A DNA stretch of 62,893 bases, counting the filler, from Reclinomonas americana ATCC 50394 (Eukaryota): the NCBI GenBank assembly GCA_048213135.1. It is 9 parts of 3 records of this genome, joined end to end, with 100 filler letters (N's around TTAATTAATTAA, not from the genome) between each part and the next. Parts side by side here need not be neighbours in the genome. Positions count along the whole stretch, not along the records: positions 1 to 13,166 come from PS015302.1; 8 more parts are not named here. One strand, 5' to 3'. Both the position numbers and the translations under genes were made by a program. Positions within the stretch are counted from its first letter, which is position 1. Each line of letters opens with the position of its first letter. The notes under the pieces are model-generated. The model made no database searches and was not told the origin of the DNA. It worked only from the letters and a program-made list of their open reading frames with translations. Positions 1 through 62,893 of the stretch are shown piece after piece.

Positions 1-6
1 CTTTTT

Positions 7-1325
7 GTGTTAATCCTTGCCGCTGCGGTTTGTCAGGTTCATGCGTACGCCAAGCGCCTGAAGGAGCTCTCTGAAGCGCAAGCCAAATACGATGAGTGTG
101 TGGCAGCGGCGAGTGACGCAGCTGCACTGGACGCCGACATTTTTGCCTCCGGATCGGCCCACAGCTCGCAGCTCGAGGCTCGCGAGGATGTCGATGTTGA
201 TGTGCTGCAAGACGAGCGACAGCTGCTGGCTTTCGAGGCTGCTGGGGAGTGCCTGGAGAGAGCAGACCGCGTGCGTGTCTTGTGTGGCTCAGTGCGCGAC
301 GACTCCTTGCAGCGCACACGCAACAAAACCATTGCGGACCAGTGCAGCGACCTGGGCGCACGGTGTCATCAACTGGTTGCCGAGGCGTGCACTACGATCG
401 ACAAAGCACGTGCCAGCATTCGTACGGCGCGTGAACAACAGAGCAAGCAACTGGCGGAGAGGCAAGAGGAGCGACAGCAACTGTTGCAGCAACTGCGCCT
501 GAACTCGGTGGCACTGAACGAGCTGCAGACGTTGGCCGACCAGATTGATCGGACGGACGCCAGCAACGAACGAGTGCTTGAGTCACTGCGATGTCGGGCG
601 AATGCACTGGAGCACATGGTCAACGAGTCAGTCAGCTGGTTTGGTGACGAAGCAGTCCAGTGCCGGCAGCGCATCACACGCGAAATGGACGAGTTCTGGC
701 GCGAACAGGAAGCAGCGAGTCTCATCAGCATGCTCACCACGGCGGCCGTCAAGACAGCCGAAGACGAGATCGACACCAACGTACTGCGCTACATTTCCGA
801 CATGAAGGAGGTCGACCAGAAGCGCAAGCAGCGAGGCATCCGCGATCTCTGCCGTCGCCGTTCGGAGCTCATTCGCGATCAGGAACACGAGACGCAGCTG
901 CTGAAACGAGCGCAGGACTCGGCTCGTACCTGCCGTGACTGGACATCGCGATTGGTCAAGTTTGCCGGACGGTGGATGGGTGCCGACGAGACCGAGTTCG
1001 GCCAGGTGCTCGGGCGCAGGATGCAAGCGCTGGTCATTGAGCACATCCAGGGATCTCCAGACAGCGGGACCATTGAAGCTCGTTGCGTACTCGCTGCGTG
1101 GGGACAGGCTTCAGATGACACTCACGCATGTGCGTGGTGTACAGTGGGATTGCCGTCCAAGTTGCCGGATGCTGGAGAAGATGGCACCGACGGCATCAGT
1201 GATTCACGCTCTTCGACAGTGTTCATGCTGTCCGAGCGTGGTGAATCGACGATGATGCAGTCGTCGCTGCAGTCAGCCTCCAGCCTCAGCTACAGTGTCA
1301 ACAGCAGCAGCCTCGCCATGCAAGT
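7..1325 (+). CDS. Uncharacterised coiled-coil protein, partial (long exon running into an N-gap)
   Basis: About 430 uninterrupted codons rich in E/Q/R/A/L heptad-like helices (e.g. REQQSKQLAERQEERQQLLQQLRL) with a Ser-rich end. Probable acceptor tgtcag near 36. No family recognised. Confidence 0.55.
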
Positions 1326-1794
1326 NNNNNNNNNNNNNNNNNNNNNNNNNNNNNNNNNNNNNNNNNNNNNNNNNNNNNNNNNNNNNNNNNNNNNNNNNNN
1401 NNNNNNNNNNNNNNNNNNNNNNNNNNNNNNNNNNNNNNNNNNNNNNNNNNNNNNNNNNNNNNNNNNNNNNNNNNNNNNNNNNNNNNNNNNNNNNNNNNNN
1501 NNNNNNNNNNNNNNNNNNNNNNNNNNNNNNNNNNNNNNNNNNNNNNNNNNNNNNNNNNNNNNNNNNNNNNNNNNNNNNNNNNNNNNNNNNNNNNNNNNNN
1601 NNNNNNNNNNNNNNNNNNNNNNNNNNNNNNNNNNNNNNNNNNNNNNNNNNNNNNNNNNNNNNNNNNNNNNNNNNNNNNNNNNNNNNNNNNNNNNNNNNNN
1701 NNNNNNNNNNNNNNNNNNNNNNNNNNNNNNNNNNNNNNNNNNNNNNNNNNNNNNNNNNNNNNNNNNNNNNNNNNNNNNNNNNNNNNNNNNNNNN

Positions 1795-4700
1795 GAGCGC
1801 GAAGCTTGTCCAAATTCCATTCGGCTTCCGAACGCGCCATGTCTGGTCCGAAACGTCCGGCAAACATGCGCTTGGCGACTTTGCAGGCGGTGCGACCGAC
1901 AATGCTGCGCACTTTCTCTCGCGTCCAGTTGCCTACGCCAGAGAGCACGCTGGTGGTAGAACAGGCAATGCTGTGCAACAACGCCGTGTCAGCTGCAGCC
2001 GGAAAGCAGACAGGACACGACACTAACGCAACATATCCACTTGGTGCATCTGCTCCGCCCGCAGCATGTCGCTCACCGACAGCGTCCACGAAGCGGAGGG
2101 CACATCGATCTTGTTGGCCACCACCGTATCGCACACCATCTGATAACCGTTTCTTCTGAATCCCTCAATCATGGCCTTTTGGTGCCACTCCGACACGTCC
2201 TGCATTGCACAATGAGGTTTGGGCCGCCGTCGCATGCAGTACGTGCTTGACCTAAAAAATCACCATAAACGATTTTCGATCGGCGACATCGTAGAGGAGC
2301 AAGAAGCCGTGCGCCTGTCGAAAGTACGAGCCGACAATGTGCATTGAACTGTCGCTCCCTGCATTCAACATAATAACAACATGTGGGTGATGAGAGTGCG
2401 CGAGCGGAGTGCAAAGGCGCACACACCTGGGGTATCGAGCAGCTGTCCACGGAAACCAAACGCGATACAGTCAGCAAAAAAATAGTGCGGTATAACAATA
2501 TCGATTGTAGTGCACACCCAGATTTCGTACACATGCCCGCTGTCCACGCGCATATATAACCTGTGCAACTCGGCTGCGACAACCGAGTGCTCATGTCAGC
2601 GAATTCACACACGCACGCGCACACACGCACGCACTACGCAACGGCCAATCGTAATGGTCTGTTGATCGCCAGCAACGCCACTGGCAGGAGCAAAGCACTC
2701 GCAAAAGGTACTCTTGCCAACTGCACTCAAAACACAACAGTAAGCCGATAACATCGCGTCGACAGGCAAGGATGACTGAAATTCCGAACCACCACGCGAG
2801 CCGAGCACCAGCAACTTGATGGTGCAGTGCGGCGACGCGGTGCCCCACTCTGGTTGCAGTTCAGTCTGCGTCACGCGATAGATACACACTCCAGTCAGTG
2901 TACACGTGCTGTGTGGCGCATCACTACGACTGCCATCGTACCGAGTATTCGGCAATCGGATACGCAGCGCGTTCTTTCGGCCGTGCAAACAATCGCGGTC
3001 CACCTGTGCGACGCCGTGATGAGCGACAAAAGCAAGTGGAGGAATGTGATGCAGGCAGTCGATTACAACGCAACGACCGTGCTTCTCGCGGTGGCGATCG
3101 GTGAGTACCACGGTCGCGCTGTGCAGGCGTGAATCCGCTTCACTCGCCGACTCCACGTCGCGCACATCGTCTTCGAAAAAGTTAATGTTGCGCAATCGCA
3201 TGGGACCAATCGGCTGTACACCAATATTCGGCAGTGAGTCAACACCACAGAGTCGTGTGTGCACTGTGACTAGGCGGCGCACATTCTGACCGCCACCAAG
3301 TAGGAATGACTTGGTTGAAATCAAGTCCCGATAGCGTTCAATGACCGCGTCATCCTCGGCTGTGCGTTCACGTCGTGAGCGAGCCACTGGCAAGCACATT
3401 AAAATCCACCAACCAAAGCGACGCACCTCGAGGGTTCTTGTCGAGCCAGTCCAAGGTATCTGCGAGTTTCTCCTGAAGCTGCTGGCGGTCGAGTAGTTTG
3501 TTTTTGCGCGTCAACTCTGCACCAAGCACAACGCTGTCAGCGTCGACACCAAGAAACAACGTGCACCACCACCACCAGCGGCAGCAGCAGTGCGCAACGA
3601 TGCTCGAGAAGCGACTGCAAGCAGCTGACGGTGTCCAGCAGCAGAGCGTGCGAGTCGGCGAGTTCCAGATACTTGCTCGAGTGGATGCGTGCGAGTCGCC
3701 GCTCGGCCTTGCTCTTCTCCGAACCCGTGGTCACCTCCAGCTCGCCACCCTCCACTTGCCAGTTGATATCGGAAGGAAGCGACATGTCAGCCACCTGCGC
3801 AGACATGTTCAGCGGAGACGTCACAGAGAGTGAGAGATGATGGTATGAACAATAAAGAACACGCAACATCGTCTCGTCCGGGCTCCGGTACCATCAGGCG
3901 CATGTCACTTGGATCGGCACCCACCATGAGTCGCAGCTTGAACGAGGCCGGCGGTCTCGAATCTGGACTCTTCCACTCCACCGAGCACCAGATAACGGGG
4001 TACACGGTCTCGCAGAGTGTCACCGGCTTGTCGTTGCGCAGACGCCTCCATGTGTGCTCATTGATACCTGCGTGCCGCGAGAGAAAGTGAGGGTGCCTGG
4101 ACTGGTGAAAATTAGTGGGCAACACTCGGAGCGAACCGCCGCGATGTTCGAGCACCACAAAGTTGAGTTTGCCGGGTTTCGGGCCGTGTGGAATGATGAC
4201 ATCGAGGAATTCGTCGGTCGGCTGGTGAGCATCCAGCAGGTACGCCTCCTGCTTGTCACCTGCCTTCCTGGCAACCGGCACGCCAAAAATCTGTGTGCGC
4301 AACGTGCCGGCCGTGGGTGCGGTGAGACACAGAGAGAGACAGAGGTCGCGCTGACGCTGGTCACGCACCTTGAACTTGCGATCGTCACTTTCGACCACCT
4401 GCGCCACTGTGTACGCATGCGAGAGCGCATCATCAAACTCGAACGACGCTCCCGGGTGACGTCCACTCAGTTTCGCTGCCAGAATGGCCGCCCCAATAGC
4501 CACTGCATCAGCCGGCTGCGGGACAAAGTGTGTTGTGTGCGCGAATGAGATTACACCTTGCGTCGACAACTCTGTGTGGACGTGTACACCAACCTCCTTC
4601 AGCACCGAGATGTTCTCGTGGAAGAAGCACCGATCGAGAAGAATGTTGAGCAGGTGGGGAATGTGGAACGCTCCGCCGCCAAGAATGACACAGTTGATGT

Positions 4701-6381
4701 CGCGTGGAGTTTTGCCAGCCGCACGCAGTGCATCGTGCACCGGTGTCAAGCAGCGACTGCATGGAGAGAGTGTGAGGCGCACTACCAGCATATGATTGTA
4801 AATGTTACACACAGCAGCACCTGTAAAGCGGAGCCGTCAAATCGTTGAACTGATCCCTCGTAATGGTCACCTCCAGCGACATGCCGTCGTACAGGTCGTT
4901 GATCGACACCGACACCGACACATCTGTCGACAGTGCGCTCTTGGTCTCGGCAGCATGGTGCAACAGGCGCACCATGGCATCGGCATGATTCCGAATGTCG
5001 AATTCGTGCTGCTTGCGAAACTCCTCGCAAAAGAACCTGTGCGCGTCGGGCGGGTTGAGAGATGAGGGGTTGAATGGCCATGCTATGCACTGCATGAGTT
5101 GAGCGAAACTGCACGAGACAGTGATCGAAATCAAAGCCACCACACTTGTCGGCACCGGCCGTTGACAGTACGCGCACCCCAACGGGGGAGAACTCCACAA
5201 TCGACACGTCGAGGAATGCGGCACCAATGTTGAAAACAAGACCAACACGGTATTCGTTTGCGTGATCCCAATAGTGAGCGATTGCCGACAGCGTCGACTC
5301 AGCCACCTGCGTGTATTGTCTGTGAGCAGGCCACGTGCACACAAGGGCTCCGTGCCCAACTGGACAACTGTTGCACTCACCAATGTGACACTGTGGAATC
5401 CGGCAAGCATGGCGGCGTCGGAGAGCGCACGTCGCTGTAGTGCCGAGAACACGACGGGTACGCTGAGAACAGTGTGCCGAACTTGCTCGCCGGCCGCCCG
5501 ACTTGCCGCCTCGCGTGCCTGCTCCAGGACCAGTGCCGTTACTGGGTGCAGTGAGAGGGGAAGAAAGGGAGAGAGAGAGAGGGAGACAATGTGTAAATGA
5601 AAGCGATTGTCGACTGCGAGACAAGTGCCGCGGATCACCTTCCTCGAACGCCACGGGGATCTGTCCGCCGGCCGTCTTCACCTTGGCCAGCGGCTTGAAG
5701 TACTTGTTTTGAAAGATCTCGTACACCCAGCGATCCTGCCGCTTCTCCTCAGTCAGCGTCGGCAACAATGGATCGTCTGCAGGTCGCCGTGAGGAAATCT
5801 TCAAACCCAACACACACACGCAGAGAGACGGGCACCCAACGAAAGCTGCGCCCGAGGAACATCTTGAAATCGTACAGTGTGTCGGCAGCATGCCGTGCAT
5901 GCCGCATGCGACTGAGGTAGCCCAACACGCGCGCTTGCTGACCAATGCCCGTAAACGTGATTTGCGTGCTCATCTCCACCGCCTGCGTCACAAGCGCATG
6001 ACGAACGTGCCCAAGAGACTACCAGTCACACGCACACACACGCAAGAACGCAACAGTGGTGTCGGGCACCAGGGGCTTATCAGGCGCCAAAGGATCCATG
6101 ATCAGCGTCGGTCGCACCATTGCCGCACTCGCCGCACCTCGACCACCTCCCTCATGTGCGCCAGTCGTCGTCCGCCGCACGTGATCCTTCTTCAGCTCAC
6201 CCACCCAAGGCAGCACGCGCGGCACCGGGCAGTCTGTGGTCTCTGGAGGTGTATCCACCAGTGCCACTCGCGTGTACGCCGATCCAAAGTCAATGCCACA
6301 CATAACAGGCGCAGCTGCGATGCCCGATGGACCTACTCCTTGTCCTCCTCCTCCACTGCCACTGCCACTGGCACGTCTCAT
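1795..6381 (-). CDS. Hsp70-like / Rab-like GTPase fusion protein, paralog 1 (multi-exon; 3' end lost in gap)
   Basis: Spliced translation: GIDFGSAYTRVA (Hsp70 phosphate-1), DTLYDFKMFLGRSF, VLSVPVVFSALQRRALSDAA, AESTLSAIAHY, VFNIGAAFLDVSIV, CGGFDFD, EEFRKQH, ITRDQFNDL, VILGGGAFHIP, DAVAIGAAILAA, lid DTLDWLDKNP. Then KLLVLGSRG|VGKS (G1), TITIG (G2), LLDTPG (G3), SYFRQAHGFLLLYDV, VVANKID (G4), IACST (G5). Confidence 0.85.
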
Positions 6382-6477
6382 GATTTTCGCGCCACACGAT
6401 GATCGGATATCACAGTGCCCGTTGGTCCGGCGGGTGGTGGATTTGTGCGAAACTGGATTTTCTCATTCCTTACGTAA

Positions 6478-8618
6478 ATGCCGCGACAAAAAGCTGACTC
6501 TTCCGGTGATGCCCCCAAGAAGCCCGGTGGTCCGTTCATTCAGTTCCTGCAGGAGGCGCGGCGCGGGCATATTCCAGTTACGTGAAAAGAGCTTCTCGCA
6601 AAGCACTTCGGAAATGCGGCTGTGACAGGTTGGATCCTGATGGTTTTTCTGCTTTTTTCTCGTCGTCTGTGCACTCGGTGGATGTAGGCTCTTGCGGGAG
6701 TGGGTGGAGGTGATCTGGCCGTGCGCGCTGGCGAGGTGTGGCGCAGTATGACGGACGAAGACAGAGAGGTGCGTGTGAGTGTGTGTGTAGACAGCGCAGA
6801 GTGTCTCTCACTCACCATCGCCTTGATGGTGAAGCCGTACCTGGCCATGGTCAGAGAGGCGACTGAGCGCTACCACGAGTACATGGTGAGCTTGGGCGCG
6901 GCGGCAGCGGAAGGCAGCCACAGACCAGCCCGATCGAGACGATCACACGTTTCCAGACGAGGTGCAGATTCACCATTGCTTTCGTCGTCGTCGTTGTCGT
7001 CCTCGGCATCCATGTCGTCGTCCACCACGCCGCTGTTGGATCTGGCCTTGTCGCGTGTGCCACCACCACCAAAGGTGAGAGAGTGATTACGCATGCGCAC
7101 CTCCTCTCCACACTGCAATCGCCGCTGCATATGGTGTGTGGTGTCCGGATGAAAAGAATCGTTGAAATCCTTTTCGCAGCCGCAGCCACTGACGGCCGCC
7201 GAGAGGTCAAGCGCGAGGTCTCCGACAGCAGCACGTGGCAAGCCGTCGGTGAGCGTGACGACACCGCCGCCCGGGGCTACAGAGTGATGAATGTGTGTTC
7301 GATATTCAGGATCACTCACCACCCACTGCACTCGTGCAGATGTTTGTGGGATCGGCGGTGTCGAGTGCTGCTGTGTCTGAGGTGACGCATCCATCGCCCT
7401 CCAGTGTATTCTCTTCGCCGACGCCGTCTCCACCGCCGCCGATGCTGCAAGCAGTGCCGAGACCAACAACAACCCTCTTGCAAATGCCACACAGATTGTC
7501 GACGACAACAACGCCAGAGGTGGTGCTTATTGGTGGTCTCTCGCATATTTTGGCAAGGGAATCAGTTGATACTCAAGTTGTCTCCGCGCAGTTGATGGAA
7601 CAAGGCGAGACCACGGCACGCAGAGGGGAGGTGGATTATGTTTTTTTTTGCAATTTGGTCGCGATCACTGTCGTTGTCTCACTCCACACAATTGAACCAC
7701 AAATAGGCAAGAGGAGCCATGGAGGTGCGCGCAGTCTCCCCAGCTGCAGCTGAGCGAGGGCAATCGCACTCGCTGTCAGCAGGGTCGTTCACAAAAGACG
7801 TGCGTTGTGTGTTTCTTGTCTTCGTCGTGTTGTTGTGCGATTGCGATTGACATCTGTGGTGGCGTGTCTCTCTCTGTGTACAGTGGTACAGTGTGGTGCG
7901 ACAGAATCTGGTGCGCGACAACCGGCGGTTTCTGGCCGAGTTGCAGCCGCTCGTGTACCTGCCACAGTCGAGTGCAACGGCCGGTCTCGTGCAAGTCTAC
8001 ATCATGTTTATGATTTGCAAGCGACTGCTGCAAGATGTCGACGGCACCCGGCTGCCGCCACCGACACCGGCAGTGGCACAGCTGTGGTGCGAGCACTCGG
8101 GGCATATTAACAGCTACACGGCGTTCTGCAACGCCCTCGCAGGGCAGACAATTGCCGTGCCGCATGCAACTCGGGTTGAAGTGGCGCTGTCGATGATGAG
8201 TGTTCCCGGGCCCGTCGAGAAGACCGTGACCGCGCAGCGGCTTCACGCGTTCAACTTGCTGCTTGCCACCGAGTTTGACACATCGTACGCCGAGACTGTG
8301 GCTACTGTTGGTACCGGTCGCACTCAGCCAGGTGCGTCGGCGAGCACCACCACCACCACCACCACCACCACCACGGCGGCGACGGTGAAGCGTGTGGCCA
8401 TTGTCGTCACGGCGGACGCACGAACACTGAACCTCAAGGTGAAACCGCTGTCGCTGATTCGGCAGTTGCTAAGCAAGCTGGCGGCACACTTGCATGTTCC
8501 AGAAAACGTGCTGCAGTTGCAACGACCCGACGGTGTGGTCCTGCAGCCAAGTGCGACGGTGACCGACTGTGGAATCGTAGACGGCGACCAACTGCAATGC
8601 GTCAGGCTATCGCTGTGA
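6478..8618 (+). CDS. HMG-box protein, probably continuing through an S/P/T-rich linker into a GRDP/DUF1399-like segment and a C-terminal ubiquitin-like domain (may be two genes)
   Basis: ATG 6478 MPRQKADSSGDAPKKPGGPFIQFLQEARR ... LAVRAGEVWRSMTDEDRE|PYLAMVREATERY is an HMG-box pattern. The last exon has LPPPTPAVAQLWCEHSGHINSYTAFC and a beta-grasp-like end (TLNLKVKP...LQPSATVTDCGIVDGDQLQC) stopping at 8618. Confidence 0.6.
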
Positions 8619-8739
8619 CCAATTCCATCCTTCTTTTTTTTTTTAGCCTCTCGTATTCTCTCCTCTCTGTTTCTCAATCCCGTGGGGTGCTCTCCCCTCC
8701 GTACAACCATTATTGCGAATCATGTACATATAACCATGT

Positions 8740-9163
8740 TTAACAAGCGCACTTTTGTGATTGTTGTCCCTCGTCAGTTGGTTGTGTGGCAGGTCTTTCG
8801 AGCGAGATCGTATCCGACCTTTCCGTGTCGGCCACAGACATGAGATCCTGTGTGTGCACACAGGTTGTGAGCATGTGGAGCACATTCGGCACTGTGGGAC
8901 GAAGAAAACACGCACCCTAAATCCATTGTCGCGCCGTTGTTGCAGTTTCTCGCTCGCCCATTCCGCCTCCGACTGCGCCATTCCGGGACCAAAGCAATGC
9001 GCAAACATGCGCTGCACAACAGTCTCGACGGTGCGACCGACAATGCTGCGCAGCTTATGCCGCGTCCAGTTGGGTCGCGTGTTGAACACTGCATCGGCAC
9101 TGCACGAGATGCTGTGCTCGAACTCGCCGTCATCAGAAGCACGTGACACACGGTGATGAACGC

Positions 9164-9252
<89 letters not shown>

Positions 9253-12200
9253 ACGTANNNNNNNNNNNNNNNNNNNNNNNNNNNNNNNNNNNNNNNNNNN
9301 NNNNNNNNNNNNNNNNNNNNNNNNNNNNNNNNNNNNNNNNNNNNNNNNNNNNNNNNNNNNNNNNNNNNNNNNNNNNNNNNNNNNNNNNNNNNNNNNNNNN
9401 NNNNNNNNNNNNNNNNNNNNNNNNNNNNNNNNNNNNNNNNNNNNNNNNNNNNNNNNNNNNNNNNNNNNNNNNNNNNNNNNNNNNNNNNNNNNNNNNNNNN
9501 NNNNNNNNNNNNNNNNNNNNNNNNNNNNNNNNNNNNNNNNNNNNNNNNNNNNNNNNNNNNNNNNNNNNNNNNNNNNNNNNNNNNNNNNNNNNNNNNNNNN
9601 NNNNNNNNNNNNNNNNNNNNNNNNNNNNNNNNNNNNNNNNNNNNNNNNNNNNNNNNNNNNNNNNNNNNNNNNNNNNNNNNNNNNNNNNNNNNNNNNNNNN
9701 NNNNNNNNNNNNNNNNNNNNNNNNNNNNNNNNNNNNNNNNNNNNNNNNNNNNNNNNNNNNNNNNNNNNNNNNNNNNNNNNNNNNNNNNNNNNNNNNNNNN
9801 NNNNNNNNNNNNNNNNNNNNNNNNNNNNNNNNNNNNNNNNNNNNNNNNNNNNNNNNNNNNNNNNNNNNNNNNNNNNNNNNNNNNNNNNNNNNNNNNNNNN
9901 NNNNNNNNNNNNNNNNNNNNNNNNNNNNNNNNNNNNNNNNNNNNNNNNNNNNNNNNNNNNNNNNNNNNNNNNNNNNNNNNNNNNNNNNNNNNNNNNNNNN
10001 NNNNNNNNNNNNNNNNNNNNNNNNNNNNNNNNNNNNNNNNNNNNNNNNNNNNNNNNNNNNNNNNNNNNNNNNNNNNNNNNNNNNNNAGTCGATATTGTGC
10101 ATCTTCTCAAAGCGAAGCAGGTCCGGGATGGGCAGTGCCGCCGGCTGATCCACCTTGTTAACCACCACCGTGTCAAACGCAAGTTCGTAGCCATTGCGTC
10201 GGTACCCTTCGATCATGGCTTGTCGGTGCCACGCAGTCAAGTCCTACAGCACAGAATCACCACCATTATGAGTGCACAGTCATTGAAGCGTGTACGCGCG
10301 CGAGTGTTTGTTTGACGAGCCTCAAGTGATTTCGGGTCGCTGGCGTCGCACATGAGAATGAAGCCATGCGCTCGACGGAAATACGAGCCGAGGATCCGCA
10401 TGGAGGCATCGCCACCGGGAGTGTCCATGAGCTGCAGGGGGATGCACGACCGCCTGTGAGGCCGACTGTCACACCAACCGACAACTAGAAAGACGCACCC
10501 AGATCTCGTACACGCGGCCCTCGAATGTGCGCATGTACAGTCGATGCAACTCGGCTGTACACATGAATCAGGTGCTGGTCGCAACAAAGTGCGGTGAAGA
10601 AATGCGACGTCGACGCAACGGCCAATAGTGATCAGATCATGCTCATCCGAGAGACCCGGCACTGGAGCAAAGCAGTCGCAGAAAAGTGTCTTTCCAACTG
10701 TTCATCATCATCAACAACAACAACAACAACAACAGTCAAAACCACGACGATGGCACTTGTCATGAGGGAATCAAATACCATTCTTGGAGCCGAGCACGAG
10801 CAGTTTCACCACACACTGCACCGCAGTGGCACCCCACTCGGGTAATATGGTCAGCTGCGCATCGGTGCGTCAGGGACACAGTACACGGCAGCACCGACAG
10901 TGGGCGACCTACGCAACCGAGTACTCTGCCGTCGGGTACTTGACCCGATCGTGCGGGCGAGCAAAGAGAGCAAAGCCGGCACCAAAAACGCGCTCCCTGT
11001 ACGCCAGTGGATCCATGGCTTTCCTGACGTTGCGACCCGAACCATGACGTCGTCGGTTCCGGCCGCTGTGATAGTGATGATCGGAGTGCTCCTTTGTTCG
11101 CAGTCGCAGCGGTGGTGACTGCAACAACAAAGTCGTGATGGGGCAGTCCACGGCACACTCGCAGCAGACCCGACAAAACAGCCAGACGTACCACATCTAC
11201 TTGCCCGAGGGCGACAAACTTGAGTCGCAACAGATGTGATAATCTCTCCATGACGTCGGCGTCGGGGGCTGCCGATTGGAGTCAGAATACAACGAGGAGC
11301 GGAAATCGAGCATTCACACGAACCTTGTGGCATCGCCTCCAGCCACTCCAACGTGTCTTGCACTGCACGAGACAGTGCTGAACGCACTTCGTGGTGCGAG
11401 TGTCGCAGCAGCTCTGACAAAATCGAATAGTATGTCGAGAAGTGAGAAGTGGACACACAGCAATCAAGTGAAGTGAGTGCGTGTACGAACGAGTGAAGAG
11501 CGCGGACTCTATGGACGAGATGCAGTTGAGCAGGCGAAGTTGCGGAGCAGAAAAGCGCGCGGCGGACTCTTGTGCGCGACGGATTTGGAGACGGCGTTCA
11601 CGAATCTTGCCCATCTTGGCGGGATGAAGGAATATCACACGGCCCTCGGCCACCACTGTGTCCTTCTCGTCGCCCTCGAATTTCTGGGATCCAAACACAG
11701 AGAGCAATGACTTGTCAGCACACAAATACGCGATCACTGCCAGCAAACCCCGGGCTTGTGACTTGCCGCTGAAAACAGCATATCGATGTCGCTCGGATCG
11801 TCTCCGACACGCAGGCGGATGCGATATGACTGCGACTCAGGCTCCGCCTCCGTCTCGGTGGTCAGGCGGCCGTGGATAACGGGATACACGGTTGATGAGA
11901 GCGACACAGGCTTGCCCCGAGAAATCAGTCGCCATGTTTCCTCTCGAATGCCTACCATCACGTGTGATGAGTGTGAGTGATTCATCCTTCTAAACATGGA
12001 AACAGTGCGCACTACCTCCGCGGTGCTCAAGGACGGTGATGAACGGAGACCAGTTTGGCTGGGCGGGCGATACTCGCAGATCCACTTCTCCGCCGGCAGC
12101 ACGGTGGCCATCGAGCGGATAGCCATGTTGTGCGTCCTCCTCTTGTGGCACACCAAATATCTGCAACATTGTTTCTCATTCAGTGCCGTCACTAACACCC

Positions 12201-13142
12201 CCGTCTTCTTCCTGCTTTTCTGACGCACCTCGTATTCGGTGGGCCCCACTCGCCGAGCCAATGTGTACCCGTGCGACAGAGCATCAGTGAACTGGAAATC
12301 GTCGGCTGGCGACAGCTGCTCGCTGAACTTGGCGCCCAAGATTGCGGCGCCCATCGCCACATCGTCGTCATCCTGCCGAGGCACACGATGAGAAGCAGGT
12401 GGGACAAAGAAAGACTTGACGAACGATTCGCACGCACCGCTTTCATGACTTGAATGTGCGAGTGGAAGAAGCAGCGCTCCAGCAACACGTCGTGCACTCG
12501 CGGAATATGCGACGCACCACCGCCCAGCACAACACACTCGATATCGTTGGGGGTGAGACCAGCATTGCGCAGCGCCTCGTGCACCGGTGTGAGACACGGA
12601 CTGTGAGTGTCGACAGCGGTGAGCGCGAGAATGTGACATGAAAGGGCAGTCTCACATGCTCGCCTGAGCAGGTGCGCTGTGACCTCATTCATCTTGGCTC
12701 GCGTCAGCCTGTAGTTCAAGTCGAGGCCGTCGTACAGATCGGCCAGTCGCACAATGTCCACATCGTCCGACGACAGGATCTTCTTCGCCTGCTCTGCTCG
12801 CTGCATGAGACGGATGCGGGCCACAGCATCGGTTTTCATCGAACGCCGATGCGCCGTTTGGAACTCCACACTCAACAGCCTGTGTGCGCACTGATGAGAT
12901 GCACGTCAAAAGCATGCGTACATACGCTCACCACAGCCGCGTAACTCGGCAATGGCGCTGTCGAATGCACGGCCACCACAGTCCTCGTTGCCGGCCGTGC
13001 CCAACACTCGCATGCCTTGTCTCGTCATTTCCACGATCGACACACTGCAAAATCGCGCTCCGAGCACATAGACCAGCACCGTGCGCTGCTTGTGACCGTG
13101 ATCCCAGTAGTGTGTGACGGCAGCAAGTGTGCTTTCCGTGAC
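8740..13142 (-). CDS. Hsp70-like / Rab-like GTPase fusion protein, paralog 2 (5' part lost at contig end; ends in CXC prenylation motif)
   Basis: VTESTLAAVTHY, VLVYVLGARFCSVSIV, CGGRAFD, AEQAKKILS, LTRAKMNE, VVLGGGASHIP, VAMGAAILGA, lid DTLEWLEAMP. Then KLLVLGSKN|VGKT, LITIG, LMDTPGG, SYFRRAHGFILMCD, VVVNKVD, ISCSA. The last exon 8740-8847 (after GT-AG intron 8848-8915) reads DLMSVADTERSDTISLERPATQPTDEGQQSQKCAC*. Confidence 0.85.
9165..9250. repeat. (CA)n microsatellite inside an intron, adjacent to a gap
   Basis: Direct inspection: long pure CA run. Confidence 0.95.
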
Positions 13143-13210
13143 CTGCAACGATGGTGGTGCATCAACNNNNNNNNNNNNNNNNNNNNNNNNNNNNNNNNNN
13201 NNNNNNNNNN

Positions 13211-13222
13211 TTAATTAATTAA
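13211..13222. other. Artificial scaffold spacer TTAATTAATTAA flanked by N runs (also at 28620, 34037, 36622, 40258, 42000, 52736, 58765)
   Basis: Identical 12-mer giving stops in all six frames, always centred in an approximately 100-nt N block. Confidence 0.95.
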
Positions 13223-13266
13223 NNNNNNNNNNNNNNNNNNNNNNNNNNNNNNNNNNNNNNNNNNNN

Positions 13267-13707
13267 CCTCCACGCAGCACGCTTAATCACCTTGACCGCC
13301 ACCTACAACTCATAAAAGAGGAAGGGTTGCATGAGGTGCTTCTCTCCTCTCTCACACACACAGAGAGAGAGTGTGTGTGTGTGACGCACTTGCGCGCCAG
13401 CGGGTTGTCGTGGTCCGAGATCGACAAGTCGCTGCCCGAGGTACACCGTGCTGCACACTTGCATGTGAGCAGCGCATGTACACGTACTTGCTCTCTCTCT
13501 CTCTCTCACGAAGCCACTCACCCTTGCACACCGCTGTGTGAACAAGAAAGAGTGTGTGTTTTGTGTGAGATGACCATGTTCACAGACAGGCAGACGCTCG
13601 ACGCGTGTGTGCGCACACCTGCCGAGCTTCTTCAGCAGCTGGTAGTGATCATGGAAGGAGGCGCGTCCTGCTGATGCAGACGACGATGACGCCGACGCGA
13701 GTGACAT
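13267..13707 (-). CDS. Ser/Thr protein kinase, N-terminal fragment (truncated by contig end)
   Basis: Spliced: MSLAS...FHDHYQLLKKLGS|GVQG|TVYLGQR...AQ|VAVKVIKR. This gives the Gly-rich loop GxGxxG and the VAVK lysine. Confidence 0.8.
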
Positions 13708-13798
13708 GACGGCGGGAATGCTGACGAAGGACACGAGGACACATTCATTTCCCTTCCGTCCAGTCTTTCTCCACGCATGTTGGGTTATCTTCTTTCTT

Positions 13799-16470
13799 TT
13801 AGAACGGGCGGTCGGTGAGAGACGGCACGGGGCGGGCCGCGAAGAAATCAATCAGCGTGTTGACGTCGCGCACGATGCGGTCCTTGGTGAAGCCAAAGTG
13901 TGCCATCACATCCTGCGATGAATGGTGAGCACAATGTCTGCATGACATGCAGTGGCTGTGATAATGGCGTACCTTCAACGGAGCGCTGGCACCAAAGGTG
14001 CGCATGCAGTGCTGCGCATGTGAGTAGCGGTCCCAGCCTGTGCAAAGAATCGTGAGTCAGTCGGGAGTGATGCAGGAGGGGAAGGAGGATCTCCTGGGCG
14101 CGCACCAACAGCGCTGTGGGCCTCGACTGCCAGCACCGGCACGCCAGCGGGGAACACGGTCTGCTTGTACTCCAGCGGCTGCTCCTCGAAGATCTCCCAC
14201 GACGGCATGGAGACCACGCGCACGTTCTGCTCAGGGGTGGAGAAAATGAGTCACGCATAATCAACAGCAGCGAGTGTGCACGTGGCGGTGTACGCACCCG
14301 GCCGGCCTCCTTGGCAGCGTCCACGCACAGCGACACCTCACTGCCCGACGCCACCAAAATCGCGTGCGGCTCACCGGCAAAGCTGTCGGTCAGAGCATAC
14401 GCACCGCGGAAGACGCCGTCAATCGACGAGCCCTGCAGCTGCGGCAGAGCCTGGCGCGACAGTGCCAGCACACATGGGCCATGGCGGCGCTCAATGGCCA
14501 CCGCATACGCACCCGAGGTCTCGTTGCCGTCGGCCGGGCGGATGTAGTACATGCCCGGCATGGCGCGCAGCATGGTCGGCACCTCAATCGGCTGATGTGT
14601 CGGTCCGTCCTCGCCGAGGCCAATCGAGTCGTGTGTGGCCACGTACACGACACCGTGGTGTGCGAGAGCCGAAAGACGGACAGCGCCGGCGGCGTAACCA
14701 ATAAAGTTGAGGAACGTGCCGCAGTACGGGATGAATCCACCGTACGCCGCCAGGGCGTTGCTGATGGCCGCCATGCCGTGCTCGCGCACGCCAAAGCGCA
14801 GGTAGCGACCCTCGTAGTGGTCCTGCGCACCACACAGGAGAGGTTTAGCAGAAGCACAGGGAAGTAAAGTGCAGCGGACATCGAAAACACCTTCTGGAAG
14901 TCGTGGCCACCCTTGATCTCGGTCAGGTTGGATGGCGTCAGATCGGCCGAGCCACCAATCAGTGTCGGCAGGTGTCGCGCAATGGCGTTGAGGGTGAGCT
15001 CCGAGGTCTGACGAGTGGCCAGCGCCTTGTCGCCCGGATGGTACTTGGGCAACGCATCGCGCCACGCAGTGCCGAGCTCGCTGCGAGAGAATGCTGCATA
15101 GTCGCCAGCCTGGTCCGGATGCTCGGCCAGGAAACGATCGACGGCCGCATGCCACTCGGCCTCCTTGGCCGCACCACGCTCCGCCGCCTCGTGGAACGCC
15201 GCACGCACGCTGTCGGGCACTACAAACGACTGCGCCGGGTCGAAGCCAAAGGCGGTCTTCAGGGCCGCCAAGTTGGCGGGTCCAAGCGGCGATCCGTGCA
15301 CTTTCTCCGTGCCGGCCAACACCGAGCCGAAGCCAATGGTGGTTCTGCGTGGAGAAGAATGAGAGAGAGAGAGAGAGAGCGCGCGCGAGAGAGAGAGAGG
15401 CGACGCAACTGCAGACGAATGATCGACGGGCGGTCGGTGACGGCGCGCGCCTCGTTGATGGCACGTCGAATGCCGTCGAGATCCGTGTCGCCGTTCTCCA
15501 CGTACTGCACATGCCAGCCGGCGGAGTGGAAGCGACCGTCCGTGTCCTCCGTGAACGCCAACTCCGTGCTGCCGTCAATGGAGATGTGGTTGTCGTCGTA
15601 GATGAGAACCAGGCGGCCGAGACCGAGGTGACCGGCCAGCGAGATGGCCTCTTGCGAGATGCCCTCCATCAGGCATCCATCGCCGCAAAACACATACACG
15701 TAGTGATCGGCGACCTCCGGAGCGAAGCGCTTGGCCAGATGGTGCTGCGCAATCGCAAAGCCCACCGCGTTGGCCAACCCCTGTCCCAGCGGACCCGTGG
15801 TGACCTCCACTCCCGGCGTGTGGCCGCTCTCCGGATGGCCCGGCGTCCTACGCGACACGATGATGAGGAGACGAGAGGCAAACGAGGGAAACAGCGCCCT
15901 GTCTCTTGGTGTACGCAACAGAGAGCCGAGCGAGCGGAAGCGACGCAGCTGGTCCAGCGACATATCCTCGACTCCCATCAGATGCAACATCGTGTACAGC
16001 AACTGCACAATCACAACTCACTCAGCACCCCTCGAGACACAGCAGCAGAGGAGACTCTCACGTAACTGCACAGCCGTGACCATTGGAGAGCACGAAACGA
16101 TCGCGGGCGTACTGCAAAAGAAGAGCACAATGTGAGCAATCAAATCACAGATGCAAAGATGCGTTTTGTGTGAGCAATGTGAAGGGTGGTAAAGCAGCGT
16201 ACCCACGAGGTGTTGCGCGGGTTGAAGTTGATGAACTCCTTCCACAAGACGTAGGCCACAGGCGCCATGCCCAGCGGCATGCCTATTCACACGCACACAA
16301 AGAAGACAACACACACACAAAGACGAGGGAATCAGCTTCGTGTCTCTCTCTCCTCTGTGCGTGTACATCATGTGTCACATGCCTGGGTGACCAGAGTTGC
16401 CGGCTTGCACTGCGTCGGCGGCAAGCACGCGGATGGTGTTGATGGCCAGTGTCTCTGCCTCGGAAGCCAT
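13799..16470 (-). CDS. TKT: Transketolase
   Basis: [54 protein letters not shown] (ThDP motif), [55 protein letters not shown]; stop at 13799. Confidence 0.97.
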
Positions 16471-17037
16471 GATTGTGTATGCGGTGGGGGTGGTGGGGGA
16501 ACGGAGAGCGGGTAGTGTTGGTGAGTGCTCACAGCGAGACTCAAAGTATCAGTGAGGACGCAGGCAGCTGTTTCTGCCGGGTCCGCCTCGTCCTCGACGT
16601 AAACGATGAAACTCCTGTCTTACACCCTCGTTGCAAGACAGTGTTTTTGTGCGCTTGATGACGATGATGCGCTGTGGGCGGTGGTGGGAGGAAGTGAGGG
16701 GGAGAAGAGGAGAAGGAGGAGCGAGATCGATTGCAAGATGGAGGCCCGGAAGAATTCGCAGTTGTCGACGTTGCGCGCGTGTGGAAACAAGGTATGCGAG
16801 CTGTTGGAACATCGTGCTCTACATTCGCAGCGTAAAAGAGGAAGCGCAGGCGAGAGAGAGTGCAGAAAAACCCCTGCATGCATGTACATGTTCGGTTTTC
16901 GACCGCGGCGTGCAAGCAGACGGCTCTGCGTGGCCAGGTGCCCTCAGGATGACGATCCTCCGCTGCGCATGGCTGGGCCACGCACCCTTGTGGGAGGCAG
17001 TTGGGCGGCTGCATCGAGTTCTGTGTGTTGGGCTGAT

Positions 17038-17643
17038 CTATGTCGCGTCCGTCTTGGCCATGCTGCTCTCCACACGACGCTTCAGCTGCTCATTGAAGCC
17101 CGCATACATGGCTTGCATCACTTCCGTGTCTGGCGATGTTTGGAAGAGGCGCTGCGCCACGCGACAGAAGCCCGTGGCCAGCGGACCCTCAAACACCTCC
17201 TCTTGCACGACGCGCGTCTGATTGCCCCCGTCGGCATGCAGCTGGAACGAGTGGCACACACGGAACAGACCGCCAGGCAGAGATGCTTGCCAAGCCACTC
17301 TCCCCTCCTGCGCTTGCGAAGGTGGTGTGTGGGTGACACTTGCGCGCGATAAGATCCGAACACACACACTCACCTGCTCCGAGCACTCCACCACTCGCAC
17401 TGGCACCGGCACCGCCGACAGCGCCGCCGCGAGTGCACGTGTGATCACACTGGCACCCTCCTTTCGCGCCTCCAGCCACATGGCAGCGCGCGGCTGCAGC
17501 CACCACCATGACGCAGCCGCGGGAAACGCACGGAAACGCCAAAGTGTGCACCACTCGTCGTACGCAAGCCAATCAGTGACAAGAACACGCCACACATCGC
17601 TGCGTGGAGCGGCGATAAAGGTCGCCGCGCGGAAGACGAGCAT
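17038..17643 (-). CDS. SRPBCC / polyketide cyclase-dehydrase (START-like) family protein
   Basis: N-terminal IAAPRSDVWRVLVTDWLAYDEW, then HSFQLHADGGNQTRVVQEEVFEG and a C-terminal helix MYAGFNEQLKRRVE. One in-frame intron likely. Confidence 0.8.
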   Translation of the reverse strand: MLVFRAATFIAAPRSDVWRVLVTDWLAYDEWCTLWRFRAFPAAASWWWLQPRAAMWLEARKEGASVITRALAAALSAVPVPVRVVECSEQVSVCVRILSRASVTHTPPSQAQEGRVAWQASLPGGLFRVCHSFQLHADGGNQTRVVQEEVFEGPLATGFCRVAQRLFQTSPDTEVMQAMYAGFNEQLKRRVESSMAKTDAT

Positions 17644-17710
17644 TCAGATTCACCATTTCACTTGGTGAACCAACCACCTCACCAACACATAACATCACAC
17701 ATCTCGCACC

Positions 17711-18725
17711 ATGGGGGACAGCGGCGACGACGACGACTGGATCGAGTATTTTGACTCCACGTCGCACCGGCCGTACTTCCTCTCGCTGCGCACTGGCGCA
17801 TGTCAGTGGAACCGGCCTCTGGCGGGCACAGCGCGCGTCATCCGCCATGTCAACTCCAACAGCGAGCACCCCCCGCCGCCTCCACCTCCTCCCTCACACC
17901 CACCAGCACCCGGCCAGCCGCACCATCCTCCTCATCACCACCACCACCACCAGCCTTCTGGCCCACCTCGCTCACTACCAGTGCCGCCACCGCCTGGATC
18001 GCGGCCCTCTTCCGGCTCCAATGCACACCGTGCGCTCTCCAGCTCCGCCGATCCCGACTCTCTGCGCAAGCCCGGTGCTGCTGCAGTGCCGCCTCCGGTG
18101 CCTGCCACTGCGCCTCCACCACGTCGACTCGGCGCCGACCGTCTCGCCATCTTTCAAGGTGTGTGTGTGTGTCTGCTTCCTGTGTGGTTCCATTCAATCA
18201 TCTCAATCATCTCAATCATCATTCAGCCGCGGCTTCATCGGCGGCTGCGCCCTCCAATGCGCCACCGACGAGGCAACGAGCGCCGGCGGACTCGCATGTG
18301 TCGCCACCGCCACCACCGCCACCACAGGCGGTGGCAAGTGGCGAGAGTGCGGGGCCACGTGGTGGTGAGAGTGATGGGCAGGCATCTGAGACCGCCGCCC
18401 AGGCGCTGCTGAGGAGGCCACCGCCGCCAGTGCCACCGCCGCGACGCTCTGCGGCGTTTAATGATTCGGCGGTGGGGACGCAACTGAGTGATGGTGATGG
18501 GAATGCGACGACGACCACCACCACCACCCCAGCGCGCAGCAGCAGCGTCGAGTGGATCGCCGTGGAAGTCGCCGTCGTTTGCTCCGCCTCCGGTCCCGGC
18601 ACGCGCGCTGCCTGTTGGTACGTTCTCTCCACTCCCATCTCTCCCCTTGTTGCACACTGATTTGCATGTCGCCGGTACAGTCCCGCCCGTCGCCGCGTCT
18701 GATCCACCACCGCCTGCTGGTACGT

Positions 18726-18758
<33 letters not shown>

Positions 18759-19770
18759 AGATGGTCTCTGTGCCGTGCTGTGCACTCTTCCCTCACCTTT
18801 GTGTGTGTGCGCGCGCAGCAAAACCCGCGGCTGTTGGTGCAGCGATTCCGCCGGTTCCGCCACCGCGACCTGCAGCCGCACGGCCCATCCTTCCGTTCGT
18901 GGTGACACCAGAGGATGCGGGCGAGGATAGCAGCAGTGAGGACGAGGGCGACGACACATCGCAGTCGGACAACGACGGAGACAAGACACCGGCTTCGGCG
19001 GCGTCGTCGTCACCTGCACCGCAGCGACTTCTTCCGCCGGTGCCTGCCGTAACTGCAGGGTCGCGCGGTAGTGTGCTCAATCGCTGGCCCCTGGCGACGC
19101 AGGAGAGTGAGCCAGCTCCACAACAAAAGCCACGGCGCTCATTACCGCCGCGGCCTGTGATGCCCCGACTCACGGAGACTGTCGGACACGATGACGTGCC
19201 GGACGATGTCTCGTGGACTCGTGAGCCCTCCATCGACGGCGACGGGCAGCGCACTACCACAGAGCAACCATTGTCAACAGCAGCAGCAGCAGCAGTCACA
19301 ACTACTGCATCAGTGGAAACGGTGCGTGTGGACTGTACTCTGGAGGGTGGGTGGGAGATCGTCTGACTGTTTGTGTGTGTGCGTGCAGACTGGGGATGCC
19401 GAGCAGGAGGAATATGGAGCGGAAGACAGTACGCCACAGCCTGCACAGGACGACGAGTCGGCTGCGGATGCACAGTACAGCCAGTCGACCCCAGCCGGTG
19501 CCTACTACTACGATTACGAACGTGGAGAGTGGGTGTGGATGGAGGGAGCGGCAGACGAGGCAGAAGCGGCATCTATGGCGGCGGCGGCAGCAGCGGAAGC
19601 ACAAGCAGAAGCAGAGGACGCAGCTGGAGGCGACACCTATCTGGCGCAGTCGGTGTCGGCGTCGACCGATGGTGGCGCGGGGTGGGTGCCGGAGATGCGT
19701 GTCGACAGCGATCAGGACGATGGTGACGGTAGTGACGCCGGCCTGGCAGCTTCTGCCTCCGCAGAGCCTG
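17711..19770 (+). CDS. ARHGAP39/Vilse-like protein, N-terminal part (WW domain plus proline-rich region)
   Basis: WIEYFDSTSHRPYFLSLRTGACQWNRP (WW domain), poly-Pro/His tracts, later YYYDYERGEWVW motif. Confidence 0.65.
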
Positions 19771-20083
19771 NNNNNNNNNNNNNNNNNNNNNNNNNNNNNN
19801 NNNNNNNNNNNNNNNNNNNNNNNNNNNNNNNNNNNNNNNNNNNNNNNNNNNNNNNNNNNNNNNNNNNNNNNNNNNNNNNNNNNNNNNNNNNNNNNNNNNN
19901 NNNNNNNNNNNNNNNNNNNNNNNNNNNNNNNNNNNNNNNNNNNNNNNNNNNNNNNNNNNNNNNNNNNNNNNNNNNNNNNNNNNNNNNNNNNNNNNNNNNN
20001 NNNNNNNNNNNNNNNNNNNNNNNNNNNNNNNNNNNNNNNNNNNNNNNNNNNNNNNNNNNNNNNNNNNNNNNNNNNNNNNNNNN

Positions 20084-20403
20084 ACACCCGCCGCGACGAA
20101 TCCTGGTGCACGGGCGATCCAAACAGCGCATTACTCATCATTACTGTCGACTGTCGCCGATCCCACACAGCGCCGAGGATGGAGCGCGGCTTCATGGCAC
20201 CGTCGTATTGTGCATCGTCGTCACTGCCCTCGCCATCATCCGCATCCGCACCATCCGCACCGTTACCGTACGCTTCATCGTCCACCGATCCCAGCGAGAG
20301 GCCAGCGCCGGCTGCCTCACATGACGGATCGTTCTCGTACGGCTCGTCGGGTGTCGTCCACTGCGTCTGATCCGTAAAACGGTCCCAGAAGTAAAACTTG
20401 CCC
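20084..20403 (-). CDS. WW-domain exon, probably of the same ARHGAP39-like gene (contig inverted)
   Basis: GKFYFWDRFTDQTQWTTP followed by an acidic linker. Confidence 0.6.
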
Positions 20404-21206
20404 TGCATTCCCCGCCCGAGACGGTGAGACGCCCCCCTCACATTCTCTTGCCTCATCATCCAACAATCCACACACCTGCGCCGCATCAAAGATGCGAACG
20501 TAGCGACGCACTTCTGNNNNNNNNNNNNNNNNNNNNNNNNNNNNNNNNNNNNNNNNNNNNNNNNNNNNNNNNNNNNNNNNNNNNNNNNNNNNNNNNNNNN
20601 NNNNNNNNNNNNNNNNNNNNNNNNNNNNNNNNNNNNNNNNNNNNNNNNNNNNNNNNNNNNNNNNNNNNNNNNNNNNNNNNNNNNNNNNNNNNNNNNNNNN
20701 NNNNNNNNNNNNNNNNNNNNNNNNNNNNNNNNNNNNNNNNNNNNNNNNNNNNNNNNNNNNNNNNNNNNNNNNNNNNNNNNNNNNNNNNNNNNNNNNNNNN
20801 NNNNNNNNNNNNNNNNNNNNNNNNNNNNNNNNNNNNNNNNNNNNNNNNNNNNNNNNNNNNNNNNNNNNNNNNNNNNNNNNNNNNNNNNNNNNNNNNNNNN
20901 NNNNNNNNNNNNNNNNNNNNNNNNNNNNNNNNNNNNNNNNNNNNNNNNNNNNNNNNNNNNNNNNNNNNNNNNNNNNNNNNNNNNNNNNNNNNNNNNNNNN
21001 NNNNNNNNNNNNNNNNNNNNNNNNNNNNNNNNNNNNNNNNNNNNNNNNNNNNNNNNNNNNNNNNNNNNNNNNNNNNNNNNNNNNNNNNNNNNNNNNNNNN
21101 NNNNNNNNNNNNNNNNNNNNNNNNNNNNNNNNNNNNNNNNNNNNNNNNNNNNNNNNNNNNNNTGAGACCAGGGAACGAGATGACAGCAAGCAGACGAGGA
21201 ACGGAA

Positions 21207-23007
21207 CTACGAGGCAACTGGAATTAGCGGCTCTGACAATTGACGCATCCACAACTTGAACAGCGACGCGCTGACGTGTGCCCTGGTCTCCTCGTTGATC
21301 GCCCCCAGATTTCCCCTCATGCACTCTTCGCGCAGTGACCTTACACCGGCTGCATCACCAGGCACCCTGCACACGCACACACGCAAAGGCAAAGGAGGTG
21401 AGTACCGATCGCGTTGAGATCATCTCGCAAGACTGCGCGGCGCACCTAAAGAGTCCCTCCTCGGAGAAGCCGTTCAGTCGCTTGATAGAGTCGGTCAGCA
21501 TGATCAAGATTCGCGGCAATCGTTCCTCGGGCCACACTGACGACTGCCACAACATGTGTTCCTCCAATGTACATCCAAAAATCGGCAACCATATCGGCAG
21601 TAGCTGTGTGTGCATGCGCATATTAATATCATTCTTGTCGCTGCCCACAGACAACCTAACCCGCACAACTCACCAGTGCGGCCTCGACTTCTTCATCTGG
21701 TGGCGTTGATAAGCGGCCCGTTCCGCGCTCACATGACTTGATCAGGAATGTGAAACAGAGTCGTGCCACTCGCGACGTGTCGGGATCTGCACCATCGGCG
21801 ACACACGATGAGAGCACGCTCTCCAACACACAACAGCGGCTTCTGGGGAAAAGACTCCCGCACCTCTCTTCTCGGCACGTTCAGACAAAAACCCCAGCAG
21901 CGAGTCCCGTAACCGGTCGGAAGGTGGAAACGATTTGCAAGCCAAACACAAGAGTTGCCATGCGCGCATCTCACTCGACCTGCCAGTGCAGGTGAGAAGC
22001 GGGCACGTCACGAGATGAGGAGAGAGGCGGTGGCGACTCACCGCTTCGGATTCTCGGTCGTGTGTCGACACAACAAACAAAACAACTCGTCGCGCAGCTC
22101 TGGTTCCTTGACGGCAGGCTCCAGCACCTCTCTGGCCACCGGAATCTCAGGTCGAGGATTTTTGGTTTCGCCACAGAACTCGGCAATCCGTAAGCAGCAC
22201 CAACGCGAGGGGAGGAGGAAGAAAGCCGCAAGTCAGCACCACTCGCCGAAGACGAAAGAGGGAAATAAAGAGAGATTGCACATATCTGACGCCATATCCA
22301 CTGCCGTCTTGTCTAACCGCGAATCAGACAACTTGTGTAATGGCTTGTCAAACGGCTGTATTGGGAGGCGTGAGCTCATCACGCACAAGATATGCGAAGA
22401 GTGAGAGAGATATGCGACGCACCTTGCCCCACACAATGAGCTGTTCGCCCTTGATCTTCTTAAACATGCTGATTTTCTGCTTCCCAAACTGTACACGGGC
22501 ATAATCGGCGAGGGTGACGGTGGAGCTGGAATGGACGCGCGAGGTGTGAGACCAATGAAGAGAACAGGTGCACACCCACAGCACGCAACTGAAAGGCGAT
22601 TTTCGGAAACGGGTCCATGTTGGACGGCATTACAAACGCGTTCGAGGAACTCCCCTATAATAACAACACACCGTGAGTAAGTAGCAAGCAAGCACGCCCA
22701 ACTCCCTTTCGCATACATGTGCTCACCGAACTGGCGGCCTGGTACGCTTGCACAGAGGCTTGACTCAGTCGATTTAGCTCGGCTGTGGTCAGATTCTGCA
22801 GCGTCGTCAAGCGCAGCTCGCGGCTGCGCGACTCGAATGCTTGCGCCACACTCTGTGCCGGATGTGCGGCGGCGGCGCTTTCGCCCATGCCGGCCACATA
22901 CGGCTCGGAGAAGCTGCGTCCACACTCGGCCGCCGAGACGCGTGCCGCACCGCGAACAGGAACCGGCGGCGGCACAAGCGCGGTCGGCTGGCGTGCCGAC
23001 ACTGGAG
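21207..23007 (-). CDS. MyTH4 domain plus RhoGAP N-half of ARHGAP39-like protein (contig inverted)
   Basis: MyTH4: LRDELFC, RAWQLLCLACKSFPPS. RhoGAP: IFGCTLEE, LPRILIML, EGLFRVPG (arginine finger), ASLFKLWMRQLSEPLIP. Confidence 0.85.
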
Positions 23008-23332
23008 NNNNNNNNNNNNNNNNNNNNNNNNNNNNNNNNNNNNNNNNNNNNNNNNNNNNNNNNNNNNNNNNNNNNNNNNNNNNNNNNNNNNNNNNNNNNN
23101 NNNNNNNNNNNNNNNNNNNNNNNNNNNNNNNNNNNNNNNNNNNNNNNNNNNNNNNNNNNNNNNNNNNNNNNNNNNNNNNNNNNNNNNNNNNNNNNNNNNN
23201 NNNNNNNNNNNNNNNNNNNNNNNNNNNNNNNNNNNNNNNNNNNNNNNNNNNNNNNNNNNNNNNNNNNNNNNNNNNNNNNNNNNNNNNNNNNNNNNNNNNN
23301 NNNNNNNNNNNNNNNNNNNNNNNNNNNNNNNG

Positions 23333-23471
23333 GTACCGATCAGCGTTCACGGGGCGGCAACTGCCGCAGTTTATGCGGCAGAGTTGGATGACAAACTTCA
23401 CACCGCGACCGCATTCTGCGCGGCCGCAGGTGCCCGTCACAGAGCACATACGACCTGCCTCCGCCCGCTGA
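23333..23471 (+). CDS. Terminal exon of the repeat protein at 24.2-27.7 kb (contig inverted)
   Basis: Phase-2 join ...DPYMT(ac|g)YRSAFTGRQLPQFMRQSW...ASAR* completes a TTYRSAF motif. Confidence 0.55.
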
Positions 23472-23575
23472 GAGCGTAGACCACCCTCTGCGACGTACTG
23501 CTCCTGCTCAATAAATGAAACACACGCCCTAGGATACTCGCACAAAATGTTCGCGAACAGATGCCGTATGCCGGC

Positions 23576-23962
23576 TTACAATAAGTCAGAATGCACAATC
23601 AGATTCTTGACAAAGCTGTGCTCCAGCTGCGAGTTGCGCATGATGACACGCGGGTCGTCGGTGATCGATCGTAGCAGGTTGGGACAAAACACCAGAGCCA
23701 AGTTGTCGGGTCCCATTAGTGTGCGCGCCTGTGTACATGGATGAACAATCAAATCAGTTCGTTGGACGGGGGAAGAGAGAGAGAGAGAGAGAGAGAGGAG
23801 ATATGCACCTGAATCTCTGGCGTGCACATGGAATTAAGAAACTCGCACACAAACTTGACCACTCGGTAGTTGTCCTCGGGGATCTCCTTGAGCACACGAA
23901 TGCTGGCGTTGTAGTCGTTGGCGGTCGTCAAACACTTGTCGCTGTCGCGTCCAACAACACCG
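23576..23962 (-). CDS. RhoGAP C-terminal part of ARHGAP39-like protein (contig inverted)
   Basis: LKEIPEDNYRVVKFVCEFL, TLMGPDNLALVFCPNLLRS; stop at 23576. Confidence 0.85.
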
Positions 23963-24222
23963 NNNNNNNNNNNNNNNNNNNNNNNNNNNNNNNNNNNNNN
24001 NNNNNNNNNNNNNNNNNNNNNNNNNNNNNNNNNNNNNNNNNNNNNNNNNNNNNNNNNNNNNNNNNNNNNNNNNNNNNNNNNNNNNNNNNNNNNNNNNNNN
24101 NNNNNNNNNNNNNNNNNNNNNNNNNNNNNNNNNNNNNNNNNNNNNNNNTGCATTGTGGGAGAGACCAGCTGTTTAGATTACAAGAGCAGAACCGTAGGCA
24201 GCGTGCACATGCACAACGCAAC

Positions 24223-27740
<3,518 letters not shown>

Positions 27741-28297
27741 CGTCGTCGGTCGGCAAATTGAAACCGTTGCGGNNNNNNNNNNNNNNNNNNNNNNNNNNNN
27801 NNNNNNNNNNNNNNNNNNNNNNNNNNNNNNNNNNNNNNNNNNNNNNNNNNNNNNNNNNNNNNNNNNNNNNNNNNNNNNNNNNNNNNNNNNNNNNNNNNNN
27901 NNNNNNNNNNNNNNNNNNNNNNNNNNNNNNNNNNNNNNNNNNNNNNNNNNNNNNNNNNNNNNNNNNNNNNNNNNNNNNNNNNNNNNNNNNNNNNNNNNNN
28001 NNNNNNNNNNNNNNNNNNNNNNNNNNNNNNNNNNNNNNNNNNNNNNNNNNNNNNNNNNNNNNNNNNNNNNNNNNNNNNNNNNNNNNNNNNNNNNNNNNNN
28101 NNNNNNNNNNNNNNNNNNNNNNNNNNNNNNNNNNNNNNNNNNNNNNNNNNNNNNNNNNNNNNNNNNNNNNNNNNNNNNNNNNNNNNNNNNNNNNNNNNNN
28201 NNNNNNNNNNNNNNNNNNNNNNNNNNNNNNNNNNNNNNNNNNNNNNNNNNNNNNNNNNNNNNNNNNNNNNNNNNNNNNNNNNNNNNNNNNNNNNNNN

Positions 28298-28494
28298 AGG
28301 AGGAGGAGGACGAAGACGAGGAGATGGACTTGGGTGCCGGCAGTGGTGCGGCAACAGGCAAGGCGCAATTCATCGTCATCAGTCTGAAGGAGGAACTCTT
28401 CCAGTATGCCAACGCCTTGATCGGTATCTACCGTGACGCCGAGGGCGAGTGTTCGCGCACCGTGTCGCTCGACCTGGCACGGTATCCCGAGTGA
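28298..28494 (+). CDS. SMC1: SMC1 C-terminal end (contig inverted)
   Basis: AQFIVISLKEELFQYANALIGIYRD...SRTVSLDLARYPE* matches the SMC1 C-terminal head (ISLK motif). Confidence 0.85.
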
Positions 28495-28689
28495 GCAGTC
28501 TCTCCAACACCGCGCAAGCAAACAATGAACGTGTACGTATTCAATGGACGTCGCCAGGTGAAAAAGTCCTGTCCTNNNNNNNNNNNNNNNNNNNNNNNNN
28601 NNNNNNNNNNNNNNNNNNNTTAATTAATTAANNNNNNNNNNNNNNNNNNNNNNNNNNNNNNNNNNNNNNNNNNNNAACATACACGGCCT

Positions 28690-31243
28690 CGGCGCCCGAA
28701 TCCGCGCCGCGTCGTCGGCGACGCCGAGAGCCGGGACTGAGTTGCGAGTCCTACACACAAGAGGCATGAGAGAGGTGCAACATCCATTGCAGCCACAAAA
28801 AAAACACAAGCAGACCTCGCCATCCGCTCCGCCATCCAACAACTGCGACTCCTCCTCGGCGTCCTCGTCAGGGTAGATGGCCTCCGAGGTCTCCAGAGAC
28901 AAGTCACCGCTCTCGGCCCGCTTCTCTCCTTCATCATCATCGTCGTCGTCATCGTCGTCATCATCATCATCGTCGTCGTCCGACGCCATGTCAGCGTCTC
29001 CGTCACTGTCGCTCTCCTCGTCGCGGCCACGCTTGCCACCCTTCTTACCAGCCTTGCCCTTCTTCTTCTTGGCCGCGGCCTTGGCTTTCTTGGCTGCCTT
29101 GCTCTGCTGTTGCTGCCTGGCGGCCGCGGCGGAGGTGGCGGTCTTGGCACGCTTGGACGGCTGTCGGCCCTCGGATGCAGTGGGAATATCGACCTCCTCC
29201 AGCTTGGCCGTCTTGTAGATACGAGCTCGACCTGCACGCAGTGTGGCCAGGCGCGTGTCGGCGTCGGCCACTTGCGCCTCGATCTTGATTCTCTCGTCGG
29301 TGCGCTGCTTACGATCGGCACGAAGCTGCTTCACCTTGACCTCCAGCGTGTCGCACGCCGTCTTGCACTCTTCGCGCTGCTTCAGTGCCGTCCGCACCTC
29401 CTCGCGCAGCTGCACACACACACAGAGTCACGCCTCAGTTTCGAGTCACATGAGCAGCAACAGCAGCCACCGAGTGTATCAGAACGCACCTCGTCGACCT
29501 TGCTCTGCAACTGCTGCTGCGTCTTCTGCGCCTTCTTCAGCTCCTTTTCGGCCTCCTCCACCTGCTTCGTCAGGTCGCGCTCCGTGTCGGCACTGACACG
29601 CGCACTCTCGTACTCGATCTTGGCCTTGACCTTGTTGATCTGCTGCTCGTACTGCGACCGTTTCTCGATCTTCTCCATCGCCGTGCGCACATACTTCTCC
29701 TCGTACTCGCGGATATCGCGCACACCCATCTGTCGCGAGAACGGGCGGAAAATGTCGTCGGTCTTGCGCGCCTTTTCGCCCTCGATGCGGTCGATCTCTC
29801 GCCTGCGCTTTGTCTGCGTGTCCTCCAGCTGCGCATCACAAATGGGTGAGGAGAGACTGCCTACAAATCATGGGCGGAGAGAGAGAGAGAGCGCGCACAC
29901 AGTACACACCTCCAGCAGGCGTACACGTCGATTGGCGATCTCGGCCTCGGTCTGCGCCAGATCCTTCTCCAACTGTGTGACCTTTTTCGTTGTGTCTTCC
30001 AGGTCCAACGTGATGCTGCTGATCTGCGACTCCAGTGTCACGCGCTGCTGATTCAGCTGGTTGACACGAGACACCAGATCCGACTCTTCTTGTCGCAGAC
30101 GACGCATGTCCGATCCCTGCCGACCGTTTTTGAGCAACGGAGAGAGGGGGAACAGACGGACTTGCACACACACACACAACACACCTGAGTGTCACGAAGC
30201 CTCTTGAGCTCCTCCTTGGAACGGGTGCCGTCGGAGACCTTGGCTGCACGCTTACGCAGTCCCGAGTGGCCACTCGCCATCAGACCGTTCTTGTGAATGA
30301 CGGCACCGTCGAGGGTGGCCGCCTTCACTCGAATGCTGCCGCCAAAGCAATGACGCCGTGCCTCGTCCAGCGAGTCACAAATGATGGCGTTGGCGCAGGC
30401 AAACTGCACGGCGCGCTCGATTGTCGGGTCGCACTTGATGACATCGAAGGCCAGCTTGGCGGAACCTCCGAGCTGTCGCAGATGCTCGTTGATCGGCTTG
30501 ACCTTGATGGTGTCGAGCGGCAGGAATGTCGCCACACCCGTCTGATGCTCCTTCAAGTACGTCAGGCACTCCTTGGCCGTCTCGGCCGTGTCCACCACCA
30601 CGGCGTCGAAATTGCGGCCAAAGAGTGCCGTCACCGCCACCGTGTACTCGCGACGCATCTGAGAGTGACAAAAGAGAGAGAGGGAGAATCTGTGTCAACG
30701 ACGACGACACACACTGATTCAAGCGCAAAAAAAATGCACCTGCACAAGGTCATGCAAGCGACCCTTGACGCCTCGATTGGTGAGCTTCATCTGCTCAATG
30801 GCGTCCTGCATGCGTCGCTCACGCTGCGTCTCCTGCTCCGACGACCGCGCCGACTGCAGCTCCGTCTCAGTCGCTGCCTGAGCCTGCGCAAGTGCAGTCT
30901 TGCGCTGCACGATCTGCTGCTGTTGGTTCTCCGTCTCGCGAATGTCGGCGACGAGCGTGCGCAGCGCCTGCTTCTTGGTCGACAGGGCCTCGGCAAGCTG
31001 CTCCTTGCGATGCACGCCTACAGAAAAGGAGTGAGGTAGTCTGCCGCAAGCAGCGAGCCACATGCAGCACACACGCCGCAACTCTTGTCGAGGCGATCGT
31101 GATGGTGGCCCTTTTGTGTGGCCAACCGCTCCGACTCGCCCTCGAGGAGGCGCTGCATCTCCGCGTCGGAGGCCGCCTGTCGAGTGAGCTGATTCAGCTG
31201 CTGATCGAGTGTGAGCGTGGCCTGCCCAGCATCCTCCTTCCTG
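28690..31243 (-). CDS. SMC1: SMC1 hinge and coiled-coil arms
   Basis: GVKGRLHDL, YTVAVTALFGRNFDAVVVDT, ATFLPLDTIKVKPINEHLR, VKAATLDGAVIHKNGLMASG, IFRPFSRQMGVRDIREYEE, KLEEVDIP. Confidence 0.92.
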
Positions 31244-31759
31244 CAAGGGCGGGTGAGCGAACAAGGAAACGATTGTCGGTAATCGACGACGACGGCAGCA
31301 GCAGCAGNNNNNNNNNNNNNNNNNNNNNNNNNNNNNNNNNNNNNNNNNNNNNNNNNNNNNNNNNNNNNNNNNNNNNNNNNNNNNNNNNNNNNNNNNNNNN
31401 NNNNNNNNNNNNNNNNNNNNNNNNNNNNNNNNNNNNNNNNNNNNNNNNNNNNNNNNNNNNNNNNNNNNNNNNNNNNNNNNNNNNNNNNNNNNNNNNNNNN
31501 NNNNNNNNNNNNNNNNNNNNNNNNNNNNNNNNNNNNNNNNNNNNNNNNNNNNNNNNNNNNNNNNNNNNNNNNNNNNNNNNNNNNNNNNNNNNNNNNNNNN
31601 NNNNNNNNNNNNNNNNNNNNNNNNNNNNNNNNNNNNNNNNNNNNNNNNNNNNNNNNNNNNNNNNNNNNNNNNNNNNNNNNNNNNNNNNNNNNNNNNNNNN
31701 NNNNNNNNNNNNNNNCTTGTTGGCCACTCTCTCTCACTCACTCATTTGTGGCAACGCAG

Positions 31760-32546
31760 GGCGACGTGCAAAGTGTGTCGACCAAGGCGCCCCGCGAGCT
31801 CACCGCACTCATTGAGGATATCAGTGGTTCCGCAAGGTACCGCGACGAGTACACCACCACCCGACACGAGCTGGAGAAGGTATCCCTCGTCTTCATCACC
31901 CTTCCCGCTGTCTGTGCATTGCTGCTCAATTGCTGTGCGTAGAAAAACGACGAGCTGGCCATTGCGGCGAACCGGAAGCGTGGCATCGCATCGGAGAAGA
32001 AGGAGTACAAGCAGCAGCTGGAGGAGATGAAGCGCTTCAAAGAGCTGCGTACGGAACGAGCGGCACTGCGCACGGAGCGTGCGCTGTTCGAGTTGTACCA
32101 GACGGAGCTCGAGGTGAACAAGTGGAAGGGCGCCAGCGACCGCTTGCACGACAAGCTGGAGGACGCGGAGGCCGGTGAGCAGGCTGCTGCACGGCGACTG
32201 CAGCATCAGGAGAAGGATCTGGGAGAGGCGCAAAAGGCGGCGTTGAAGGCCGAGGCGGTGTACAAGAAGGTCAACGCGGCCATCACCAAGGAGCGGCCGC
32301 GAGTGGTGCAGGCGGAGCGCGAGTGCAATCACCTCACGCGCCGTGTGGAATCGCTGCGGGACCAGCTCGGAACCGTGCATCACGAGAAGAAGAGCGTCGA
32401 GGAGACGGTGGAGAGTTTGCAGGAGAGCCTGGATGAGCTGCAGGAGGCACTGGATGCGTTCGAAAGGCAAGCGTCGGTGGGCGAGAGCCAGGACTTTTCG
32501 CAGCTGCTCGGCTCGCAGATGGACGAGTACAATCGACTGTTTCGTG
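31760..32546 (+). CDS. SMC1: SMC1 N-terminal head end and first coiled coil (contig inverted)
   Basis: GDVQSVSTKAPRELTALIEDISGS, KRGIASEKKEYKQQLEEMKRF, LFELY. Confidence 0.9.
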
Positions 32547-33467
32547 NNNNNNNNNNNNNNNNNNNNNNNNNNNNNNNNNNNNNNNNNNNNNNNNNNNNNN
32601 NNNNNNNNNNNNNNNNNNNNNNNNNNNNNNNNNNNNNNNNNNNNNNNNNNNNNNNNNNNNNNNNNNNNNNNNNNNNNNNNNNNNNNNNNNNNNNNNNNNN
32701 NNNNNNNNNNNNNNNNNNNNNNNNNNNNNNNNNNNNNNNNNNNNNNNNNNNNNNNNNNNNNNNNNNNNNNNNNNNNNNNNNNNNNNNNNNNNNNNNNNNN
32801 NNNNNNNNNNNNNNNNNNNNNNNNNNNNNNNNNNNNNNNNNNNNNNNNNNNNNNNNNNNNNNNNNNNNNNNNNNNNNNNNNNNNNNNNNNNNNNNNNNNN
32901 NNNNNNNNNNNNNNNNNNNNNNNNNNNNNNNNNNNNNNNNNNNNNNNNNNNNNNNNNNNNNNNNNNNNNNNNNNNNNNNNNNNNNNNNNNNNNNNNNNNN
33001 NNNNNNNNNNNNNNNNNNNNNNNNNNNNNNNNNNNNNNNNNNNNNNNNNNNNNNNNNNNNNNNNNNNNNNNNNNNNNNNNNNNNNNNNNNNNNNNNNNNN
33101 NNNNNNNNNNNNNNNNNNNNNNNNNNNNNNNNNNNNNNNNNNNNNNNNNNNNNNNNNNNNNNNNNNNNNNNNNNNNNNNNNNNNNNNNNNNNNNNNNNNN
33201 NNNNNNNNNNNNNNNNNNNNNNNNNNNNNNNNNNNNNNNNNNNNNNNNNNNNNNNNNNNNNNNNNNNNNNNNNNNNNNNNNNNNNNNNNNNNNNNNNNNN
33301 NNNNNNNNNNNNNNNNNNNNNNNNNNNNNNNNNNNNNNNNNNNNNNNNNNNNNNNNNNNNNNNNNNNNNNNNNNNNNNNNNNNNNNNNNNNNNNNNNNNN
33401 NNNNNNNNNNNNNNNNNNNNNNNNNNNNNNNNNNNNNNNNNNNNNNNNNNNNNNNNNNNNNNNNNNN

Positions 33468-33480
33468 TGTGTGTGTGTTG

Positions 33481-33531
<51 letters not shown>
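33468..33531. repeat. (GT)n microsatellite; complement of the (CA)n at 34093-34142, probably the same intron
   Basis: Direct inspection. The two runs flank consecutive SMC1 exons on opposite strands. Confidence 0.85.
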
Positions 33532-33533
<2 letters not shown>

Positions 33534-33599
33534 GTCTCTTGTTTGCCGACATGTCCAAGTGTGACTTTGGTCGTCTCTCACTTTGATGATGCGACGCAG

Positions 33600-33974
33600 G
33601 CAAGTCGAACCTGATGGATGCCATTTGCTTTGTGATGGGAGTGCGTGCGGCGGCACTTCGATCGCACCAGCTGAAGGATCTGGTGTATGCTGGTGATGGT
33701 GGCGGCGGCAAGGTTTGTGTGTGGGAGTCTCGTGCGCTTTGACGCGCCGATGCCGACTCGTTGTGCGCAGCGTGCTCCGCAGCGGGCGTACGTGCGACTG
33801 GTCTACAAGGAGTCGGAGAGCAGTGATCGCGAGACGCACTTTGAGCGACACATCACAGCCGCAGGCGCGAGTGAGTATCGCATCGACGGGCGACAGCGCA
33901 CGTGGGACGAGTACAATGCGGCGCTGAGCGAGCGAGGCATCGACACTCGGGCGCGAAACTTTCTCGTGTTCCAG
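33600..33974 (+). CDS. SMC1: SMC1 N-terminal head (Walker A continuation to Q-loop; contig inverted)
   Basis: KSNLMDAICFVMGVRAAALRSHQLKDLVY ... SEYRIDG ... GIDTRARNFLVFQ. Confidence 0.92.
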
Positions 33975-34092
33975 GCACGTGCATTCCTGCTANNNNNNNN
34001 NNNNNNNNNNNNNNNNNNNNNNNNNNNNNNNNNNNNTTAATTAATTAANNNNNNNNNNNNNNNNNNNNNNNNNNNNNNNNNNNNNNNNNNNN

Positions 34093-34146
<54 letters not shown>

Positions 34147-34157
34147 CACACACGCAC

Positions 34158-34364
34158 CAGCGCCATTGGGTCCCACGACAGCGGTGAACTGGCGAAAGGG
34201 GCCAATCACCTGGTGACCGCGGTAGCTCTTGAAGTTCTCGACCTCCAGGCGGTCAATGAACCCCTGTGAATGACAGGCAAAAGCGAGTGAGTCACACACG
34301 GAGAGAGGGCACGAGGGAGAGATAGAGAGAGCGAGAGGGAGAGAGAGAGAGGCGCACACACCAT
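34158..34364 (-). CDS. SMC1: SMC1 first exons
   Basis: ATG-only exon (34362-34364), intron 34264-34361, then [36 protein letters not shown] (Walker A start). Confidence 0.92.
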
Positions 34365-34455
34365 TCTCCGTCACACTTCAATCGACCTCGATACGAAGGG
34401 TTTGCGTCGATTTCCCGCGTCGCGAGCACTCCCGCAATCTCCTTTCCTTTCGCCA

Positions 34456-35306
34456 ATGCCAGAGTTCTGGGTGCTGCGCTGTGCTCTGTGTGGCATGTTC
34501 CAGGTGCAGCAGGCCATCAAGGCGAAAAACTGGGCCTGCCGTGTGTGCCACAGTCGCCAGTCGGTCATGAAAGTGTGGGGTGAGTGTCCATTCTGTGTGT
34601 GTGTTTGCTTGGCGTGTGTGTGAGCTGACACGCACGCACAGGCAAGGCGGAGCAGGCGAAACCCATGCGTGCGCTGGTCCAGGAGCTGAACATGACAGCG
34701 GGAACTCTTCGCGAGCAGGTGACTGCCACTGCCGCACCTCGTTCACCTTCTCCTCCACCTCCTCCTCCACCTCCTCCTCCCCCACGATGGAAGCAGTTCG
34801 TCTCCTCAGAGGCGGTGAAGAAGGAGGAAGAGGAGGAGGAAGAGGACACTGGCACTGTCGGCACCTACAAGGGTCTTCCAGTGGTCACCGCGTTGCCGTC
34901 GAGTGACGGCCACGCGCGTGTGAGTCGCCCGCGACAGCGCAAGAGCGCCACTGCCACACGTCGACCCGCCGCATCACCGTCACCACCACAACAACAACGA
35001 TCAGGGGATTCACCACCGCACAAACGCGCACGACACCACCGCGCCACTACAGTGTTGGAGGAGACGTGGGATGTGCTCGCGGCGGATGAGCCAGCTTCGG
35101 CGGCGACACGATACGCTGCGCCTGCCTACGATGATGATGATGATGATGATGGTGGTGGTGATGATGTGGATCGCCAGCAAGCAGCAGCAGCAACGGCAGC
35201 AGCGTATGAGTATGATGATGATGATGATGATGGCGGGAATGCAATCGTGACAGTGACGGCGGCGGAGTTGGCCGCGCTCTCGCGACGCAGTGGTGGTGGA
35301 TGGTGA
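34456..35306 (+). CDS. MRNIP: MRN complex-interacting protein-like (C5orf45/UPF0544 N-terminal Zn ribbon)
   Basis: FWVLRCALCGMFQVQQAIKAKNWACRVCHSRQSVMKVWG|KAEQAKPMRALVQELNM matches the MRNIP N-terminal CxxC..FQ..W.C..C...QS pattern, followed by a disordered acidic tail. Confidence 0.8.
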
Positions 35307-35351
35307 ATAGTGTATAGCACGCCATGTGTGAGTAACAGAAGAGAGAGAGGT

Positions 35352-36576
35352 TCATTGCGGTTCTGTCCACAGCACGTACGCGAGACCGGCGATGAGTGAC
35401 AACACAAATGTGGCCACCAGCACCTGGCCGATGAGACAGCCACGGTCGCTGCGTTCTTCTGCGCGCTGATACCGTAACCGCCGTCGCCTCTCTTCTTCTT
35501 CCACCTCATCGTCGTCGTCTGCGAAGCCCGCTCTCTTCATTTGCGATGCAATCAAAAAACTTGTCGTCGTGTTTTGTCCGCCGACCGTCACTCGCCGTCG
35601 GTGAGCGACTGGAGCGCCTGGCGAATGTTTCGCCGCTGCAGCATCTTGGCGATCGTGTGGCTCATCTCGCGAATGTTGAACTCGACGCGTGTGCCCTCGA
35701 ATACGGAGCGGTACTGGCGATAGGCGATCGCCATGCGACCGCACACGCAGTCGACGCCGTACAGCGCCAGGGTCAACGCAAAGTCGCGATGCACGTCGTC
35801 GCGGCTGAGACGCACGCTGTCGTCGGCGGAGGCCTGCTGCCGCGTCTCTGCGTACAGGTCCAGCAGCTCGTTCTCCAGTTCCTCCGACAGCGGGTAGATG
35901 GTCGACAAGTAGAAGAAGAGATCGTACGCTCTGCGCGTGCGTGCAGCAACAGGGATGAGTGCGAGCAAAAGGGGGGGACAAGCACGTATACGCAACCCGT
36001 TTCCAACACCGAAACCCTGCCAGTCGACCAGCACCGCCTCGACATTGCCGTCGTCCTTGTGCACGTACAGCGTGTTGTCGGGGCGCGGATCCACGTGAAT
36101 GAGCGTGGCCGCGTTGTCGCGGTTGAGGTGCGCAAAGGCACGCTCCCACAGCGGCGCGTCCTTGATCAGCAGCTCCAGCAGCGGCTCGATGACCTCAATG
36201 ACCTCCGGGTCTTTGGTCTCGAACAACAGTCGCAAGTCACTGCGCATGTGGTTAACAAGCACTCCGTCTCCGCACTGCGCGAGTGGCAACAAACCTGGCC
36301 GCCGTCTGCTCGAGCGACACAAACGCCTCACGCATGCTCTGCGGCTCTCCATCGTCGCGGTACCGCGCCGTCGCCCCGCCGCCAGTCACATGATGCACAA
36401 ACGGCTCGGCGCCACTCGCCAGCCGCGCAGTCTGCGTCGGACCCGCCCAGTGCGCATGCAGCGCCGCCAGCGAACGCATCACCGCCCTGTGCTCCTCCAC
36501 CGACTGTCCCACGCGCTGATCGCCAACCCGCGCTCCACGCGCCTCCACGAGATTCTCCAGCACCAACGTGAACTCA
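35352..36576 (-). CDS. Ecdysteroid kinase-like / APH-choline kinase family phosphotransferase with C-terminal TM helix (5' partial)
   Basis: LVLENL, LAALHAHW, TLIHVDPRPDN (Brenner-like), VLVDWQ, AYDLFFYL; last exon GCLIGQVLVATFVLSLIAGLAYVLW. Confidence 0.8.
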
Positions 36577-36936
36577 TNNNNNNNNNNNNNNNNNNNNNNN
36601 NNNNNNNNNNNNNNNNNNNNNTTAATTAATTAANNNNNNNNNNNNNNNNNNNNNNNNNNNNNNNNNNNNNNNNNNNNGACGGGCGACATTGTGCTGCCGA
36701 GTGTGGCTCCTCGCCTGATCACCACGCCCGCCATTGCGCCCCGTGCACGTCGCCCGACCTCCACGCGCTCCGATGTTGCGCTCGTCTTCCTCTCTTCCTC
36801 TCTCGCTCGTTGCATTCCTGTTGCTCACAAAACGCGCACCCAGCACTCGTCACACTCGCAACACTCGCGACACTCGCAAGGATCGCCACACAAGCACAAC
36901 ACGCCCAGTCCAACAGGCCCGCTGAAGCGCCAGTAC

Positions 36937-38052
36937 ATGCGACAGTCTTCCGGTCGCGCTCGTGCCAACTCGGAACGCTCCGTGGCACCACCGCAGCTGC
37001 TACCAAGTGCTCCTCGTTCGCGCAGGGTTTGTGAATCATTTTTGACAGTTTTTTCTTTGCGTACTGAATGCCTGACTCCCTTCTCTCAGCAAACGTCGCT
37101 GGATGTCACCGGCGGTGCCGCGCATGTTGCCGCCGCTCCGGCGGGAACACCCGTATCAATATCATCGTCGCGCACCAGCACCCCGATTGTCACCAAGCAC
37201 ACCGAGGTTCTTTTCGTCTCGCTTCTTGCTTTATTGGCCATGTTGCTGAACTCTTGTGCGCAGGAATCGCCGGACGGTGACATGATCACCACCATTTCCC
37301 TGACCACCACGACCACGACCACCACCACCACGCGAGCCGTTCTGCGACACAAAAAGGGCGAAAATGCACCCGCAGCTCCGATGCACGAGCTGATGCTCGT
37401 CGCCGACACCACGCCGCTGCCACCGCCTCCGCCGCGGAACAAGTTTGTGCTACAGTTACACTTCTTTCTCCGCCCTGCGCGCCTGGGTGAAGTGGTTGGG
37501 TGATTGCTGATCCACGCCGACAGATCGCCGTCGTCACCGCCCGTCTCTCCACCGAAACCAACAAGTATCCCGGCGCCGACGCCGACGTTGCTCGCATCAC
37601 CTCCGACTGCGGCGCTGCCGGTGCCGCCGACCGACAGTGGTCGCCGTGGATCCGCGCCGTCGGTGGAGTTGCCTCCGCCGTCTCCGTTGCTGGTCGGCCT
37701 CTCCAAATCCAACAGCGCGCGTGTCGGTGCGTTTATTTTTTGCACGCCGCAGATTGTGATGTCCAATTTCTCACTCGCCATTTCTTTCCGCATCACAGCG
37801 GGCAGCTCGGGCGGTGTGGGCGCAGCAGCCGCCATGTCGGTGGTCACCACGTACACGGCATCGTCGGGCTCCTCGTCACCCAAACGCCTTCTCAGCCCGG
37901 CACGTGTGGTTCGGTCGTTCTCCGAGTCGGTGTTCATGGTGCCGGATGTGACGCCTGCCGGCGGCGCTGCTGCGGCTGCTATGGTCGTCGCTGGCGGTGA
38001 TGATCCCGACTGGTGTGTAGTAGACAATCCGCTGCGTCGCCCGCACCGATAG
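36937..38052 (+). CDS. Uncharacterised Pro/Ser/Thr-rich disordered protein
   Basis: Chain of GT-AG-bounded P/S/T-rich exons ending DDPDWCVVDNPLRRPHR*. Confidence 0.45.
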
Positions 38053-38209
38053 AGGGGGGCGCCAGATAGAAGTCGCTCTCTCGTTCTTTCTCTTTTGTCT
38101 TTGCCCGCCCATGTGTTTTATTATTTTCCTCCTGCCCCTGTGTTGTGTGTTGCGCGTTTCTGTTGTTGTTTCAATACATTAAAATCGTGTGTGTCGCTTT
38201 CCATGCAAC

Positions 38210-40212
38210 TCATAGCTCCAGCTGCATCAACTCCTCGTGTGTGAATCGGCTCTTGCCCTCGCTGACAGAGAGCACGCGCTCGAATTCGGCTCGCAGGCGT
38301 TCCCTGCACGTCCGCAACATGAGAGTGAGGAAACCGAGCGGCCGACAGACTTCCTGTCGAGAGAACACGCACCTCGTCTCATTCAGCTGCTTGCTCACTT
38401 CGCGAACGAGATCCACGTGCTGGCGCGCGGTACGGGAGGGTGACCTCTCAAACTCCGAGGCAGCCGCTTGGAATTCCACGAGCAAAATGTCAACCTGCAT
38501 CACCATGGCGACACTCAGTGACCACTCAGACCAGCTACTCGCGCTCACTCTTGTGGCGCACCCGCTCTTGCAGTTTCTCGAACAGATACACGACTTTTCG
38601 ACCGAGCCACACGGCGCCCTGGCAGAATTGCTTCTGGTCGGCCTCTGCGTATGCCTGCAACGGGTGGAAATCAGAGCCTGTGCACGGCATTGCAATCATC
38701 GACGACGACACCGCACACACCGCCTGCCAGTCCTCGAATCGCTGCTCCAGCTCCCTCTTCTCCAGCTGCAACTCGGCAATCTGGCGCGAGAGTGCCTCCA
38801 CCGACGACAAGCTCGACTCGAGCAGGTTGCGCTCCAGTCGGTCACTCGTCTTTTTCTTCTTGGCCGACCCCGTTTTCTCTGCACCCACACACGAAGTGAG
38901 TACTTTGCATCATCGTAAACGCAGAGACGTCTCTCGGCAACAAAACTCTTCGACTCGTCGCGCAGCTTGCGCCGCAAAAACTCGGCGCGCTGTCGCTGAA
39001 TCTCCTCGCCATACGGGCGTCGCTGGTCAATTTGCCTCCGCAGGTCGTCGCACTCGATCTCGTACTCCTCGGCCAGTCGCGCCAGTGCCAGTCTGCGTGA
39101 CAGAATGTCGGTAAACAGACCGCGACAAATAGTGTGAATGCAGCGGACCTCTGCTTTCGCCTCCAGATATTGTTCAGCCGCAGCAGCAAGTCGTGGAACA
39201 GAGACGGCGAGAGGAATGAAGCGTGGTCGGTGCGGAAGTCCTGCGACAGGAAATGAGGGAAGGGAGCGGAAGGGAGGATGGGGGATAGGACGCAACATTG
39301 ACCACATCCACTGTTTCACTGGGCACCCAATGATCGCCCTCCTCGTCGTCCACAGTGGCACGATCCAGCTGCACCAAGCACACGTGTGAGACGCACACAG
39401 AATTCGCAACTTCATCATACAATACAACACACCGGCAGAGCCGCCTGCGCAATCGACTTCATTTCTCGGAGCGTCTCGGCCAGCGTGGTCGGTTCGGATG
39501 CTCCGCCGCCAGCAGCCGCACCACCACCACCACCGACACGAGAGGAGGCCAGCGTCGCAGCTGGTGGCGGTACATAACTGAGTGGCACGTCGCCCCAGTC
39601 CATGCGCTCCACCATGCGCCGGAACTCGGGTGCCGTCTGCAGAATGTTGAAGAGTCGCGCCACGTTCTTCTGCTCACGCAATGAATCAGCCGTGCACACA
39701 AATAGCAGGGCATGAACCCCCTCAAAAAACCGCCAACACTCAACTCGCAGCATGTGGTTCTCCTCCTCGAGCTTCAGCGACTCACGCTGTCGCGACATGA
39801 CATCGGCAATCTCCCGCGCCGACAAGTGCGACACATGCAGACTCTTCTCCCGCATCTCCTGCTCGTGATCCACTGCACACCGCCGACATGAGCACGCTAT
39901 TCTTGCGCTTCTGCTACAGCTATCATGGCAGCACACACACCCTCCACATGTCGCAGCTGCTGCCGCAAGGCCGCCACCTTGTCGCGTTCCGCCTCCAACA
40001 GCGATCGATAGTACCGAATGTCCTCCGCCTGCGCCTCGATCTTGGCGGCGGCCAAGCGCGCCTGTCGCTGCGCCAGCTCCGCCTCCGACTCACGCGCATC
40101 CAGTGCCCCATAGTGCCCCACAATCTCATGCTCCCGCGAGTCACTGAGCTTCTCCAGCTGTCGCGTCACCTCGCGCAGCTGGTGCGACTGGCGACGACTC
40201 ACATCCAGCTCT
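38210..40212 (-). CDS. Uncharacterised coiled-coil protein (5' partial)
   Basis: Multiple E/R/L/Q-rich exons (e.g. LSRQIAELQLEKRELEQRFED, LKLEEENHMLR) separated by short introns; stop at 38210. Confidence 0.6.
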
Positions 40213-41660
40213 TNNNNNNNNNNNNNNNNNNNNNNNNNNNNNNNNNNNNNNNNNNNNTTAATTAATTAANNNNNNNNNNNNNNNNNNNNNNNNNNNNNNN
40301 NNNNNNNNNNNNNTGTGTGAGAGAGTAAGAGACGCAACTGTGCAGCAACTCGGCGGCCGAGGAGGCTGACATGATGGTTGCTGCTCTGCGTGTCGTGTCG
40401 TGTGTCGTGCGAAGTTGGGACGCTGCGGACCGATTTTTGCGAACAAACAGCAACGTTTTATCGATCAGCACATAAGCGCATGGAACGCTAGCTTGATGTA
40501 GGTGTGCTGAATGCACAATGCCGATCGATAGCATTACAGCAGCTATCGCGACGTTTTTCGACCGATATCGATATTTCGATCGCTTGTGTTTTTTTCGTTG
40601 CTGCAGCTTGCAGCTGGCCATGGATATCGCCCGAACTCCGACAGGCTGTAGTGCAGCTGCATGTCGATCACCGTCTTGGGTGACCACCAGGAAAAACAAC
40701 AACTTTACTAATCCAAACGAGAAACATCGACTTTGACATGTCAAATGTCGACAATTCTGCAAAAGAAGCCACGGCTCATGTGGCAAGCTCACGGATAGCA
40801 CGCTGCTCTCCACTAGTACTTACAGCAGTCTTTGTGCTCATGCTCTGGAACCTGCAGGCTGCGTTGCTATCGATTTCGCCGCCGAATTGGCTTCATCGCC
40901 AGTATCCGGTATTTCGAATTGTTTTTCTTAGCAATCGTCTTCCTTCCTACCAGCTGCGACGAAGGCCTGCCCCCGTTATACCACATGCACCCACATGTAC
41001 TCTTGCGCCGAATCCGCTCCAAAGAGAAGCACAGCGCAGCGCCATTCGAATTGCAACTTCGAATTCGCGATCGCGATCGGTCTCCTCCGAGTGCTGCTCT
41101 CGCACTCCCCTCACCACACCGCTACTTCTACGTGCACAGGCTCGCATCCACACACACGCAGTTCGCCATTAACGCAATCGTACAAAGCACCTCAATTTCG
41201 TTGAAGTACAAGTGAACGGATTGGTGAACAAGGTGCGTGCAACGCGAGAGACGCTCTCTCACTCACACTCGCACCTGTGAGTCAGTCTGTGACAGAAGAA
41301 GAGAGCGTGTGCACACACACACACGTCTCTCTGTGTGTATGCGTGTGTGTGTGTCATATTCGTGTGCAACATGTCACTTCTCTCACTCGCGCTCTCACCA
41401 CTTACAATGTGCACTCCTCTGTATGCCTCATGCTCTCTCTCATTACTCTCTCACACTGTGTGCATGCGATCGCTTTTGTCATGCAATTCGTTAATCGCTT
41501 TCACTCTCTGTGTGTGTGTGTGTGTTTCTTCTCTCACTGACTCTCTTTCTTGTGTGTTGGTGCTCAACGCGCAGAGGGAGTAAGAGAGAAAGGCAAGAGG
41601 CAAATCGACTTGCGCGCTTTTTTCTCAACTTTTCATCAATCATGCAAGCTGCGGTGAGTT

Positions 41661-41863
41661 GTGCGCGAAAAGAGAGAGAGAGAGAGAGAGAGTGAGGGAG
41701 GGACACAAGCACACACACACACGAGGGAGAGAGAGAGAGAGGACGATGCCAAGAGTCACCTGCAAGCATTCACTTGGAAAGAGCGACTGGGATTGAGCCT
41801 TTGAGCGATCCACCGCACACACACACACATGTACACACACACATACACACACACACATGCACA

Positions 41864-41895
<32 letters not shown>

Positions 41896-42056
41896 CATGC
41901 ACACACACGCACACATGCAGGGAGACTGGAGCAACACGCAAGCATTCACTTGGGGNNNNNNNNNNNNNNNNNNNNNNNNNNNNNNNNNNNNNNNNNNNNT
42001 TAATTAATTAANNNNNNNNNNNNNNNNNNNNNNNNNNNNNNNNNNNNNNNNNNNNA

Positions 42057-42130
<74 letters not shown>
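41661..42130. repeat. Cluster of (GA)n and (CA)n microsatellites
   Basis: Direct inspection. Confidence 0.85.
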
Positions 42131-42275
42131 AGACACATGTGCGGAGAGAGGTACACGGATTCACCGCCTGCAGCTCTGGTGCCATGAACTTGGGCGAGAA
42201 TCTGCACAGCCTTCACTGCTATTCCACTCATCTCTCTTTCCTGTCTCCTTCTCCTTATCATTCTCACAGGAGGAA

Positions 42276-44206
42276 ATGGCCATCCGACGATCGTCGGTGG
42301 TGCGCGATCCGTCGCCCAATCGCTTCACCTCGCCTGGTCGTGGTATCGAGTCGCAGCCGTATGTGGGGCCGTCGTCGTTTGGCACCGCTCCGCGCCTGCC
42401 CATGCCGGAGCCGAATCGTTTCGTCCCTGCTCATCTGTATGCACATCTGTGTGCTTGTGCTGATGACGTGTGTCACCGCAGCTGGTCCGGGTCTGGCGTA
42501 CAACGAGCACCGTGAGGAGCAGATAGCAGGCGGTCGCATTAATCCGTCAGTTTCGTGACGGGAAGGGAAGGGATCGAGCGACAGAGACAACGATCTTGTC
42601 CGCGATTTTCGTGCTTCACTTGTGCAATCGCCACACATTCCAAGCGTCTCATTCACTGCCATTGTTTCCCGCGTTCGACTCTCTTTGTCGTTGTGCTGCT
42701 CGCAAATGCAGTTACTCTGCACCCTCTGTCTCAGTGGTGCTGCTGCTCTTTTTTTGTGATATCACTCTCTTGTGCGAAGCCATGCGCGTCCAGTGTTCCA
42801 CTCTGTCAGTCCCAGCATGACCGCTCTTGCCAGCTTCTGATTCTCATTGTGCTTCTGTCACTCTCGTTTGTCTCTCTTGCATCCTGCTTTTCACTCTCGT
42901 GGGGTATCTGTCGCTCACCTGCTTCTCTGCGTCCGTATTCTTCGTCATTCTGCCATTTCGAACTCACTGCCTCTGCATCCTGCTTTCATTCGCCTCTCCT
43001 GTTTTCGGTAGTGATTCATAGTATCACATCGTCCCTCTGGCCTTCTCGGTCGCTGCTCTTGTGTGCCCGTTCCTGCATTCCCCGTATCACTTTACTTTGT
43101 CTCTTCTCCTCACCCTTGTCTCCCCCACAGGAGCGCCGTTTCGTCACCGACCAGGACATCCGCCAGCGCTCTTGGCAGCCTCGTTGCGCTTGTCTCCACA
43201 TGCCACCTCCCTTCTCCACTTCACCTCACGCTTCTCCTCCACCCAGCGCCCGGCTCCTACGACCCCGACGTCTCGTCCTTCAAGTCCAAATCCTTCAATC
43301 GCTTCGTGCAGCAGTCACTCGTCTCCACCCAAAAGCATGCCGTCAGTTGCGCTCCCTTTGCCCTGCATCTCCCGCTTCTCCTCGTCTCCACACTCACCTC
43401 CCGCGCGCTCATCACGCAGTGCTCGGTCGCGAGGGAGACCTGGGCCTGCACAAGACGCGGCGTTCCAAGAAAAAGGCCGCCGAGGAGGAGAAGCAGAAGA
43501 AGCAGAAGCAGAAGCGCCCGGCTGCGCCCGACGCCCCGTTCTGGGAGCGTCTGTACAAGAAGGCCGACGTGCCGGCCACTCCGTGGGAGCCACCACCGAG
43601 TGCTCGTTCCAAGTTTTGTGCACCTTGTCGCGCACGCTGTGCGTGTCCCCTTCTCACCCTCTCGCGCACAGTGTCTCATACGGCAGCTTCCACTCGCGGC
43701 ATAGCGTCACCTTCCGCGGTGAGGAGAAGCGTAACCGCACACCCGTGTCACGATACCGTTCGACGGATCCGGTGGAGCTCGGCCTGGAGAAGCGGGCACG
43801 CTCGCCACTGAGCTCACGCAATCCGTCGCGCGTCAACTCGAACCCGTCGTCGGCACGTGGCGACATGGCTATGCCCGTGCCCGCCGAGTCGACGGCGAGT
43901 GCCGCCAGTCGGCCAGTGCCGGTTGACGATCGACCACCATGGTTTGACAGAAAAGCTGTATTTCCTTCACATGCTGTTTCTCTCCCGCTCACGCACTCCG
44001 CGCATAGGGACGAGACTTTTTCACGCCGTGCTCGTGCCCCCTCACCAGTGACTCCGCGACCGTCAATGGCCATGGTCAGTGCGCGTCGCCCCTCCACTGC
44101 CTCCGTAACGTCGCAGTCACGGTCGCGAACACCACAAGGGGTGCGTGCATTTCATGTGTGGCTGTGTCTCGTGTCGCCGATATTCACTTGGAAGATCTAT
44201 CTTCCC

Positions 44207-44240
<34 letters not shown>

Positions 44241-45194
44241 CTTCTTTCCTCTCTCGTACGCTCTCACTGTCACATTCACCCTTTCTCTCTTTATTTCATC
44301 TTCGTCTTTCCCTCCCCCCTCCCATTCTCTCTATCATCTTCCCTCTTTCCCTCTCTTCCTCTCTCTCTGTCTTTGATCTTCCTCTTTCCGTTTCCCCCGC
44401 TCATTCTCTCATTCTTTCCGTCCATTTCTCTCACTTGCACTCGAGCTCACCCGTTCTCTCTTTTTTCACCTTTCTGTTTCTCCACTTTCCCTTTCCTTTC
44501 TTCTCTCTCTCACTCTCTCCTTCGCTTTCCCTTTCACCTCCCTTCACTTCGCTCACCCTTTCCCACTCCCCCCTCACAGGGCCGCTCTCCCTCGCCTCTC
44601 CGCCAAAACGGCTTCCCGCTGCCGCTGTCGCCGCAGCCGCCGAGCCAGCGCTCCGCCCTCATGCACCAGTCGTTTGGATCGGTGCACGGTATGCCGGGCT
44701 TTGACGCCTCGGGCGGCACTGGCGACCACTACTCCATGTCGTCCTTCGACGGCACCGCCAATGCCAGTGCCACTGCCGCCGCCGTCCGCGGCATGCCACC
44801 TCTGGCACTCCCGCCGCCCGGTCAATTCCACCACTCCAACAGCGGCGCCGTGAACGAGCACTACAGTGCCGGTTCGTCACGCATTCCCTCTGTGCGAAGA
44901 CCAACCCCGATTGATTCGCCCGCCGAGGCCCGTCGCGCCCCCACACCTCGTCGCGACCGCGATTTCATGGTCATGGACACCCCAGCGACCTACGGTAACA
45001 CATTTGGGAAAGGAAGGCCGCGAAAGAGAGAGTCTGACACTGTGCATTGTACGTGGGCAGATGACCTCGTGCCTCCGTCAGTCACCGACGCCGGTCTCCT
45101 GTTGTCCATGGACGGCGACGACGTCGAGGACTACCACGATGCGCGATATCGACCGGTCTTCCGTCCCTCTTCGCGTAACTCACAGCGCCGATAG
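42276..45194 (+). CDS. Low-complexity R/S/P-rich protein with STPG/SHIPPO-like (PGxY) motifs; possible flagellar protein
   Basis: SSFGTAPR, AGPGLAYN, PAPGSYDP, TPATYGNTFGKGRPR; multi-exon with two long pyrimidine-rich introns. Confidence 0.45.
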
Positions 45195-46406
45195 AGAGAG
45201 ACACAGACAGACAAACAGAGAGAGATAAGCCCCTTCGGCGACGTCGATTGCCACGAGAACGCGAGGACAAACAACCTGTAAATGCGTCCTACGATGCTCT
45301 TCCCATTCGTTCGTCTCAGTCAGTCTTAATGCCAAAAAATTTAATAATGCCAGCATTTTTGAGTAAAAAAATGAGAATGCTAGCACTTTGGAGTCAAAAA
45401 GAGGAAATGCTGGCAGAATAAAATACAGAATGCTTAGGTTTACGGTGTGTTGGAAGTCCGAAACGGGTGCGTTTTCGTGCTCTTGTAAGCGTGCTAGCGC
45501 ATCAGATGCAGCAGTTTTGTTGCTGATCAGGTTCTATAAGCCCCCGCTGACTGTGGACCATCGACAGATTGGCTTTGCAGCGAAAACAGGGTCGAAGTTC
45601 ACATGATTCGGTCAATCTGTCCGATCAACGGAGTCGAATTGTTCTGCTATGCAGCCAGGATCGGGGAGAGAATAGCGGCGCGCTGCGCGCGATCGGTACC
45701 AAGAGAGACTTACATGTGTGTTATTCGTCGTGGCTGCATGCGCCGGAAAGCACATTTTTGTGCGACGTCGACGCTGAAAAGTGAAATTTCGAGGGTCGAG
45801 GGTCACCAAGGCTGCACAAACGACAAGCACACATACCAAGAACGCTCGTTCTAGGCAGCAGTCCCAAAATGAAAAGGCCCGGCCAAATTTTAAAAATGCC
45901 GCTCGCAAAAATGAAAAGACTTTGTCCCCGTACCCCCCCACGTCACTTACACACACGAGAGAGCAAGGGAGGAGGGAGCAACAGAGAGTGTGAGAGAGAG
46001 ACACTCTCGCGCTCGTGTGTTTGTGTGTGTGTGTGCGCGTGTGAGTGAGTGACACTCGCTTGCACACTGCGCACTGCACGCAGCGAAAGAGAAGAGAGAG
46101 ACTTGTTGTGTGTGTGTGTGCCTCTCTCTCTTTGTCATTGTGTAAACACGTTGGTGCACGTGTGTGTGTAAGAGAGAGAGAAAGAGACACGAGCGCAACA
46201 GAGTGTGAGTTTGCGAAAATCAGGTGAGAACATGCGTTGTGTGTGAGTGTGTCTCTCTGTGTGTCTCTGTGTGAGTGAGTGTGTGTGTGAGGCAAACGTC
46301 AGCGCTCACTGTCTTTTCACACTTCAATCGTCGCATATTGATCACTGCCTGTTCTTTGTGTGAAAGGGCTGTGTGTGTGAGAGAGAGGAAGAGTCTTTTG
46401 TGTGTC

Positions 46407-46445
<39 letters not shown>

Positions 46446-47092
46446 ACAGAGAGTGTGCATCTTTGGGTGCTATGTGTGTGCATGACCACGATTGCGAACG
46501 CGGCTTTCAACTTCCTTTTGTGGCGAATTGACGATGCTCGTTTTTCTCTTTCCTCTCTCTCTCTCTGTCTCTGTCTGTGTGTCTCTCTTCACTCTCTTCC
46601 TCCACACGCATGTGCACCGTGTTCCGATCTGTTCTCCGCTCAGCGTCTTTGGCAACATGCAATTATGTCCTGCTTGTAAACTCCTTTACCTTGTATGTCG
46701 ATAACATGCAAAGATTCTCGCCACCTATTTGCGCTCTTCTTTCTCTTTTCATTCTCTCATCTCTCTCTGGCATGTACAGTCGCTCATGTGGCGATAGATG
46801 GGCTCGGTTTCCTTGTGTTCCTTTCTGTCTGTGTTTGTTGCACGCCGTTGCTCATGAGCCTTCTTTTTGCCCGTTTTTTCTGTCGCGAAAGACCACTTGT
46901 TTCGATACAGATTTGTCGCGCACACACAAAGGCTCACGCACACACGCACGCACACACACTCGGTGCTTGTTGCTGGGCAGAGAGTGCGTGTTTGTGGGTG
47001 TGTCTCATTAATTGGGCGTCCGCGCAACCAATCATTGCTGTTTTCTCACTGTCACTCGCTCCCTCTCACGGTCGCAACAGTGCCGGGCGAGA

Positions 47093-50000
47093 ATGACAGA
47101 CAGTTCATCAGGCGACATGATGATGTCGCCGTCGCCAATGACGGACGGCGACAACCCGATGGCGGTGCAGAGTTGTGACATTCCCAGCTTTGTCGCCGGC
47201 ACCGCGTTTGTGATTCTGCTGGTGCACGCCAGCGTGCTCTTCACCATCTCGTTGCGGCGCTTCTTTGCCAAGGACTCGCAACTGCGGCAACAGATACGTG
47301 ACGCCAGAGGGCCGGTCGTCTTGGCGGACCGCGACGGACACAGCCACCACGCCGCTCACTTTTGGTCAACAGCCACGTGGGTGTTTGCCTCGGCTATGCT
47401 GCTGGGTCTCTGTTGCGTCTCCATTGTGTGAAAGTGTGTGTGTGTGTGTGTGTGTATGTATGTGTGTGTGTATGTATGTGTGTATGTGTGTGTGTGTGAG
47501 TGAGTGTTACGACGGTGACTCAAAGAAAATGTCGGCGGTGACGTGCGCACACAGCGGTGGGCTCCTGCAACATTTTTGCTGGCTTCTTCCAGGACAATTG
47601 CACCGCTGCCACACCCGTCTCGCGCCGCAAGGTGGCCATTTTGTGTTCACCATCGGCGTTGGCCGATCGGTTGGTGTTTATCATTCTCAGTAGGATGTGG
47701 TGCGTTTTGGCAATGATCATCTCCGGCCGTCATCTGCCAATGCGAGGCTCAACAGCTTTTTTCTGTCCCCTCCTCTCGCAGGTTGAGATTCACGCAACGA
47801 GTCATGCATCGGCGGTCCAACTGGCTGAACACCCTCCTGGTGGTTCTGGCTCCATTCTACATTGCTGTTTTCGTCATCACTGAGGTCGTCGTTGTGGCCT
47901 CGTCGCAAGTGGAACGATCATTCGCTTTTACGATCTTTTCGGTGCGCTAAACTCTCATTGGTCACCCTCTTGATCGTCAGCACCCGCTCACTCGTGATTC
48001 GTCGACGCAGGTTGGCTTCTTGCTTGTCCTGTTCCTGATGGTACTGTGCCTAATATTACTGGGCCAACTGTGGACCGGAACCGATGCATTCGCCAAGCTC
48101 ACGCGCGCGCAGAGGTGGTACGCACTCAAGGTGTGTTGTCTGTCTCTCGCCGGACTCTCCATTCTTTTCCGACCGTCCTCCCCTGCTCACCTGCATCTCT
48201 TCGATTGATGACTACTCGCAGCTGGCGATTGTCGTGCTTACATACGTGGCCGGTGGATTGAGTCGACACCTGTACACGGGAGTAGAGATGATTCGGAGCG
48301 AGCAGCCGCGCGGTGGTCGTTACCAGGACCCCATCGCTCAGGCGATTGCGCAGTTTCTGCCCATCGAACTGTGTTTGATTGTGTTTGGACTTCACGGTGG
48401 CGCTGTTATGCCATCGTTGGACGAACAGGCACCCGATGCTGTCGCAGCTCGTAACCGCGCTGAGGTCCGTCTCTCAGATCTGCAACGCTAGTGCTCGACC
48501 ATCGCTGACATCTCTTTCCTCCCCCCGTCTCCCCCTTCCCCCTCTCCCCTCTCCCNNNNNNNNNNNNNNNNNNNNNNNNNNNNNNNNNNNNNNNNNNNNN
48601 NNNNNNNNNNNNNNNNNNNNNNNNNNNNNNNNNNNNNNNNNNNNNNNNNNNNNNNNNNNNNNNNNNNNNNNNNNNNNNNNNNNNNNNNNNNNNNNNNNNN
48701 NNNNNNNNNNNNNNNNNNNNNNNNNNNNNNNNNNNNNNNNNNNNNNNCCTTTTCCCCTCTCCCTCTCCTTCCCTCTCCTTTTCCTGCGCAGACGCTGGAG
48801 GAGGGCAACGGCGGCCGGGAACTGTCGCAGCTCAGCGCACGCGATAGTGACAGCGCGGCGCAGTTGTCGTCTGCATCATCGTCGCAGATGGCACTGCTGG
48901 GTGACGAAGGCAGTCGGTCGATAGCCACCGTTGGCGACACGACAATACCGAGAATGCCGCGAATTCAACCGGCGCTTCCGCGGTCTGCAGCAGCCGCGGA
49001 ACCGCCACCACTTGTTGGATCGTCAGTGCTCGACGTACGAGAAGCGCCGCTGTATCGAGCAGCTTCGGCGTTTGATTTAGCACCGCCGCCGGCGTCAGAT
49101 GCGCCCAGTGGCCTCTGGATGTCATCGAGCAATGCCAATGACATGGAGGCCAAGAGTCTGGCTCCGGTCTCCGAGACTGTCGATTCACCATTCCAAGAAC
49201 AGCGGCGCGGTAGTGGTGAACAGTCTGTGCATCTGACCCTGGCCTCCCTGGCGTTAGAGAGAGTTGCGACGCGACATTTCCGGATCATGTGTGTCGGTCT
49301 GTTGCTCACTTTGCTTCCTGCACGAAGGTAAACTCCCCGGCGCTCTCCACGGCACCGAGTGACAAGTACCTGGTGCCGCTGAGTCGTCACGAGTCGTCCC
49401 CTGTTATATTGCGGCGACATACTGACGGCACATCGGTGTGCATGGACGATAAGGCGTTTGGTGACGAGGAGGACTCGGTGGAGATGGAACCACCGCAGTG
49501 GACTCCGCAACATCGATTCGCTTCAGCCGTCGCCCGCAGTCCCGACTCCGCGTCTGCGGCACCCAGAGCCGCCGCCGGTGGTACACTAGACAGTGGTCCT
49601 GTACCATCATTACTGTCCGCGGCGCAGGTGAGCACTGCTGGGTCTCTCTCTCTCTCTCTCTCTCTCTNNNNNNNNNNNNNNNNNNNNNNNNNNNNNNNNN
49701 NNNNNNNNNNNNNNNNNNNNNNNNNNNNNNNNNNNNNNNNNNNNNNNNNNNNNNNNNNNNNNNNNNNNNNNNNNNNNNNNNNNNNNNNNNNNNNNNNTCT
49801 CTCTCTCTCGCGTCAGTGTGTGTGCTCATGTATGCTCGAGCAGGCGCAGGCAGATGAGAGCCAGCGATTAGATGCTTCGTACTCTCCCATGTCGCCGTTT
49901 TCAGTTAACGCAGCTGTTGCGTTCCGCGTGCTTTGGTGTTGTCCTCCTTCCAGTGTTTGCTGATTGCTGATGTTGTGCTGCAGTCACCAATGCGTCGTGC

Positions 50001-50850
50001 GAGTGCCGATGTTAACGTGCGTGTCTCTCTGTGTCTGCGTGTTCCATGTGTGCCGTTGCTGACATTATCGGTAACAGGGCCGACTTTTCCGCCACGACGA
50101 CGATGGAGAAGGCGACGACTTTTCTCTCGAGGACGACGTGAGGTGGAATCCGGTGAGTGTTGTGGCGACGACTGTTGCGACGACATATTTTTTTTGACTG
50201 CAGCTCACGCGCTTGTGTGCAGAATGTGGTACTCGCCCGCGGTGATGACGCGACATTAGATACATCTGCAGCAATGTTCAGTTGGCCGGCGTGGGTCGGA
50301 GGACCGCAGGATGCTGATACACCTCGGCAGCACACCGGTGCCGACGATTCAAGCCTCGGCTCGACGCTTCCATCGGTGTGTGTTTCTGTGGTGTGCAGTC
50401 GAGTTTGCAAGAGTATCGCTTAACGTTGCATGTTGCGCAGGTATTGACACGGAGTGAACACGCCGCACACAGTGGATCCAGATCGTCACCTGACGATGAC
50501 GGTAGCACGGTACATGGGACGTGACATACCAAGCTATTGTAATACGTTCTGTAATGCGACTCGTACCTGCGGCGTTATCATGACCCTTATTCATTGGCTA
50601 TGCATCCGACGAGCGTCGTTGTGGAGAGGGGGGCATGAGGAGACCGCCTATCGACGCTGAGCCTGCCGTTTCCACGACACTGTCGACCAACATCTCCGCC
50701 TCCTCCATGGGCGACGGTGTGAATGCCATCGAATCGCCGGCCAGCAACACCGCCGCGTCCAGTGCTCTTCGCAGCACCATCTCGCAGTCGGCTTGGTCAG
50801 CCGAGCCGGTACGACGCGATGTGCTGCGAGAGTCGCGAGTGAGCAATGAN
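47093..50850 (+). CDS. Multi-pass (probably 7TM, GPCR-like/THH1-GPR137-like) membrane protein with long Ser-rich cytoplasmic tail
   Basis: Hydrophobic spans FVAGTAFVILLVHASVLFTISL, TWVFASAMLLGLCCVSI, ALADRLVFIILS, TLLVVLAPFYIAVFVI, GFLLVLFLMVLCLILLG, LAIVVLTYVAGGL, AQFLPIELCLIVFGL; then S/P/D-rich exons. Confidence 0.55.
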
Positions 50851-51044
50851 NNNNNNNNNNNNNNNNNNNNNNNNNNNNNNNNNNNNNNNNNNNNNNNNNN
50901 NNNNNNNNNNNNNNNNNNNNNNNNNNNNNNNNNNNNNNNNNNNNNNNNNNNNNNNNNNNNNNNNNNNNNNNNNNNNNNNNNNNNNNNNNNNNNNNNNNNN
51001 NNNNNNNNNNNNNNNNNNNNNNGGGGAAAGTCGATGCCAAAGCA

Positions 51045-52500
51045 CTAGGGGGAAATGTGGCACAACTTCATGCGCACAGCGATGCGAGAGGCCAGTGTGG
51101 CGGCCAGAGCCGGGTACGACGTGGCGCGTGCCAGCGCCAACACAGAGTTGCAATCCTTTTCGAGGGCGTCGCGTTTCTTGATCCGCCCAATGCGGTCCAA
51201 TGCCGCCTCCAGAGCGGAATCACGCAGCAACGCCGACAGCGGACTCTAGCCGGGCGGGGTGAGCGAGACACGCAACCATCTCTCTTCTCCTCTCCTCCAT
51301 CTCACCTCGGTGGACGCGGCGGGCACGGGTACTTCCAGCGGCATCGACTCGGGTACTTTGCGACCGTCCACCTCCTCGCCCTCGTACGTGGACAAGTGCT
51401 GAAAGGGCACCGGGTCGGCCAGCCACGGAAGCGGTTCGGACCGATCAATAACATCGAGTACCATCACTACAACAATAACACACACACGAGGTGAGTGGGA
51501 CACACCAACAGGGGGGAGGTGCAGTGCCGCGCAGATACCGTTCTTGTCCTTGTCGGCAACTGCACACACGAGGCCGACAAACATGTCGCCCAGTGACACC
51601 ACGCCGGCCATCCGTAACCGCAGAAGGGAGTGGCCGAGGGCGATGAAGAAGGCAGCACGCTCAGGCGCGTCTGTGCGCGAGTGCATGAGAGGGTGTAGTA
51701 GCACCGACTGAAGCAAAGAATTAAACACCGCAACTGCGTGTAATGATAAACCGCTGTGTCACGGGTGGGTACATGATGTGGTGCAGCCACACGAAGCCAT
51801 TGATCGCCAGCACAGCCGGGAAGCCGGATTCGTCTGCAGTTTGGTAGACATGAGGGAGAGACACACACACATTGTCCAGATGCGCCACCGAGGGACGCAA
51901 CCAAAGAGCGGCAAGGTGTGCGGATCGGGATTGAGGAGCACCAGCGACCGCAGATTGCCGACCGCCAGATGACCTTGATAGTGGCCACAGTAGGTCTCCA
52001 CCAGCGCTGCGCTGACAGCCTCCGGCGCACCTTCTCTATACGACTCCACAGAGCAATTCTTGGACGAACGCAGCACGTCCAGAGCTGACGGCAGCAACGT
52101 TAGAACAACACCAATGAGAGTGGGATAAACAACAGCGTGTTTCTGCCTCTCTTCTTTCCCCCTTCCTCGCCCTCACCATCACCCACACCACGCGTATCCT
52201 CCAGCAACACAAGAATGATCCTCAAGCGTCGTTCAGCCAACGACGCCACCGCTGCCAAGTTAGCCGCCTTACCTGCTCGACATCGCCAAGTTACGACAAC
52301 AGCAGCGATCGCACCACTCGGTCTTAGAGGTGCACAGACGCAACAGAAATGCGCGTCAGTGATGAAGAAGAGCTTGGGTTGACCGGCACTCCCACCGCCG
52401 CTGTCGACATGCGAGGCGAGATGTCTCCTCACAAGCTCGTTGAGTGCGTCTCCGCGCGATGGCGTCGGAAGGAACTCGGTGCGCGTCTCACTGATCGACA
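51045..52500 (-). CDS. INTS14: Integrator complex subunit 14 (VWA9) homologue, 5' partial
   Basis: KLFFITDA; YQGHLAVGNLRSLVLLNPDP; LAINGFVWLHHIMYPP; FFIALGHSLLRLRMAGVVSLGDMFVGLVCAVADKDK; EPLPWL. These are colinear with my recollection of INTS14 (LKCGHLTADVQVFPRP; LEIVGF..ISSPP; FCVLLHGSLKVEGMVAIVQLG; EPLPWL). Confidence 0.72.
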
Positions 52501-52807
52501 AGCAGTCAGTAAAGCACAGTGACTGTCAACTCTCTCCTCTCTGCCTCTCCTGCGTGTCACTCGCATGCAACTTGTTTTCCTCTCTCTCTCTCTCTCGTGC
52601 ATGCAGCTTCTCTCTCTCTCTCTTTAGAATCAGCAATGCATGCAGCTTGTCTCTTTCCCTCCTCTTCTCCTCCTCCTCCTCCTCCTCCTCCNNNNNNNNN
52701 NNNNNNNNNNNNNNNNNNNNNNNNNNNNNNNNNNNTTAATTAATTAANNNNNNNNNNNNNNNNNNNNNNNNNNNNNNNNNNNNNNNNNNNNGCACACACT
52801 CACTCAC

Positions 52808-55800
52808 CTAATGTATTGGAAGGCCTCCTCCACCGAATGCTTGCGGGTGTCGAGAATGATGCGTTGGAAGCTGGCCGACACAATCTGCAAGTCCACGCAC
52901 AATGAGCAAAGCAAGTTACACAAATATGGTCACGCACGACGCACCGTGCATCCCATGTCGCGGAACGTGGCCAGAAGGTGCATCAGCACCTTGTGCATGA
53001 TAGAGTGCACCACCGTGTGCAACGCCGGGTCGTGCATCATCGACGAGGGTGAGCGTAGCCAGCTACATGCGACAATGAGCTTCATCGTCGCGCGGTGGGA
53101 ATCGACAAAAAGACACACACTGACCGATAGATGTTGTGGAGCAGCTTGTCGGCGAGATTGTTGCGTGTGACGCGCAGATCGTTCAGCCAGTTCACAATAG
53201 TCTGCTTGAGGACACGGAAGGCACTCATGCACATGGCCGACTCGTCCTGCCATGCCCACCGCCGAGCCCACTCGGCCGAGGCTGCAGCAGCCGCCATTTG
53301 TGCCCGACGATTGCCCTGGCTGGCACCACCGGCGGCGCCACTGGCTCTGTGCGCATGCTCGGCGTGAGATACGGCGCTCGTCACCACACAGACATCACAG
53401 GAGAGCACGCAACATTATTGACTCAGCCTCTCCTCCGCCCGCCGCGGCCTGCTGCGCAAACGCATTGGCCACATTCGCGGACGCCAGTGACGACGCTGAC
53501 TCGTACAAACTCAACGCATCGGCACCTGTACGGACACACAGTGTCAGTCTACTCGCACGGCAACCAATGACCGACCGATACTGCGCGTGCGACTTGCCTT
53601 CCAATGAATAGATGATCTGTGAGGCGATGATGGAGTTGACGTCGAGCGCCGACACCTCCAGCTCGAGGCACACGGTCCGATAGATGCCAGGTGTGGACAC
53701 GTGCGGATTGCGCGACGATGAGCAGCCGCTGCCAGGATGCGCAGCCACACTCTCGAGAATCTCAAACGAGTTGAGCAGTGCGTCGTCCTCCTCGATGCCT
53801 CCAAGATCCGGCAACGTGCTATCCGACGCCCACAACAGGTGATTGTGCTCGCGCAACGATCGAGCATAGTGCAAGTCGGCTGTCTGCAGAATGGGATCGG
53901 CGTCGAGATTGCCGACAGGCACCTGAGCGTATGCCGACCACACCAACGAGTCTTGAACCTGTGCATCACGGTTGTGAGATGACCTGACTGTCGTTGACAT
54001 CGCCACGATCAAGTTGCGTACCATGCTCGGAATCCACAGCAGGCGCCACACAAGCGCGTGCGCCACACGCCGCTGGAACCACTGCAGCATGGTGAACTCG
54101 GCCGCGTCGGAGACCCAGTGTCCGCGAATCACCGGCAACTCTTGCAACACCTGCACACGCACACAGATGGTGGCGTGAGAAACACAATGTCGGCGGCAGC
54201 TGCACCCATCGAAATCCACGCAACCGGGAACTGGCGATGCAGTGTCGAGTTGTCCAGTGGCGAAGAGGCAATGACTACGGTCGGCGCGCGCCTCGAGGAT
54301 AGGTACTGTGTAAGTCGATTGTGCAGGCGACCAAAGGCCTCCGCATCAGTGGCGGCAAATGCCGTCTGTAAGTGTGGCGTGTGGCAATGAGTCAGTGGTC
54401 GACACCCTTACTTGCGTGGATGCATCATTTGATGGCCACACCTCAAACTGCCAGTCGGGAGCCACCGATCGGTATGGTGTGTCGGCACGTCTGAGGCACT
54501 CGCTGAGAACACGCTTCCATCGCGGTTCCTCGTGTGTGGTTGGCCCGACGGCCACCACAAACACCTTGCCGCTGCTCATGAAATCGAACTCCCCAATGGC
54601 AGGCTACGGCGAAAATGAGTCACGACAACTCATCTCCAAACACTCACAGGAAAAACACGACGCAACATCGCTGGCATGAACGCGCGAGGGCACAGGGTTG
54701 GGCATGAACAATGCGTACGCCGCTCGCTTGTCGTTCACATCGTCGGGACACATGTGGTAAAAGGCCACAGTGCGGAAGTTGCTCTGCTCGACGTACGAAA
54801 CGCCCGGCGATGCCGCCTCCAGATCCCGCAGCTGCAGCTCGTCATGCAGCGACTTGCGCGAGTCGCTCGACAGCTTCCACACGCAGCCGAGGCTGGCAAT
54901 GACGCGGAACACCGGCGGCACGTGCAACTCATACACGCCCTCCACGTCGCGCGACTGGAACTTTTCGTTCAGTTCCTGCGGCGCAACAACGCGGTGAGTT
55001 GCCGTGCCAAGTAACAGAACAAAGTGAGCACAAACCGCTCGCTTGCTGAGGAATTCTTGCTCGCTGAGTGAGACCTCGTAGAGGAACGAACGCGGACGGC
55101 ATCTGGGAAGAATGCGCGCGACATTGATCATGCTCTTGTCCTCGGTTTGAATTTCCTGCGACGAAACGATGAGGCGCTGGAATGCAGAAGTGCTTCACAG
55201 CAAATTACGGCTCACCGGCTGCGGCACAAAGCTGTTCAAGAAGAATACACGTGGTACGTGCACCGTCAGCGGATGCAATGCGGAACCAACGAGTGCCCAC
55301 ACGCGATAGACGCCAGGCTGCACACGTGTGTGATCAGCGGAAATCAATACATCTTGTCGGGCACACAAGCACGTACCCGCTGCAACTGCGGCACAATGGA
55401 AATCACACGAATGGGCTGATCACGCGACTGCCGATTGAGCAGCATGGACGACAGCAGTCCGCCGCCCGCACTGCGCACACAGTCGATTGAGTGTGACAAC
55501 GGACACAACATGTAATCTTCTCGTAGAGTACACCACACACCCTCGTTGTGCGCGTGGGTCCTGCTCTCCGGCATCGCTGGCCAACTTGCGTCGCTTCATC
55601 TCCTCGCGACCGACTCGCCACTGCGCAGTGCAGAGATGAGCACGCCGCCACCTCTTGGATCAAGAAAAAGACTGCGCTCTTCTGCGTACCTTCTCCTTGA
55701 CGCGCTCGAGCCACGTCTCAAACGTGGGATGATCGAAGAACTCGCGCCCGAGTGTTTCCTTGCTGGCATCTGCGCCGGTGAAGAAACGCTCCTCGAAGCG

Positions 55801-58800
55801 TTGCAATCGCCGCCGCTCCACTCGTGCCGCCTTGGCGGCGGCGTCTTCAATCTGTGCGACGGCAACCACAGGGGCCACCACTTCATCCTCTTCCATTGCA
55901 CCACCATCGTCGTCGTCGTCGCCGACGCGAGTGCTGTATGCGTGTGACAGCAGTGAAAATCAATCATCTTCCCGCACATGCACTCAACATTCACAGACAC
56001 ACAAACCGTTTCAGCGAATGAACGCGCGGCTGCGGTGCTCCACCAGAGCCCGACGCACGACCGAAATCCTCCATGTCTTTCAGAGCCGCCTCTGTGACAG
56101 CCGGAATAAGTCGAGTGAGACTCTCACTTGCCAGCAAGAAAGAGCGCAACTGGCTGCAACGGCGGCGCCAAACATGTCGCCGATCTTGCGCTGCTGGTGC
56201 GCCGTGGACGCTGCCTTGAGACGCGCCAGCAACCACGCTGCGTACACATAATACACACGAGTGAGTGGCAGACAATGCACGTGGAGGGAATAGTGCGCCA
56301 AAGACTCACGAGGGTGTGGCACACGAGGCACGGGATTGCTGACACGTTGGTAGGCCGCCGGAATGGTGATGATCTTCTGAATGGTTGAGCTGAGGCGCCA
56401 CACGTAGTAGTCCCAGTCAACCAGATCGCGCAACAAGGCGGTTTGGTCGTCGACAGGCAAACCGACCTGCACAACTTTTCAGTCGGCACAGGTCCCACTT
56501 GGCCAGGGAAGACACGCCCTGCTCACCTCCTTTGTCCACTGCGCCAGACGCACACGCTGCTCGGCCTCGGAGGCGTGGAAGATTTGCGTGGGAATGGCAC
56601 GCTCCGTCACAGGTCGCGTGGGCGGGTACTTGGAAATGATGAACGAGCAATTGAGTCCCTGTGTGTTCTCCGGCTCGGTACCGAGAAAGTCGGCCAGACG
56701 CCGCGCAGTGGTGATGGCAGAGCTCTTGCGCCCGTCATACGCCGACAGATTCTACACGTGGCATGAGTGGTAGGAATGTGAGAAACTCAAACACACCGCC
56801 AAACACGCACCTTGCTCATGTTGGAGCTCTCTGTGATGAGATCCAGCACGGCATCTGGCGGCATTTCAGTGCCCTTGGAGAACAGCACGTCGAGCCAGCG
56901 GTTCGCCACGGCCCCGACGGCGGCGTAACACTCGTCGAGGGTGTAGCCCTCCAGGAAGCTCTTGAAGACCTCGGTTTGGAACACCTGTGTTGTCGTTGTT
57001 GGTGCGAGGTGAGAGCGTGTTACTTGGCACACAATGCCCCCTTGTTTCCTCGTACCTTGATGAGCTGCAACTCGCCACGTCGCTTGATCTCGAAACCCTT
57101 GAGTTCGGCAATCCCGCCGTCGTCGTTGAATACGGCGTAGCGCTTCTTGATGTTCTTCCCCTCCTCCTTGGAGGCCGGCAACACCATGGCTCGGTACGGA
57201 CCGTCGACTTCGAAGAAGATGGAGCACTCGCTCTTGATGGTGTACGCGCCGCGCTCCTTGTCCAGATCCTGATACTGGTGATTGGAGAAGAGCCGATTGA
57301 CATCGTGGTTCAGCATGACACCCGGGTAGGAGATGACGTGCGACGGTTTCTTCGGGTTGCGTGACAGGAACTGCGCATCTCGTTGGGTTGGCAACCATGC
57401 AGGCGAATGAGATGCAAGCACAAACACGCGTACCTTGAAGTTTTCCGGGAACGAAGCCGGCAGCACACACCAGATGCCGTCAGTGTCCAGCTCGAGCGGC
57501 TGTCCGATGCGGTCGACCAAGCGACGAGCCATCTTGATGATCTCGGCGCCGGTCAGCGTCACTGTGCGGAGGTTCAGCATGACCATGCAACAAGCGGGTT
57601 TGTTGATGCACGTGCTCACCAATGCCGGCCATTTGCATCGAGTACCAGCGGGCACCCTTGCGCATCACATAGCCGTAGAACGAGTTCAAGATGCACTTGT
57701 GCGCCAGCTGCATCGACTCGTACAGCACAATCATGTTGTTCGCACGCTCGACTCCGAGCGGATCACCAGCCGATTTGGCCGCACCCAACTTGCCTTGCCA
57801 CGTCTGTCATGCACGCATTTCACCTCAGCCTCTTTCTCCCCTTCCACCACAAATGAGCGCACACTCTCCGTGCTCACCTTTAGCAGAATCTTGTACTCGT
57901 AGCGACGATCGCGGAAGGCGCGCACTGTGTCCACGTAGAACGGGTTCTCGCGTTGGCACACAATGTCCTGGGTGGCGGACACACAAGGAATCAGTTGTAA
58001 CAAATCCAACAACAATCATCTACACACACATACACACCGTGCGCTCTTCCGTTTCCGTTTCGTGCACGCGCTTGTACACCTTGCGTGTGTAGTCCGACAG
58101 GCGCTTCTTCAGCAGGCGTGACCGGTGCTCCTCCGGCAGCTCGTGGAAGCTGACGATCTTGGTTTCGCCAGTCGTCATGTCCTTCTCGGGGAACCGCTCA
58201 CTCTGCAGTTGCAACTTGATGTGCTCGTACTCGGGGCGCGTCGACTTGAAGTACTCGCCACGCCACGCCCACTTCATGCGCCGCTGACTTCGCTCGTTGT
58301 GAACACACAGATGAGTTGTCATAAGCCGCGCGCCCGAGGCGATGCAAAACAAACCAGTGAGTGTCGGGTCGATTGTGCACGCAGGCGGCACACGTTGTCT
58401 CGTCGACCATGGACGGCGGCTGGAGACGATTGGTGAGGATAATGTTGGGGTACATGGCACCGACATCCAAGTGATAGATCAGCGGCCGCTCATCACGTCG
58501 TGGCTGGTCGCGCAGCGCCTGCAGCGCCTCCACAATCTCGTCACGCACTTGCTCGTAGTTGGTGACATCGTCGAAATCGAGGCCACCCTCGACCGTGATG
58601 GCGAACCGCAGCGCGTCGTCCAGATTGTCAATGAGCTGCGACGCAGCAATCAGCACACACACACGCAACAAAGTGGAGTTCAAAAACACGTGCAAGTCGA
58701 CTGCACCTCTTGGTAGGCGGNNNNNNNNNNNNNNNNNNNNNNNNNNNNNNNNNNNNNNNNNNNNTTAATTAATTAANNNNNNNNNNNNNNNNNNNNNNNN

Positions 58801-60979
58801 NNNNNNNNNNNNNNNNNNNNATTGCTGTCGTTCTTGGCAAAACCCAGTTCCTGCATCGCCCCCCACTCAACATCGTGAGCACTCGCAGCAAGAGGCGACG
58901 GAGGAGCGTGGCGACTCACCTGCTTCAGCCACAGTCCGTGCACCGCCATACGAGCATCGATGAACGGCCAGTCGAAGTAGTCGCCGTTGTAGGTGACATA
59001 CACCAGCGGCTTCAGCTCCTTCATGTGCGCCACCCATCTCCGCAACAGTGCGGCCTCGTTGGGCTCGTTGAACACCTCGAAGAAGCCCGGATATTCTGGC
59101 TTGGGAGTGTACTCGAAATCCTCAATGTCGGCCGACACCACGTCGCTGATCTCTCAGTGAGAAGCAGAGAGGAGGAGGAAAGGACACGGGGGAGGGCGCA
59201 CCGATTGATGATGAGAAAGCCCTGTCCATCGACCATGTACGAGATCATCATCACCACATCCGACGCGGGATCGGGGAACTTGAGCGGCTGCTTGGTGGTC
59301 TCGATATCAAAGGCGCACACACGCGGCTCGGCACGCTCCTCCAGATCCTGCGACGCACATCGCGGAGGTGTCAGGTTGGAGGCAGTGAAGCGCCACCACC
59401 ACCATCAACACTCTAACCACACCTTGCGATGAAACAATGACGCCGTGCCCTCCTCCCACGTCACTTCGTACCAGTAGCCGACACGAACGCCTGCACACAC
59501 ACACACACACNNNNNNNNNNNNNNNNNNNNNNNNNNNNNNNNNNNNNNNNNNNNNNNNNNNNNNNNNNNNNNNNNNNNNNNNNNNNNNNNNNNNNNNNNN
59601 NNNNNNNNNNNNNNNNNNNNNNNNNNNNNNNNNNNNNNNNNNNNNNNNNNNNNNNNNNNNNNNNNNNNNNNNNNNNNNNNNNNNNNNNNNNNNNNNNNNN
59701 NNNNNNNNNNNNNNNNNNNNNNNNNNNNNNNNNNNNNNNNNNNNNNNNNNNNNNNNNNNNNNNNNNNNNNNNNNNNNNNNNNNNNNNNNNNNNNNNNNNN
59801 NNNNNNNNNNNNNNNNNNNNNNNNNNNNNNNNNNNNNNNNNNNNNNNNNNNNNNNNNNNNNNNNNNNNNNNNNNNNNNNNNNNNNNNNNNNNNNNNNNNN
59901 NNNNNNACCCCATCACTCTCATCATCAGCAGCCAGTAGATATATGTGGAGGGCGACACACAGACCCTCGTCGATGCAGACACGAATGTGGAACGGCACAT
60001 CGTACTCGCGCATGTCGATGATCGCGCCGAGGTAGTCGGTGGTCGGGGCAGCAGCGCCACCGGCCGCCGCAGCCGCCACGGCGGCAGCTCCCGATGCCAT
60101 GGACACGGCGGGTCCACCGCGCAGACCGAGTTCCTTTTCGGCCTCGGCCACACGCTCCGAGTCCTTGCGTCGCTGATTGTTTTGCACCACCGGCAGCAGC
60201 TCATTGCGCACCGCCAGCAGATCCTGCGTGTTGCGGAACAGCAGCCGCATGTACAATCGTTGCAGACCGGCCAAGTGGTTCGGCTGCGATGCGTGCGTCA
60301 GAGATGGACAGGGAAAGAGAGTGATCAGGGAGCGGGCGCACCATGTCGAGATCCTCCATCATCACCATCTGCACGCGGCTCAGTTGGCCTTCGTATTTGG
60401 TCATCAGGTAGTTCTCCACATCATGCTCGAGGCCCTCCTGCACAGGCACTGGTGAGTACACCCTCCTTCACGTGTAGGAAGAGAGATGGGGCGAGACCTT
60501 GACAGCAATGTAAAAGTACGGTTCGCGCTTGATGGTGGCCTTGAACGTCTGTCCATCCGGCTGCACAAAGTACAGATCGATGCCCGAGTGCGGCGACGCG
60601 CCCTCGCCCTCGTCCAACAACACCTGCAACAGCACACGTCAGCAGTCGCACACACGCACATGCCCGCGTGAGACGCAACTGTGCGCAAGTTGACCAGCCA
60701 ACCGAGTCGCTTCGGTCCCTCCAGCAACCGCGGGAAGCCAAACACCGCGTCGGTGGCGTTCCATTGTGCACGCATCTGTGCGGCTTTTGATTGCCGCGCG
60801 GCGGCGTTGGCATCGGCGCTGATGGAGTGACTTTTGAGTGCAAAGGTGTGTGTGATAGGAGAGGGAGAGACTCACCTGCTCTGGCCGCCTACATAGGAGA
60901 CTTTGCTGCCTCCGCGACCGCCACTGCGCGATGCAGCGCCGCGACGGCCCATGAAGCCGCCGCGACCGAGCCCGCTCAT
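52808..60979 (-). CDS. POLE: DNA polymerase epsilon catalytic subunit (gapped; C-terminal zinc-finger region missing)
   Basis: [35 protein letters not shown] (ExoI), [30 protein letters not shown] (motif A), [14 protein letters not shown] (B), [11 protein letters not shown] (C), [28 protein letters not shown]1744 region [14 protein letters not shown]. Confidence 0.97.
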
Positions 60980-61020
60980 TGTGGAAGGAGAAGAAAAATG
61001 CTGCTTGGCAAACCCTGACA

Positions 61021-62130
61021 ATGGTGCTGCTCGCGCGCGGCAAAAGTTGTCTCTCTCTGTCCGCGCTGATGTTTCTCCTCCGTGCGACCCGCATCGCCGC
61101 TGCTCCCGCAGTGCGCCGCTCACGTTTCGTGCCCCGCGTGCGCACACTAGAGAAGGAGGAGGAGGAAGAGGAGAGAGCCACAGTCCCCGCCCTTTCCACC
61201 ACCGGCACCACTGGCACCCTGGCCACCACCGCCACGCTTCCCGCCTGCAACAACGTGCTCTACCTGCAAGATGTGAGTGGCTCCATGTTCGGCCAGCCAC
61301 TGCGCTCGTCGCACCAGCTGTGCACGGAGGCCTATCAGCAGTACGCTCAGGCGTGGCCGCCGCAGCAGCAGCCGCCACTGCGATTCGCCGTGCGCCTGTT
61401 TGGCTCGTCGTTGTCGCGCGAGACGATTCCCGCCGAGCGACTGTCCACGGTCAACTTTGAGGCGGCAAGCGTGGCGCAGAATCTCGCGTCGGCCACGGCC
61501 TTGTGGGACGCCACGTATGAGTCGCTGCAGCAGCTGATCCGGGCTCATGAGCGTGATCGCACTGGCAAGTTGCGTGCCCTCGTGTGTCGCTCGCGCTCGT
61601 CAATCGATTGTTGGTGACGGACGGAGGGGGGGAGAGAGTGCAGGTTGGTCAGTGCGTTGCACTTGGTCACCGATGACATGGACAACGCCAGTCGTCACAC
61701 GCGCGAGGAGGTGGACGCCCTGATCAAGTCGCTGGTGGCGCGCAAGCTGCCGATCCAGTTCAAGATTGTGTGCATCGGCTTCACGCCCGAGGCGCAGAGC
61801 AGCATCACGAGTCTGTTCGGTCGCAACCCCGCCTCCTCCTTCATCTTCCCGGCGGCACTCGGCAGCTTTGTCGGTGCCGTGGCCGGTCATGCACTGTTCC
61901 CGGGATTCGGCATGCCGTTCGGTTCTTCTGCTCCGCCTCCAGCGGCACCACCACCACCGGTGGATGACTACCAACAGCAGCAGCAGCAGCAGGAGCAGGT
62001 CGATTATTCACAGGACCCACCACCGCCACCAGAGGCGCAGGAGCCGGCGTCCTGGTGGTCGAGTTGGACCGACAGCGACGGCGGTGACGGTGGTGGCGAT
62101 GGCGGAGGCGACGGCGGAGGTGGCGACTGA
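61021..62130 (+). CDS. von Willebrand factor A domain protein with P/Q-rich and Gly/Asp-rich tail
   Basis: VLYLQDVSGSM (MIDAS DxSxS), ATALWDA, LHLVTDDMDN, IVCIGF; one intron near 61582-61652; stop at 62130. Confidence 0.8.
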
Positions 62131-62893
62131 GAACCGTCGTGTTCAGAAAACACAATCCCGAACACGACCGGGTTGTGTATGTGTCGGCACTCAGCCGCAG
62201 TCACGATGGTGCGACTTTGTTGCAGAGCATGTGCAGAAGTGCTTGTTGTATATTGTATGGCAGTGCAGCTTGCAAACGCAGAAAGTTTCTGCGCCTGTGA
62301 ATCATGCAGAAATGCTTGTCGGATTTGTGTCGTGTTCCCTGCTTCCCCACAGTGCAGAACGTCTCTTCCGCAACCGCAGCATCGCGAAACCAACACCGAA
62401 ACCAACACAAACCTCGCGAGAGTCGATGTCGACTCGGTGTTTCACCGATGCATTGTCGCAGTCAAAATTCACTTTCTTCTTTGCACACACACGAGGGCCA
62501 TGGGTTATCCGGTTGCGTCTCACACTCCTCTCTCTTCTTACTCACTCTCTCTCTCTCTCACACACTCGCAAATGTGCATGCGCTTGCAGGAGTCGATTCG
62601 TGAGCGCGTGATTATCCGCCCGCAGGCGCGGATGGGTTTCATTTGGGATTCGTTGCGTCTGCCTCGTGTGTGTGCACTCTCTCCTTCCTCTCTCTCACAC
62701 ACACGCACACGCATTTATACACACAGCTCATACCCAGTCTTCCTGCAGCATCATGTTGCGCAGTCATATGCATGCATCGTCGGCTTGTTCGCATTTGCCC
62801 ACTCGCAGCGCTCTCTCTTCTTCACAGATGACTCCGTTGCGCAACACCTGCATGCAGCAGCACCACAAAAAAATTCACACAAACTCATGTATG

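Follow-up and report, generated by a model that had tools for sequence, protein, structure and literature searches.

A probable spliced gene of Reclinomonas americana, present in two tandem copies, that appears to encode a chimeric Hsp70-Rab protein

The window analysed here is a stretch of 62,893 nucleotides, filler included, from Reclinomonas americana ATCC 50394 (assembly GCA_048213135.1), whose positions 1 to 13,166 come from PS015302.1, a draft scaffold with 30 N runs. On the minus strand of this scaffold lies what appears to be an intron-rich gene, present in two old tandem copies and encoding one long protein. Copy 1 runs from 6381 down to an N gap (1326-1794) that interrupts its 3' end, and copy 2 occupies about 13142-8740. 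The model of copy 1 comprises 22 exons and 21 introns of 35-97 nt, all 21 of them GT-AG and 18 with a branch-like motif, and predicts a protein of at least 1038 aa (Table 1). As read from the model, its parts are, in order, an Hsp70-type nucleotide-binding domain, a stretch of about 250 aa not recognised by any tool, a linker, a Rab-like GTPase and an extra C-terminal block.

Table 1. Predicted exons of copy 1 and the segments of copy 2 used for comparison
Feature	Position	Strand	Residues (aa)	Content and support
Exon 1	6040..6381	-	1-114	ATG at 6381; codon score favours frame
Exon 2	5841..5982	-	115-162	DFKMFLGRSF; Lys at aa 154
Exon 3	5639..5776	-	162-208	Junction enumeration
Exon 4	5381..5541	-	208-261	Hsp70 nucleotide-binding domain; aligned to HSPA6 residues 138-195
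Exon 5	5110..5306	-	262-327	Pfam HSP70 E 4.1e-08, profile positions 168-231
Exon 6	4821..5036	-	327-399	Hsp70 nucleotide-binding domain; Pfam HSP70 E 3e-10, profile positions 233-305
Exon 7	4594..4756	-	399-453	VILGGGAFHIP; 60% identity with copy 2
Exon 8	4369..4515	-	454-502	End of nucleotide-binding domain and conserved DALSH[AG]YT
Exon 9	4137..4290	-	503-554	Middle region, IFGVP...VLEHRGG
Exon 10	3868..4067	-	554-620	TVYPVI and RL.VG.DPSD; 41% identity with copy 2
Exon 11	3599..3794	-	621-686	Helical-looking, poorly conserved
Exon 12	3427..3516	-	686-716	WLDKNPR at its end; 90 nt in both copies
Exon 13	3283..3359	-	716-741	AEDDAVIERYRDL...GGGQN; 77 nt in both copies; codon score positive
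Exon 14	3075..3213	-	742-788	Linker
Exon 15	2942..3003	-	788-808	Conserved LFARP..R..YP.AEYS; frame differs from the ORF of the sequence-only reading
Exon 16	2790..2865	-	809-834	PEWG, GTPase strand 1, first G1 half (GSRG); 76 nt in both copies
Exon 17	2643..2720	-	834-860	Second G1 half (VGKS), switch I (TITIG); 78 nt in both copies
Exon 18	2518..2573	-	860-878	PELHRLYMR...VYEIW; 80% identity with copy 2; 56 nt in both copies
Exon 19	2427..2442	-		16-nt microexon carrying LLDTPG (G3)
Exon 20	2264..2358	-	884-915	GSDSSMHIVGSYFRQAHGFLLLYDVADRKSF; Ser where Rab3A has the catalytic Gln
Exon 21	2028..2199	-	916-973	WHQKAMIEGFRRNGY and G4 NKID (2115-2104); 61% identity with copy 2
Exon 22	1795..1992	-	973-1038+	G5-like IACS, then family-specific block; stops at N gap 1326-1794
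Copy 2, exon-5 counterpart to 829-N gap	10087..13142	-		14 exons, 723 aa, stop-free; comparator
Copy 2, 3' end	8740..9122	-		C-terminal block, intron 8915-8848, 35-aa tail; three-frame reading, codon score

Every splice junction of the model is predicted from sequence, the least certain being the 57-nt intron that follows exon 1 (6039-5983). A branch-like motif accompanies the GT-AG borders of intron 5840-5777, and that of the in-frame intron ahead of exon 10 (4136-4068) reads CTCAC in each of the two copies. Both copies also have a conserved donor after the ...TACTCG that ends exon 15, and in both a phase-1 intron flanks exon 17 on each side. The first of these splits G1 at the same codon in the two genes (2789-2721 in copy 1, 10778-10698 in copy 2), as a previous sequence-only reading of this DNA had proposed; KLLVLGSRG and, past the intron, VGKS are indeed read on the minus strand. 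Microexon 19 was placed because the reading frame and the G3 motif both need it; in copy 2 the same residues are followed by no intron, and 16 + 95 = 111 nt is the length of the copy 2 exon. The microexon and the 35-nt intron before exon 22 (2027-1993) are unusual features of the copy 1 model.

The sequence-only reading had also described a single open frame, 2605-3426, running into G1. One frame is stop-free at 2605-3510, but this is not the coding path: codon usage, splice signals and the residues conserved in copy 2 place four introns (3282-3214, 3074-3004, 2941-2866 and 2789-2721) inside 2605-3426. The unspliced frame stays open because two of them, of 69 nt each, preserve the frame and contain no stop, and the other two add up to 71 + 76 = 147 nt. 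The 40-nt intron suggested after WLDKNPR (3448-3428) is a legal GT-AG intron (3426-3387), but a 67-nt alternative (3426-3360) is likelier; its branch-like motif, CTCAC, lies 20 nt ahead of the AG, and it leaves a next exon of 77 nt, as in copy 2. Open reading frames of at least 170 aa number 115 within 49 kb of the window, so that ORF length on its own is weak evidence here. Once spliced, the path of either copy contains no in-frame stop.

The N-terminal half contains an actin-fold nucleotide-binding domain homologous to that of Hsp70 (PF00012). Three of 12 ORF pieces match Pfam HSP70, at best with E 5.1e-20, for ORF 4805-5677, and among the PDB matches listed for this ORF 60 of 60 are Hsp70-family chains. 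When 12 exons were scanned singly at E up to 1, HSP70 was matched collinearly by exons 5-8 (profile positions 168-398); two of these four, exons 5 and 6, exceed the Pfam curated cut-off, and exon 7 (E 0.0078, positions 308-346) and exon 8 (E 0.042, positions 361-398) fall under it. Exon 6 aligns to HSPA6 residues 260-332, and the best PDB matches of exons 4-6, among those listed, are HSPA6, Ssb1, Hsc70 and BiP. The two N-terminal motifs noticed earlier are confirmed: the minus strand encodes GIDFGSAYT (6297-6271) in exon 1 and DFKMFLG (5871-5851) in exon 2. The former, which by eye resembles a phosphate-1 loop of the G-I-D-L-G-T-T type, is followed by some 70 aa without counterpart in canonical Hsp70, and exon 1 alone gave no Pfam or PDB Hsp70 match. 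In exon 2, FKMFLGRSF aligns to FKRFHGRAF of Hsp105 (residues 40-75) in a weak PDB match (E 0.87), by which alignment alone the Lys of FKMFLGR is kept. In exon 5, the Glu of AESTLSA is kept, aligned to that of DnaK EPTAAA; we take this Lys and Glu to be catalytic residues of the Hsp70 ATPase. The phosphate-2 loop, DLGGGT in DnaK, is replaced in both copies, which read NIGAAF (copy 1, 5231-5214) and VLGARF (copy 2).

Behind this domain, aa 503-741 gave no Pfam match at E up to 1, no PDB profile match and no match in the ESM Atlas (best score 0.84), and the AlphaFold2 model of the region has a pLDDT of 34.6. Its length and position fit an Hsp70 substrate-binding domain plus lid. The lid of the sequence-only reading is nevertheless a by-eye resemblance of WLDKNPR, no tool having identified any part of the stretch that separates the nucleotide-binding domain from the GTPase. 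Exon 9 begins and ends on the same residues as its copy 2 counterpart, and the helical part (aa 621-741) is fast-evolving, with a dN/dS of 0.63.

Between the middle region and the GTPase lies a short, basic linker of 67 aa, and it is here that a two-gene reading has to be weighed, in which neighbouring Hsp70-like and Rab-like genes on the same strand were duplicated jointly and the fusion is a read-through of a short spacer. The predicted nature of the splice junctions and the frequency of chance long ORFs in the window leave room for it, and the linker is weakly conserved, with 24 of 48 aligned residues identical between copies and 19 of 67 unaligned. It also contains in-frame Met codons in both copies, so an internal promoter might give rise to a GTPase transcript of its own; these codons, however, sit at non-homologous positions. 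No stop follows the Hsp70-like part in either copy, spliced or unspliced, and the 77-nt and 201-nt linker exons keep their lengths from one copy to the other although identity is low, an indication of frame maintenance. Under a codon-usage model trained without the linker, moreover, the frame that the fusion requires gets a positive, coding-type score across the linker, at +0.31 in copy 1 (3357-3075; -0.28 and -0.57 in the other frames) and +0.14 in copy 2 (11118-10918; -0.22 and -0.38), with +0.44 for the exon 14 region 3225-3076 (-0.15 and -0.51). On balance, we regard two separate genes as improbable.

The C-terminal half carries the hallmarks of a small GTPase. G1, G3 and G4 read GSRGVGKS, DTPG and NKID in copy 1 and GSKNVGKT, DTPG and NKVD in copy 2, which marks it as a member of the Ras superfamily (PF00071). 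One of 12 ORF pieces, 2252-2470, matches Pfam Ras with 22.5 bits (E 9.1e-05), the cut-off being 21.6, and exon 21 alone gave no PDB or Pfam match. The GTPase piece of copy 2 matched 92 PDB sequences at E up to 1, of which the best 35 are Rab3, Rab1/Ypt1 and Sec4, with one Ral among the 60 matches listed; in this partial test on one copy 2 ORF, the closest solved relatives are Rabs and not Ras, Rho, Arf or Ran. The piece aligns to Rab3A residues 53-116 with DTPGGD opposite DTAGQE, and the catalytic Gln after DxxG is replaced by Ser in copy 1 (DTPGS) and by Gly in copy 2 (DTPGG). Behind G5, both copies have a C-terminal extension with a conserved block of about 45 aa, NWTR.K.RSIVGRT...RMFA..FGP.MA.SEAEW in exon 22, which is 55-56% identical between copies and for which database searches found no relatives. 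The 35-aa tail of copy 2 ends in ...QSQKCAC before a TAA stop at 8742-8740, and this CAC end is a double-Cys (CXC) prenylation motif of the Rab type.

The two copies are collinear, with 29-59% amino-acid identity by region, and share intron positions and phases. All six signature blocks attributed to both by the sequence-only reading are present in each. Between copies, tblastx returned 34 same-strand HSP rows, 15 of them in one collinear chain, and gave 66.7% identity over 21 aa for exon 15. One HSP, 5530-5393 against 13788-13651 (28% identity), was judged doubtful and dropped from this chain. From lid to GTPase, exon lengths in copy 1 and copy 2 are 90/90, 77/77, 139 + 62 = 201/201 (copy 1 exons 14 and 15 combined correspond to copy 2 exon 11118-10918), 76/76 and 78/78, and further on 56/56 and 16 + 95 = 111/111. 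An assembly or scaffolding artefact joining unrelated sequence, which the draft state of the scaffold and its 30 N runs might suggest, is very unlikely: there is no N within 1795-6381, and the same order of parts is seen twice at 29-59% identity.

The pattern of substitutions shows both halves to have been under long purifying selection. Between copies, pS is 0.56-0.74 and pN 0.26-0.55, with pN below pS in six of six regions, and a frame-shifted control on the same alignments gave pS below pN. The dN/dS, expected by the sequence-only reading to lie well below 1, stands at 0.12 across the nucleotide-binding domain and at 0.11 across the GTPase, ratios that are rough because dS is saturated; from 14 HSPs alone it is 0.31 for the Hsp70 part (dN 0.573, dS 1.82) and 0.21 for the GTPase (0.338, 1.62). 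Together with the shared domain order, introns and exon lengths, this selection supports the earlier view of a selected, lineage-specific family rather than a mis-assembly. No relative was found in any collection searched, the single match being spurious, and the Hsp70-Rab combination was not found described or encoded elsewhere, so that the evidence for the architecture comes from a pair of paralogues in a single draft scaffold. This absence of database relatives is weak evidence, consistent with the lineage-specific label. It would also fit a decaying or dead chimera, that is, a pair of pseudogenes once selected and now not expressed or functional, as would the changed key catalytic residues of both domains and the oddities of copy 2, namely a splice donor reading GC (10320), 63 nt of in-frame sequence at the site of copy 1 intron 4820-4757, and a counterpart of aa 1-261 that was not detected upstream, where two 44-N gaps sit. 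Copy 1 is, however, stop-free over 22 exons with 21 canonical introns, pN is well under pS in both domains, and the catalytic replacements are common to both copies, which implies that the change is old and that constraint continued afterwards. We therefore consider such decay unlikely.

Homology to canonical Hsp70 (Hsc70/HSPA8, HSPA6, Ssb1, BiP, DnaK), in collinear order, extends over Pfam positions of about 110-398 of the nucleotide-binding domain. The present protein differs in the extra residues of exon 1, in the C-terminal GTPase and in lacking a substrate-binding domain or lid recognisable with Pfam or PDB profiles. Hsp110/Hsp105 and Ssz1/HSPA14 are atypical, weakly hydrolysing Hsp70 relatives with altered catalytic motifs, and to our knowledge none contains a GTPase domain. 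A divergent nucleotide-binding domain is common to them and to the protein described here, and exon 2 finds its best, though weak, PDB match in Hsp105, yet there is no sign of specific kinship, exons 4-6 being nearest to HSPA6, Ssb1, Hsc70 and BiP among the matches listed. With Rabs (Rab3A-D, Rab1A/B, Ypt1, Sec4; PF00071) the GTPase shares G1, the TIG of switch I, the DxxG of G3 and the NKxD of G4; YFR[QR]AHGF[LI]L aligns with YYRGAMGFIL of Rab3A, and copy 2 has a Rab-like tail of hypervariable type with its CAC end. Unlike Rabs, it has lost the catalytic Gln, has a Pro in DTPG, two additional residues between Trp and DTPG and the conserved block after G5, and is preceded by an N-terminal extension of about 800 aa.

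In RJL / DNAJC27 (RBJ), a J domain at the C-terminus of a Rab-like GTPase recruits Hsp70 in trans. Both systems physically couple a Rab-like switch to the Hsp70 chaperone system. The protein described here, however, contains the Hsp70-type ATPase as its own N-terminal part, and none of the 24 ORF and exon pieces scanned with Pfam matched DnaJ. Rab44/45/46 are large multidomain Rabs with EF-hand and coiled coil. Like them and like TbFRP, the lineage-restricted FYVE-GTPase of Euglenozoa (PMC3593210), the present protein places a C-terminal Ras-superfamily GTPase on a long chain with an unrelated N-terminal module. Unlike theirs, this module is of Hsp70 type. We know of no Hsp70 domain in Rab44/45/46 or TbFRP.

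Two domain identities, a continuous frame, an exon structure kept in old paralogues and selection on both halves thus come together at this locus, and we consider it probable that copy 1 is a genuine gene, spliced and coding for a single chimeric Hsp70-Rab protein. In the mechanism proposed for it, the Rab-like end would be geranylgeranylated on its C-terminal CXC, a motif that is read in copy 2 because copy 1 runs into the gap before its end, and would serve as a membrane address holding the Hsp70-type ATPase on a particular membrane. Such tethering would be the covalent counterpart of the recruitment of Hsp70 in trans by Rab-like J-domain proteins. Since the GTPase has lost its Gln and the ATPase reads NIGAAF, both sites probably bind nucleotide and hydrolyse it slowly or not at all, a combination that suggests a scaffold or anchor dependent on nucleotide, and not a chaperone that cycles fast. 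More tentatively, this may be the first Rab-type GTPase with its own Hsp70-type ATPase, in which a prenylated, GTP-locked address stations a slow, chaperone-like ATPase on one organelle. The link between Rab identity and Hsp70 action, made by J-domain adaptors in other eukaryotes, would then be hard-wired within one lineage-specific family of proteins.

For annotation, the locus illustrates how short in-frame introns, a frame-restoring pair of introns and a 16-nt microexon can mimic a continuous ORF, an apparent continuity that can mislead human readers and gene finders alike. Hsp70s are usually recruited to membranes by J-domain partners, and Rabs usually act via separate effectors. If our reading is true, a selected covalent Hsp70-Rab chimera would represent a new wiring of the two systems, and it would offer a natural experiment in which an Hsp70-type domain is tethered by a prenylated switch without its catalytic Gln.

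At the level of gene content, the sequence-only reading had placed a second, diverged copy of an Hsp70-Rab fusion gene at 1795..6381, and this paralogy holds. The minus-strand gene in question, here copy 1, is uninterrupted by N across 1795-6381, and its 3' end enters the gap at 1326-1794; its comparator, copy 2, lies on the same strand at about 13142-8740. The motifs reported for copy 1 are present on the minus strand in a three-frame reading of 6470-1795 (GIDFGSAYT at 6297-6271, DFKMFLG at 5871-5851, WLDKNPR at 3448-3428, KLLVLGSRG and VGKS). A tblastx comparison of 6470-1795 with 13900-8601 returned 34 same-strand HSP rows, 15 of which fall in a single collinear chain; one member of this chain, at 5530-5393, was dropped as doubtful (28% identity). 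A tblastn search of the window with the spliced copy 1 protein found these two copies alone. The copies are not directly adjacent, being separated by 6400-8700, which contains plus-strand ORFs such as 7851-8618. On the other side of copy 1, a long plus-strand ORF at 1-1325, rich in Glu, Gln, Arg and Leu and without a Pfam match, reaches the gap that cuts the 3' end of copy 1, and the two would be convergent genes.

The window is a eukaryotic nuclear scaffold of draft quality; it has 30 N runs, and its G+C content outside the N gaps is about 55-60%. Many assembly gaps show a pattern of 44 N, 12 bases and 44 N (for example at 13167-13266, 28576-28675 and 33993-34092) and looks like a scaffolder's convention rather than a measured gap size. 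A Pfam match was obtained for 7 of 61 long ORFs; the neighbouring genes listed in the table all seem to be split by introns. Frames that stay open for 170 aa or more number 115 in the 49 kb of 13800-62893, on both strands and with many overlapping, which makes ORF length poor coding evidence in this genome.

For this gene, GT-AG introns were enumerated by coordinate; the choice among them was guided by what is conserved in copy 2, by the presence of branch-like CT[CGA]A[CT] motifs and by how the flanking sequence scored for codon usage. A dynamic-programming model, which retained in-frame introns as exons, was dropped in favour of this model curated on copy 2 conservation. The resulting copy 1 comprises 22 exons and 21 introns in a spliced frame without stop of at least 1038 aa. 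All 21 introns are GT-AG and measure 35-97 nt (mean 70), and 18 of them carry a branch-like motif 6-50 nt upstream of the AG. Certainty is lowest for intron 1, which is 57 nt long and lacks a branch-like motif, for the last intron (35 nt) and for a 16-nt microexon at 2442-2427, on which both the reading frame and the DTPG motif depend; copy 2, unlike copy 1, has no intron after DTPG.

The proposal that one open frame (ORF 2605-3426) runs from the Hsp70-like part into the G1 motif was right in that 2605-3510 is stop-free, but the best model divides it by four introns. The unspliced stretch stays open because two of these introns are in frame and stop-free and the other two total 147 nt. Between them, the block LFARP..R..YP.AEYS (3003-2942) conserves 21 aa with copy 2 in a frame other than that of the ORF, and in both copies a donor directly follows its ...TACTCG. 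In copy 2 the counterpart frames are not the same and a stop lies between them, which makes splicing obligatory in that copy. An intron does follow WLDKNPR, as had been suggested, but instead of 40 nt a length of 67 nt is likelier: this option has CTCAC 20 nt before the AG and gives exon 13 the length of its copy 2 counterpart.

Introns inside ORF 2605-3426, neighbouring genes, and rough dN/dS between copies 1 and 2 by region (734-codon count)
Feature	Position	Strand	Length or source	dN/dS
Intron	3282-3214	-	69 nt	
Intron	3074-3004	-	71 nt	
Intron	2941-2866	-	76 nt	
Intron	2789-2721	-	69 nt	
Transketolase	13848-15668	-	Pfam	
WW-domain ORF	17693-18412	+	Pfam	
SMC hinge protein	30053-30694	-	Pfam	
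DNA polymerase epsilon catalytic subunit, pieces	53395-57479	-	Pfam	
Nucleotide-binding domain				0.12
Middle				0.25
Helical part				0.63
Linker				0.29
GTPase				0.11
C-terminal block				0.41

The N-terminal half of the protein carries an Hsp70-type nucleotide-binding domain. Pfam HSP70 was found in 3 of 12 ORF pieces, the strongest match having E 5.1e-20. When 12 single exons were scanned at E <=1, exons 5, 6, 7 and 8 matched it collinearly over profile positions 168-398, exons 5 and 6 alone among them passing the curated cut-off. In PDB sequence searches the matches listed for ORF 4805-5677 are Hsp70-family chains only, and the best match of exon 5 is DnaK; exon 2 has a weak match to Hsp105 (FKMFLGRSF aligned to FKRFHGRAF, E 0.87) and exon 1 has none. 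Pfam Ras was found in 1 of the 12 ORF pieces, barely over its curated cut-off (E 9.1e-05), and the best PDB matches listed for the GTPase piece of copy 2 are Rab3, Rab1/Ypt1 and Sec4. The region between the nucleotide-binding domain and the linker (aa 503-741) is unrecognised by Pfam in the single-exon scan, and PDB searches with profiles from two-copy alignments gave only chance-level matches for the middle exons. The best ESM Atlas score for 3868-4290 was 0.84, to unrelated DUFs, and a single-sequence AlphaFold2 model of 3868-4515, with two in-frame introns translated in, was unusable (mean pLDDT 34.6). For a piece of the neighbouring transketolase, the clusters listed by the ESM Atlas were all bacterial and thus uninformative on taxonomy. 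To call aa 503-741 a substrate-binding domain and lid is a guess from position.

The central question is whether the two halves, joined by a linker (aa 742-808), belong to one coding sequence. The linker is poorly conserved: of its 67 residues 19 are unaligned, and among the 48 that align 24 are identical. Exon lengths in copy 1 and copy 2 are nevertheless equal from the last helical exon to mid-GTPase (90/90, 77/77, 139+62 = 201/201, 76/76, 78/78, 56/56 and 16+95 = 111/111 nt), which indicates maintenance of the frame. A stop after the Hsp70-like part is absent from both copies, spliced or unspliced. A codon log-likelihood was trained, with the linker excluded, on 1730 codons from 13 HSP pairs and five Pfam-supported stretches of other genes, and it mostly chose the right frame on held-out N-terminal exons. 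It scores the copy 1 linker at +0.31 (other frames -0.28 and -0.57) and the copy 2 linker exon at +0.14 (other frames -0.22 and -0.38). An internal start within the linker may separate the halves, and in-frame Met codons do occur in the linkers of both copies, at positions that differ. Exon lengths, the stop-free path and the codon score favour, at the sequence level, both halves being one ORF.

Selection on this ORF was estimated by Nei-Gojobori counts over 14 ungapped HSPs, which gave dN 0.573 and dS 1.82 for the Hsp70 half and dN 0.338 and dS 1.62 for the GTPase half; a shifted-frame reading of the same alignments gave pS < pN. Because HSPs are picked for similarity, the count was repeated on all 734 aligned codons of both models (see table), where saturation of pS (0.56-0.74) makes the ratios rough. 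pN is below pS in all regions and far lower in both recognised domains, in agreement with the expectation of dN/dS well below 1 there. Neither dN/dS near 1 nor a frameshift in true exons was seen in copy 1. The earlier reading, a selected, lineage-specific family rather than a mis-assembly, is supported.

What is available of copy 2, namely 723 aa and a further 104 aa at the 3' end, is stop-free. Two apparent lesions were rejected: a frameshift after VLEHRGG, where the frame is accounted for by an intron that has branch-like motifs in copy 1 as well as in copy 2, and a 10-nt frame switch in the linker, where intron 11191-11119 matches copy 1 intron 3282-3214. Intron 10320-10244 has a GC donor (GCTCGT), the sole choice that preserves the conserved DLTAWH...AMIEGY exon. 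At 12654-12590, opposite the 64-nt copy 1 intron 4820-4757, 63 nt in frame add 21 residues with no frame-keeping GT-AG pair, and this block may be an intron turned coding or a decaying splice site. Within the intron splitting the GTPase, a long (GT)n microsatellite (9167-9257) adjoins an 829-N gap (9258-10086) and probably caused the assembly break. Some 600 bases separate two 44-N gaps from the transketolase gene, and no counterpart of aa 1-261 was detected there. These oddities may stem from the draft state of the assembly or mark the beginning of decay.

Beyond the window, a word-index search of longer candidates scored nothing for ORF 3787-4836, the C-terminal block 1796-1999 or ORF 4805-5677. 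Full HMMER against 1.84 billion representatives gave ORF 3787-4836 two weak matches (E 1.1e-05 and 8.1e-05). A metagenome scan yielded zero loci with one alignment (A4) and a sole locus with another (A5), rejected as a chance EGFRRNGY match on an otherwise dissimilar contig. No relative emerged from the word-index, HMMER and metagenome searches. The single plasmid match of ORF 4805-5677 by tblastn was HscC. No description of an Hsp70-Rab fusion was found in the excerpts returned by a full-text literature search. The closest parallels in concept are Rab-like J-domain proteins and large multidomain Rabs. A further one is TbFRP, described as a lineage-restricted FYVE-GTPase of Euglenozoa (PMC3593210). 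The locus is classed as a new domain architecture made of two well-known modules.

Both modules carry motif changes. The GTPase of copy 1 has G1 GSRGVGKS, switch-I TITIG, G3 DTPG and G4 NKID, whereas the position of the catalytic Gln of Rab3A is Ser in copy 1 and Gly in copy 2. In the ATPase, the residue aligned with the Glu of DnaK's EPTAAA stretch is still Glu, but in place of DnaK's DLGGGT copy 1 has NIGAAF and copy 2 has VLGARF. The tail of copy 2, 35 aa after a short intron, ends in ...QSQKCAC followed by a stop, and CXC is a Rab geranylgeranylation motif. From these motif changes and the CAC tail we propose that the Rab-like end would be a lipid-anchored membrane address that binds GTP and hydrolyses it poorly, and that would keep an Hsp70-type ATPase, itself probably slow-hydrolysing, on a membrane.

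Follow-up and report, generated by a model that had tools for sequence, protein, structure and literature searches.

A probable fusion of an Hsp70-like nucleotide-binding domain with a Rab-like GTPase, encoded in two tandem copies in Reclinomonas americana

As a rule, Rab GTPases recruit their effectors in trans, and J-proteins usually bring Hsp70s to membranes. In RJL/DNAJC27 (RBJ), a Rab-like GTPase carries a C-terminal J domain, and the "large Rabs" Rab44/45/46 carry an EF-hand and a coiled coil. Among the Hsp70s themselves, Ssz1/HSPA14 are atypical, non-hydrolysing members. TbFRP is described as a FYVE-GTPase of Euglenozoa (PMC3593210), and GTPase-centric conflict systems with HSP70 components are described in prokaryotes (PMC7159879). 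How does the locus analysed here, from R. americana ATCC 50394, compare? Like RJL/DNAJC27, it appears to join a small GTPase and a part of the Hsp70 system in one chain, but the partner there is a C-terminal J-domain co-chaperone, whereas here it is an N-terminal Hsp70 body and the prenylation tail is kept; a DnaJ match was found in none of 25 raw ORFs or 28 exons. With the large Rabs and TbFRP it shares a small GTPase placed at the C-terminal end of a long N-terminal module, although in these the N-terminal module belongs to another family and is not known to be an Hsp70 domain in any of them. The prokaryotic systems involve separate bacterial genes near TRAFAC GTPases of other families (PMC7159879), whereas the present locus is eukaryotic and would fuse its Hsp70-like part to a Rab-like GTPase with a predicted lipid tail. 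A literature search found no description of an Hsp70-Rab fusion. The collections searched for an orthologue, which lacked this organism's proteome and close relatives, yielded none; the evidence for the architecture therefore comes from two paralogs of one scaffold.

The window, by which we mean the whole stretch of 62,893 nucleotides that was analysed, is composed of nine parts of three records of the assembly GCA_048213135.1; positions 1 to 13,166 come from the unplaced scaffold PS015302.1. A first-pass annotation had placed the minus-strand exons of an Hsp70-Rab GTPase fusion in 8740..13142, and exons, motifs and stop codon are located as it described: an AG acceptor occupies 13144-13143, the first exon base is 13142, and the TAA codon at 8742-8740 follows KCAC. 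This gene, hereafter paralog 2 (8740..13166), is truncated at its 5' end and lacks lobe I of the nucleotide-binding domain (NBD) because the scaffold stops at 13166, where it meets a joint of 44 N, TTAATTAATTAA and 44 N (13167..13266), one of 8 linkers of the form 44N-TTAATTAATTAA-44N in the window. Fifteen exons, separated by 14 introns of 55-81 nt with 12 GT and two GC donors and exclusively AG acceptors, give 702 stop-free codons leading from NBD lobe II through a linker to motifs G1-G4 of the GTPase; the splice sites are our choice, and several alternative open chains are possible in DNA of 58% GC. Exons 1-3 (13142-12946, 12879-12664 and 12600-12438; 12438..13142 overall) encode NBD lobe II. 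Exons 4-9 (12372-12229, 12160-12016, 11951-11749, 11683-11491, 11413-11324 and 11268-11192; 11192..12372 overall) extend the open spliced frame over the end of the NBD and a middle region of ~270 aa, a candidate substrate-binding domain (SBD) and lid, and include DTLEWLEAMPQ. Exon 10 (10918..11118, phase 0 on both sides) encodes a 67-aa basic, His/Arg-rich linker segment ending in the conserved LFARP..YP.AEYS, and exons 11-15 (10854-10779, 10697-10620, 10554-10499, 10431-10321 and 10243-10088; 10088..10854 overall) encode the GTPase motifs G1 (interrupted by an intron), G2, G3, switch II and G4.

Within the GTPase, an 829-N assembly gap (9258..10086) leaves the G4 exon on one side and the exons for G5 and the tail on the other; a (TG)n run at ~9167-9254 adjoins it. 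The two exons past G4 supply G5 and the KCAC stop. The first (8916..9122, minus strand, 5' boundary uncertain) contains SISCSA and a conserved C-terminal extension (NWTR..RSIVGRT..RMFA..FGP.MA.SEAEW), with 56% identity to paralog-1 exon 1992-1795, while the last (8740..8847) follows in phase 0, after a GTGCGT donor at 8915 and a CAG acceptor before 8847, and ends in QKCAC and TAA. That these 104 codons continue the chain from G4 we infer from paralog 1.

Paralog 1 (1298..6381, minus strand) lies in tandem with paralog 2, has the same architecture and is complete at its 5' end, with an ATG at 6381. Its 22 exons up to the N gap at 1794 comprise 1038 codons with 0 stops, and its 21 introns are all GT-AG and 35-97 nt long; the model depends on a micro-exon of 16 nt and on an intron as short as 35 nt. 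The exons are 1-8 at 6381-6040, 5982-5841, 5776-5639, 5541-5381, 5306-5110, 5036-4821, 4756-4594 and 4515-4369, 9-15 at 4290-4137, 4067-3868, 3794-3599, 3516-3427, 3359-3283, 3213-3075 and 3003-2942, and 16-22 at 2865-2790, 2720-2643, 2573-2518, 2442-2427, 2358-2264, 2199-2028 and 1992-1795. Directly past the N gap (1326-1794), LAWRGCCC followed by TGA (1298..1322, minus strand) forms a possible end, joined to the upstream frame only across that gap. The two proteins are 47% identical and synonymous sites between them are saturated (pS about 0.7), with exon lengths the same or at most 9 nt apart over the entire gene, junction included: 197, 216, 163, 147/144, 154/145, 200/203 and 196/193 nt (paralog 1/paralog 2) from the NBD to the middle region, and 90, 77, 201 (= 139+62), 76, 78, 56 and 111 (= 16+95) nt from the lid-like part to the GTPase. 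They are probably tandem duplicates of one gene that separated long ago.

What is the domain at the N-terminal end? The earlier assignment of paralog 2 exons 1-3 to Hsp70 NBD lobe II is borne out by PF00012 (E 4.8e-9, 6.3e-7 and 5.5e-6; 35.4, 28.4 and 25.3 bits, where the cut-off is 20.6), with matches collinear on the profile at 167-230, 236-306 and 309-347. The profile matches 8 of the 28 exons, in profile order, five of them in paralog 1 (profile 115-398, collinear; 33.7, 32.4 and 39.4 bits for its exons 4-6). Aligned to the E. coli DnaK NBD, the spliced paralog 2 domain scores 232 as compared with 31.7 +- 4.5 in 300 shuffles (z = 44), and paralog 1 reaches z = 61; hhalign gives paralog 1 a probability of 99.6% (E 4e-24, 34% identity over 311 columns). 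The best PDB matches are eukaryotic HSPA6, Ssb1, Hsc70 and BiP, with E of 4e-14 to 2e-13. Judged by its sequence, then, the N-terminal domain is an Hsp70-family NBD of eukaryotic type.

The probable fusion gene has NBD homology and residues D8, K70 and E171 in common with HSPA8/Hsc70, HSPA6, Ssb1 and BiP, from which it differs in a degenerate phosphate-2 loop and an unrecognisable SBD and lid; the EEVD or ER-retention end of Hsp70s is absent, and a linker and small GTPase stand in its place. In the DnaK alignment, where paralog 1 shows long insertions in lobe I, D8 and K70 are kept in paralog 1 and fall into the region absent from the truncated paralog 2, and E171 is kept in both. Both copies have a degenerate phosphate-2 loop, paralog 2 the more so: D194 is replaced by N in paralog 1 and V in paralog 2, G197 by A in both, G198 by A and R, and T199 by F in both, while D201 is kept in paralog 1 and S in paralog 2. 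These positions (D8, K70, E171, D194, G197-G198-T199 and D201) we take to be the catalytic and phosphate-binding residues of DnaK.

The degeneracy of this loop in paralog 2 (D194 to V, D201 to S) could be taken to mean that this copy is a decaying, non-functional duplicate and paralog 1 alone a working gene, the more so as two of its 14 donors, after 12664 and after 10321, read GC at sites that are GT in paralog 1, and as it is incomplete in the assembly. However, both donors otherwise match the local pattern (GCTCGT and GCGAGC), its 702 + 104 codons contain no stop or frameshift despite the saturation of synonymous sites since duplication, pN between the paralogs falls far short of pS in both the NBD (0.35) and the GTPase (0.26), and neither G1-G5 nor the CXC tail is damaged. 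We therefore regard decay as very unlikely.

The region following the NBD had been read as a divergent SBD and lid, an identification that Pfam, the PDB and comparison with DnaK fail to reproduce. None of eight middle-region exons matches PF00012 at E <= 1; a PDB phmmer search with the paralog-1 ORF over this region gave three matches, to NBD residues only and none to SBD or lid; and Smith-Waterman comparison of SBD-like pieces with DnaK SBD-beta and of lid-like pieces with the DnaK lid stayed at z <= 0.7 in 4/4 cases over both paralogs. An Atlas search for the middle region gave no usable match. One weak, collinear hhalign match to SBD/lid was obtained (41 columns, P 6e-4, probability 28.6%), at an offset from the NBD end of 133 versus 130, and the distance from the NBD end to the lid-like end is 288 aa here and 279 aa in DnaK. 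By length and position the ~270 aa could thus correspond to an SBD and lid, without recognisable sequence similarity.

Do the Hsp70-like part and the GTPase belong to one gene? The alternative is that each copy consists of two adjacent same-strand genes, one Hsp70-like and one Rab-like with a long N-terminal extension, which were duplicated as a cassette and are bridged artificially by predicted introns; such a cassette would likewise yield two copies in the same order, and in some protists same-strand genes lie only a few hundred bases apart and are resolved by trans-splicing. The linker between the domains, estimated at roughly 100 aa in the first-pass annotation, indeed measures 107 residues from ...EAMPQ to VKLLVLG in the spliced frame. 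Linker and lid-like part are poorly conserved between the paralogs (amino-acid identity 0.29-0.37; dN/dS 0.70 in the lid-like part), the exons can be chained in other ways that also keep the frame open, an alternative model of the paralog-1 linker being likewise stop-free, and each linker holds an in-frame ATG (MDPLAY... in paralog 2, ...PMRLRN... in paralog 1), all of which would accommodate two genes. The ATGs, however, occupy non-homologous positions: the paralog-1 Met pairs with a Leu of the other copy, and no Met of paralog 1 corresponds to that of paralog 2. In both copies the last lid-like exon of 90 nt passes in phase 1, through a split Ala codon, into the 77-nt exon, and this through a phase-0 donor into the linker (201 nt in one or two exons) and then the G1 exon of 76 nt. 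The junction intron phases are 1, 0, 0 and 1 in both copies, and the spliced frame meets no stop from the lid-like part to G1. As the donor of the 77-nt exon is conserved in position and phase, this exon is internal, and the next exon is open into G1. Read-through of the donors near the lid-like exons meets a stop only after the 90-nt exon of paralog 1; paralog 2 lacks it, so no stop is common to both copies. The interval from the lid-like to the G1 exon is only 470 nt in paralog 2 and 562 nt in paralog 1, contains neither AATAAA nor ATTAAA in either copy, and has a GC minimum of 0.50 and 0.42, respectively, whereas true gene ends dip to 0.33-0.35, as seen right after the paralog 2 stop (0.33). 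The linker exons show coding-like GC by codon position (0.68/0.41/0.70 and 0.67/0.52/0.61, versus 0.52-0.55 in introns), the last 20 linker codons just upstream of G1 have a pN of 0.28 versus a pS of 0.73, and a conserved peptide (LFARP..YP.AEYS plus L.PEWG) precedes G1, lying downstream of the ATGs by chance of position only. Overall, the two-gene arrangement appears rather unlikely.

An assembly artefact, in which a chimeric scaffold or collapsed repeat has fused an Hsp70 gene to a Rab gene, could be suspected in a draft with many N gaps and on an unplaced scaffold. Yet neither copy has an N between lid-like exon and G1, the junction recurs in two copies whose proteins share only 47% identity, and 0/33 tblastn matches within the window fall outside 1-13166, which makes an artefact extremely improbable. 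The best reading is thus one fused gene, to which we assign a probability of about 0.7, because paralog 1 has the same junction exon lengths and intron phases and no stop. At the level of gene structure (junction exons, phases, open frame and GC) the proposed Hsp70-Rab fusion is upheld; a working chaperone function is less well supported. Its full product would probably measure about 1,050-1,100 aa and comprise the NBD, the middle region of ~270 aa, a basic, poorly conserved linker of ~70 aa and a Rab-like GTPase with a CXC end.

The GTPase motifs listed for paralog 2 (GSKNVGKT, TIG, DTPG, YFRRAHG, NKVD, SCSA and KCAC*) are all present in the spliced frame. The G boxes follow in order in both copies, with G1 GSKNVGKT/GSRGVGKS, G4 NKVD/NKID and G5 SCSA/ACST in paralog 2/paralog 1 besides G2 TIG and G3 DTPG, and their order and spacing are canonical as in Rab1/Ypt1, Rab3 and Sec4. 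The Pfam check for Ras bears this out in part: PF00071 reaches 22.5 bits on the paralog-1 ORF 2255-2470 (cut-off 21.6) and a weak 18.8 (raw ORF) and 13.4 bits (exon) in paralog 2, all scores coming from fragments of the domain. Of 44 PDB matches to the switch II exon, 40 are named Rab/Ypt1/Sec4, with a best E of only 0.0062 and the RabF4-like stretch closest to Rab1A; profiles of the G4 and G5 exons returned unrelated PDB matches only, i.e. noise. Tentative membership in the Rab family rests on this one exon. In contrast to Rabs, the catalytic Gln, presumably that of the DTAGQ motif, is absent (DTPGG in paralog 2, DTPGS in paralog 1), Lys or Arg occupies the Ras G12 position, switch I and other Rab-family motifs are kept only in part, and the domain is flanked by a conserved extension of ~60 aa past G5 and an N-terminal extension of ~790 aa. 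The paralog 2 protein ends 104 aa past G5 in a CXC motif (KCAC, TAA), and paralog 1 probably ends in GCCC and TGA past its N gap. A Cys-X-Cys end is the type of motif modified by Rab geranylgeranyl transferase, and from it we infer prenylation of the tail.

What can be deduced about function? With G1-G5 intact, the GTPase would bind guanine nucleotide, and with Gly or Ser at the catalytic Gln position it would hydrolyse GTP slowly; the CXC tail would be geranylgeranylated and thereby hold the protein on a membrane. The Hsp70-like module would most likely not undergo an ATP-driven chaperone cycle, having lost phosphate-2 loop residues. It could instead serve for binding or as a scaffold, built into the chain and not cycling, and be placed on the membrane by the Rab-like switch as its effector in cis. 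Degeneration of the phosphate-2 loop, together with the absence of the catalytic Gln from the GTPase, makes a working chaperone cycle doubtful. Of the lipid-anchored chaperone hybrid proposed at first, the anchor is suggested by the CXC tail, while the chaperone part is compromised by the degenerate loop and an unrecognisable SBD. It is a speculative and improbable extension that the proteins form a new, self-contained "chaperone-switch" class, in which a Rab-like domain anchored in the membrane has its nucleotide state coupled in-chain to an Hsp70-derived module and the paralogs serve two compartments. In such a coupling, the Rab domain could control whether clients or co-chaperones bind at a particular organelle, or the Hsp70-like part could act as an in-built escort, a GDI-like cover for the prenylated tail and switch regions.

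As the collections searched contain no relatives of this lineage, the architecture may be wider among poorly sampled protists than the blank searches imply. The construct is testable, by binding of nucleotide, J-proteins and exchange factors to the N-terminal half, by the effect of the GTP state, and by the cell locations of the paralogs. If the fusion is real, it would represent another NTPase-dead Hsp70 maintained under selection, and a new way to place or repurpose the Hsp70 fold on a membrane via a prenylatable, Rab-like switch.

Do the Hsp70-like and Rab-like segments belong to one gene? Our analysis favors a single predicted fused gene, with a probability of roughly 0.7 to 0.8, and the main argument for it is a gene structure conserved between two copies. 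The copy under study (paralog 2, 8740-13142, minus strand) has a tandem partner at about 1300-6400 (paralog 1, also minus strand), found by self-comparison, in which the parts follow in the same order; under the first exon model the two share 47% identity (345 of 739 aligned residues). Both lie on the first scaffold (window 1-13166; GC about 57-60%), and a search for further copies on the window's other scaffolds placed none of 33 tblastn matches outside 1-13166. The window consists of several unplaced scaffolds set end to end rather than a single chromosome stretch, and features are not readable across its eight joints of the form 44 N + TTAATTAATTAA + 44 N (the first at 13211, within 13167-13266; then 28576-28675, 33993-34092, 36578-36677, 40214-40313, 41956-42055, 52692-52791 and 58721-58820). 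Its DNA is eukaryotic and rich in introns, short exons occur in conserved genes as well, such as the transketolase gene on the second scaffold, and scanning the window for Rfam families and tRNAs gave no matches.

Taken as raw stop-to-stop ORFs, 5 of 25 matched HSP70 and 2 of 25 matched Ras in Pfam. For the spliced models, all GT/GC-AG introns linking neighboring conserved frames without a stop were enumerated, and selection among them was guided by the local donor pattern (GTGCGT, GTTCGT, GTACGT, GTTGCG), by intron size and by agreement between the two copies. The first visible exon of paralog 2 begins at 13142, directly after an AG at 13144-13143, and the 24 bases between it and the scaffold end are an intron tail. 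From here the chain runs to 10088 (minus strand) through 15 exons, 2106 nt or 702 stop-free codons, separated by 14 introns of 55-81 nt with 12 GT and 2 GC donors. A gap of 829 N then falls inside the GTPase, with the G4 box on one side and G5 on the other; beyond it, two minus-strand exons (9122-8916 and 8847-8740) add 104 codons ending in KCAC and TAA. The assembly probably broke at this gap because of a long (TG)n microsatellite (about 9167-9254) within the adjoining intron. The GC donors lie at 12663-12662 and 10320-10319 (minus strand), with GT at the equivalent positions of paralog 1; they either reflect what is usual in this organism or signal relaxed constraint on paralog 2. Every motif quoted in the first-pass annotation is present in the spliced frame, and the underlying observation of exons and motifs is real. 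That account had overlooked three features: the scaffold stops short of the gene's 5' end, a gap separates G4 from G5 within the GTPase, and two of the donors read GC.

Paralog 1 supplies part of what its partner lacks. Its ATG at 6381 lies 27 codons past an in-frame stop, and 22 exons lead to an N gap at 1794, giving 1038 stop-free codons interrupted by 21 introns, all GT-AG and 35-97 nt long. It contains lobe I of the Hsp70 nucleotide-binding domain (NBD), missing from paralog 2, with a GIDFGS-type phosphate-1 motif, and between its G4 and G5 boxes lie no more than a few codons plus one short intron. Directly after the N gap the frame reads ...GCCC and a stop, a possible candidate for the protein's end if the frame is assumed to bridge the gap. 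A 16-nt micro-exon at 2442-2427 (minus strand), flanked by introns of 75 and 68 nt, encodes exactly the G3 box LLDTPG; an earlier reading of this G3 as LNAGS was a translation of intron sequence. Paralog 2 has no intron at that position (16 + 95 = 111 nt). A 90-nt G2 exon was likewise exchanged for one of 78 nt, matching paralog 2, and a 59-residue linker exon behind a 164-nt intron was dropped in favor of exons of 139 and 62 nt, since its GC by codon position was wrong (0.61/0.73/0.42) and 139 + 62 equals the 201 nt of paralog 2.

The plus-strand neighbors of both copies are convergent with them. A frame at 1-1325, open from the window start to an N gap over 441 codons and rich in Gln, Glu, Leu and Arg (coiled-coil-like by eye), seems to border directly on the 3' end of paralog 1; between the paralogs and facing paralog 2, an ORF at 7851-8618 ends in a ubiquitin-like domain (Pfam Rad60-SLD, E 9e-7; ubiquitin, E 2e-4).

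The two copies agree closely in exon length: 197/197, 216/216, 163/163, 147/144, 154/145, 200/203, 196/193, 90/90, 77/77, 201/201 (139 + 62 in paralog 1), 76/76, 78/78, 56/56 and 111/111 nt (16 + 95 in paralog 1). The agreement runs through the region in which two separate genes would have to meet. In both copies the 90-nt lid-like exon with DTL(E/D)WL... (11413-11324 in paralog 2, 3516-3427 in paralog 1) ends in phase 1 and joins the 77-nt exon through a split Ala codon. The 77-nt exon in turn has a phase-0 donor at an identical position in both copies, and is therefore internal. The linker of 201 nt follows, then a 76-nt exon with (L/Q)PEWG...KLLVLGS, and the P-loop is interrupted by a phase-1 intron in both copies. 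No stop after the lid-like exons is common to the two, and the tails read through the donors extend for at least 140 codons, with one exception, a stop 20 codons past the 90-nt exon of paralog 1 that is absent from paralog 2. The fusion proposed in the first-pass annotation is the reading with the best support, chiefly from conserved exon structure.

It is conceivable, if rather improbable, that each copy instead comprises two adjacent genes, the pair having been duplicated as a cassette. The splice sites are our own choice, GC-rich DNA allows several open alternatives (the discarded linker model of paralog 1 was open too), and the middle of the linker is weakly conserved. Each linker also holds one in-frame ATG, but these ATGs sit at non-homologous places, with Met aligned to Leu. 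Base composition and the constraint on the two copies speak for a single gene. Linker-exon GC by codon position (0.68/0.41/0.70 and 0.67/0.52/0.61) fits the gene-wide 0.63-0.66/0.43-0.46/0.67-0.68, introns having 0.52-0.55. Directly past the stop codon (8740) and ahead of the start codon (ATG, 6381), GC drops to 0.33-0.35; from the lid-like exon to G1 it never goes below 0.50 in paralog 2 or 0.42 in paralog 1, and neither copy has an AATAAA or ATTAAA in this interval. Synonymous differences between the copies are saturated (pS about 0.7), and the duplication reads as old. As pN is low by comparison, at 0.35 for the NBD, 0.26 for the GTPase and 0.28 for the 20 codons (LFARP..AEYS) directly upstream of G1, the two halves, together with the piece that joins them, are under constraint in each copy.

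Within the predicted fused protein, the N-terminal domain is, at the level of sequence, beyond doubt an Hsp70 NBD. PF00012 matches 8 of 28 exons, collinearly on the profile (115-398 in paralog 1, 167-347 in paralog 2); the closest PDB relatives of a single exon are the eukaryotic HSPA6, Ssb1, Hsc70 and BiP (E 4e-14 to 2e-13). Against the NBD of Escherichia coli DnaK, Smith-Waterman alignment gives z = 61 and 44, and hhalign a probability of 99.6% with 34% identity over 311 columns. In DnaK, D8, K70, E171, D194, G197-T199 and D201 have catalytic roles. The three-way alignment retains D8, K70 and E171, while the phosphate-2 loop is altered in the two copies (D194 to N/V, G197 to A/A, G198 to A/R, T199 to F/F, D201 to D/S). 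Given the loss of these loop residues, little or no ATP hydrolysis is expected of the Hsp70-like half, and the working-chaperone part of the first reading is doubtful.

The roughly 270 residues past the NBD, conserved between the copies at 43% and 29% identity in two parts, had been taken for a divergent substrate-binding domain (SBD) and lid, an assignment we regard as unverified. PF00012 matches none of the eight exons of this region; the PDB gave no SBD or lid match, with one unrelated match for the lid exon alone; Smith-Waterman alignment to the DnaK SBD-beta or lid reached z of at most 0.7; and one middle-region exon found no usable match in the ESM Atlas. Pointing toward a degenerate SBD and lid are the length from a shared anchor (288 residues, 279 in DnaK) and a single collinear hhalign match to DnaK (41 columns, P 6e-4, probability 28.6%, offset 133 versus 130), over a segment where, by our reading, the beta-sandwich ends and the lid begins.

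All five G boxes of the C-terminal half are present in canonical order and spacing. The best PDB match of the switch II exon is Rab1A (E 0.0062), and 40 of its 44 matches at E <= 1 bear a Rab, Ypt1 or Sec4 name; the remainder consists of RASEF, GH01619p, an entry with the title rabphilin-3A and one unrelated protein. The Pfam Ras model exceeds its cut-off (21.6 bits) only on a paralog-1 fragment, with 22.5 bits, and gives 18.8 and 13.4 bits on paralog 2; the G4 and G5 exon profiles retrieved only noise from the PDB, such as BipA and subtilisin. Gly or Ser occupies the position of the catalytic Gln. The extension after G5 is 56% identical between the copies, whereas ordinary Rabs have variable C-terminal tails, and the protein ends in Cys-Ala-Cys. 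On these grounds we call this half a divergent Rab-like GTPase and not a proven Rab.

No orthologue emerged from word-indexed, HMMER or metagenome searches. Among longer proteins, the paralog-1 linker/G1 ORF drew 2568 word-indexed candidates, none at E <= 0.001, and the G5/extension exon 9, none passing. HMMER with a 349-residue paralog-1 ORF (the NBD end and middle region, three in-frame introns included) against 1.84 billion representatives returned two matches (E 1e-5 and 8e-5), both set aside, one for carrying no Pfam family and one as a bacterial IgGFc-binding/PKD/CHU_C protein. Metagenome scans gave 597 matches to pattern A1, none confirmed, and 192 to pattern A3; the two loci from the latter were rejected, as only 13-18 residues around the pattern matched, the rest did not, and GC was 38-39%. 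These blanks are weak evidence, since the lineage and its close relatives are absent from the protein collection: a transketolase exon of this assembly found nothing above 73% identity among 8000 scored proteins, and full-length matches reached at most 70%. The transketolase gene itself (13802-16461, minus strand) has several short introns, and its best relatives, fungal-type and environmental, are only about 70% identical.

A search of full-text literature, with the architecture tables of InterPro and EukProt outside its range, found no natural fusion of Hsp70 with a Rab or other small GTPase. The sole 'Hsp70-Rab' string in the literature searched occurs in a zebrafish Rab5c paper (PMC7176290) and presumably denotes an hsp70-promoter transgene. 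Another paper mentions hsp70 domains solely in unannotated transcripts (PMC4053983). A distant thematic parallel is offered by bacterial GTPase-centric conflict systems, in which HSP70 is encoded by separate genes, unlike the fusion predicted here (PMC7159879).

Most likely, the mechanism would combine GTP binding, a lipid tail and a membrane-placed Hsp70 body. The GTPase domain most likely binds GTP and hydrolyzes it slowly, and the CXC end is most likely geranylgeranylated; the protein would bring its Hsp70-derived body, which is probably ATPase-dead, to a membrane, where this body would act as a built-in module for binding or scaffolding. Such a protein is of interest to Rab and Hsp70 specialists, with no bearing yet on a major open question. 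The combination of these two known families appears to be new and turns up twice in one poorly sampled eukaryote, where the paralogs, long diverged, could act in separate compartments.
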